A program made the translations under genes and the position numbers. A stretch of 64,000 nt of DNA from Eledone cirrhosa (Eukaryota), in the NCBI GenBank assembly GCA_964016885.1, contig OZ024743.1, forward strand, positions 304,234,001 to 304,298,000, written 5' to 3'. A model generated the notes under the pieces. That model worked only from the letters and a program-made list of their open reading frames with translations, ran no database searches and was not told the DNA's origin. Of this stretch, positions 1-64,000 are shown in pieces. Each line of letters begins with the position of its first letter. The first letter of the stretch is position 1.

Positions 1-216
1 AAGTCAATCCCATGTCCCTAACATTTTTTTTTCACTACCAAATCAATTTTTTAAATGTAAGTTGAAGTGTAAGGTATGTCAAATCTATCTATTTATAAGA
101 CTGTTTATATTGTATTTTGTCTGATGAAGGCATACCATATTTTTATGATATCCCTGAAATATATATAATGAAATAAATATGGTTTTATAAATATAGTTTC
201 CATTTATTTAATATCG
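1..216 (+). mobile_element. 3' end of a Penelope-like pseudo-LTR running into (TA)n
   Basis: 72-216 aligns with 3531-3626 and 10793-10930 (GTATGTCAA...AAATAAATATGGTTTTATAAATATAGTTTCCATTT). It contains an HHR and is followed by (TA)n. Confidence 0.85.
113..175 (+). ncRNA. Type I hammerhead ribozyme with minimal palindromic stem III
   Basis: Stem I tattttgt/atgaaata, CTGATGA 121-127, stem II agg...cct, GAAA 156-159, TATATA palindrome, AUA triplet (cleavage predicted after 167). Confidence 0.85.
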
Positions 217-245
<29 letters not shown>

Positions 246-248
<3 letters not shown>

Positions 249-3200
249 AAAGTTCTATTTAAATCTTGGGATACAACAAGCAAATATTTTTATAACTGAT
301 ATAAAGCACTCAAAAAATATTTGGAGTAAACATACAATATTAAAGGAATTAAGGAAGAAATACAAAGTAGCAAATAAAGACAACCTTGAAAAATTGAATA
401 CAGATGCCTCTTATATAATGCATGTACTAGGCATTGAAAATAGGACACAACCCTTCATGCCAAGGAAACCTAAGATTAATATGAAGGATCATAAAAGGAA
501 CTTCGAAACTGATTTACCAATCAGATTAATTGCACCATCTAAATCGGACCTTGGCAGACTTAGCAAAAATATTCTAGACAGAATAATACCACACATTAAG
601 ATTTTATCTTATTTAAAATTATGGAAAGGAACTAGTGAAGTTATCGATTGGTTTAAAGAAATTAAATATAACTATATTAATAAGTTTATTCAGTTGGATA
701 TTGCTAACTATTACTCATCTATCACTCCTAATCTACTGAATAAAGCACTAACCTACGCATTTAAACATACATACCTAACTAACATTACATTATCGGCACG
801 GAAAACATTAATAGAATTTAATAACCAACTCTGGACTAGGGCAGATAGAAATAATAATTTCGATATAACTATGGGATCATCCGATTCCGCTCAGGTAACG
901 GATCTTGTGGGCCTATTTATAAATAATTCTCTACATAGAAAATACCTGAGATAATCGGAGGTTTATATCGTGACGACATGCTTTTACTTATAGAAAATAA
1001 TAACTGTGAACTAAATAGATAAAGAAAACAAATTATACAATTTTTTTAATAACTTAATCTAAAAGTAGAAATAGAGAATAACCATAAAATAGTTAACTTT
1101 CTAGATGTAACACTACATCTTAACACATGTCTTCATTATCCATTTCACAAACTAAATGAGAACATAAATTACGTAAATTTTAACTCTAATCACCCCAGAT
1201 CCGTTAAAAATACTATAGTGAACTCTGTACAAGAACGAATTTCGAGAATTTCAGCTAATAAGAATATATTTGAGGAAAAAGCACATTATTACAACGAAGC
1301 GTTAGGTAGAGCTGGGTATAGAAATAAAATTAAATACATCGATAATAATAATAATATAACAACTATCCATAATCGTAACAATTTTAACTATGGTAACAAT
1401 TTTAACAACTATAATAGAAAACCTTACATTAATTCCGAAAGCCGAAAAAGAAATAGAACTCGGAACATATTATGGTTCGCTCCTCCTTTCTCATTAAATA
1501 TTAAAACCCCTATTGCTAAACTATTTTTTAAAGCTCTTGACAAATGCATAGATATTACTCATAGATATTACTCAATTTTTAATAGACATACTATAAAATT
1601 AACTTACTCTTCCACCAAAAATTTAGGGCAAAATATTAATAGAATTAATAATAGATATTTAAAACCTAACCAAAATACCACTAATAACCCAACCAATATC
1701 CAATTTGATAAATGTAACTATAGAAATGATGTAACTGTCCGTTAAATAACAATTGCTTAGCTAAAAATATAGTATATGTAAAAACTAATTTAAATTCATT
1801 TAATTATGAGTTTAAATCCCGCTTCAATAATCATAAAAATTATTTTACAGATCCAAACAAAAAATATTCAACTTCTCTATCTAGCCTATTATGGGACCTA
1901 AACAAAAGAACGTTGAATATTCGTTGATTTGGAATATTATTTCAAAAGCTACTCCTTTTATCTCCTCTTCAGAAAATTGTGATCTTTGTATAGAGGAAAT
2001 ATTCTTTATATTAAAGACCAAAAATTCCCTGAACTTAAGAAATAATGTATTCAGTTGCTGCAGACATAGATTAACCTCAACGTTTAAATATAAATATAAA
2101 TTTAAAATGTAGTATATAATTAATTAATTAATTTTAGTAATATATTGAACCTGTCGATAAATCATTAGATTCCTTCATCTTTTTTGACTGATTATACACT
2201 CAAGTAAAAATAACTTTTCTTCCTAAATATAAATAAATATAATAAACTATACTAGAGAAATGTATTGAGAGCTCTTGAAAGGAGAAAATATTTCTTATAT
2301 TTTTTTTTTTTATTGTTTGATAGCTTCTCCTATTTTCGAAAGTTTATCCTTTCAAAGTTTAAGTTAAATATACGTAAAGAATTTCTATACTAAATCTATT
2401 AAACATACTATTATTTTGAAATTATAACTTTAAATATTCCATAATATTTTAAAATGTATATTGTTTTTAAAGTTATATTGCTTATAATTATATTTCCAAA
2501 TTGTAATATAATTATTTTGTATTTTATGTACTCAATTATACTATGTACTGTATTTATATATACTTCTCTCTATATGTGTGTATATATGTATATGTGTGTA
2601 TTGACATACATGTACATATCTTTTATGCGTGTATGTCTATCTGTATGTATATGTATACGTGATGCGTATCTACCTATCTGTTGAGGGTACATATATGTAT
2701 GTATATGTGGGAATTGTGTATGTACATGTGCATGTATATCCATACAATTCGATTGCACTTATGTATAGTGATTATCCTAAGATTCGTGACAGATAGACAT
2801 ATAATAACAGCCATAAATACATAACAGGTAATCTTATAAAACTTATATAAACAAATTTTGTTTCATAACATAAAGTGTGTATAATATAAAATTTCCTTTA
2901 ATATCTTAACAATTATAACATTTTATAAGATTCCTACATCTTAAATTAAATTAAAGAACCCTTTATGTTTTGTGTGTATATATTATATACGTAATTAGAT
3001 ATGTATATGTATTTTATAAGTGTGTATATATATTTATATGTATGTATTTTTGCGTGTGTATACGTGTTATTTGATATGTAGATCTTTAATAATATATGGA
3101 TTTCTTAATATATAGTCCCAATTTTTAATATATTGATCTCAATATTTAAATGATTAACTAAACATCTAATCATATTTAAACAATGGTTACATTTCTCATA

Positions 3201-3626
3201 TTATATATGTATATTCCATTCATGATTATTAACATTTCTAATTTTGTTTATTCATTTCATCTCAATTGTTAAGTTAACTCAACAAGTTATGACTTAGAGT
3301 TTTTCGTTCTCTCCCCTTTTCTCTGTCTCCTCTCTCTCTCTCCCTATCTTTCTCTCTCTGATGCTCTGGTCTTTCTCTCTCTCTCTTTCTCTCTCTCTCC
3401 TTCTCTATCTTTCTCTTTGTCCGTAACCCAACGGCTTATTTTTAAAATAAAAATATCCAATACTAATAATATAATTAAAGCTACAACTCCACTATCCGGG
3501 AGCTTCCAACAGCAATGGTTGCATTTTTAAGGGTATGTCAATATTTATTTATAAGACTGATCTATATTATATTTTATTTGAAATAAATATGGTTTTATAA
3601 ATATAGTTTCCATTTGTTAATATCGT
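246..3626 (+). mobile_element. 5'-truncated Penelope-like element (probably Hydra clade) with inverted pLTR tail at 246-343
   Basis: 246-343 is the reverse complement of the pLTR tail (cf. 7025-7125). RT/EN remnants follow. The 3' pLTR ends at 3626 in (TA)n. Confidence 0.9.
343..2112 (+). pseudogene. Disrupted PLE RT + GIY-YIG endonuclease ORF
   Basis: ORF pieces show PIRLIAPSKSDLG, QLDIANYYSSI, FDITMGSSDSAQVTDLVG, GLYRDDM, WFAPPFS and CDLCIEE...CCRHR, with multiple stops and frameshifts. Confidence 0.9.
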
Positions 3627-4324
3627 ATATATGTATATATATATATATATCTTTACGATTGCATATATGTGTCCATATAAGTGTAAGCGTGCGCGCGTGT
3701 GTATGAACTTATGTATGTCTGTGTATACGTGCGTATGTATGTATACACATGTTTGTATGTGTGTCAGTGGATATTATTGTGTGTATGTATGTGTATATAT
3801 GCATATATATATGTGAGTGTATGTGTAGATATATATGTATATGTGTGTATGTGTGTGTATATGTATATATATATATATATACTATAGAGTAATCCTGGTA
3901 TGTATATAAGCATTTCTAACATTAATTTTTACCTAATGATGTATGGTTGACCGTATATTTAATTAATTTCCACGTGCTGTTTAAATGTTGGGTAAATATT
4001 CTATAGCGGTTGCACGCGAAGACGCCGCAGTGGCGTATTTATTTACTGTTTCTTCATACACGCCTTTCATTCTTATAGTCTGATCTAATTGATTTTTTGT
4101 GTGGTTAATTATGCTGATTGGGAGTAGAGATGATGTATATATATTATCAAATAATTCTCTGGACATGCTTTACTCTATAGTATTTCGCTCTCTTTAATTT
4201 ATTAATTCTCCATTGAGCCACATCGTGAAAAGTTGCAAAAACACATATATACCTGTAACTTTGTTTAATTGGTGTATGTGTAAATATTTATAAATATATA
4301 TTTATATATATATATATATATATG

Positions 4325-4400
<76 letters not shown>

Positions 4401-4405
<5 letters not shown>

Positions 4406-4700
4406 ATATTAAATAAATGGAAACTATATTTATAAAACCATATTTATTCTATTATATATATTTCAAGGGTAACACAAATTTCGGTACGCTATCATCAGAT
4501 CTGATGATAGCGTAACAAAATCTGTTGAACCCTTGAAATATATATAATAGCATAAATATGGTTTTATAAATATAGTTTCCATTTATTTAATATCATTGCA
4601 TATTATTCTCCAGAAAACATGTTGAGTGCTCTGTATCAGTTATACACATTTATATTTGTTGAATTACCAACATATTGAATATCCCTTCTGCTTATAAATA
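4401..4700. mobile_element. Fold-back solo pLTR fragment: 198-bp palindrome (4401-4598) of two HHR cores plus tail
   Basis: Axis at TCATCAGA|TCTGATGA (4499/4500). The arms are reverse complements and homologous to the pLTR of 5283-11013. Flanked by (TA)n. Confidence 0.85.
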
Positions 4701-5049
4701 TATATAGATATGTATGTATGTATGGAGAGATGTGCGTGTATATATATTTATACGTTAAAACTGACTCCGTGTATGAATGCGCGCCTGTATTTGCGCATAT
4801 GTGAGCGAAAGATCACACGCATATGTGTGTTATTGAATTTCCATGCAGACGCACATATACTTATGTGTGAATGTATATGTTTACGTGCTATTACATATAT
4901 GCGTGAGTTTGTGTGTGTGTATGTTTATGTATTTGGATGTTTATTTATTAATTTTTTACCCTCAATTTTTGCCTATTATTTCATAAATACTATTTCATAA
5001 ATACTATTTCATAAATAAATATTTCTTAAGATATAATTTCATAAATAAA

Positions 5050-5116
5050 TATTTCTTCTGACGAAGGAAGACAGACATAAATATCTGCCTTCAAGAAATC
5101 ACTGGTAAATGAAATA
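5050..5116 (+). ncRNA. Hammerhead ribozyme of a separate pLTR family
   Basis: tatttc..CTGACGA 5058-5064, stem II gaag-acaga/tctg-ccttc, GAAA 5095-5098, atca/tggt, UA, ..gaaata. Followed by (TA)n. Confidence 0.6.
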
Positions 5117-5138
5117 ATTACGTTGTTTATTACATAAC

Positions 5139-5172
<34 letters not shown>

Positions 5173-5194
5173 CGTGTATGTACATATATATGTG

Positions 5195-5286
<92 letters not shown>

Positions 5287-6926
5287 ATATTAATAAATGA
5301 AAACTATATTTATAAAACCATATTTATTTTATTGTATATATTTTCAGGGCAACCAAGGCAAATTATGGTCCGCTTTCATCATATAAAATACAGATTTGTT
5401 TTATAAATAAATATTGACATAACCGGAAAAAAGACGAATTTAACGGTTGGAGCTTCCTGGATAGTGGAGATAATATTTTATTGAGGGTAATACAAAGTTA
5501 TGAGTGAGTATGCAAATGAGTGTCCGAAAATTTGAAAAGATAATGGTTTATTTAAATTAAACTGTTGGAAGAGGATGATATGTAAAGGAGAGAAAAAAAG
5601 AAAAAAACAAAAGGAAGGAGAAAGAGAGAAGAGGAAATAAAGAACGATTATACATAGTGATATTGAAGAAAGTCAGAATGAATGAAGAAATAAGTTTTAA
5701 TGGAAAAATGTACATAGCGTAAATATATCTAAGTGAAAGAAGAAATAAGATTAACGTGGAGGAATAATATTTAGATTGTAGGGTTCATTGCGTTGTGATT
5801 ATAATATTTATAATGATAGGTTGAACAATTATATTAAAATTAAAAATTAGTAATCAAAATTAAAGATTAAAATTTGCCTTAATATTAAATATTTAATTTA
5901 ATAATTTAATATTAATATTAAAAATTTAAAAATTAAAAATTAAAAATTATAAATTAAAATTAAAACAGAAGTATTTATATTATATAAAATGTTTAACTTT
6001 ATAACATTTAATCCTTGGAATCATTTGAGATCTTAAAAAATCACTTCTAACCTCCTTTATATTTCCTTACTGTTTTAATAATATAATAAAGTAGTTATTC
6101 CTTTGTAAACTCTCATAAAGTTTCATAAATTTAAAATTATTTGGATGTTTAAATTTTGATTTACATCTATTAATAAATATAATTTTGCCAATCTTACTTT
6201 AATAAAATAAACTATACTATGTTTTCTCTAATGTAAAATACTATATATTTATTTAAATAATTTATAATCCTTAACATACACATCTAAACCAATATATTAT
6301 TACTAATACATCTTAATATAATATAAATACTTATGTTTTAATTTTAATTTATAATTTATAATTTTTATTTTTTTATTTTTTTATATTGATATTAAATTAT
6401 TAAATTAAATCTTTAATATTAAGGCAAATTTTAATCTTTAATTTTGATTTCTAATTATTAATTTTAATATAATTTTTCAACCTATCATTATAAATATTAT
6501 AATCACAACGTAATGAACCCTACATCGTAAATATTATTCTTCCACGTTAATCTTATTTCTTCTTTCACTGCTTCTTTCACTTAGATATATTTACGCTATG
6601 TAAATTTTTCCATTAAAACTTATTTCTTCATTCATTCTGACTTTCTTCAATATCACTATATATAATCGTTCTTTCTTTCCTCTTCTCTCTTTCTCCTTCC
6701 TTTTGTTTTTTTCTTTTTTTTTCTCTCTCCCTTACATATCATCCTCTTCAAACAGGTCAATTTAAATAAACCGTTATCTTTTCAACTTTTCGGACACTCA
6801 TTTGCATACTGACTCATAACTTTGTATTACCCTCAATAAAATATTATCTCCACTCTCCAGGAAGCTCCAACCGTTAAGGGTGTCTTTTTTCCGGGTATGT
6901 CAATATGTATTTATAAAACAAATCTG

Positions 6927-6992
6927 TATTTTATCTGATGAAAGCGCACCATAATTTGCCTTGGTTGCCCTTGAAATATATATAATAAAATA
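6927..6992 (+). ncRNA. Type I hammerhead ribozyme in 5' pLTR
   Basis: Perfect stem I tattttat/ataaaata, CTGATGA 6935-6941, stem II aag-gcacca/tggt-tgc-ctt, GAAA 6973-6976, TATATA, AUA (cleavage after 6984). Confidence 0.9.
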
Positions 6993-7179
6993 AATATTGT
7001 TTTATAAATATAGTTTCATTTATTAACATATTGTGTATTTACTCCACCAACCTCTTGAGTGCTTTATATATGTTATAAAAAAATGTCTAAGCTTGTTGAA
7101 TCCCAACAAATTAAATATAACCTCTGCATATTTTTTAGCTCCTTTATTGTTGAGCGCTTTAAACTATAACTGATTAAAA

Positions 7180-9357
7180 ATGGAATTCTTTAGGATCTCT
7201 TCTTCTCTAAAAGACATACCTCTACCTAAGAATAAGGACATTCTAAAACAACTTATCGAAAAATCGGACTCGTTTATAAGAAAACTTAGATGGCGTGCTT
7301 TTCATTTCGATAATAAATCTGATGCGAAAGAAAATAATTCCAATCTTGATAGAATCTTCAAATCCAAAAAGAATCCACCTTCCAACAAACTATTAATGGA
7401 ATTTGAAAATGAGATTATTTCTATCATACAAAACATTAAATTTAGGAAAAACCACTTTGTATTCCAGGATTACCTCAAACGTCTCAAAAATAATATAGAA
7501 AACTTTGAAAAAAAGGAAAACATTCTTGTTAAATCACATAAAACCAACAATCTTTACGGAATGCAAAAGGATGATTACAATAATTTATATTGAAGGAATT
7601 AAGAAAAAATTACAAAAGAGCAACCAGTGATGACCTTGAAAGACTAAATACTGAAGCTTCTTATATAATGCAGGAATTAGGCATCGAAAATAGGACTCAA
7701 CCTTCATACCTAGGAAACCAAAAATTAATTTGAAGGACTATAAAAGACATTTTGAAGTTGAATTACCAGTTAGATTGATTGCACCATCTAAATCGGACCT
7801 TGGCATAGTTAGCAAGAATATTTTAGATATAATCATACCACAACTTAAGGAAATATCTTATTTAAAATTATGGAATGGAACTAATGAAGTTATTGACTGG
7901 TTTAAAGACATTAAATATAAACATAACAATAAATTCATTCAATTGGATATTGCTAATTATTACTCATCTATCACTCCTAATTTACTTAATAAAGCCCTTA
8001 CATATGCATTTAAATATACTGATTTAACTAACAATGAAATGCACATTATCTTAACTGCACGTAAAATATTAATTAAATTTAGCAACCACCTTTGAACTAG
8101 AGCAGATAGGGATAACAATTTCGATATCACTATGGTGTCATCGGACTCGGCGCAATTAACGAATCTTGTGAGGATTTTTATTAACAATACCAGAAATGAC
8201 CGGTGGTTTATATCGTGACGATATGCTATTGTTTATTGAAACTAATAATAATTGTGAAATAAATAGGAAAAGAAAAGAAATTATACAATTTTTTAATAGC
8301 GTTAATCTTAAAATAGAGAATAATTATAAAATAGTTAATTTTTTAGATGTAACTTTAAACCTTAATACTGGTCTTTATTATCCATTTCATAAAAACCAAT
8401 GAGAATTTAAACTATGTTAATTTAATTCCAATCACCCCAGATCCATTAAAAACACTATTGTAAATTCTGTGCAGCAACGTATTTCTAGAATTTCAGCGAA
8501 TAAAAATATATTTGAAGATAAAGCACAATATTATAACGAAGCGTTAAGTAGAGCAGGCTATAGTAATGAAATTAAATACATTGATAATAAGGATGTGCCA
8601 ATTAACCATAATTATAAATATAATTATAATAGGAAACCTTGCACTAACTCGAAAATCGAAAGAAATAGAACTAGAAATATATTATGGTTCGGTCCCCCAT
8701 TCTCATTAAGTATTAAAACTCATTTAGCTAAATTATTTTTTAAAGCCCTAGATAAGTGCTTTCCTAAGACACACAGATATTACTCAATCTTTAATAGACA
8801 TACTATTTAACTCTCATATTCCACCACTATGAATTTAGCGCAGAATATTAATAGAATTAATAATAGAAACTTAAAACCTAACCAGAATAGCATTAATACC
8901 TCTAGCAATATCCAATATAATGTTACGGCTCCTAATAATATAAATTCAGATAAATGTAATTGTAGAAATAAATCGAACTGTCCTCTAAATAATAACTGTT
9001 TAATTAAAAATATAGTATACAATTGTAATGTCAAAACCAATGAAAATTCCTTTAACTATGTCGGCTCTACTTCCACAGACTTCAAATCTTGTTTCAATAA
9101 CCATAAATGTTCCTTTACGAATATCGGTAAAAATCTTCAACTTCTATATCCAACTTATTATGGAACTTAAAATCCAAGAATATTAAATATTCTTTATTTT
9201 GGGAAATTATCTCCAAAGCTCCTTGATACACGGCTCTATCCAAAAATTGCTCCCTCTGCGTTGAAGAAATATTCTTTATACTAAATTGCGAAATAATTTA
9301 TTTAGTTCTTGTAAACATCGTTTAAACTCAACTTTTAAATATATATATAAAATGTAA
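7180..9357 (+). pseudogene. PLE polyprotein (N-terminal domain, RT, CxCx5Cx5C linker, GIY-YIG EN), disrupted
   Basis: MEFFRISSSLKDIPLP, FIRKLRWRA, QLDIANYYSSI, GGLYRDDML, NFLDVTLNL, CNCRNKSNCPLNNNC, NIVY...YVGST. About 2.2 kb with stops and frameshifts. Confidence 0.92.
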
Positions 9358-10826
9358 TATATGGTTAATCTCCTTTACATAAAGTTTTCTATATCCAACC
9401 ACTTACAACATCATCCTTCAGATTATATCTATATATAATTCATATATATCTAATTTACTTTCTATTATCACTACCTCATAAATATAGGTATTACAATTAT
9501 CAATATATTATAACCTTTTTTATATGACTACTTAAAATTATTTTAAGGAAAATTTTCCTTGAAAAACTTTCGGAAGGTTTTAGAAAATTCTTTGAAAGTT
9601 CCTTTGAAAGATATGGAAAAAAACCATTATTTTCATATCTTCCAATATTTTTATATCTTCAAACATTTTTAATATATGTATCAAAATATTTATATATATG
9701 TGGAATAACATATGATTTTTATATATAGGTTTTTTATATATTTGTGGAATAACCTATGGTTTATGTTTTAACTATATTCTTAAGATACATTTTTTAAAAC
9801 TTTATGACTTTATGACTTCTTATAAAATAACCTATGGTTTATGTTTTAATTATATTCTTAAGATAAATTTATGACTTCTTATAAAATAACATATGTTTTA
9901 TGTTTTAATTATATTCTTAAGATAAAATGCTTAACTTTATAACATTTAATACTTGGAATCATTTGAGATCGTAAAAAATCACTTCTTTATACTTCCTTAC
10001 TGTTTTTATAATATAATTAAGTAAATTCCTTTGTAAACTCTCGTAAATTTTCATAAATTCAGAATTAATTGGGTATTTAAATTTTGACTTACAACTATTA
10101 ATAAATATAAGTTTGCCAAACTTACTTTAATAAAATAAACTATACTAGATTTTCTCTAATGTAAAATATTATATATTTATTTAAATAATTTATAAGCCTT
10201 AACATACACATCTAAACCAATATATTATTACTAATACATCTTAATATAATATAAATACTTCTGTTTTAATTTTAATTTTTTAATTTTTAATTTTAATTTT
10301 TTTTAATTTTTTAATATTAATATTAAAATATTCAATTAAATCTTGAATATTAAGACAAATTTAAATCTTTAATTTTGATTTCTAATTTTTAAGTTTAATA
10401 TAATTTTTCTACCTATCATTATAAATATTATAATCCCAAGGTAATGAACCCTACATTCTAAATATTCTTCTTCCACGTTAATCTTATTTCTTCTTTCACT
10501 TAGATATATTTACGCTATGTATATTTTTCTTCATTCATTCTGACTTTCTTCAATATCACTATGTATAATCGTTCTTTCTTTCCTCTTCTCGCTTTCTCCT
10601 TCCTTTTCTTTTTTTTCTTTTTCTCTCTCACCCTTACATATCATCCTCTTCCAACAGTTTAATTTAAATAACCTTTATCTTTTCAACTTTTCGGACACTC
10701 ATTTGCATACTGACTCATAACTTTGTATTATCCTCAATAAAATATATCTCCACTATCCAGGAAGCTCCAATCCTTCAGGTTGTCATTTTTCCTGGTATGT
10801 CAATATTTATTTATAAAATAAATCTG

Positions 10827-10892
10827 TATTTTATCTGATGAAAGTGCACCATAATTTGCCTTGGTTGCCCTTGAAATATATATAACAAAATA
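10827..10892 (+). ncRNA. Type I hammerhead ribozyme in 3' pLTR
   Basis: Near-identical to 6927-6992. CTGATGA 10835-10841, GAAA 10873-10876. Confidence 0.88.
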
Positions 10893-11071
10893 AATATGGT
10901 TTTATAAATATAGTTTCCATTTATTAATATATTGTGTATTTACTCCACTAACATGTTGAGTGCTTTATATCACTTATAAAAATGTTTAAGCTTGTTGAAT
11001 CCCAACCTCTGCATATATATATATAGAGAGAGAGAAGAGGAAAGAAACAGAAAGTAAAAGAGAGATGCATT

Positions 11072-11107
<36 letters not shown>

Positions 11108-11109
11108 CA

Positions 11110-11222
11110 AAGTAAGTGTGGTAAGGAACCAGGTGGACCATTACGCATTATGGATTTTTTTAGTCCAGAAATAGCCGCCGAAACGGCTTGAGCTCTACCG
11201 TCGGGATCTTGAACATTTTCCT
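11110..11222. mobile_element. Inverted plus direct pLTR scraps of the 18546-18733 family
   Basis: 11110-11150 is the reverse complement of about 18693-18730. The + strand GCCGCCGAAACGGCTTGAGC...CCGTCGGGATCTT matches 18608-18645. Flanked by (TA)n. Confidence 0.7.
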
Positions 11223-11650
11223 ATATATATATATTATAAAGGAAACTGTATATGAATGTCATGTGGGCATGGTATGCGAGTATATATGTATGTGTGTTCT
11301 TAAATGGGTGTGTTACTTTACCACATTTACTTAGATTCATATGCAGTTAGAACTTACAAATAGCCAATACACACAACTATTCAGAGAAAAGTCAACTTTA
11401 TCTATCCATAAATGAATAAATATAAACAGTTTACACACATTCATATACCCACATACTCACGCATGGAAATATAATATGTATTAATACACGCAGACACACT
11501 TGCACAAATACACACACATACCTATATTCATATACATGTACATATAAATGTACATATATATGAATGTGTATATATACAAATTTGTGTGCACGTATATATA
11601 TATATGTATATATATATATAAAAAATATGAGAAGAAAGAAGAATACTGCG

Positions 11651-11697
<47 letters not shown>

Positions 11698-12195
11698 GTG
11701 TTTAAATTTGGATGTATCTATCTATGTATGTGTGTATGCATATAATGTAAACGATCTGCCAAAAAATTTATTGTAAGATAATGGTGAGAAAATTTTAAAA
11801 ACAGGAATAGAATTTTCTTGAGATAATAGGAAATCGATGGGCGATATAATATGGACGATAAACATTGAACCAGTAATATTAAAGGTGTGGAGTTAAGAAA
11901 TAAATAAAAGAGTAATTGAAAGAGAGTGGAGCCTGTTTAGTCTTCGGCTACGGGTGTCAATAAAACGTGTGATAGTGGAGAATTTGAAATGTTGAAGTAC
12001 GCTTTGAAACGAAACCAGGGGAAAAAAATGAAAAATACTTTTTTTTTCTCTGGGGCTTGGAGGATAGCAGTAAATGTAAAGAATTAACGGGAAAAAAGTT
12101 AGAAAGATGATAATAATATTCGCGTCTATTTTAGAGATTTGGCCAGCAATTTTAAGGGGATTAAAAAGTCGATTATGTCGTACGCATTACGTGAA

Positions 12196-12450
12196 GGCGC
12201 ATGGCGTAATGGTTACGAAGATTGACGTTAGATAGTTTTGCCATCGGTTAGATTCCTGACAGGCTGCGTTATGTTCTTGAAAAAAAAACGCTTTATTTGA
12301 CGTTACTCCAGGACACTCAGCTGAGAAGAGTTGAAACTAGCTGGGAAGTTAATCCTAAAATAGACTGCATCCTATTCAGGGAGCGTCTCGTACTTGTCAT
12401 ATCTAATGACATACTTATATTCTGTATCGCTTAACGCCAAAGAAACCAAC
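12196..12450 (+). mobile_element. Degenerate tRNA-derived SINE
   Basis: Box A TGGCGTAATGG 12202-12212 and box B GGTTAGATTCC 12246-12256. The body ctttatttgacgttactccaggacactcagctg resembles SINE cores I recall from cephalopods. Confidence 0.65.
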
Positions 12451-12564
12451 GATAAACACCGGACAGATGAGACTTTTCTTATGTTACTGGTCACATTTGA
12501 ATTCAGAATGTGTCACATGCTCAAACAATTACTTCACACGAGCGTCCTGAAGATGATATTGGAT

Positions 12565-12653
12565 CAAGACCAGTAAGCCCTGATAGTTTCTCCCGAATGA
12601 AAGAGTTCTAATCCTGTAGAAGCCATTTCTTTACTAAATATTTATACTCTGAG

Positions 12654-12699
<46 letters not shown>

Positions 12700-12760
12700 A
12701 ACCAAAGTAAGTAAGGTATACACATATCAGAGTATAAATATTTCGGAATGTTTTTTGACT
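12565..12760. mobile_element. Decayed pLTR fragments (family of 19693-19850) either side of a (TA)n
   Basis: ctgatagtttctcccgaatgaaagagttctaatcctgtagaa resembles the minus strand of 19699-19740. aaatatttatactctga occurs on both strands around the TA run. Confidence 0.55.
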
Positions 12761-13254
12761 GTTGTTCCTTGTAAACAAACATTCGTCTCATTCTGACGAC
12801 ACCAGCCCTGTCTTTCCACATGTGCGTTTTATTTTTCATAATCACGCTTTATGGTGAACTAGCCTGTTTTAAATTCCCTTTTTGGCATATTAATCAGTGA
12901 GAAATTTTTTGGTTATCGAGTTGAGCTCTGCTGAGGATCGAATTCCAACCGTGACCATCTCCACTGAAAGTTTTCGTGAAATAGTCTTTAAGACTATAGA
13001 GAGCATTTGAAGTTTTTCCAAATTGAAGGATGAGTATTTTAAACTTTATTTTATCATGAGTTAAGGCTCTATTGATTTTTCCCTGGATTTCACTAAATTC
13101 TGTGGATGAATATATATCCTGATTCCTTTTGAGTTGAGTTTGAATTATTTTTCCCACATCTTACGTTAACTATTTTTCCCATTTTGACGCTATAGTCACT
13201 TATATATTATAGAATACTGTTGGCTTTTTTGCTACAATGTTTTCTATACCTTTC

Positions 13255-13299
<45 letters not shown>

Positions 13300-13925
13300 T
13301 ATAGTAATAATAATCTTTATTAAACACATATTCTAAAACTGTACACAACTCAAACACCTTACGAGTAAAATTAAGAAAAATCCATGGTTAATATGTTTGC
13401 GTTACACCCAACATATACATTTATATACGAACTCCAATATAAAAATTCTTGATTGACAATTACCTATCTAATTTAATTACGCTATTTGCATTATACTTTA
13501 CACAACATTTATTCATTTTATCACCACATATTTCTATACCATATTGCATGCGATTCTTAACATTTTAAACATGTTTAACACTTTTAAGATGCTTCAACAT
13601 TCTGTATGATATATGCTTGATTTGTATAACTCTTACCTCATGCATGCCTTTATTAACTTGATTAACTTTTGCATTATATACCGTTAACATTAACATTATA
13701 TTTTGCTTGCATCTTTTGCACATGTATTACCTTAAAGAATATATTTATGTATAATTTGCTCAATATTTCACTTTTTACCATTGTTCCTTATACTGTGATT
13801 TCTGTAGCATAAAATGTTTGTAACTCTTGCTTTCCTATATGTTGTCACTGACACTGTCAATAGTTATGTATCTATATAAATGTTCTGACAACTAGGATTT
13901 TAATTACGTGTTTAAACATTGTGTA

Positions 13926-13972
13926 TGCCCCGATCATTCCAGACGTTCGTCTGGAAGAAACAATTGTCAGCA
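13926..13972 (+). ncRNA. Decayed hammerhead ribozyme
   Basis: CCGATCA (for CTGATGA), perfect 8-bp stem II ttccagac-gttc-gtctggaa, GAAAC-AATT-GTC, stem I tgc/gca. Confidence 0.65.
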
Positions 13973-14447
13973 ATTAAGTGTATTAAACTAAGATTTGATT
14001 GTTTCATATTTTGTATATATATATATGAATATATTTCGTTTCTGAATTTGTTTAGCAAGATTCTTTATCTGAAAACGTGTGTTGAAACCGATATTGTTAT
14101 ACTTTGGGTTGGTCATGTTGCCAATAACAAATACACGCACCAGTTCCTTTCACTTCAATTTATTATAATAAATTTATAAATTTAGGGATATATAAATTTC
14201 CGGTTGGTTGGTTCGTCCCACAAGCAGATGGTTGTTTATATATTGTCAACATTCTGTGACATCTTAAGTAACTGGGGATTATTTTCTTGGTTTTTGTGCC
14301 TCTCCTTTGTTCTGTCCTAGGCCATTTTGTTTCTGTGTGTGTGTTGTGTGCTCAGTCTGCGCATGCGCCACATCCGGATGTCTGTGTGTGTTTATATTCG
14401 TTTATTTATTTGTTTATTTACATGTTACAGGTTGGTTGTTTGTTCTA

Positions 14448-14602
<155 letters not shown>

Positions 14603-14781
14603 GAGGACGTCCAACCGATACCAACGTTTGTTCTATGAAAAAATTAACTAAGAAGGTTTCCGGGTTAGTTGAGCTTCTTGCAGTACTCGAATTGTTGTTA
14701 TTTTTTAATGAAACTGCAGTAGGGACATTAAAGTAAGTAAATATTATTTTCTTATCTTGTTTGCTTTTCCCAGCTATGATC

Positions 14782-14858
<77 letters not shown>

Positions 14859-14867
14859 TATATATAT

Positions 14868-14990
14868 AGTAATAATAATAAATTTGAAGACTTAAATCCA
14901 AAGAGGGCTCGATAAATATTTATATATATATATATATATATGTAATAATAATAAATTTGAAGACTAAAATCCAAAGAGGGCTGGATAAAT
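14868..14990 (-). mobile_element. Two short tail fragments of the 23.2/34.1 kb pLTR family
   Basis: Reverse complements of atcgagccctctttggattttagtcttcacatttattattattact, each next to (TA)n. Confidence 0.75.
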
Positions 14991-14996
14991 ATATAT

Positions 14997-15027
<31 letters not shown>

Positions 15028-15559
15028 CGCACGTGTGTGTGTACGTGTGTGTGTGTATGTGTCTGTGTATATGTGTGTGTGTGTGTGTGTGCGTGTGTGT
15101 GTTGTGTGTGTATTGGTTGAAATATAGTTATCCATATGACAGGTGACATTAGTAGATAGATATGTATATATAGGGGGATAATTTTAATCACACTGCCAAC
15201 ATAATAAAATATATCGTTAGTAAGATTGTAAAATATATCTAATAAATACTGAAGAACTTTCCACAGCAGGTTACGTGGAACTCAAACATATACCTTTTCG
15301 AGATGTCTGAAAGAAGAATACAGATCTAAGTAATAAATCTACTTTTTCTCAAACACATTCAGAAGTGTGATTATTTTGTCGAGTGTATTGCGTCTGCGGC
15401 AAAAACCACACTGTTCGTCCGCTAGCGTGAACTCGACAATACCCCTAGATCTCTTTACCAAACACTTAGTATAGACTTTACCCGGGAGGTTAATAAAGAG
15501 ATCCTTCTATAAATGCATCATTCGCGCTTGTCTTCTTTTTGAAATTTGGGATTGTCATT

Positions 15560-16620
15560 CCTGATTGCCATTATTTTGGTTCGTTATTCCTAGTCAAATT
15601 TTGTACGCCTCCTTCTTTGCTTGGATGACCTTTATGAGCACCTGATTAAACCAATGTGTTCTCCTACCACCCGGCTCCACACCAAGCCGGTTTCGGCCTC
15701 AGAATTCAATAGATGAAACAGATTTATCTGAAGTTGGATGCTATAGTATCAACATACTTCTTCCTGACTTCCTTGTCTGCCAGAGTTTCCCACTATATTG
15801 TGTATTTTGAGCTAGACATACAGCTTTTTAGGCCTTCTTAGATTTAGGTAGTCTCATGTTACAGATAACTAGATGGTTATCAGTTGATATCTCAGCCCCT
15901 CCCTTAACACGAACATCAACTATATAATCGAAGAGATCAGAAACAATAACAAAATCAATTATTGATCTTTGTTCCCTATTCCCGCTGTACAATGTGTATG
16001 TATGGATGTATTTTTTCTAAAATAATGCTTCTGGTAGAGAGTTTCTTACTAGAACATGAGTCTAATAAGCCTCCCCATTTGTATTCATATTATGATAACC
16101 GTTCCCTCCAATCCCTCCTTTCCACGTCAGGTAGTCAGTGCCATCATATGTTCTGAAGTCTCCCGTTAGGGCATATGACTAATTATTACCTATATCTAAC
16201 ACTGCTTTCAAGGAAGGATCTGAATTTGAACACTATGTTTGGCATATAAATGTGTACCACTAATAGAGAACTTTCTCTCAACCAAAGTTTCAAGAAGTAT
16301 ATCCTCCCTCCCAATGGGACCCAATGCCTAACACTTTTTTATCAGCCGGAAACTTGTGAGCATGCCCATCCCCACCTGTGCAGTCATTTCTCGCGCTACA
16401 TATAAATAATGCAATTCCCATCTTCCGCCCAAATGTTCAGTAGCACAGCCACAGTAATTTGTAGAAAATGCCGTCTATATCGAGCCTGTAGTTCCAGACC
16501 TCATCTACTAATCCCTGCTGCATGCCTGTAAAAGCTGTAATGTTGCAGTTAACATTTTTCAAAATGTTCTCATATCCGGACCATCCCTGTTGTCTCGGGA
16601 TACATAACCTTTAAGCTCAC
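15560..16620 (-). mobile_element. RTE-clade LINE remnant (AP endonuclease region)
   Basis: The minus strand reads ...QRSIIDFVIVSDLFDYIVDVRVKGGAEISTDNHLVIC, typical of the RTE/Expander APE C-terminus. Boundaries are approximate. Confidence 0.7.
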
Positions 16621-18354
16621 GCCTCATACCTCCCAGGACAAGTCACAGACTCATTGACTGGTATGTCAGCGTTAAATAGAGACTGCAATATATTTTTTTA
16701 ACCGGTCACTCTATCTATGGCTAGAACGTGTCCCTTTCTATCCCGAAAGAATGACGGTGTAATATGGATGCCTTTACTAATCCCGATCATATTGCAGTGG
16801 TTTGCTAGTCTCATTCGCTCCAATGATCAATTTAGTACTTTTCTCAGGCCCTTTATTACAACAGTGTGTTTTACGAATTGAGGCTAGTATCTAATTAGGC
16901 AGCATGATAATGAAAGTAACTATAATTCTACCGAAAGTAGTCAGATTTAAAAGACATATTATTGTTCCACCATTTATAGAAGTGTCGAACACACACCTTT
17001 CAGGCACATGGTAATAATTAAACCTAAATCACCTTACACGGATTGACCACGGTGACTCTAATATCTCATTGTGATGAAATTGCACACTTTAACATAAGAT
17101 TCCGACATTCTTTTTATTAAATGAAAACAGTAAAATAATTACAGCTCGAAACATATTATATAGCTAGAAAAATTAAAAATTGAAAATGTGATCAACCATG
17201 TAAATTTCCAACAAGCAATCTCCTAGCACTGATTATTATAACCTTCCAAATACATTTTACACGCACAAAATGTGGAGATCAAGCTCTTCTGGTGGACGTT
17301 ATCTATACGATTCACTAATTATGTATATGATGAAATGTTTCCTGCGATAAGAATTTGTCTTAATTATAAACCTAAGCTTGAACTTGGATTTATAATTAAC
17401 TCCAAAGAATCTGTGTTGATGAGATGAATAAATTAGTAATAATGAACATGAATAATTTAATACTAATTAACATTATACATAAACAATTCCGGGAGTAGAT
17501 ATCTCATTCATTAAGACAACAGATTGCTTATGTTAAAGCAATTCAATGCGTAATTCAACGGCATCTGAATTGATGACTGATCCGTCAGCATGAAATTCCT
17601 GTACTTTTAAAACCTATCTGTAATAAGCTGCTGGCCATTTCTCTAAGGAAATTACATTTCTCTTATTTCTATTGAAGAGCACAGGAACTGAAGATAAACA
17701 AGTAATCTTGCTGACTATTATTCGCAGAAAGTGCTAGGATAGAAAATTAAAATGTTCAGATTCCGGTTCTAATTGCAGTTAATTACTCTTTATAACAAAG
17801 TCATAATACCAATACTATATAAGCCAATCTCAATATTTCCGTTAAAATTTCCAAATATGATGTTTAAAATGCCTAACTGATGCTATTACAGTATGACGTC
17901 AAGTGTATTCTGATTCCTTCAGATCATTACCATATTAGCATAATCTAAACTAATCAAATACATTTCAAATATGGAATTTAAAAATGTTTATTGACTCTGA
18001 ATTTGGTTAGGCCTATGTATGTCACGTTATGCGAATAGATTTATATACATATTGATTTGTACTCATAGATTTATACATGAATGTATTCACACAGACAATG
18101 GCTTTTCAACCACAACATGGGTACATCACAATCTTCACAACCTCGGAGCTTTGTAAAAATACATATACACTCACCTACACATATATTCTAATTTCTTGAT
18201 GCTTATCTCTCTTCCTGTCAATCATTAATATGCTAATACATTAATCACATTCTGAAAGTTAATGTTCGAAAATGGTTGAGAAACTACAGGAGTATTTGTA
18301 TGGCAAAATACACCCAACAGCTTATAAGATAAAGGGGAGGTGACTGATTTTGTG

Positions 18355-18507
18355 CATGCCTGAATAGCAATCTGGATCTAGCTGTCGAAACGGCCGGAGG
18401 TCAGCCGTCTGGGTACTGACACTTTTACTATTACCCACTCTACTACACTAAGTATCGAGTACTCTGGTGCGTTAAGGTCCTCCTGGTTTCTTACCACTCT
18501 TTGTTAG

Positions 18508-18510
<3 letters not shown>
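18355..18510 (+). mobile_element. Decayed pLTR with degenerate HHR
   Basis: gctgtcGAAACggc...gccGTC followed by actc...gagt. Homologous to 18601-18733 and ends in (TA)n. Confidence 0.7.
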
Positions 18511-18545
<35 letters not shown>

Positions 18546-18550
<5 letters not shown>

Positions 18551-18733
18551 AACAAGTAAGACCCCGACGGCTGAGCTCAAAACGTTTCGACGGCTAATTC
18601 AGAATTAGCCGTCGAAACGGCTTGAGCACAGCCGTCGGGGTCTTACTTGTTCCTATTACCCACTCTACTACCCTAAGTATTGAGTACTTTGGTGCGTTAT
18701 GGTCCACCTGGTTCCTTACCACATTTCCTTCGT
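18546..18733. mobile_element. Fold-back pLTR fragment (palindrome 18546-18656) containing the HHR 3' half
   Basis: Axis at 18601 (ggctaattc-a-gaattagcc). GAAACGGCT-tgagcac-AGCCGTC forms stem III with GUC. Lies between (TA)n runs. Confidence 0.8.
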
Positions 18734-18750
18734 TATATATATATATATAT

Positions 18751-19630
18751 ATGTCTTGGAATTTAGTCCACGCTTGCTTTTTTCCATCCACTGAATTATG
18801 TTTGTATACGTTCCCTGTGTCCACGCATCACCTGGTAACTTAGCTGAGAACAGACTTCCTGATGACGAAACGGCTTCTCCATGCTTTCCATTTGGAAACC
18901 ATGTTTATTCCCTTTCAGAAACTAATTAGTTTGAGTGAATTTTAGAAAGTAAGTTAATTTTTATAATTTTCTTATTTTACGTCTTTCATATAATTGTTCT
19001 GCATCCCCTTGCATTGAACCACAAAGTTACTAAGACAAAACCTATATATTTGCTAGCATAGGTATGCACCTGTATATATATATGTTGGTAGATATACTAA
19101 TTCTTTATAATTATCTCCAAATTATTTTGTTGAGCAAAAATTTGCCAAAACTGCTACTATAGTTCATAGTAATGGCTCGGCTAGTGTCTTTTTACACCCC
19201 ACTGCTCACTGATTAACCTCGATGTCACGTGATTGATCCTTTTGAATTTTCCACCGACCACGTAGGCAGTGATTTCTTCAATGTCTTGGAATTTAGTCCA
19301 CGCTTGCTTTTTTCCATCCACTGAATTATGTTTGTATAAGTTCCCTGTGTACACGCATCGCCTGGTAACTTAGCTGAGAACAGACTTCCTGGTGACGAAA
19401 CGGCTTCTCCATGCTTTCCATTTGGAAACTATGTTTATTCCCTTTCAGAAACTAATTAGTTTGAGTAAATTTTAGTAAGTAAGTTAATTTTTATAATTTT
19501 CTTATTTTACGTCTTTCATATAATTGTTCTGCATCCCCTTGCATTGAACTACAAAGTTACTAAGACAAAACCTATATACTTGCTAGCATAGGTATGCATC
19601 TGTATATATATGTTGGTAGATATACTAAGT

Positions 19631-19635
<5 letters not shown>
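18751..19635 (+). mobile_element. About 1.7 tandem copies of a 530-bp non-coding unit with an HHR-like core
   Basis: atgtcttggaatttagtcc at 18751 and 19281. CTGATGACGAAAC at 18859. TA runs on both sides. Homologous to 33143-33808 on the minus strand. Confidence 0.8.
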
Positions 19636-19692
<57 letters not shown>

Positions 19693-19695
<3 letters not shown>

Positions 19696-19846
19696 ATTTT
19701 CTACAGGACTAGAACTGCTTCCTTCGTGAGAAATCATCAGGAAACAGTTCTAGTGCCGTAGAATCTATGCTATATTAAAACATGTAAATTCTGCTATGTA
19801 TTGAGTACCTTATTACTGTGGTTACCTCTGATTCAACCCGGAATAA

Positions 19847-19850
<4 letters not shown>
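19693..19850. mobile_element. Fold-back pLTR fragment with HHR
   Basis: Minus strand CTGATGA-tttc-tcac-gaag-GAAGC-agttcta-GTC (19740 downwards) is joined to a + strand copy starting at GAAAC 19741. Lies between (TA)n runs. Confidence 0.7.
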
Positions 19851-19898
<48 letters not shown>

Positions 19899-20171
19899 TA
19901 TAGATATATATATAAAGCGACACATCCACATCTACGTAGATTTATATCTAGTAGGTTTGGAAAAGCTATCTGAACAGCTATATCTTTCCATTAGACATTC
20001 TCTGAATTTCCAATCATTTGATTAGCGAAACCGTCGGTCATGGCTCTAGAAGAGGTAAATATTTAAATCGTATTTTAATTTATTTAAAAGATTGTTTAAT
20101 GTTTACTTGTTCCACTCATATATATATATCCTGAGGTCTTATTATATCATCATGTTCTGCATATTTCAAAA

Positions 20172-20222
20172 ACATAAAAGCGGTTTCATAATAATCGTTT
20201 GACGAGTTGTCATCAGACATGC
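20172..20222 (-). ncRNA. Hammerhead ribozyme-like motif in pLTR fragment (about 20100-20282)
   Basis: Minus strand: catgt-CTGATGA-caac-tcgt-caa-acga-ttattat-GAAAC-cgc-ttt-tatg. A second copy lies on + at 23359-23456 (CTGATGA 23423-23429), truncated by (CA)n. Confidence 0.6.
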
Positions 20223-20342
20223 ATTTAGGCGTAACATTATTTTGCTTTGTGGTTTTGTATGCCCGCCATTCTATGACAATGCACACACACACACGCACAC
20301 GCGCACACATGAACACTCACACATACATACACGCACACACAC

Positions 20343-20426
<84 letters not shown>

Positions 20427-20520
20427 GTGGGTGTGTGTGTGTGTGTGTGTGCGCGTGTATGTATGTGTGAGTGTGTATGTGTGGGTGGGTGTGTGCGTGT
20501 GTGTGTGTGTGTGTGTGCAA

Positions 20521-23226
20521 TTTCATACAATGGATTTCACTCTTAAGAGGATCTTCTGAATCTAAAACAATCAATCTGTGAACGCAGAAGTAAATATTTC
20601 CAAAAACTTTGCAGTCGAAGAAAGACAGGAAGACGATACTTTGGTTCCTGGAGGCGTTCCCTGGCAATCGACGGAAAAAAGCGAAGATAATACGTCATTA
20701 TTTGGAACGTTTGAACAATTACACGCAGACAAAACAACGTTTATGGTATAAATGAAGTCGTAAACTAATATTCTATTTAGGTGGTTCGTGGAGACGATCC
20801 TTGGCAATGAAAGGAAAAAAACGAAGATAATACGTCATTATGTGTTGAAATGAGAACATTTACACGCAAAGACAAACCCATGTATACGGTATAAATGAAG
20901 TTGTAGACTAACATTCTATTAAGGGAATCGAATGATTCTCGGCTTCAGAGTTAAGTATAATGTAAATAAATTACAGAGGTTATTGAAATCAACGACAATT
21001 ACATATATGGTGGTTTGTACTGTGATGACGGTCTTTTGACCATGAAACAGTGCGGCCCACGAGCTTGCGAGAGGTTAAAAAAAACACTCACAGCCTTATT
21101 TAAAGGCTTCAACCTCTCCATACAGGTTGAGGCCAACCTCTCAGTCGTTAATTACCTCGAGGTTACCCTCAATTTGTCGAATGGCTTCCACTACACGCAT
21201 AGAAAGCCGAATGATACGCTTAATTACATAAGTAAGCATTCTAACCATCCTGTCAGCATAACCAAGAACCTGGTAAGAAACTTTTCTTTGAGGCTTTCCC
21301 GTCTATCTACAAACGAGCATATTTTCACCGACCATTCCACATATTACGATGAAGCTCTTGCCCTGAGTGGATTTGTCGATAAGGCAGCATATACCGAGTA
21401 TGAGCATAGACCTAGGAAAATAGATCCCGACGCATTATATGGTATAACCCACCATATAATATGGAGGTTGCCTCAATAATATCTAAGATCTTTATCTCCC
21501 TTAAGAAGCATTTCCCCCCAGCACATAAATATAAAAACATTTTAATAGTAATACCATTAAAATGTCTTACTCTACGACTCCTAATATTGCACGTAACATC
21601 ACTGCTTCAAATTTAGCTAAATTACCTAGCCGTAGGAACACTTGCAACCCTGTAGCTAGTACTAACTGTAATTGTAGGAATCGGGTTGACTGCCCCCTAT
21701 CCGGGAAATGCCTCTGCTGTAACATTGTCTACAAATGTAAGGTTGAAACACCCACGTCCCGTAGGGCCTACATAGGGTTAACGGCCAATAGATTCAAGCA
21801 GCATCCTTAGATGCATATCCATTCTTTTCTTAACCCTTTAAGAAGGAATATGACGTCACTTTCAGCTTATATCTGGAGTTTAAAAGACAACCACGCTCAA
21901 TATAGTTTATCCTGGGAGATCCTAGTTGAGGCTAGATCGTATAACTGAAATAAAAGACCATGTGACATTTGCGCCGCTGAAGCCCTGGAAATACTCTACG
22001 CCAATAACCCCATCTTAACCAAAACCTCTGAGGACATTTCGGTTTGTAGACATAAATTGCATAAAACTTTGCTGTATTACAGCCCCACATTATACCATAA
22101 CAGAGAGTACGAACAATACGCGGATAATTTACGTCTTGATGTGGGAGCTAATTATATGTTATGTTTATACCATTACTTATTTGTATAGGTATGTATATAT
22201 TACCTGTATGTTTTGTGAATGCACGTATACTTTCTCGTATGTATATTTGCTTGTATTTGTTATAGGTGTATATATTATATTATATATACTGGTACATGTG
22301 TATATGGTTATCTGTATACGTGTAATTTGCGTTTGTGTGTGTATGCGGGTTTGCACCTATGTAGGGTGTGTGTATATGTGTACTTTGTGTTTTGGTTGAC
22401 GTTCGTTTAGCGAACAAATGTGTATTTACCTGTAGGTATGTGTTTGCGCGCGTTATATGCGTATTTATGTATGTATATTTATATACGTTTATATAATTAT
22501 ATGTATACACGCACACACACATATATATCAATATATGTATTTATGTATTTTTATGTGTATTTGGTGTATATGTTCGTATGTGCGAGTGTACAGGTGTTGT
22601 GCGGGCTTTTGTATTTGTGCGCGTGTTTTTGTGTACGTGCTTGTATATGCATACCATTGGCGGGTGTTTTCGCGTATGCATGTATATGTACGTATTGGAT
22701 GTGTGCATGCATATATTTAATTTGATTCCAATAACCTCTGTAATTTATTTACATTATTCTTAACTCTGAAGTCGAGAATCATACGGTTTCCTAAATAGAA
22801 TATTAGTCTACGACTTCATTTATACCATAAAGGTGGTTTTCTCTTTGCGTGTAATTACTCTCAACGCTCCAAATAATCGTTTCTACATTAGGCACAAGGC
22901 CAGCAATTACCCAGTGCATTACTGCTCCAAATAATAACGTATTATCTTCACTTTTTTTTCCTTCTTTGCTAAGGAACGTCTCCACGAACCTAAGTGTCGT
23001 CATCCTGCCTTCTTTCGGTTGCAACGTTTTTCGAAATAGTTACTTCTGCGTTCTCAGATTGATTTTTTTCAGTTTCAGAAGATTCTGTTGAGAGTGAAAA
23101 CAGCGATTCTTTGCTTAAACTTTAGTCTGTTATTTTAATAAATATTTGTTCTAGGGTTCTTATATATTTGAAATATTTATCCTTATCGAGCCCTCTTTGG
23201 ATTTTAGTCTAAAAATTTATTATTAT

Positions 23227-23230
<4 letters not shown>
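20521..23230 (+). mobile_element. 5'-truncated PLE with inverted pLTR (20521-20992), RT/EN remnant (20993-22100) and long 3' region
   Basis: GGLYCDDGL, NYLEVTLNL, SNHP, CNCRNRVDCPLSGKC, NIVY...YIG. 20521-20992 is the reverse complement of about 22722-23100. Confidence 0.9.
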
Positions 23231-23316
<86 letters not shown>

Positions 23317-23479
23317 TTGTATGTGTGTGTGTGTGTGTTGTGTGTCTGTCTGTCTGTGTAATCTCATACAATGGCGGGCTAACAAACCACAAAACAAAAT
23401 AATGTTACACCTAAATTCCTGTCTGATGACAACACATCAAATGATTATTAAGAAACACACACACACACATATATATATG

Positions 23480-25690
<2,211 letters not shown>

Positions 25691-25699
25691 CCCTATCGA

Positions 25700-26230
25700 T
25701 CTACAGGCACCGCTTGTTATGGGTGACACCACTCACGGGATCGCTACATCTATTTTTACTTCGCGTGATCTCGTTCGTGATGTACCTTCTTTTAGCACTG
25801 TTAGGGCGGGCAGACTTGTAGAGGACGAACAAGCCCCTGCAGGCTGCCTTAAGGTAGAAGTTGATGTGGATCCCTCCCTGCTCCGTGGTGTTGATTCGGA
25901 AGTCGAGGAGGGAAAGGGTGTTCAACACTGAAATCAATATTCTCGTCCGTGTTGTTGAACGTCTCATAAATTCTGCTCGCCATCTCCTGGGAAGATGTGA
26001 GGATGAGGATGTCGTCCACGTACCTTGAGAAAAAGGCGACGGCGTTGGGGTGGCAGGTGTTGAGTGCCTTGCGCTCGAGGCTGTCCATGTATGGGCAGCC
26101 CCGAGGTTTGCCGGTATGTTTGGTCGAGAAAACCGAAATAATTGTTGTCAACGACGACGGATAGGAGCTGGTGGATGTCAGTGGGGGTGAGCCCCAAGCA
26201 GTGTAGGTCGGTAGATTGAACGCGTTCCAT
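25700..26230 (-). pseudogene. RT fragment of a different PLE clade (YVDD type; Poseidon/Nematis-like)
   Basis: NNYFGFLDQTYRQTSGLP, FFSRYVDDILIL and LLDFRI...YKSARPNSAKRRYITNE across three frames. Confidence 0.8.
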
Positions 26231-26749
26231 CAGTATATATCATTATATGTATGTATATATAAAAACATAGTAGGTAAATTTGACACACTTTGACGAAGGG
26301 CAAAAGGACAAGAACTTGGGAGTCTTATATAACATAAACAAGATACGACAAGACTAGTGCTTGACGTAAAAACATGTATAACATATGAAACATGTGTATA
26401 TAGTGGAAATATTGACGTCGAATATAAAAAAGGAGAAAGGATCTGACGGCTTTGGTTAGTCCCTTTATACATTAAGGGTAATAAAAGAAAATAAGAAGAA
26501 AGAAGTAAAGTCTTTGAAATGGTTAAACCATGTTGAATAAATAGAATTATATGTGTGTATGTATAATTTCATCCAATCTTATAATTTTTTTTTCATGTTA
26601 ATCTGCAGATTTCTTCTCTCTTCAAAATATATTCCCTAATAGTGGTGTCTATTTTCCGATGTCGGTTAGCATCTAAGACGTTAAGACTTATTTCAAACTT
26701 CATTGAAGCATTATAATGATACACTATTGTTCTATATGCTGTTCATTTG

Positions 26750-26935
26750 GATTGGCAGTATTGGTAGAGGGTCGGACGCCATGCTTTGACGTATAGAGTT
26801 ACGACCCTTTCTATTCTGAGTTCAAATCCCACCGAGGTTAACTTTGCCTTTCATCCTTCCGGGGTCGATAAAATAAAGTACCAGTAATGCACTGGGTAAT
26901 CACTGGCCTTGTGCCTAACGTAGAAACTATTATTA
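26750..26935 (+). mobile_element. tRNA-derived SINE with Nin/Deu central domain (Octopus OR-like)
   Basis: TGGCAGTATTGG box A-like, GAGTTCAAATCC box B, ACTTTGCCTTTCATCCTTCCGGGGTCGATAAAATAAAGTACCAG, (TAT)n tail. Confidence 0.85.
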
Positions 26936-28375
26936 CTGTTTTTGTTCCATGTTTCAGAATTAATTAAAATGATTACTAGTTTACCTCGAGTGAACAGTAA
27001 TACTTAATAGGGTAGAAATGTATCCTATCAAATTTTGTAAATATGTATAAATCCTTTTAGTTTAATAAATAGAGCTATATATTTGCATTTATAGTGTTTT
27101 TGTTTCATATTTTCATGAAGGCTGCTACATTACTGTATTCGCTTTCTGTATTTTACCGCTTTAGGGCTTGCTTGTGGCATTGCGTGAAACATTTTGAAGT
27201 GGTATTTAACAGTCATGTTTGGTGTATGTTTCAAGCTAGATGTGTCACTTTGAAGTCTCTTCTTAATTTAGAACCTAATGTTTGGTCTTCTACGTTTATC
27301 AAACTGAAAGTGCTATAGTAAATATTTGAATAAATGGAAACTTTGAATGTATGCTTCTTGGAATCATAATACGTATCAGTTATGTTCAATGATATCATTA
27401 TATTCGATATAGTACTTGGGAGTCTGTATGGGCTTTTAAAACTAACAATTATGACTATGTTAAATAGCCCGGATACAAATTTGTTCAGTAGTTAATTATT
27501 TCATGGCATAAAACCTATATTTACTTATATGCTGTGTGGGCGCTTACGCCTGATGTATTTCAGCTTTTGCCGACTTGTATAACGAACATTTATATACAAT
27601 GTACCACGCATCTGTTATTGTGTGGACTGCGATTAACGTTAAAATGTTTCTGGTACGATGACTTCATCTATTGTTGTTTGACTTTATATTCTACGTTTAT
27701 TTCACAGGGAAATTATAATTTGTGTGATGTATTTAGTCTAGCTCAGTCGTGTATATTGGTATTGGAGTTATATAAAGAAAAATGACATATATTGTATCAG
27801 GTCTCTGATATTGTCTGGACTAAGAACTCTGAGATGCAGTATCTTTGCGATCGAGTGATTATTATCATATACAAGAACAAAGAAGAAATATTCGACCGTA
27901 GATTGTTGTGCTCTTCACTGCAAGGAGCAGAAACGTAAGTATGAATGACCTAATGCATACTTTCGCAGAAACCCCCACAAATAAAAAATCTGACAGGGAG
28001 CCAACGTGGATTTAAGTCACCGTTTTCAGAAAGTTCTAAGAGAAATGGTTGTAAATATAACACTGTAAACAAGAGGTCAATAATATCACAATCTTCCTCT
28101 CATCACCATCGATAAAATGGAAGCGAAGAATGTTCACCATTACAACTATATCAAAGGCAAACACTAAAAACAAGCTGATAACAGACTGACCAGTGCAAGG
28201 AGTACTTTCCCGATAAGCCGGTAAATATATATATATATAGATGTAGATAAATCTACCAAAATGTACGGTAGTGTCCAATCCGTATGAAGAACTCGATGTA
28301 ATCCGAATATCATGAAAAGAGAAGATGTATTCAAAAATTGTTTTCGATGAAAAATACAGGAAAACAGAGTCAAGA

Positions 28376-31300
28376 TAAATTAATAAAAATAATGAATAAA
28401 CAAAGAAACAGTTCCTTATATTAAAAAATTCATCATTTTACGATCGTTTCTAGGATATATATGTTAGTGTTGGTATGCATATCCTATAGATATATGTAAA
28501 ATGTTTACAAACTATCAGAAGGAATATACATACCTACACATATATATGCTGTCTTCAGAAGTAATGATATTTGTTTATTGAAAAAAACCAACAAAGATTT
28601 AATACAATAGGTCTGTTTGGGAACAGGTTTTGAATTTACCAATAGAAAGATAGTGAAGGTCAAGATGGTAAAATAGTAGTAAAAGAACCTTAATTTATGG
28701 GTAGAGGAAGGTAGATTTCAGTTTTGGATGGAAAGAATATTATGAATGAAATATTATTTTAGGGATGAAAATAGGTCATATGCTGTCTTCAGAAATAATT
28801 ATATTTGTTCATTGAATAAAACCAACAAAGATTTAATATAATAGGTCTGTTTGGGAACAGGTTTTGAATTGACCAATAGAAAGGTAATAACTGGCTAAAT
28901 GGTAAAATAGTAGTAATGGAAGTTTAATTTAGGGATAGAAGAAGGCAGATTTCAGTTCTGAATGGAAGGAGTATGAAGAGGGAAAAGGTTATTTGAGGGG
29001 TGAAAATAGGTCAGGTCGGTAAAAGGTACACGAAAAATTGCTGTTATAAAAGAATAATGCCAATGTAAATATCTAAGGAGACTAAAATTTTACGATAAAA
29101 GTGTTAGAGAAAAAAAAATATATATGGAATTTACATCTATGAAAATAAAATAAATTAATTTAATTGCTAGGTATATTTATATTGATAAAATTATATTAAT
29201 GCATATAGATATGATAAATAAGAGTTAGATGTAATTGAAGAGTGCTGTTAAAGACGAGGGGAAATAAAAAAATATATATGTATAATTATTGGGGTGGGGT
29301 GGGGGGGGGGGGGTAAATTTATTAGTGAGAAACAACAAATATATAGAGATTACAAGGAACATAGAATCATAACCTGAAATTAAAACAGTATATATGTATA
29401 CTTAATGGTATCAATTTTAGGAAAAGATAGTTGTAATAAGGAAAATAAAATGATGTAGTTCATTAGTAGTAGAATATTAATTATAGGTTAACTAAATTAA
29501 AAAAGGTGTTGTTATAATAATTTCTAACGTGTATATTAATTAGGTTTATAATATTTAAAGGTTTTTCTCAGTTTATGATTACACGGTATTATTAATTCCT
29601 GTCGCATATTTAATAGGATATCCTTAGATTTCATTATTTCAAAAAATTCTTGGGAACACAATCTACATTCATATCTATTATTTTGATAAGGGGTGGCCCT
29701 TTTGAGCACACTCCAGGTCAGGTCATAATCTATATTCCTCTTTCTATAATTATTGATTATTTCAGCTAAAGATGTTGTATTAGCTAATGCGGCATTTTTA
29801 AAACTGTGTTTGTGGGTATTAAATCTTACTTTAAATTGGTTAGAGGTAGCTCCTATATATGAATAAATTGAGTCCTTAATGTTAACTTTACATTTATAGA
29901 CTATGTTATTAACAAGGCAATTTCCTTTTAATGGGTAATTTGCTTTGTTTCTACAGTTACAACTTTTCGTGAATCCTGTATCAGAGGAGATATTATGGTT
30001 AGTTTGATGTATTGGTGGTATACTCATGGTTTTTTTTACATTTATATGCATTATAGGCACTTATATTTTGTTTTATGTTTTTGGTTGTGGAGTAGGAGAA
30101 TTTAACCGTTGATCTGTTTAAAATTTGATGGTATTTGTGGTTGGGCGGGAAGTTCTTCTCTAGGATATAAAAAAATGTCTTAGGTATATTATCTTTAATT
30201 TGTAAATTAAATGGAGCATTATACTAAGTAACTCGTCTATTACGGTTTCGATGTTGTTTATTATTTTTATAGGATGTATCCTGATGTTTATTAAGAGAAT
30301 TATTGTTAATGACTTCACCACACACATTTTTAGTTAGATTCATTGATCTAGGTGTTTTAGCTTGTTTATTAGGAGTTTTATTATTAACATTTATTAGAGT
30401 AGTAGGATGAATAGTTTTTTGAGAGTTACTATATTGAATATTAGAAGAGTTAGAGAAATTTGGTTTTATGTTGGTATTTTTGGGTATAGTGTGAGTGGCA
30501 TTTAGGTGTGTATGTTTAATTTGGTGTTTGTTGGTAATATTAGGTTGTATGTTTTTAGAGTTATTGGTACAAGGTATATATACTAATTTATTTTTGTGGT
30601 CACTTCTAGCTAAAGCTTCGTTATAAAAGGTCGCATTTTTATCAAATACATCCTGGTTAGACGAAAGGTTAGAAATTCTGAGTGAGATATTATATGCTAG
30701 GTTTTTAAGGATAGATTTAGGGTGATTAGATTGTGAGTGTATGTAATGTAAGTTTTGGTTAGGTTTATGGTAAGGTTGGTAGATACCCGTAGATAAGTCT
30801 AATGTTATATCAAGGAAATTAACTACTTTACTTGTGTTTTCAAATGTAATATCTAGATTATAATAGTCTTTGAGGAAAGTTCTAATAAGCTTTTTATTTT
30901 TTTCAATCTCTGAAAGGTGAAGTCATTAACAATAATTCTCTTAATAAACATCAGGATACATCCTATAAAAATAATAAACAACATCGAAACCGTAATAGAC
31001 GAGTTACTTGGTATAATGCTCCATTTAATTTACAAATTAAAGATAATATATCTAAAAAAATGTTTTATTTCCTAGAGAAGAACTTCCCGTCAAACCACAA
31101 ACACCATCACATTTTAAATAGATCAACGATTAAATTCTCCTACTCCACAACCAAAAACATAAAACAAAATATAAGTGTCTATAATGCATATAAATGTAAA
31201 AAAAAACCATGAGTATACCACCAATACATCAAACTAACCATAATATCTCCTCTGATACAGGATTCACGAAAAGTTGTAACTGTAGAAACAAAGCAAATTG

Positions 31301-32850
31301 CCCATTAAAAGGAAATTACCTTGTTAATAACATAGTATATAAATGTAAAGTTAACACTAAGGACTCAATTTATTCATATATAGGAGCTACCTCTAACCAA
31401 TTTAAAGTAAGATTTAATACCCACAAACACAGTTTTAAAAATGCCGCATTAGCTAATACAACATATTTAGCTGAAATAATCAATAATTATAGAAAAGAGG
31501 AATATAGATTATGAACTGACCTGGAGTGTGCTCAAAAGGGCCACCCCTTATCAAAATAATAGATATGAATGTAGATTGTGTTCCCAAGAACTTTTTGAAA
31601 TAATGAAATCTATGGATATCCTATTAAATAAGCGACAGGAATTAATAATATCGTGTAATCATAAACTGAGAAAAACCTTTAAATATTATAAACCTAATTA
31701 ATATACACTTTAGAAATTATTATAATAACCCCTTTTTTAATTTAGTTAACCTATAATTAATATTCTACTACTAATGAACTACATGATTTTATTTTCCTTT
31801 TTACAACTATCTTTTCCTAAAATTGATATCATTAAATATACATATATACTGTTTTAATTTCAGGTTATGATTCTATGTTCCTTGTAATCTCTATATATTT
31901 GTTGTTTCTCACTAATAAATGTACCCCCCCCCCCCCCCAATAATTATATATATATATATTTTTTATTTCCCCTCGTCTTTAACAGCACTCTTCAATTACA
32001 TCTAACTCTTATTTATCATATCTATATGCATTAATATAATGTTATCAATATAAATATACCTATCAATGTAATTAATTTATTTTATTTTCATTGATGTAAA
32101 TTCCATATATATATTTTTTTTCACCAACACTTTTATCGTAAAATTTTAGTCTCCTTAGATATTTACATTGGCATTATTCTTTCATAACAGCAATTTTTCG
32201 TGTATATTTTACCGACCTGTCCAATTTTCACCCCTCAAATAACCTTTTCCTTCTTCATACTCCTTCCATTCAGAACTGAAATCTGCCTTCTTCTATCCCT
32301 AAATTAAACTTCCATTACTACTATTTTACCATTTAGCCAGTTATTACCTTTCTATTGGTCAATTCAAAACCTGTTCCCAAACAGACCTATTATATTAAAT
32401 ATTTGTTGGTTTTATTCAATGAACAAATATAATTATTTCTGGAGACAGCATATGACCTATTTTCATCCCTAAAATAATATTTCATTCATAATATTCTTTC
32501 CATCCAAAACTGAAATCTACCTTCCTCTACCCATAAATTAAGGTTCTTTTACTACTATTTTACCATCTTGACCTTCACTATCTTTCTATTGGTAAATTCA
32601 AAACCTGTTCCCAAACAGACCTATTGTATTAAATCTTTGTTGGTTTTTTTCAATAAACAAATATCATTATTTCTGAAGACAGCATATATATGTGTAGGTA
32701 TGTATATTCCTTCTGATAGTTTGTAAAAATTTTACATAGATCTATAGTATATGCATACCAACACTAACATATATATCCTAGAAACGATCGTAAAATGATG
32801 AATTTTTTTATATAAGGAACTGTTTCTTTGTTTATTCATTATTTTTATTA

Positions 32851-32855
<5 letters not shown>
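28376..32855. mobile_element. Head-to-head pair of 5'-truncated PLE copies (minus 28376-30915, plus 30916-32855)
   Basis: 28376-30319 is the reverse complement of 30916-32855. Both encode CNCRNKAN(C/Y)PLKGN...NIVYKC...YIG...CRLC. 30320-30915 is extra minus-strand RT (NFLDITLDL, SNHP). Confidence 0.93.
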
Positions 32856-32910
<55 letters not shown>

Positions 32911-32915
<5 letters not shown>

Positions 32916-33125
32916 AGGTTACACAACAGTTAGTTCACCACACCGAGAAACAATTGTTTCACCTTAGCGGAACCTCAGCTCGTAAGTTACGAGCTGAGGA
33001 TCCACTAAGGTGAAACAATTATTCTCGGTGTGGTAAACTAACTGTTGTATAACCACTTCTAACTAACTCATGCCATGGACTGAGTGCTCTACCACTACCG
33101 ATATTACCTTCCAGTGTTCTACCGC
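32911..33125. mobile_element. Fold-back pLTR (palindrome 32911-33060) with two minimal HHRs
   Basis: Axis ctcgtaa-g-ttacgag (32986). + strand: cgag-CTGAGGA-tcc-actaa-ggt-GAAAC-aatt-att-ctcg, mirrored on the minus strand. Lies between (TA)n runs. Confidence 0.8.
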
Positions 33126-33142
33126 TATATATATATATATAT

Positions 33143-33804
33143 ATAAAGAATTAATATCTAGTAACATATATATACATACAGATGCATATCAATGCTAGCA
33201 AATATATAGGTTTTGTCTTAGTAACTTTGTGGTTCAATGCATGGGGTTGCCGAACAATAATATGAGAGACGTAAAATAATAAAATTATAAAATTAACTTA
33301 CTTACTAAAATATCACTTCCAACTAATTAGTTTCTGAAATGGAATAAATATATTTTCCGAAGAAAACATAGAGAATCATTTCGTCGTCAGGGAAGACTAT
33401 TCTCAGCTAAGTATCCAGGCAAAGCGTGGACTCTGGAAAATTATTCAAAAATAATTCAGTGGATAGAAAATAGCAAAGCGTGGACTGAATTCCTAGCCAT
33501 TGAGAAAATCACTGCCTCTGCGTCGGTGGCAAATTCAAAAAGAATCAATCACATGACATCGAGGTCAATCAGTGGAATGTGGTTTGCTAATAAGACAGCG
33601 GCCTGCCTGCTACCATAGCAGCAGTCTTGGCCAATATTGCTCGACAAATAATTTGGAGATAATTATAAAGAATTAATATCTAGTAACATATATATATACA
33701 TACAGATGCATATCAATGCTAGCAAATATATAGGTTTTGTCTTAGTAACTGTGTGGTTCAATGCATGGTGTTGCAGAACAATAATATGATAGACGTAAAA
33801 TAAG

Positions 33805-33808
<4 letters not shown>
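33143..33808 (-). mobile_element. About 1.3 tandem copies of the 530-bp unit
   Basis: Reverse complement of the 18751-19635 family. ataaagaattaatatctagtaac recurs at about 33143 and 33665. TA runs on both sides. Confidence 0.8.
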
Positions 33809-33840
<32 letters not shown>

Positions 33841-33843
<3 letters not shown>

Positions 33844-34166
33844 CGTGTAATTGTTTTCAAAGCAAAAAATAATGACGTATTATCTTCGTTTTTTTCCGTC
33901 TTTGCCAGGGAACGTTTCCACGAATCAAAGTATCGTGTTCTTGTCTTCTTTCGGTTGCAACGTTTTTCGAAATATTTACTTCTGCGTTCACAGATTGTTT
34001 TTTTTTAAAGTTTCAGAAGATTCCGTTAAGGGTGAAAACAGCGACTCTTTGCTTAAAATTTAATCTGTTATTTTAATAAATATTTGCTCTACGGTTCTTA
34101 TATATTTGATATATATTTATCCTTATCGAGCCCTCTTTGGATTTTAGTCTTCACATTTATTATTAT

Positions 34167-34170
<4 letters not shown>
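33841..34170 (+). mobile_element. Solo pLTR of the 20521-23230 PLE family
   Basis: Aligns with 22925-23230. CAGAAGA-ttcc-gttaa-gggt-GAAA core variant. Confidence 0.8.
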
Positions 34171-34240
<70 letters not shown>

Positions 34241-35685
34241 TAAATTTAACATCAATAGACACTATCTCTGCAATATGAGATAAAGTAACTTTTAAAATAA
34301 ATAAAATGTAAGAAACAATACAAAATATAATTCACAATTTTTGTTTTTCAATTTACTCTAGTATTAAAACATAAACCTTAACCGAAAATCTAATTGTACA
34401 CTCTAAACCACAAAACTCAAATCTTAACCATAAAGTTGAATCATACCCTTAAAGATATAACAGGTCACTAAGCTCTAAATGCAGTTGTTGAATTTGGAGT
34501 CACTACCACCATATGGAGATGGATTAAATTGCTGAAATAATTTATGAGATAAATATATAATTTAATATATGTGAAGGCATGTTGTATAGTTTAGATAGAC
34601 GTTTACAATCACTCGGTGTTAGTAAGGCGTCTTCTACTCTAAGCTCGAGTTCACGAAATGCTTTTGAGTACAATGTGGTAACCGGAAAATGTGCGTGCAT
34701 ATATGTCTTTGTAGATGAGTGTATGCATATGCATGTAGATATTATATTTGTAGTTGTCTGTATAGATGACAAAATGCTAGGATCGATAGGATCGACACGA
34801 TTTCTTACAACCTCTAAGTATGACAGCGACCAGTCGAACGACTGACAACATCAAAAGATGAGATTAATTATCTTCCTATCCAGTGTGTTCCTTGTTTATG
34901 AATCTAAATAAAACGGCAATAAACTGAGAGTGAATTCATAAACAATAAATTCAATAAATGTATGAACAATAAGTTAAAATAATTTCGTTAAATGTGTGTC
35001 TGGGGCAGAACACTCGTGAAAATAGTTTCAATTAAATCAAGATGTTTACCATTCACAATATTCTGCGTGATTTTATTTGTATTTCTACAATTAGTTCAGA
35101 CCATTTTCGCCTATATACTTTGTTGACGCTCACACATTCACACACATACATACTCACATAACTACACAGAGAATCACACACAAATTCACATATACACACA
35201 AAAGCACACACATATTCACACACATACACACACATAACGCACACTCACAGACACATCGTTAAATACACACAAACGCACGCATTCAGATGCACATACACAC
35301 ATTCACACTCCCAGACAGATTCACACATACACCTATGCATATATATATACATATGTATATTTATATATGTACGTGCCCACGTCTATGTGTGCGCGCCAGT
35401 ATGTGTTGACATAAATTGGCGTTTTCCCTATCAGGTATAGGGAAAGCGAAGCAAAGTATCCTTACTTCATTAGACGTAACTCGTGATATTCTGCTGATTA
35501 TTTTTCAATTTCTTTCCACGAAAACAAATTTTGTATTTGATATTGACTATCTTAATCGGCATCGATATTCTTCTTTTCATCTCGCCCGGCTCTCTCTGAT
35601 TTTGATACTCTGAGTTTTTTATTGCTTTCCTCACACTGATGTTTTCACTTTCTGTGCCTCTATATGTATTTTAACCTCAAAATCA

Positions 35686-35769
<84 letters not shown>

Positions 35770-36335
35770 TAATTCCTTCATTCTGGTAGTGAAAAAGTCG
35801 TCAGTTATCATTAGCTAGATTTTTAGTGATTACCCCTTGTCATTGCTAGCTAAATATGTTTTATATTTATCACCGACAGCGTATTCTTCATGTGTTGGTA
35901 ACGTCTAAAAATAAAATATAAGAGATATTAAATCGTGTTTCTACCTCTCTAGCTTGAAACATGTTTGGTAGATTTAAGCTCATAAATAAAGATAAATAAA
36001 CGGTCTCGGAGAACATTATCATACATGATTGAGAGAATGTGATTCACTAAAATCCAAAGACCCAGTCTTTTATGACACAATCAATGGTAAAAAAAAGGTT
36101 AAACTGTCGTCGATGTTTTCATGCGTTCATGGGTGTTCTGACTATTGTTTTTTACAATTTTGCTATCGTTTTTATAGTATTACTCCTGATTATGATGTTT
36201 CATTCACTTTCCTATATATTTTTGTTTTTACTTATTCCATACCTATCTAATACCTATAACAAACGCATATATATATGTGTATGTATGTGTGTGTCTGTGA
36301 GTGTATGTATGCATATATATATATAGGCAATTTGC

Positions 36336-36396
<61 letters not shown>

Positions 36397-36529
36397 GTCA
36401 GTTAAGTTTAAACTTGGAACCAACAGTAAATAATACACATTTTTTTTATAAGGTGAGGATGTTAGGCCTCTTATTATTCTACATTTATTTTGTGTATATA
36501 GATATATAAATGTGCTTTTGTACATTTGC

Positions 36530-36577
<48 letters not shown>

Positions 36578-37139
36578 GTGTACATATGCATTTGTATTTC
36601 TTTGTTTAGGTTTCAATTTGTCTGTCTGTTTACTTACGACTTACTATTATTTGCCAAGCTTATTTTTATTTACACGATTATTATATTTTTATACGATGGG
36701 GAAGATAATTAGGATGTCTGGAGACTTTTTTCTCGTTTTGTCAATGTTTTTGTTAATTTTATCGCGTTTCTTGTTACGAGTTAATTTGAAACTAGAAGAA
36801 AATCGCATTAAAAGTTATTTATACTTGTTTCTACTCATTGATATTATCGATATTTTATATATTATAGTTATTTATCTTATTATTTATTCATTCATTTATT
36901 ATCATTACTTTATTATTATCATTGTTATTATTATTATTATCATTTTCATTATTATTATTATTATTCGTATTATTGTTGTCGCTGTTGTTGTTATCATTTT
37001 CTTCTCTTTACTCAATATTGCGTTGTTCTCTACCGGTAGTTCGGTGGTTAGACATTAAGCTGTCTCCTGCTGATATGGGCGTTTCGTAATTTTCGTAAGG
37101 TCTTTGTTGCGTAAAACACTCAATTTATCGGTATAGTCA

Positions 37140-37300
37140 GGAAATTCTATATACATCATCTTCAACCAGCCATTATAACTTGTCCTTAAGGCTCCAATTA
37201 CATTTGGGATGCTAAAAACATGTGTGGTGATTCAAGATTTTCTGCATTTCGTATTTCATCACTTAGTATATCTGTTTACTCATTTCCGTTGTTTACCAAT
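37140..37300 (-). mobile_element. Highly decayed RLE-type LINE 3' remnant
   Basis: The minus strand reads IPNVIGALRT, like VIPVVIGALET at 43.6 kb. Confidence 0.35.
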
Positions 37301-39559
37301 GTTAGTATGATATAGGTATTATCTTTTTAATATTTAAGTCCAATAATACATTTCCATGATTGTTTTTAAAAACACTTTGTGCTTTGTTGTCATACAATTT
37401 CTTCGCATGTTCAAATTCATATTCATACATTCACAGAGTTATAATGTCTCCCGTTCATGTTTTTTTCATAATACATTCTATATGCAACCGGTATGTTTAA
37501 TTGTCTAACTTCCTTCCGATATATCACAATCTCATTTCACGTCTAACATTAAACTTTCTCTCTGTCTGTCTGGCTGTCTCCTTCTCTCACGCTTTTATCT
37601 CTCGCCAAACCTCCCTTTATCTGTATATACTGGAATGTATTAGGCACTTGATGCACCCCAATATTTTGGAAAAGGTTTCAATGTATGTTTTTCTGCTTAT
37701 ACCGTTGTTTTCTAGTTTTCAGTGTTTCACTTTGTTTTCCTTTCGTTCCTTCCTACTGTTAGCAAAATACACCATTATTTTCATCAGCTTACTTCCTCAA
37801 AATCGATTTATCTATTTTCACACATACTGCGCTTATCAAGCCTCGTCCTCGATCTTATCTGCTCGGTATATGACTCAGTATATTGTCAGCATTTTCCTTG
37901 TTTTTCTAAATTCGTAAGTTCATACTTTCTTCGGTTCATTACTCCAGCACTGTATCTGATGTTGATGTTGCTATTGGGTTCATAGGCCTGAGTGGGATTT
38001 TAATATACTTTGAAAATCGGAGGTAATTTCTCTTGATTTGGTTTTCCGAACGCTTTCTTTTTATTGATTCATACAATTGCTAATGAAGTTTGTCTTCTCT
38101 TGGAGTTTCTTATTATCATCTTTCTTGGCAGCTGGGGTTTAGCTCCTCATGAATTTCTCGGTGATAATTTATGTTTATAAATAGTGTGAAATGTTCCTGT
38201 AGGTGAGCGTAGATACATTCTGTAAACATACCTGTTAACAGTTTCAACAATAAGAATAGGCAATTTAGTATTCTGTAGTTTAAGACAACGGACTATTTCT
38301 GATTTTCTTTCATGATCAGGTATATTTGACGTTAGTCATGCAATGCGACATAATTCTGTACCGGAGACTTGCATAATTTGACTTCATTTGCATCTGTGTT
38401 TTTAGGTTCTTCGGAGCAAAATGAAAGCTATATGCGTATGAAGGTTACAATATGCTTTCTTCCTGGATCATATTGATGTACTTCCTAGAATAGTGAAGTA
38501 TTCTATTATAAACTATAACATTCCAGTCAGTGTTTTTTGCAATTCATTGGAATTAAAAGAATAGAAAGCAACGTAGAGAAAACGCTCAATTTTGATGAAA
38601 ATAAATCTATATCATATGTTTAGGTATTATAACTTTATTTCCGATGATCACAAATATTCCTTGTGCAGATATGAGAGTTGTGTATATTTTGATTTCTTAT
38701 GATTATGTTTAAATTGGTGTTGTTATACTAGAAACAAGTTCATTGATGCAAAAGTAAAATCATTGCTTTGCAAATGTTATACGTACAATTTGATCAATAT
38801 ATACATCCATTTGAACTATATCTTTTCAGAAAATATGAACGCCGACAAAGTCAATCTCTTCATTTCTACAGAATAAAGATTCCTAACGTCAAAAACCAAA
38901 AGGCAAAGCATCTTTCTTTCTTTTCATAGTAATTATTTGGGTGGAGAAGCATGTTTTTCTAAAGACTGTTATGATTGCTATAGGTGATCTAAATTCCTGC
39001 AGCGGAATTTACATTGAGAATAATACATTGGAATCGTTAAAGGAAGATTAAACCAAACTTGTAGTGATTCGTCCATTAGAGCTGAAACGGCAGTTACACT
39101 TATGTGAAAGTGAACACCACATGTATTTCAATTTTTATTTCGTCGAGTAGATAAACTTCTCGATTCCTCTACGAATTGCGAAAAGACTATATTCTCAAGA
39201 ATCTTCTATTCACACCATAGAAAACTGTACTTATTCCGGCTTCATAACAAACAGAAAATCAGCTATTGCAAGGGTAGCATGGGATGTTGTTTAATAATCA
39301 TAATTGAGGAGGTGAAGTTCTGTGATAAAGGACATTACAGCTATAAACACTCCCTCTTTTATTTCCAGACAGAAAAGATCTAGTACTATATGCAATATTT
39401 ATTTCTCTTTACAAGATAGTTGTGCGATATTTGTTTGTTTCTTCTTGCAGGGCGGGTGAAGATGTAGAGGATATTTATTTGAATCCTTATGACAGGAATT
39501 GTAGAATTCCGTTTATATTATTCAATTTTCAAAGTTTTATATTTTAAACTTCCAATCAT

Positions 39560-39700
39560 GCAAATCTCATTTTTATTTTAATGTTTTCCGGTCTAAAAGA
39601 AATAGTACCAATAATATATACTGAGGTCAGTTTAATCGGCTATATATTTTCCATTAATAAGAATAAAGTTTCCTTGTGTCTAGACAAATGAAAACATTAC
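39560..39700 (+). mobile_element. Decayed 3' half of the Nin-type SINE
   Basis: aaatagtaccaataatatatactgaggtc...ccttgtgtctag resembles 26870-26930. Confidence 0.4.
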
Positions 39701-41879
39701 TTTATTTTGTGTGTTTTTGTTTTTAGGATAAAATTCACTTTTATTCTAATTGCACGCATAAATTTAATTTATCACGAAAATTTTATCACGTATGATTTTC
39801 CTTTAGTCATCATACATGTTTAAAATAATTTCTACTAATTACCTCTATCTCATTAATTTATCTTCTAAAATTCAACGCAAATTAGTACTCATGTTTATTT
39901 TACTTTTTGGATTGCGTCTCCTCATTCGACTATATATTGATTACATTTTTCTCTTTATAATATAAGTGTTTACGAAATAAATAATTTTGACAATTGATTT
40001 GACACTAGTAAATTCCTGGTACGCATTTGAACGACGCGATAGATGTAAGTAGCAAAGATCAGCAATTATATGGAATGTTAAATTGTCAAAAGAATAACTG
40101 ATTGGGAATAGACTAGAATTCTCTGAATTCAGTAGTTTAACATTCACTTTCGCCAATACCATGACTCACTTCAATTATTTCTGCCGAAATTGAAGAACGA
40201 AACGATACGAACTAGCGGATATTCCTCATCATATTATCATTGTGTCTTTTAAAAGAAACATGTATGTGAAAATTGTAAAGTTATCTTCTATTTTGAAAGT
40301 TCCTACGATACATGGCATTCGAAAGTCAAAACATTGAAAATGAGGTATAGTCTACACTAGAAATCACGCCGTATCACGTTCAGGAAAATAACACATTTTG
40401 CATAAAACATTCTTCTATACATTGATTGATTGGAAGACGAAGTGGAAAAGCTTGACATAATGCCAAGCTTTACACACAATGCATTATGAACAGGACTTAC
40501 GTTACGAAATAGTTTGATCAAAGTAATCTCAGGAGTTTCTTCCAGGCTGCTTAACGGAAATTCGAATAAAATAAAGAGTTTAGGTTTTGAAATGTTGAAG
40601 ATTCACTCAGTTGATAAAAGTTTTCCCCTCTAGCACTTTCTAGAATACTATATTGCTGTTTGTGAATATATATATGCATATATAATATATTAACACTCGC
40701 TTTCTGAAGGAATCATGGTTATATCATTTGTGTTTGAACATACTGGTTTCAGGTATTGCGAGCGTGTGAAAACATCATAGTCAATTTTTCACTTTTGCTG
40801 TAATTCTGTATTTTGACACCTAACGTATTGTGGTGTTTATGTCCTTTTAAAGACAAGGTGCACAGATCTTTATATCATTGTTTATGGAGTTATGATAACA
40901 GACAGTTGTTTCTCTATTTTTATCAACGGAAACCTAATTGTATATAGTTGGTTAGCTGAAGAAAAACATATTTAACTTCGTTTTGAATTTGATTATAAAA
41001 TAATTATTCATTAGTGCGTTCATGATTCCATATCGATAGAATATGATAACGTCAAGATGTCGTCAACGTCGTCTTCTACAACTCTGAATACTTTTCCTTT
41101 TTCTGAAGGACGGCGAAATGTCAACTTTTGCCGGAGCGTCATATTTCTTTTACAAAAATAGTTCATAACAAACTTTCAATTATATATATTAAATTATATG
41201 AGTGTCAGGAAATATGTATATTTCTTTTAATTTTGAAACAGTACCTTCTTTGAAGCGAAATGTGTTCCCTTATAATATGAAGCTGCATACACGGCAGTTT
41301 GGTCGGTGGCATTTACGAATTTCAGAAACTTGCTTTAACTACGCACACACACAGACACACTCACACACATATGTATATATATATATATGGTGGTGGGTGT
41401 AAGTTTGTAAGCATGTATATATAAATATATAGTCTTGATCTTCAATCGCCAAATATAGAAAATGTATAACCGAGAAGAAAGGTTAGGTTCATTGTTTATA
41501 TCATTATTTACCTGATATTCAAAAGGATAATATTTCATCTTCTGATGTGCTTTGATGTTCTATTCATGCTATTCCTTTACATTATTTACAGTTGCATACA
41601 AAGGCTAGCACAGTCATTTATCTCAACGGGACCTTTACTACCTTCCGCAAACACCATACTACTATTCCTAGAATCATTCATCTCTCTCTTTCCTTATCTC
41701 TCGCTCTCTTTATAACTGTACATATGTATGTGTGTGTGTATTTCCATAAATACAGATATGTATGTATATATATATATATGTCTATGTGTGTGTGTGTATA
41801 TATGTGTGTATGTATATATATATATACATATTTGTTATGTGTGCGTGTGTGTGTTTCTGTGTGTATGTATGTGTATGTG

Positions 41880-41936
<57 letters not shown>

Positions 41937-43469
41937 TATATATATATATATATATACAGTATATATAAGTATGTATACATGTATGTGTGTACAATCGTGT
42001 GTGTTTCCTCTTTATGCCTCTCAATGCGTACGCGCGTATGTGTAGATGGTTTTGAACTTGGTGTATCTATGTGTTGATATATGTAGAAAACCACTCCTGA
42101 TCATCATCAGGTTCCTACGTTTTCTTTATGCCTGTAATATATTTCTTTTCTCTATCATTTTCTGATACATATGTAGTCTACGTAAAAATAAGAACATTAC
42201 AAAGGCTTGTTGTCGCTGTTATTGCTGTTCTTGATGCTCTTTTTGTTGTAATCGTTGTTTTATTCCTTTTCATTTTTATTGCAGCTATTTCTACAGTTTT
42301 TATTTATCCATTTTATTTCTATGTTGTTTCATGCGTACATTTGTCAATATTCCGGTTTCTGTTTTCGTTGTATTATTATTTCTTTTCTTATTTGCTATTG
42401 CCTCTAATGCAGTTCTAGCACACGAACATACACCCATTGGAAACTATTAACATTTTCTGCCAATTAGCTCTCGTTCGCACACTCTCCATTTCTCTCTTAC
42501 TTTCGTTTGTTCCTCACTTGTTTATAGAATTCTATTTCATTTCTATTATTTTCTCTATCTTTAGTCTTCCCCTGCAATTATCTTGAAAAGTCTTCCTTGA
42601 TGGAAAGGAATAAAAAGTATTGAAGCGCCCAACCCTCCACTATAGCACAATGACTTTTAATATAACTGCCGCTCAGATAAATCCCACTCCCGGAGCGATC
42701 CATTATTCTGTCAAATCAGTCTTACTTTAAAGAAAACGTATGAGAATTTCGGGGGATAAAAAGTTATTAAAGAAATAAACTTACATGCATACAGAAGAAA
42801 AAAAAAATAAGAGAGTCACATGTGTAGATGATTTCAGCAAAAACATTTTTCTTGAAGTCTCACGCAATGGCATATTCTCATAGAATAATATTATTTTAAA
42901 ACCATACAGAAATAAAAATCGATAGTATTTCTAAAGAGGTTTCACTACTACTACGAAATTTACAAGCATTTGCTACTGCCACAAACAGGAAAACACCGAA
43001 AATCCTATTAATACCATTACTATTATTGCTGCTGTTGCTCCTATTGCATTCGCGGCTTTATTTATGGACAAGTTAGTAACTTCATGAACCATGGTAATTG
43101 TAGTGCTGAAGCTTCATTCTAATTTGCACAAAACAACACTTAGAGGAAATATAGACTGTTTCCCTTTCATGGTCACGAAACCTGTTTATTCTGAATTAAT
43201 TTCACGGAAATGACTGGTAGATATTCCAACAAAATAGAATAACTAAGACTTCGTAGGGTGTCGAACTAAGAAATATATTGAAGGTCGTGATAAGAGTGCA
43301 TACGCTAAATAATATGAAGGAATTCTTCACCATTTATGTGTTGACATACATGTCTTGAAATGAACTGTTATTACTATCCTTGAAATCGATCCTTATTATC
43401 ATTCGTATCGGTTTTGATTTGGCAGATATTATACCAACACTCTACCAAAAGAGCGAGCTATAGCCAATA

Positions 43470-44226
43470 ACTAATTGTTCTTTAAGCCATTCCATCTCCT
43501 TCAACTTTTCAAATATCCTTCTTAGAATTAATGCTGTTCCCAACAAGGCTGTTTTCTACAAGCCTGTCCTGATGGTAATTCCCAGCTTCTCAAGCCATGC
43601 ATCCAAGCTTCTTCTAACAGTTTCCAGTGCGCCAATCACAACCGGTATCACTTCTACGTGGATGATTGTCCACAGTTTCCTGATTTCTCTCTTCAGCTCC
43701 TGGAATTTCTCAACTTACTCACTTTCCTTCTCATTCATTCGCTGGTCCCATAGTAAAGCAATATCCACAGTATATCCTTTGATATTCTTTTTTTCTACGA
43801 CAATTTCAGGTTTTATAGACACGATAAAATGGTCGCACTGGATGGTAATGTACCAACAGATATTATGATGTTCATTTTCAGCCACCTCTTCCGGTTGGTG
43901 TTGACACCAATTCTCGTTACTGTTTATATAATACATATGACAGAGTTTCCAATAGACCTATCTGGCAATGTTGTTATGCCTTCTCTTGTACCTTTTCTGA
44001 GCAAGCATCTTACATTCACAAATAATGTGGTTTATTGTCTCACCTTTCTGACCACACCACTTACAAAGTGGGGAATTCACTGACTTGTCAATATTGGACT
44101 TGATATAGTTTATTCTCAGTGCCTATTCATGGGCTGTAAAAGTAACGTGCAGAGTTTCAACTTTTAAGTCACGTTTCCTAGCCCATTTCCAGTTCTTATC
44201 GTTATCAACTGTCACAGGCATTTCAC
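43470..44226 (-). mobile_element. RLE-encoding (R4/Dong-like) non-LTR retrotransposon 3' remnant
   Basis: Minus strand: CKWCGQKGETINHIICEC zinc knuckle, YKRRHN, KPEIVV..VDIA, YQELKREIRKLW, VIPVVIGAL, KTALLGTALILRR. Confidence 0.85.
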
Positions 44227-47200
44227 GTGGAGCGCAGAACGGTGCATTACAGATGCATCTCAGCAGAAAGCAACAGGGCAGCTTTAATTCCACAAGCATA
44301 TGTCGAAGTCACGCTGAAGTGCATCAGGGATGACACCGAATACATAGCGAGGGGCAGACAGTACGGCACCATTTCGGTGCTGTTTAAATCAGAAGCCCCC
44401 GCTATCAAACATGCTATGTAACTTTGCAAAACCAGCAATGTCACAATGTACTCCTCCCACATTGGAAAAAGAACAGCCCGTCTCCGCATTCCCAGAATCC
44501 CTCAAGGACATGATATGTGGTGGCTTCTGAGATGTGTGATTATGGAGGGGACGGATACCGTCCCGATAGAAGTAACAAGAACTGCCAGAGAGGACTGGTC
44601 CAGGGTTGACCTGTAGATACTTTTCTAGATCAGGCTGGAGAATGTCAAAACAATCCCGCATCGGACCACCACTGTCTTCAGAATGGGACGGTAATTCACA
44701 TTATGACTGAGGGGATAAGGCGGCATTGTTTCGTTTGTGGGAAAAAACCTATTTGCGAGCCATCTGCCCTCAACTGCTGAAAGATCCAAGTGGTCGAAGG
44801 GTTCCACTGCCGCCGACGCCGGGGAGAGGACCACAACCAACACTAGCACCGGCAAAACCACCTGCAACAACACCAATAGAAACACTACCAACAACATAGA
44901 TCACCCAGGGGGAAACGAGGAAAGTTGTGCAATTCCCCCTCCCCCCAAAAAATACACACATCAATAAAAACATAAACACACACAGAGACACACTTACAGA
45001 CGCACCTATCATCTACCAGTAGTGAAAATGATGGGGAAACCCAAATCCCCCAAAATACAAAAGAGGAAATATAAAGAGAAAAAAACTCAACAAAGCACAA
45101 AAACACCCACAATAATATTACAGACACCACCCACGCAAACATCACCCCAACAACACCAACATCAACACCACCATCACCATCACCAGAGTCCCCCAAACGC
45201 AAACACCCTAAACAGACGGAAGAACAAATACGAACACAAACACTGAAACCACAGACCCTGCCCTCACAACAAACACAGACACAACCGAAACAAAACCATC
45301 AAAACCATCACCACCACAACCACGGAAACAAATAAAATCACACCATTAAAACATACATATCTTTGTGCTTGTGAGAAGGGCCAACAAGGAACTGATGGCC
45401 CTCGTAGCATGAAGTAAAGAAATACAAAAAGAGGGGTGATATTTAAATCGAGCACATTTCGCGTGCCGGAAGATTTGTTTCTGGTGCGAATGTTACTCGA
45501 TTTATACAAAGAGATACGAGACAGGTTTCCTCGGGACGTGGGATCCCCGAGCGTAAAACCCACTTCAAGACATTTAAAGGGGTTCCCAAAAGAAATCCCA
45601 CCAACTATGGAGGTCGACATACCCTACCTTCACAAGAGCCCGGAAGGTAAGTAAACCTTTCCTATCTCTTTTAGCCTGCCAACATGACGGTATTAAGAGT
45701 AGGAAGTTTAAATGTTCGAGGCCTGATATCGTCCTGGAAGTAGGGTCACCTGCTCAACGACCTCAGGTCTCTAAAAATGGATGTAATTGCCGTCAGCGAG
45801 ACCAGAAATTCCGACACGCGCCCACTAGCCCCCATTTTCTACGACTATCAGATCTTTGCATCTGTTAGTCGGCCAGGAATGGGATGTGGGGTAGCAGTGG
45901 TGTTTAGGAAAGGCCTGGATCTCGAGGTAAGGTCGATCTTCCGGGACCTGGACGGTAAGTTGGTGGTCCTGCACGTGAGCAATAGCGAAGTGGGACTTTT
46001 AGACTGGTGGCTGTCTATGCCCCCACTTGGACAGGGCGGCCGGACTTCTTTAGACGCCTGGAAATCTTTCTGGGTACGTCTCGCCTATTACTGTTAGCGC
46101 ACGCTGGGACTGTGTGTGAGTATCTGATAGAAGCGGGGGTGCAAAAGCCTCAAGTACCTGTTTAGCTAGTTCCAGGTACCGACTACATTTCCCTAACGCG
46201 CCAGTGTGGACCTGGACAAATTGTTTAGGGACATATACATCGTACTTAGATAGGTTTCTAATTAGATTAGTGGACAAGGATAGTATAGGGTGTCCACAAT
46301 TATATATGGTCGCCTATTCAGATCACAAGTTTGTGATCCTTATGGTCGATCTAAATGAGACGCGTAGGTTAGGACCTGGTTACTGGAAGCTGAACATGTC
46401 ATTTCCGGCACGAAAGGCTTACAGGGACCGGGTCAACAATTTAGTTAAGAAAAAGGTTGACAGCGGAAGTCGTCAACAATAGATGGTGGGGGCACTCAAA
46501 AGACAGATTAGAGTAATCTGGATAGGGTTTAGCAAAGAAGTAGCGTTAGAGAAAAATAGAAAGGAGTGGGAGCTGGTAGAGAAGTTAGACGAGGCTATTT
46601 GTAGTGGCATTGCAACTGATGTGCTAGAGGCGAGAATGGCATTAGATAATTTCTTCAATGTGAAACAGGAAGGTTGCATTGTCAGAGCTAAGGCGTGTGC
46701 TCTGAGAAACGAGGGAATCAAAGCTGTTCGGTGGGCCCGAGTGGTAGAGGCGCAGGGTGGTAATAAAACAACGATTCGGTCTTTGACTAACCGAGATGGA
46801 CACGAGATCAGCGACTCCAAGCGGATGTGTGAGGCCTTTCGCCAACATTTTGCTCAGTTTTACGGGGGAAATGGAGGGTCAGATACGGTGGCGGACTTCA
46901 GTCCCAACCTCGATGCCTTGCCACAACTCTCGACGGCCGACGCTGAGCTCTGCGAAAGGCCGATTACTTCAGCCAAGATTCAGGATGCCCTTGTTGGCTG
47001 CATGAGACATACGCCACCCGGTTTGGATGGTCTACCCTACGAGCTTTACGTAAAAATACCAGTCTTGTTTTCCGAACTCCTCGAAGCGCTCTACTGCAAC
47101 TGGCAGCAGAACGGGAGTATTCCCACTTCTGTGAGCCGACGCTGATGAGGAAAGACGAGAACAAGAAGGACACATTAGACAATTTCAGGCCCATTACTCT

Positions 47201-49352
47201 GCTCAACAGAGAGTTTAATATTTTGGCCAAGGTTTTAACGAAGAGGTTGGCGCTTGTCGTCGAGGATTTTTTGGGGGAGGCGCAACTTGCGCAATCCCGA
47301 CCAGGTTCATACACTGTAACCTCCACCTTAGGCGATACATCATAGAGAGTGTAGGGTGTAAACCTGGCTTCGGTGGGGCTCTTATCAATTTAGATCAATC
47401 GAAAGCATTCGATAGGGTCGCCCATCGGTACCTGGAGGCTGTCCTCAAGGCGGCTGGCTTCGGCCCCGTTTTCAGAAGCTGGATCGCTGCAATGCACAGC
47501 GGCACCTGCTGGTTTGTCAAAATTAATGGCCACCTCTCGGAACCCTTTCTGGTCTCCCGATCGGTCCGTCAATGGTGCCCTCTCTCCTCCCTTTTGTACG
47601 TATTGACTCTCGAGCCTTTACTGCGGAAGCTGGAGCTGTTGCAGAGCATCCCACTCAAACCAGGACGCGAAAAGGCTGTGTCGGTTATGCGGACGACATC
47701 ACAGTGATGGTGGCGGACAGCTCAGAAATCGAGGTGGTCGGCAACTTATTGGAGGAATATGAAAGTTTGACGGGAGCAAAACTTAACCCGGAAAAGTCGG
47801 GGGGCTTGCAACTCGGAACCTGGAAAGGTAAGTCCATGCTGTCCAACAGCGTCGTTAGGCGCTGGACGGACGGACCGGTAAAGTTGCTCGAGGTTTTGTT
47901 GGGGCCTGACCTCCAGGTGAATAAGAATTGGGACGAGGTGACGGGCAGGGTAGCCAGTCTCACCCGGAAATCGGCTGCGAGGAACTATCACTGAAACGTC
48001 AGGAGGAGGTGGCGAACGCGTACATCGCCTCCGTCATCTACTACTTCCTGGCCGTCGTCCATTTCCACCGTTCGCGCCTCGCCAACTTGGAACGGCACCT
48101 CTTCAAATTCTGGTGGAGGGGACAGTTTCCGTTTGAGAGGCGGTCCATCTGCTGCCAGCATCCTCTACGTGGGGGGTTGGGAATGCCGTGGTTAATTTAG
48201 CGCAGACATGTGCTGGGGCTGTGGCATCTCCAGATATTCTGCCTAAACGGTGAACAGGTGTGGTCACAGTTTTTTAGACGGGCCTTTCCGCAGCTCGTTT
48301 CCTTCACTGAGCTGCAATCCTGGGTCAGAGACGAGTCCTAAACTGGCTGACTGGCATCTGAAATGTTGCCAGGAATTCACTGTCCTCTATCAGGCGGTCA
48401 ATCCGGTCATGGAACTTCCGCTCTCGAGATCTATAGAGGATTACTGGTTGGCATGTGCGGTGATGCACTGGGAGAGGCTCTGGGGTCGACGAGGTCGAAC
48501 TAACCAGTCTGATCCGGAGGACTTTCGAGCCGGGGACGATGGATAATTTCCAAAAGTCCCTCGCTTGGCAGTGTTACAGGGAGGCACTTCCGTTTCGATA
48601 TAAACTCTACAGGCACGGAAGTGATGTCAGACGGACCTGCCGGAGATATGCGCAGAGCGACGAAACCGTTCTGAACGCACTTGTACAGTGTCCGTGCATT
48701 ACTGACTTGTGGAGTTATGTCAAACAGCTGTTGTCGCGTGTAGAACGGATCCGGCTATTGGCCGAGTCCATAGTGAAGATCGACCCACCGCCTTTTTTTG
48801 GCCAGGAAGGGCAGGCAATGTTCCTTTCTCTGGTGGCTGTAGCGAAAGAGGTTGTATGGTGGACGAGGTTGAAAGGACTGAAGAAAGACACTTTTCTCTT
48901 CGGCCAATCCCTCATCAACATTTTCAAGTTTCACTTGGAAAGGAAAGTGAGGGTGGAAAGAGAAGTGCTGCCCATAGGACATTTGCTGAAAGATGGGTGA
49001 AAGAACATTTGCTGAAAGAACGTGTGAGTGGGCCAACTCTGATCATGCGCCTGTAGGTAGATGAATTTGAGGAGCAGAGGGGTGCCCTTCCCGGGTACTA
49101 TCTAAGCGTCGGGTCGTCCAGGATTGGTGGGGTACCTGAGTGAATCCTGGGTGGTCATCCCCCCTATTGTGGAATTGTCCTTGTATTTTTATCGTTATTT
49201 TGTTATTGTTACTTATGATGTTTACACGTTAGATATATGTAAACCCCCACTGTTCCAGTCTTTTGTATTGTCCCCTATACGTCGGCCCTTGGGGCCAATA
49301 ATGAAACTATTATTATTTTTACTATATTAATATTATTATTATTATTATTATT
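44227..49352 (+). mobile_element. Tx1/L1-clade LINE, copy 1 (5'-truncated ORF1 plus ORF2, (ATT)n tail)
   Basis: ORF1 remnant with CFVCGKK knuckle and T/N/Q-rich low complexity. ORF2 has APE, RT and zinc finger. Ends in ggccaataatgaaac(TAT)n. Confidence 0.92.
45684..49056 (+). pseudogene. LINE ORF2 (APE-RT-zf), disrupted
   Basis: GSLNVRGL, AVSET, YLDRF, SDH, GPGYWKLN, PGLDGLPYE, NFRPITLLN, DQSKAFDRV, VRQWCPLS, YADD, GGLGMP. Confidence 0.92.
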
Positions 49353-49548
49353 GGTCTGGTCGGAAATCTTTTTTGCACGCTCCCAGTAAGTCGCTTTATT
49401 TACCTGTTAAATTATTTGTTGTTAAATGTTTCTTGTTGCGTAAGGGAAATAAGCCCTTGGACTTTGCCCTGTGAAGGGAAAAGTATAATATTTGTGCCAT
49501 TTTGCACAAATATTTGAACAATATTTGAACAAAAAAAAAATAAATTAC

Positions 49549-51491
49549 ATGGCTGGGCCACAGCCCCCAGCAATATGTCTGCTGTCGTGTGACAACGACG
49601 TAAAAGTTGAGAGGAGGGTTAGTGAAATTCATGCAACAAACACCACCACAAACAACGTGAACAAAGACAACACAGAACACTAATTTAAAAAGAAATTACC
49701 ACACCAACTACAACAATAACAGCGTCAACCAAAATACAGACAACAGAAAAAGATGACAACACATGCAACAACGATATTAACACCACAAACAAGAAAATAA
49801 ACAACGACAACACCAACAGCAACAATACAAATTGCACTGAAAACAACAACAACGGTGGCACCAAAAACAACCAACTACAACATTGAAAACAGCAACAACA
49901 CCGTTTGTAGCAGTAGCAACAGCACCAGCACCAAAAACTAGACCAGTAGCATCAGTAGCGGTGCCGTTAAAAAGGGGCCAGTTCTTTCGCAGGTGTGGCC
50001 CGAAATATAGAGACAGTTCTAGTCACAGAGGAGGAGATGGCAGTTGCAAGAGGCATGGTGACAAGGAATGAAGATAGAGTTTCCCTGAAACCTCCACCCG
50101 ATTTCTTCAAAGACCAGCAGCTGCGCACGGTGATTTACGCACCGTAAGCAAATGTCACATCGGGTGGAGAGATCCACGGAGGTTCAAATCCAAAAGGCCT
50201 TGTCGGGGTGCGTCTGGGCGCGCAAAACAACACATCACCTGAGGCAAAATGTACGCCACAGTAGATGTACTTTTCGCCTCCCCCAAAAGCCGAAGTCTCA
50301 CTCTTTCGAGACCCTAAAGAGTAAGGAGTTACTCTTTGTGCCCTCCTACTGCGGGCAGAAAATTGTGATGGTCAAAGTGACCCAGGCCCCGCCAGACGTG
50401 GCCATACCTTAGCTGGCCGCGTCTGTACAGGCTCGAATCGAGCAGAAGACCACCATACTGCGAATACAGAGAATGAGAAGAGAGAACTGGTCAGGAATAG
50501 GCATGCACATGTGACCGGGAGTGCATCGAGGCCATCCGAGATATCATAGACCTCGAAGAAGGACTCCAGCTTCCTATAAGAGTGGAGGAAAGGCGCCCAA
50601 AGTGCTATCTCTGTGGGCAGAAGGGTCACCGCAGGGCCTTTCTGCCCACAGAAGACAGCCAAGAAGACTGCCCATCTCCTTTGGACGCCTGATTCGCTGC
50701 TACCAAGAGCAGGGCAGGCAACAGAGGCAGAAGACACATCCATGGTGAATAGGAGGGCAACGTCCCTGTCACCCATACCAAGGCCACGGACAACTAAAAG
50801 AGTGGCAGCAGCAGTGGCGGCAACACCAACAATCGCAGTAGCTACACTACCATCACCAACAACAATGGAGATCATAACCCTCCCAGACGCCACGGAATCC
50901 GATATGGAGTATGAAGCGGGAGGGATGTGGCGAACGGTCTGCAACAAAAAAAAACAAAAAATGAAAAACCCCTTAGCTCCACCCTCCAAAAGTAAAGGCA
51001 AACGAAGAGGGGTAGAGGCTGCAAGGAGACTTGCAGCAACACCACCACCATCACCACCACAAGCATCACCACCACCAACAACCGCACCGCCACCAGCATC
51101 ACCAAAATCACTAACATCGCAAACACAACAGAATACACACCCAACAGCAAGAAGAAGAAAACATCAACAAAATCAAACCTCCTCCCAAAAGATTACACAG
51201 CCATAAACATGGCAAGTAAAGAACTCTTACAACATATAAAGCAGCACACAGACATCACAGAACAAAAAACTACTACACCCACCAACACCAAGAACTCTCC
51301 CGACAAACATAAGCATCATTGAAATTAAAATAGAACAGTACAAACTTTTAATACAAAAATTACCCAACACAGTTGGAGACTGTAGAGGGTTGGTTACCAA
51401 GAGGATATACACCGACATGCTCTTGGAAACACCCATGACCAGGCAAAGGGACGGATCTACTGTCCCTTCACCACACGATCGAGGTAAGTAA
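49549..51491 (+). pseudogene. LINE ORF1 (gag-like, CCHC knuckle), disrupted
   Basis: CYLCGQKGHRRAFCP (CX2CX4HX4C) at about 50606-50647, with T/N/P-rich low-complexity flanks. Confidence 0.7.
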
Positions 51492-51523
51492 TCCTTTCTC
51501 ACTTACCCCGTTTCTCATCCAAC

Positions 51524-54500
51524 ATGGCCGTACTTAGAATAGGCAGTATAAATGTACGTGGCCTGAGGACATGTTGGAAGCAGGGTCACCTGCTCAACGA
51601 CCTCATGTCAATAAACATAGGTGTGGTGGCCATCAGCGAGAACAGAATCTCCGAAGCACGAGCCTTGGCACCGATCTTCGACGGCTACGATGTATACGCA
51701 TCGCCCAGCCATCCAGGATCGGCGGGAGGGTTTGTCGCACTGTATCGAAGAGGCTTGGATCTCGCCATACGGGCCATCTTCCTGGACCCAGAAGGTAAGA
51801 CGGTGGTGCTGGACGTGACCGGCAGCGAAGGCAATACTTTCAGGCTAGTAGTCGTCTACACCCCAACAGGGGCAGGACGATAAAATTTCTTCAGACGTCT
51901 AGAGCCCTTTTTTGGAACGTCCTACTCTTTAGTGTTAGTGGGCGACTGGAAAGGTATCTTAGATGCACGCTGTGGTGCTAGTAGACAGGGGAGGAGGGTG
52001 TAAAAGCCTCAAAAACCTGCTCAGACGTTTTGAAGTGTCTGACAGGTATAGACTTGATTATCCGAATGTGACAATGTGTACATGGGCAAACCGCATCGGG
52101 TCATCCAGATCGTATTAGGATAGGGTATTCTGTAGGAAACAGATAAGGCTAGTGTAGGCTGTCCACAATTTAAAGTAGTCGACTACACGGACCATAAATT
52201 TGTGATCTGTGAAGTTGACTTAGATAGACTCCATACGCATAGGCCCAGCTACCGGAATTCGTCGTTCCCATCGTGTTAAGCTTAAGAGGGCGGATTAGCG
52301 AATTACATAAGCGTGCGTTGACGGGTGCGATCGTCAACAACAGTGGTGGTTTACCATGAAAAGGGCTATTATAGTAAAATCGATAAGGTTTAGCAAAGGA
52401 GTAGTGATAGAGGAAAATAGAGTAGAAGGAGAGTTAGATAGAAAGCTAGAAGAGGCGTTTAGGACAGGCATCGTAATCCGACGTGATTGTGGCGAGATTG
52501 ACACTCGACCAATTCTTCAACGCAAAGCATGAATGGTGCGTTGTCAGAGCTAGACCGCGTGCTCTAAGACACGAGGGAACAAAAGCCTTTCAATAGGCCC
52601 GAGTGGTGGTGGCGCGAAGTGGCAACAAAGACACGATTCCGTCTTTGCCTGATCAAAACGGGAGCATGTTGCTCGAACCCGAGCAGATGTGTGCGGCTCT
52701 CGTTGACCGCAGCGCAGTACTGCGAAAAGCCGATAACAGCAGGTGAAATACGGGAAGCGTTGTCTGACTGCACGAGTGGTAAATCGGCAGGTTTGAATGG
52801 TCTGCCCCACGAGCTTCATGCGTATATGCTGCAACTGGCAGCAGAATGGGAGCATTCCCATCTTTGTGAGCCGGGGATCGGTGGCTCTCCTGAGAAAAGA
52901 CCCGAACAAAGGGGACGTTATAGACAACTTCAGGCCCATAACTCTGCTAAACGCAGAGATTAAGAATTTGGCCAAGGTGTTAGCAAAGAGATTGGCGCTT
53001 GTCGTCAGTGAACTTGTGGGAGAGGCACAGATATGGGCCATTCCGGACAGATCCATCCACGACAACCTTCATCCCATGCGATACATCATAGAGATGGTGG
53101 TTAAGGAACCTGGCACGGGTGGGTCCCTGGTCAACATGGATCAATCTAAAGCATTTGATAGGGTCCACCATCGGTACCTGGCCGCGGTCGTCGAGGCGGA
53201 CGGCTTCGGGCCGGTTTTTAGGGGATGGATCGCTGAGATGCAAAGCGACATCTGCTCGATTGTAAGGGTGAATGGTCACCTGTCGCAGCCTTTCAGCATC
53301 AAATGCTCGGCCCGCCAGTCCCCCCCCCCTCGTCTCTCTTGCCCCTAGAGATGTCACTGCACAAATTGGAGACAATGAGGGGTGTCCCACGTGAACCGGA
53401 TACGGGAGATATGTGTCAATTTACGCCAACGCTGTCACCGAGGTAATGTCGAGCATCAAACACATCCAGATGCACCAAACACATCCACCGCTCTCAGGGA
53501 ATACGAAGCGGTGACGGAAACAAAGATAAACCAGGAAAAGTCGGTGGGCTTGCAACTCGGCACCTGGAGAGGCAAGTCCATGCCGTCTGACAGCGTCGTG
53601 AGGCGCTGGACGGAATGACCGGTTAAATTGCTCGGCGTCTGGTTCGGTCCGGACCTCCAGATGGAGAAAAACTGGAGCGAGGTAACGAGCAGGTTGGCCT
53701 CTCATCCAGAAATGGGCCGAGAGGAAGCTGTCTCTGAAAGGGCGGGTGGAGGTGGCGAATGGGTACCTAGCCTCCGTCACCTGCTACCGCCTCACCATCG
53801 TACCTTGACCCCGCCCAACTCTTACAAAAATGGAGCGCCTTCTCTTCCCCTTTTTGTAGAAGGGACGTGCTCCCATGGTCAGACGATCCATTTGCTGTCA
53901 AGACCCGTTGCGTGGAGGACTAGGCATGCGGTGGCTGAGGCTGCGACATATCTGGTGATTCCTTGACGGTGAACAGGTGTGGTCGGCGTTTGCCAGACGC
54001 GCTTTTACCCAGCTCGTCTCCTTGGCGGAGCGGCAGACCTGGATCAGGAAAAGACCGAGGGATAGCGCTTGGAAGCTGGAATGTCTTCAAGTGCCCACCG
54101 CCCTCTACCAGCTCGGCAATAGGATCGGTGGAATATCCACCTCGGCGTTCTATAGAGGGCTAGAGGAGGGAAAAGCGACGTGGTTCTCGGGGAGACCGTG
54201 GGCGTCGAAGACGATCAGCTGTTCGCTCTCTTCAAGAGAACTTTCAGACCGGGCCTATGGAGAACTTCCAGGAATCCCTGGCCTGGCAGAGCTACGGGGA
54301 AGGGTTGTCGGTTCGGGATAAGCTCTACAGGCACGGAGGTGATGTTAGCCGAGCCTGTCCGAGATCCGCGTAGGGCGTTGAAACCGCTCTGCACGCACTC
54401 GTTCAGTGCCCGAGGATTGCTGACTTGTAGCTATGTCGAACAGCTGCTGTTGCGTGTAATACCGATCCGGTTATCGACTGAGTCCATTGTGCAGATAGCC

Positions 54501-54772
54501 TCGCCATCCTCCTTTAAAGAGGAGGAAGGGCGGGCAGTTTTCGTCTACCTGGTGGCCATGGCGAAATAGATTGTGTGGTGGACAAGGTTGAAAGGGTTGA
54601 AGACGGACACTTTCCTCTCCGGCCAATCCTTGATTAACTTTTTCAAGTTTCACTTGAAGACGAACATCAGGGTGGCGAGGCAAGTCCTGTCTTCTAGTAA
54701 GTTTGTTGAAAGGTGGGTGAAACGGCGAGTCTGGTCTGAGTGAACGGGCCCGCTCTGAAAATGCGTCTGTAA
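51524..54772 (+). pseudogene. LINE ORF2 (APE-RT-zf), disrupted
   Basis: MAVLRIGSINVRGL, AISEN, VYTP, GDW, NFRPITLLN, DQSKAFDRV. Colinear with 45684-49056. Confidence 0.92.
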
Positions 54773-55074
54773 GCTGACGAGTGGAAAAAGTGAGAGAGGG
54801 CGCTTGCCCTGGTGGTCAGGATGGCCGTGGTATTTTGTGTGGTTGTCACCACGAGTGACCCTCGGAGGTTTCCCTCTTCTTGAGGAATTTTTGTTGTCTG
54901 AATTTTGTTTTATTTCTAGCCCGATTTTGTTATAACCTGTTTATACAACCAAAACCCACTTTGTATCGTCCTGTACTGTTCTGTTAGCCCTTGTGGCCAA
55001 TAAAGAAACCATTATTATTATATTATTATTGGCGACCTATGTAGGAAATCGTATTATCGTGAGCTCCGCAAAGG

Positions 55075-55580
55075 TTTGTATCCTGAAATCCCATAGCACA
55101 TTCACTTGATCATTTTCTATCACCGACTCTGGCTTTTTGCTCATACCACTTCTCAGAATGTGGTAAATTGTTTACTTTGCCAGTGAATCACCCTGCCTAT
55201 CACATCATGTCTGCAGACTTTTTAGTTAGTGTAGGCTAAGTGTTTACAATCGGATACGATGTGAGCCACAGTCTCCTCTCTCTCTTCACAAATCCTGCAC
55301 AGTGAGCTAGCCTCCTCCTTGTCAATATGATGTTTCACCCATTTCGTTTTGAGGGCTAGTTCTTGTGCAGCCATTAGCATTCCTTCTGTAGCTTTTTGAA
55401 GGTCACCTTTTTTTAACCAGTTCCATGTCTGTGTATCTCCGAATTGCGTTTTAGGGATGTTTTATGAAGGTCGGCCTTCCTCCTTGCTGTTATTTCCGCC
55501 TTGGACATCCCCTGGTCTATTGTCTTCTCCTTCAGTACAACTTTGAGCATTGGCTCCCTACTGTCAGACACATTCTCCAA
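55075..55580 (-). mobile_element. Second RLE (R4-like) LINE remnant
   Basis: Minus strand: TWNWLKKGDLQKATEGMLMAAQELAL, CRICEEREETVAHIVSDC, RHD, VLWDFRIQT. Confidence 0.82.
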
Positions 55581-56559
55581 CAACAACTAACATCAATCAC
55601 TTAATGCGTTTATTTATTCGCACGAAGGAAACATAAAAGAAAGAAAATTGATTTGTGTATCAGGTGAACATATGTTCAACTGACACATGTATACGACAAA
55701 AGACGAGATGAATTTTCAAGCGATGATTAATGACATTGTCTATGCTATATAAAATGCCAACGAGAAACGTTATCTTTCAGAAAAGATAGATAACCTTAAC
55801 TATACATATTTCAGTGTTCAGTTTGATATCATATCGGAGTACTTAAGGCGGATATGAAGTCAGGTACAATTTCAGAACAATTCAATACATCATTCACAGG
55901 TTTTCTCTTGTTACTCATAATATAATCTTATTTACATCATTATTATGAGTAACTAATGGCAATTAATTGATTTTAAAATGTTGTAGTATTTGCTGTATCT
56001 ATATCATTAGAATTACGTTCTGAATTTAAATCCAACTGAATCCCATCCAGATTTCATGCGGTTGCCATAGAGGTTGATATAGGGGTCCTTGTTGATTACT
56101 GATGTTGGAATTCTGTTTTCGGGAGCTTTAACCGAATGAGAATCGATTATTCACCGAATTGAATGAATGTATTTTGGATGAGACTTACACCATGAGTTAA
56201 AGTAAAATAAGACACGCTATTAATGAACCATTTCGCAATTTTGGGAGTTATATCAATATATATTATTTAAATTTATTGTATCATTCTGCATTTCTGTTAG
56301 ATGTCTTGTTCATGGATAAAAGGACAATGAATGGGTATTAACCTTGCTTTTCGACATAAGTAAATGTAACTTAGCCATTGTTATTTCGTACACACTTCTT
56401 CGCAAATGCATATTGTACATTGTTTAGCGATCCGAAATAGACACCGTCCATGTTACTCACATGGCAGAACTTTGGCATTCCTCTTACTTTCTGCTAAATA
56501 AATATGACATCTTGTTTCTCTCCTAGCAACTAGACACTGTTCCCTATCCCCAGCCATCA

Positions 56560-57350
56560 TATTTTCCTCAACCATCTCTTCTCCTGTATGGTTCTATCTA
56601 CAGTAACATTTCAGCACAATGTGATCTTCCACCTGGATGATAACTTTTACGGCTACAGGTTTATTCACTACCCTCAATGTGTTGTCTCTTATACGTTTCC
56701 ATTTGTACTCTAAGTCATATGCTTATAGCGCCTCAATTTCTAACTCGAGACCTTTTTCGTCTGTCTGAAATCTGATTAATCTTCCTTATTATTCTTCTCG
56801 ATACGCATTTAATTTCTAGCCTCTGCGTTTAGGATAGTAAGATTTGGAATCTGTCTATCTTGTTTCCTGCTGAGAATAAAAGCAATCTGGCTTGTGTTCA
56901 ACTTCCTGAAGTTAATGTTACATTGTGTCAGCTAATTTGGGTCACAAATCTCCAGATGTCATCATCCCTCTTTGTCTTTTTAAGCAACGTCCATAGATTC
57001 CATGCACACGATGGATCCCATACTGGTATTGCCAAATATGACTATTAACATCCTCAGCGAAGATATTAAGGATACAGTCGATCGTCTTAGAGTTAATCTG
57101 GAAGAAGATATCATAGAAGTGATCTTCCAAAGCCAATGGTCATAATCATTTGGTCCTGACTAGTCTCAGCTCAATTATCTCTTATTACCTCAACGTACCT
57201 TATCCTTTCATTTTTCAGCTAACAGAATGGCCATCCTTCCCTCATTGTATTTAATCTCTGCCTTTATTTCTTTAGTAGGTTTCTCGCCCGGAGAAGTCTA
57301 GACGATGCTCAAGTCCATCTTGCCAATTGCACACAACACACATATACATG
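56560..57350 (-). mobile_element. Decayed RTE-clade APE remnant
   Basis: ORF 56942-57136 (DHFY...FAEDVNSHIW...VHGIYG) matches the GDFNGHVG...VHGGYG pattern of RTE endonucleases. Boundaries are approximate. Confidence 0.55.
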
Positions 57351-58949
57351 GCTTCACTGAAGGATCTCAACAATTTGTCCGGGTTCCCTTTCCCTGTTAC
57401 TGATATTAGTGTGAAACCTGTAAGCGTTGAATTTGAGGTGGAGGCGCTTCTCGATTGTACATATTCTACACCTGAGTATAGTCTATTTGCGATCGCTTGC
57501 TAATTGATAGTGAACTGTTCATCATGGTAGAATATTTCCGTTTAAAAGTTACTGTAGCTAACAATCTCAGTGTAACCTTCCAGACTGTGACGCGTGTGGA
57601 ATTGTGCCCTGATAGGCCCTACATAGACCTCATCTGCTATAGAGAGTCTGTCCATTGTTATAAATCCATGCACGTACAAACTCAGATATACATCTATATA
57701 TACACAAACACCCATGCACATACATGTGATCTATATATAACAAGAGAGGATACATCTAAGATGTTGTACTCTTAAAGGAACTGATTCAGGAAACGTGATG
57801 GAGGGGAACGTTATGGTGGAGTCAAAGGCAATTGGAGTTATTGAACAAAAGCCAACATATTTCGTAAACAGATCGGCATTGCACACATCTCACTTCCCCA
57901 CATAGCCTCCATTTCAACCTCAACCTCAACATGGATCTGAAATTCGTCATTGATATCTTCCCACCCCGACAATATGGAACGAATCGATTTTATTATTATG
58001 GAGAGTGAGTGATGTATTGATATAAGTAATTACTACTCGCATAATTGTAAAATATGTAAATGTTGCATCGAAGTAGGAATAGATGTCCTGTTGAAAATAA
58101 GTGTCGCATTCTACATTACACATTCACAGAAGCGAAAAACATCAATTTACCTTTCCGTTTATTATACATATTCTTAACTGTCTTAACATATTCCTGAAAT
58201 GTCTGACATAATCGTGTTCAGTAAACAAAGTCAGTAAATTTATAAATACCTGGTTGACTTTGTTTACCGATAACGATTATGCGGAGTTTTTTAAAAGAGT
58301 TAAGAAATATAACGTATAAAAGGTTAAACTGAAATTATTTGCTTTGTTCTTTGAGGTGTTGTATACACTATAGAGTGTAGTTTTAAATGTATATACATTT
58401 ACGGTCATGTAGGCTACGGTAATGTGTGTATACAAAGTATAATCATTTGCAAACTTTAAAATGTTTAGAAATAATTGAAATTCTGAAACTAGTAAAACAC
58501 GGATTTCACTGCCACTCGCTTCAAAATGAACAAATAAAAAGAAAGGCAACATTGAAGGTTAAGGTGACGAAATCGTCGTTGGTGATGACGAGATTAAGGA
58601 CGAATATGAGGAATTAGAGATTAGCGTTGACGAGAATGAGGTTTATAATGAAACATTTTCGAAAATGATTAAGCGGAAAGGTGTGGGGAAAACAGGTGGG
58701 AAGTGGTGTTTGGCAGATAGTTGTGGATATTATGCATCGTGACGTACATATCTTACATTTAACATTTAAGAGAAGCCAATAAATTACCTAACCCCATCGT
58801 ATTTCCAAACATCTCATATTAAGTACATGAAAAATCTTTAAGTGAGGTGGTGATTGCATAAAAACTGGCTTTTAAAGGGTCTCTGTCACTTTTTCTCTCA
58901 CGCTCTTACTCTCTCTAATATTTATAAACACACACACACACACATATAT

Positions 58950-59149
58950 NNNNNNNNNNNNNNNNNNNNNNNNNNNNNNNNNNNNNNNNNNNNNNNNNNN
59001 NNNNNNNNNNNNNNNNNNNNNNNNNNNNNNNNNNNNNNNNNNNNNNNNNNNNNNNNNNNNNNNNNNNNNNNNNNNNNNNNNNNNNNNNNNNNNNNNNNNN
59101 NNNNNNNNNNNNNNNNNNNNNNNNNNNNNNNNNNNNNNNNNNNNNNNNN
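58950..59149. other. Assembly gap (200 N)
   Basis: Run of N beginning inside a microsatellite. Confidence 0.99.
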
Positions 59150-60716
59150 TCATGGTTATCCTATGAACATTTCAGCCCACCCTCGTATTTGAAGCCACAG
59201 GCATAATAAATATTTTGTTTTTTAATATAGAATATGATCTACATTAGTTTTCTTCGAATGACTTGTATTTTCAGGCTATTTATATACTAGTGTTCCTGTC
59301 TTCCGTCACGAAAGAATGGAGAAAGAGATCAAAATTCGTCTAAAAGATAGCATTTTATATAATTGATTTAAAGCGTATTCGAAACTTTGAACTGTTACTC
59401 CATTTATAACAAGCTAAATGCAAAGAACCCCAAAAGTTATCCACGTTCTTTTCCTTCAAAATGTATACAGTATGAAGTTAATGTATTCATAACATGTAGA
59501 TCAATTTCAATAAAATTGAGATAGCTTTATATATTTTAATTATAATACAAAGTATATTTCTATATTTTTTTGTTGCGGGGCAAATATTGCTGAAAATTTC
59601 ATGACATATTCAAGAGTATGTGAGAGATATCAGGAAATAATTGAGTTGTACGCCATGACCTGCATTCGATTAATGAGTTATGTATTTATCATTTATCTAA
59701 TATCAAATTTTATATCACAAGCAGCCCCTGTAGATAAAGATTTTCAATGATTTTGTTACTGGTGAACTAAGTATTTGATTATGTAAAGGACAAGAGAATG
59801 TCTGTCAGTGCAAATAAAATCACAAAATATAGAAATATACTGTTATCTAAACAATAATAAAGTAAGGAGTGTAGGAATGCGTACGGTTTATAATTTTGTA
59901 TCCCATTAGTAAAATATTACCATTTTAGTTGATGTATCATATCTACATGCATATATACTTGCGTATAATATCAATATGCACACTACAGATGCTAACAGAA
60001 AACCACCCGAGGGGTGGTTTTTCTGCTAGTACATATAATGGTCCAATTTCTACCAAGTTCCAATTAGAGAGCATTGATCAACCCGAGTCTTTGATATAAA
60101 ACAATGGGATTTATCCCAGAAATGTAAGATTGCGGTAGGAAATTCTTAGGCTCTAAACAATATAAGCTTTCACGCGTAATTCTTCTATAATTCAATTCAT
60201 GTTTAAAAGAAAATGCTAAAATTATGTTTCACAGGCACTTTTTGAAGAGTGAAATTGTAGTTCATAGCATTTACCATCTTATATCAGGGATCTCAAATTC
60301 AAGTATTCAAATGAGTCCTTATCTTCTTAAGGTAAGTCACAGTGGGTAAAATATGAGACAAGTGGACATGATTCCCATTAGTTAAAATGCTAATCTGCAA
60401 TACACTTGATAGGAGTCTATCTTTATTTCATGAAAATGAATTCGCATGATAGTAGGTGGGATACGTTAGTACAAAATGTAGGGAAACATTTTTTTTTTAT
60501 TTTCCCCTAATTTGTCATGAACACTGTTCTGTGAGAGCCAAAGAAAATTAGATTATCGGATACATATCACACGTAGATTCCATGATTGAGGCTCTAGAGA
60601 TATCATTAATATATTTGAAAATGCTGAATGAAATAAATGACATACGTTCATATGTTATGTCCTATAATATGATACATATAGTAACAGGATTAACATCATA
60701 TGTACAGTTTCATTCC

Positions 60717-61118
60717 TTAAAGGCACACCGTCTCTTCTTACTCCTAAGTATGAAAATTGAAAAGCAGCAATGATTTTCACGATTTTCTTCCGTAAATGCT
60801 GATGAGAGATGGATTAAATTACCGAGGAACAAATGACGAAAGCAACGAAACTTGTATTTTCATCGTGATGGTCATTATGATGAATTCAGTAATGGGAGAT
60901 AAAGAAAAGTATATTTGCTTATACTTATATAGATACATACGCACACACATATATAATAATATCATCAATTATGACTATTACATTTGTTTTTCTATTTCAA
61001 CATCTGTTACTCGAACACTTAATACCTTTCTCATTAATATTCACGGGAGAAAACCGTGAAAATCATTACTGCTCCTCAGTTTTCATTATTTGGGATACGA
61101 AGAGGCAGTGTGTCTAAA
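60717..61118. mobile_element. MITE with about 150-bp imperfect terminal inverted repeats (Kolobok-like)
   Basis: ttaaAGGCACACcgtctcttc...tgattttcacg versus cgtgaaaatca...gaagaggcaGTGTGTCTaaa. A TTAA+AGG terminus is typical of Kolobok. Confidence 0.65.
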
Positions 61119-61208
61119 CCTAATATATATGTTTATATATGCTTTCATATACACCTCTGTTGTGCTTAAACGCTGTCCTACTGCTAGTGTCAATTATATA
61201 TATATATG

Positions 61209-61256
<48 letters not shown>

Positions 61257-61405
61257 AAAATACAGGTAAAGAGGAGAGACTGTGTGGTTACTAAAAACGA
61301 AGTGTAAACAAGAGAGAAAAGGTTTCCCTTCGTCAACTGTTTACTATTGATTTTAGATGTTTCGGCGCTTAAAATAGAACAACGAGGAAATATATTTATA
61401 TATAT

Positions 61406-63014
61406 ATTAGGGTAAACATTGATGCAATTCAATTCAAGCACTCAACGTACTTTTTCCACATAGGAGTGACGGACTAAATATCGAATAAAGAAAAGCGAAG
61501 TAGTTTCAGATGTTCAAATACTTTAATAATAATGCTGTGATATATATTTCAGTGACGACACTGGCCACACTGTTCTGTGTGCGAGTGTCGTGTCATCACG
61601 AGACATCTTGTTACATAATAAGGTTATGTTTCCGAGGCAATCCAAATTGGATCGACAAGAGAACGGATGAATGCGTGTTTTGGGGTTTTTCAACCGCTCC
61701 CTTGTGAGTACCAATTCACCCCCACCGGCCTGCGCAAGCGCATGTCCGAGGGATGTTGACCATTCGCCACCGCAGACTTCAACGAAATTTGCTTAGTCAG
61801 TTCACCCCGTCATCCAAAACAATGGCCCACCAATGCCTGTACCATATTTTACTGCTACCCATCACGGCTGTGGCAGTCAGCCGAGAGCCAGAGGGGATGG
61901 GAGAGTGTTATTTTTTACATGTCATAATACTACCCCTCACTAAGCGTTGACGGCACGACTGACCATCACCTTATAAGGGAAAATAAATGTATTCTAGGTA
62001 TCATGGTTTTACGTTGGAAGTTAAGAGTGAGGGTTGGAAATAAAAATTAAAATCCTAAATCAAATATCAGAAATTATAAATTAAACAATTAAGAAATTAA
62101 CAATTAGAAATTAAAGAATTAAAAAAGAATTAAAAAAAGAATAAAAAAAATTCTTTTCAGGTGATAATTCGGATTGAGGTGAGTAAATAATATGGAGAGA
62201 TGTTTAAGTAATATTTTCTGAGAGGGATTCTAGTGGCACAGTTACTCTATCCACATATTGAACGACAGTGTCGTACATTATAACTACAGGGCTCCACAGA
62301 TTAGTGGATCTGGTACACAGTCCTAATTTCCATCACATGGAACAAAATCAAAGAAAAACAGACATAAAGTACACAAAAGAAAAGAACAGAACCAATAGTG
62401 AATAAATGCAAAAACACAGAGTACATATATGCAAAATGATCCATATGATTGTCCATCTGTCCATGTATAGATTGAATTGAGGGGGCCTCTGTTCAAATGC
62501 GATTTGGTGCAGGAAAATATGGGTTTATCCTATTATTTGTTTCCGCGTATTTATCCTGCCGAAAGTTACTATTATGCCCGTCCAGTGTAAGGGGTTTCCA
62601 TCCCCATGGTAGAGGGAATTTCCGGGGTAGCTTATGGTTGGTTCCTCTCTTCTCCACCATATCGGTTACATCGTAAAGCGCTCAACTAATTGGAGCTAAA
62701 TTATTAGGGTAAACATTGATGCAATTCAATTCAAGCACTCAACGTACTGTTTCCACATAGGAGTGACGGAGTAAATATCGAATAAAGAAAAGCGAACTAG
62801 TTTCAGATGTTCAAATCCTTTAATAATAATGCTGTGATATATATTTCAGTGACGACACTGGCCACACTGTTCTGTGTGCGAGTGTCGTGTCATCATCAGA
62901 CAGCTTGTTACATAATAAGGTTATGTGTGGCCAGTGTCGTCACTGAAATATATATCACAGCATTATTATTAAAGGATTTGAACATCTTAAACTACTTCGC
63001 TTTTCTTTATTCGA

Positions 63015-63020
<6 letters not shown>
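61406..63020 (-). mobile_element. Non-coding PLE-type element: two 224-bp direct HHR repeats (61406-61629, 62703-62926) plus inverted partial repeat (62925-63020)
   Basis: Direct repeats 1297 bp apart, no RT/EN motif between them, TA runs at both ends. Confidence 0.85.
62831..62904 (-). ncRNA. Intact type I hammerhead ribozyme
   Basis: Minus strand: GCTGT-CTGATGA-tgacacgacact...agtgtcgtca-ct-GAAA-TATATA-TC-ACAGC. Stem I is perfect, stem II is long, and the triplet is AUC. Confidence 0.9.
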
Positions 63021-63055
<35 letters not shown>

Positions 63056-63058
<3 letters not shown>

Positions 63059-64000
63059 ATTTGTTGGGATTCAACAAGCTTAAAAATAATAACCATAACG
63101 TTCCTTTACGAATATTGGTAAACAATCTTTAACTTCTCTATCTAACTTATTATAAAACATAAAATCCAAGAATATTAACTATTCTTTATTTTGGAAAATT
63201 ATCTCCAAAGCTTCTTCATACACAGCTCTATCCAAACATTGCTCACTTTGCGTTGAAGAAATATTCTCTTTACTAAAAAGTAACTCTATTAATTTGCGAA
63301 ATAATTTATTTAGTTCTTGTAAACATCGTTTAAACTTAACTTTTAAATATATATATAAAATGTAATATCTGGCTAATCTCCTTTACATAATGTTTTCTAA
63401 TACCTATATATGATTCATATATTTTTAATTTACTTTCTATTATCACTACCTCATACATATACTTTATATTATTACACCTATCAATAGATTATAAACTTTT
63501 TTTATATGACTGCTTGAAACTCTTTTAAGGACATTTTTCTTGAAAAACTTACGGAAGGTTTTAGAAAATTCTTTGAAAGTCCCTTTTGAAAGGTATAGAG
63601 AAACCATTATTTTCATATCTTCCAAAATGTTTATATCTTCAAACGTTTTTAATTCATGTATCCAAATATTTGTATATATGTGGAATAACATGATTTTTAT
63701 ATATTGGTTTTTTATATATATGTGGAATAACCTATGGTTTATGTTTTAACTATATTCTTAAGATAAATTTCTTAAAAACTGTATAGCAAGTATGACTTCT
63801 TAAAAAATTACCTATGGTTTATGTTTTAATTATATTCTTAGGATAATTTATTTTTTTTTTTATAATCCTTGGAGTCATTTGAGATCTTAAAGAATCACCT
63901 CTAACCTTTAAACTTCCTTACTGTTTTTATAATATAATTAAGTAGTTATTCCTTTGTAAACTCTCGTAAAATTTTCATAAATTTAGAATTATTTGGATGT
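63056..64000 (+). mobile_element. Truncated copy of the 5283-11013 PLE family (inverted tail 63056-63087, EN C-terminus and 3' region)
   Basis: 63088-64000 is colinear with about 9097-10075. 63056-63087 is the reverse complement of aagcttgttgaatcccaacaaattaa. Confidence 0.9.

Follow-up and report, generated by a model that had tools for sequence, protein, structure and literature searches.

The reverse transcriptases (RTs) of Penelope-like elements (PLEs) are the sister group of telomerase RTs. Structured RNAs recognized by an element's own RT are known from the R2 3′ untranslated region (UTR) and from hepadnavirus epsilon. The 3′ stem-loops of LINEs and SINEs, such as that of eel UnaL2, are likewise recognized by the element's own RT, and non-coding partners are copied too (PMC1636434). 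PLEs of the Hydra clade, as described in PMC8557442, have just one open reading frame (ORF), which encodes an RT plus a GIY-YIG domain at the C terminus, with RWR/RWK, DKT, and CxCX5C motifs, and insert into (TA)n targets; they carry a hammerhead in the pLTR, an inverted 5′ arm, and a tail on one side only. The one-sided tail is already known (PMC8557442; PMC3846280). In PAc, a Poseidon element of Anolis, the tail is bounded by two internal RT start sites and both target strands are extended; the target is AT-rich, RNA 3′ of the start is needed, hammerhead cleavage is dispensable, and a dimer is predicted (PMC11167929). Initiation in PAc is described as occurring inside an AC-rich stem-loop, a description in which no conserved or covarying signal is defined (PMC11167929). 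Non-LTR retrozymes are tandem non-coding repeats with type I hammerheads, and their mobilization by PLEs has been proposed (PMC7229834; bioRxiv 10.64898/2026.07.22.740005).

We analyzed a stretch of 64,000 nucleotides (G000:C4:304234001-304298000, here called the window) from the 3-Gb AT-rich genome of Eledone cirrhosa, in which many repeats are inserted into (TA)n. An earlier note on this DNA had proposed that a covarying hairpin recurs downstream of the hammerhead in PLE families. The hairpin is a real, clade-wide, and apparently undescribed cis element of this known group of retroelements; what is new is that the one-sided tail is tied to a single RNA element present in two copies. The note had known of no description, and we found none in the full-text literature, a coverage that excludes most subscription journals and the Repbase notes. 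The words "stem-loop" and "hairpin" do not occur in the main text of PMC8557442. By eye, the hairpin is clear in three of the six novel Hydra consensus sequences of that paper (one coral and two sea cucumber sequences), weak or deviant in two, and not evident in one (PMC8557442).

Families in the window and their Hydra-clade protein motifs

Judging by protein motifs, the five coding families are one group, belonging to the Hydra clade of PLEs. They had been taken for unrelated and unalignable families. The first part does not stand, as their proteins share 33 to 48% identity; the second does, as no alignment of the UTRs was obtained except between families A and D, where 41 nt around hairpin 2 align at 78%. 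Because the families with the hairpin form one clade, its presence is a matter of homology with structure kept and not of convergence. Motif inspection of the intact 716-amino-acid ORF of family B (L330:1459-3609) indicates the Hydra-clade architecture, an RT followed by a C-terminal GIY-YIG domain, and the translations of families A and B contain RWR, DKT, and CxCx5C motifs (the clade is defined by RWK-type, DKT, and CxCX5C motifs); a Pfam search gave no match. The family A ORF (positions 7180 to 9340, plus strand), with RT and C-terminal GIY-YIG, is interrupted by stops and frameshifts. Insertion into (TA)n is also as in the Hydra clade, with 557 copy ends joined to (TA)n versus 165 that are not. 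Hydra-clade PLEs are described as shorter than 3 kb, though only as a general feature; the intact ORF of family B lies within tandem units of 3,531 bp. These arrays, with a period of ~3.5 kb, were found in L330 (G000:C1:437199001-437209000), L331, and L332; L330 holds two near-identical intact copies of the ORF and is a candidate for biochemistry. No RNA run was among the matches listed when a family B stretch was compared with sequencing runs.

Families D and G are non-coding and have units of 1.3 kb and 530 bp, respectively; neither of them matched the protein of family B. Family G (18.75 to 19.64 kb) is a tandem repeat with a 530-bp period and a type I hammerhead in each unit and in these features fits the published description of non-LTR retrozymes. 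The available text on retrozymes names no shared cis signal (PMC7229834; bioRxiv 10.64898/2026.07.22.740005), whereas the non-coding units here keep both hairpins. About 50 kb before the window, L275 and L276 contain a retrozyme-like multimer of 550- to 580-bp units related to family G, with a hammerhead in each. Other repeats in the window include a non-LTR retrotransposon that is richer in GC, has RT-like frames, and is not related to PLEs; its two diverged copies (45645 to 49002 and 51482 to 54722) share 66 to 69% identity. A further Hydra-like 3′ region, which contains a 236-bp tandem repeat, forms a 1.9-kb inverted duplication (28375 to 30319 and 30916 to 32856) at 97% identity. An assembly gap of 200 bases occupies 58950 to 59149.

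Two predicted bulged hairpins in the 5′ UTR of nearly every family

The predicted hairpin usually has an RCUC/GAGY stem, a 2-nt bulge on its 3′ side, and an RCU flank, and it is present in two copies per 5′ UTR. We refer to the short copy end, at hairpin 1, as e1 and to the long copy end, at hairpin 2, as e2. In family A, hairpin 1 (7041 to 7065, plus strand; stem 7041 to 7060, UU bulge, RCU flank) has e1 about 7 nt on its 5′ side (38 ends, modal distance 7 nt), and hairpin 2 (7138 to 7160, plus strand; stem 7138 to 7155) has e2 7 to 9 nt on its 5′ side (46 ends, modal distance 9 nt). The stretch from one copy end to the other (7034 to 7131, plus strand) is the tail and includes hairpin 1. A further family A hairpin 1 (10942 to 10961, plus strand) lies in a 3′ pLTR that stops in (TA)n near 11013 and hence lacks hairpin 2, and hairpin 1 of an A-related subfamily (308 to 327, minus strand) lies in an inverted arm. 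Family B has hairpin 1 at 18437 to 18460 and at 18662 to 18685 (both plus strand). The latter belongs to a head-to-head insertion in which the inverted arm runs to e1 and the direct arm to e2 (~18733); hairpin 2 of this family is seen only in read-through copies elsewhere, not at the 18662 insertion. Hairpin 1 of family C (33066 to 33085, plus strand) has a 1-nt bulge, and the direct arm ends near 33125.

Family D has hairpin 1 at 62737 to 62772 and hairpin 2 at 62680 to 62696 (both minus strand). Hairpin 1 of family E (19788 to 19806, plus strand) contains a U-G pair by mutation, with ACUC in other copies. In family F, hairpin 1 (34086 to 34131, plus strand) has a long loop with internal pairing and recurs in a second copy at 23148 to 23191 (plus strand); hairpin 2 is present in read-through copy L114. 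Family G has hairpin 1 at 18996 to 19019 (plus strand; GUUC/GAAC, compensatory at pair 2), again at 19526, and hairpin 2 at 19114 to 19135 (plus strand), where the first pair is mismatched.

All 13 sequence strings quoted in the earlier note are present at their positions, and 11 are genuine as given. At 62736 to 62765 (minus strand) the register was wrong, the stem beginning at the first ACTC (62772 to 62737). The GAGT of 18907 to 18936 is the 3′ strand of helix I of the family G hammerhead, with GGAGT in most other copies; the real family G hairpins were located from the position of copy ends. Duplication of the hairpin had been noted for two families; it is genuine but occurs in nearly every family, and the 3′ bulge had been overlooked. 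As a loose pattern (RYTC, 9 to 38 nt, paired GAGY), the motif is no more frequent than chance, with 197 instances in the window versus 172 ± 18 (maximum, 204) in 40 block shuffles. A stricter form, with a 4-bp stem, a 2-nt 3′ bulge, a pair above it, and a C in the flank, occurs 23 times versus 10.1 ± 3.7 (maximum, 18). The real signal is the position of the hairpin relative to copy ends, not the frequency of the loose pattern. An Rfam search of the window gave no matches at the gathering score, and two weak matches in 6880 to 7200 were far below threshold. A SECIS identity of the hairpin was ruled out by position and sequence, judged against the familiar features of SECIS elements.

Copy ends lie just 5′ of the hairpins

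Every family has two points at which its copies in the genome end, and each of these points is just 5′ of one hairpin. Across families A to G, 509 of 557 (TA)n-joined ends in fetched loci are 0 to 12 nt 5′ of a hairpin (203 at hairpin 1 and 306 at hairpin 2), with family modes of 5 to 9 nt; these loci were partly chosen by query, and the 165 ends not joined to (TA)n are unclassified. The same held in an unselected 950-kb sample of 95 stretches that were chosen only by their coordinates (200 kb of it flanking the window), in which 109 of 119 (TA)n-joined ends are 0 to 12 nt 5′ of hairpin 1 or 2, against an expected 5.9%, the share of the references covered by the scored windows; 44 ends in this sample that are not (TA)n-joined are unclassified. 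The linker from end to stem mostly starts with TA, consistent with short pairing between primer and template. Where the window lacks a hairpin 2, the end rule predicts one past e2, and it was found in families B and F. In family C, hairpin 2 is present with an insert of ~80 nt and a 1-nt bulge, and family E shows no more than a short, bulge-less stem. Hairpin 2 is thus deviant in families E, C, and G (first pair mismatched), yet the ends there are still sharp, which counts against a docking role. So do 13 ends in family E that form an additional e1 cluster, at 17 nt. The hairpin spacing gives tails of ~70 to 120 nt, compared to 30 to 40 bp described for the Hydra clade (PMC8557442).

Blind clustering of 2,251 (TA)n junctions gave 95 clusters, from which 24 without a read-through copy, 18 belonging to families of the earlier note, and 8 of low complexity were removed, leaving 45. 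In 19 of these 45 other clusters the motif is located between −4 and +14 nt relative to the end, versus 2.9% in shuffles and 4.1% in upstream windows; by eye, 4 or 5 of the 19 are due to chance or misassigned, three pairs are related, and cluster 8 is a juxtaposition of two families. The 26 clusters without the motif include other repeats and other hammerhead families. In clusters 36 and 39 (L233 and L298), the read-through has ACUC 9 nt past the end, but the short stem that follows is another one; the element may be present there in a diverged form.

The hairpin as a general feature of PLEs was not supported, since family H and other hammerhead clusters are without it. Three 8-mers of the 3′ half gave 11 matches in the Naiad and Chlamys consensus files, by eye unrelated to the hairpin. 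Families H and I (L212, L217, L238, L242, and others) are abundant, bear hammerheads, and end in (TA)n; the two ends of family H are ~62 nt apart with no RCUC hairpin after the first, and this family may use another signal. L236:6619-9719 (minus-strand positions) is a tandem array of 11 units of 310 bp from a family unrelated to A to G, and every unit has a canonical hammerhead.

Head-to-head arms and the hammerhead

Where both ends of a head-to-head insertion are at a hairpin, the two arms nearly always end at different hairpins. Among insertions in fetched loci with both ends at a hairpin, 96 combine e1 with e2, 2 are e2+e2, and none is e1+e1; a further 98 arm pairs, each with at least one unclassified or read-through end, were set aside. 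In the unselected sample, 25 of 26 pairs are e1+e2, one is e2+e2, and none is e1+e1, where independence would give about half (19 further arm pairs set aside). An overlap of at least 3 nt is seen at the inner junction in 35 of 99 arm pairs, which is weakly consistent with joining via inverted homology.

A link between the hairpin and the 5′ end made by the ribozyme had also been proposed, and neither distance nor arm structure favors it. The cut site is 25 to 64 nt from hairpin 1, compared to modal distances of 5 to 9 nt for copy ends, and of the 109 arms in the unselected sample, just 2 stop at the cut site and 90 run through it; overall, 10 of 533 arms stop there. Arms that run through the cut agree with the uncleaved RNA template used in vitro for the Poseidon element (PMC11167929). 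A descriptor search placed a type I hammerhead motif of family A at 6927 to 6992 (plus strand; predicted cut between 6984 and 6985) and a family G hammerhead with a long helix II at 18854 to 18936 (plus strand), which contains the false hairpin site at 18907 to 18936. The hammerhead core is canonical in families A, C, D, E, and G. In family F (the window region at 34037 and copies in fetched loci) the core reads CAGAAGA, not CUGANGA, in 42 of 42 copies, and the core of family B is deviant, although this family has an intact ORF in tandem arrays. To judge from these cores, the abundant families F and B may have inactive or variant ribozymes.

Conservation and covariation among relatives in other animals

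The family B protein has 2,216 relatives among 8,000 scored candidates, and an alignment of 53 relatives used as a query led to 76 metagenome loci. Of these loci, 47 had 140 nt or more of sequence ahead of the estimated start of the ORF, and they were collapsed to 37 non-redundant sequences, all from marine metagenomes; no relatives were found in viral contigs. At least one hairpin is present in the UTRs of 27 of the 37, a count that is not fully blind, as a descriptor requiring three upper pairs missed short-loop forms and was relaxed after that output. Two hairpins are present in 24 of 37. Dinucleotide shuffles of the same UTRs gave 2.0 sequences with at least one hairpin (maximum, 7) and 0.1 with two (maximum, 2), and the controls gave 1 of 37 on the reverse strand and 5.5% in ORF windows. 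Eight of the 10 relatives without a UTR hairpin have covariance-model matches elsewhere in the contig. Seven contigs contain an internal copy along with a (TA)n end, and in six of them this end lies 6 to 11 nt before the stem.

A covariance model built from 45 foreign hairpins only, after 8 mis-anchored ones were dropped, recovered 8 of the 13 window sites previously reported (E values up to 10) as well as hairpin 2 of family G, and its best match in the window is hairpin 2 of family A (7138 to 7160). It missed the sites at 7041, 33066, 62772, and 19788, along with the false site at 18907. Among 53 instances with anchors picked by sequence alone and pairing not imposed, the first pair is Watson-Crick in 45 (35.6 in permutations, which ignore kinship), the pair above the bulge in 46 (26.5), and the next upper pairs in 36 (16.1), 30 (13.6), and 24 (15.1). 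Alternative registers with a 0-, 1-, or 3-nt bulge pair at or below chance. The bulge is UU in 35 instances, UC in 13, and UA in 5. In the alignment, 97.6% of cells are paired, compared to 82.3% when shuffled and at most 53% in slid registers. The three central pairs are almost invariant and therefore yield little covariation signal. The change of the first pair from G-C to U-A has one origin (support, 0.99) on a 32-sequence RT tree and appears in both hairpins, and changes in the pairs above the bulge, as judged by eye, seem to be spread over several distinct lineages; this tree comprises sequences from this genome and the metagenomes alone, without published references or outgroups. A conserved, covarying structure common to coding and non-coding families, as originally proposed, is thus borne out by conservation and compensatory changes. 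Counts of G-U versus A-C pairs are compatible with RNA or DNA and with either strand. The hairpins are weak in context, which counts against them: the probability of the second pair ranges from 0.00 to 1.00 across 13 hairpins and is <0.3 in 6. Since in context they are often not the predicted minimum-energy fold, stabilization by protein must be assumed.

A proposed docking signal for two internal starts

A role for the hairpin in RT binding or priming, suggested previously, is plausible from these sequence patterns. Our preferred reading, to which we give a probability of roughly 70%, is that the hairpins are a docking signal in RNA by which two internal starts of reverse transcription are positioned, yielding the one-sided tail. 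On a tandem transcript left uncleaved, the RT-endonuclease protein would bind to the stem together with the bulge and the RCU flank; it would cut (TA)n DNA, and the DNA 3′ end would anneal to UA(U) 5 to 9 nt 5′ of the stem. With priming 5′ of the stem, the hairpin would never be copied into the arm started there. Both cut strands would be primed, one per hairpin, possibly by a protein dimer, a step that leans on the published prediction for another clade. The arms would then join head to head, with the tail only in the arm started at hairpin 2. A copy standing alone would have no hairpin 2 at its 3′ end and would be dead; this would account for the requirement for copies in tandem. Mobilization in trans would be open to non-coding units that carry both hairpins.

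PAc belongs to another clade, and its RNA differs in sequence from the hairpin families, which counts against it as a precedent; its template as printed in PMC11167929 is without the twin bulged motif. By eye, that template contains a bulge-less UCUC/GAGA stem in a larger hairpin, ~8 nt 3′ of the start at +111-118, and this stem, which lies within the region required for activity, is possibly an analogue of the hairpin (PMC11167929). In LINEs and R2 the signal is part of the copied region and is located 5′ of a terminal start, whereas the hairpins here are doubled and lie 3′ of an internal start. Membership in the LINE-type class of 3′ stem-loops was therefore rejected, each hairpin being 3′ of the copy end that it marks and outside the copied arm.

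The motif might instead act in DNA, if the endonuclease recognized its own copy or cDNA, single-stranded or extruded, and cut 5 to 9 nt away, so that the ends would reflect resolution of an intermediate. Such a role would be in line with the ascription of the tail to endonuclease-mediated resolution (PMC8557442), with the requirement of the D. virilis endonuclease for tail sequence in recognition, as summarized in PMC11167929, and with the wobble counts, which DNA could also produce. We nevertheless consider it unlikely: arms that end at e2 are without hairpin 2, which is thus not readable in that cDNA, recognition of duplex DNA would not need compensatory changes, and the ends of the Poseidon element coincide with RT start sites on RNA (PMC11167929). 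Somewhat less probable again is that the hairpin is a stop, its complement on an antisense transcript halting cDNA 5 to 9 nt short in the manner of the telomerase template boundary element. A Watson-Crick stem can fold on both strands, and an antisense template with self-priming has been proposed for head-to-head structures (PMC3846280). However, the fixed ends join (TA)n via short UA homology, as a priming site would, while the other ends vary, and sense RNA served in vitro as a template for the Poseidon element (PMC11167929).

We give the least credence to the hairpins being sites of RNP assembly or translation control, with the ends set by something nearby, such as the UA-rich linker. Their location within ~40 to 140 nt of the start codon in coding families would suit this role, as would the sharp ends retained at deviant forms of hairpin 2. 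Against it, non-coding families D and G retain both hairpins, and although UA-rich stretches are common in the UTRs, a pair of 13-nt windows takes in 109 of 119 ends.

Implications for PLE mobilization

A more specific form of the docking reading is programmed twin priming, in which a dimer of the telomerase-like RT-endonuclease on the two hairpins of one RNA would start one cDNA per cut target strand; we hold this at slightly worse than even odds. If true, the hairpin would be a portable start signal lying outside the copied region, and twin priming would account for why the tail is one-sided, why one arm is inverted, why copies in tandem are required, and how retrozyme-like RNAs are mobilized. 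The hairpin can be used to mark where elements begin and end and to recognize non-coding partners, and it may offer a way to direct the start of an RT to a chosen internal point of an RNA. Template choice and the origin of the tail and inverted arm in PLEs become a question that can be addressed directly by mutagenesis.
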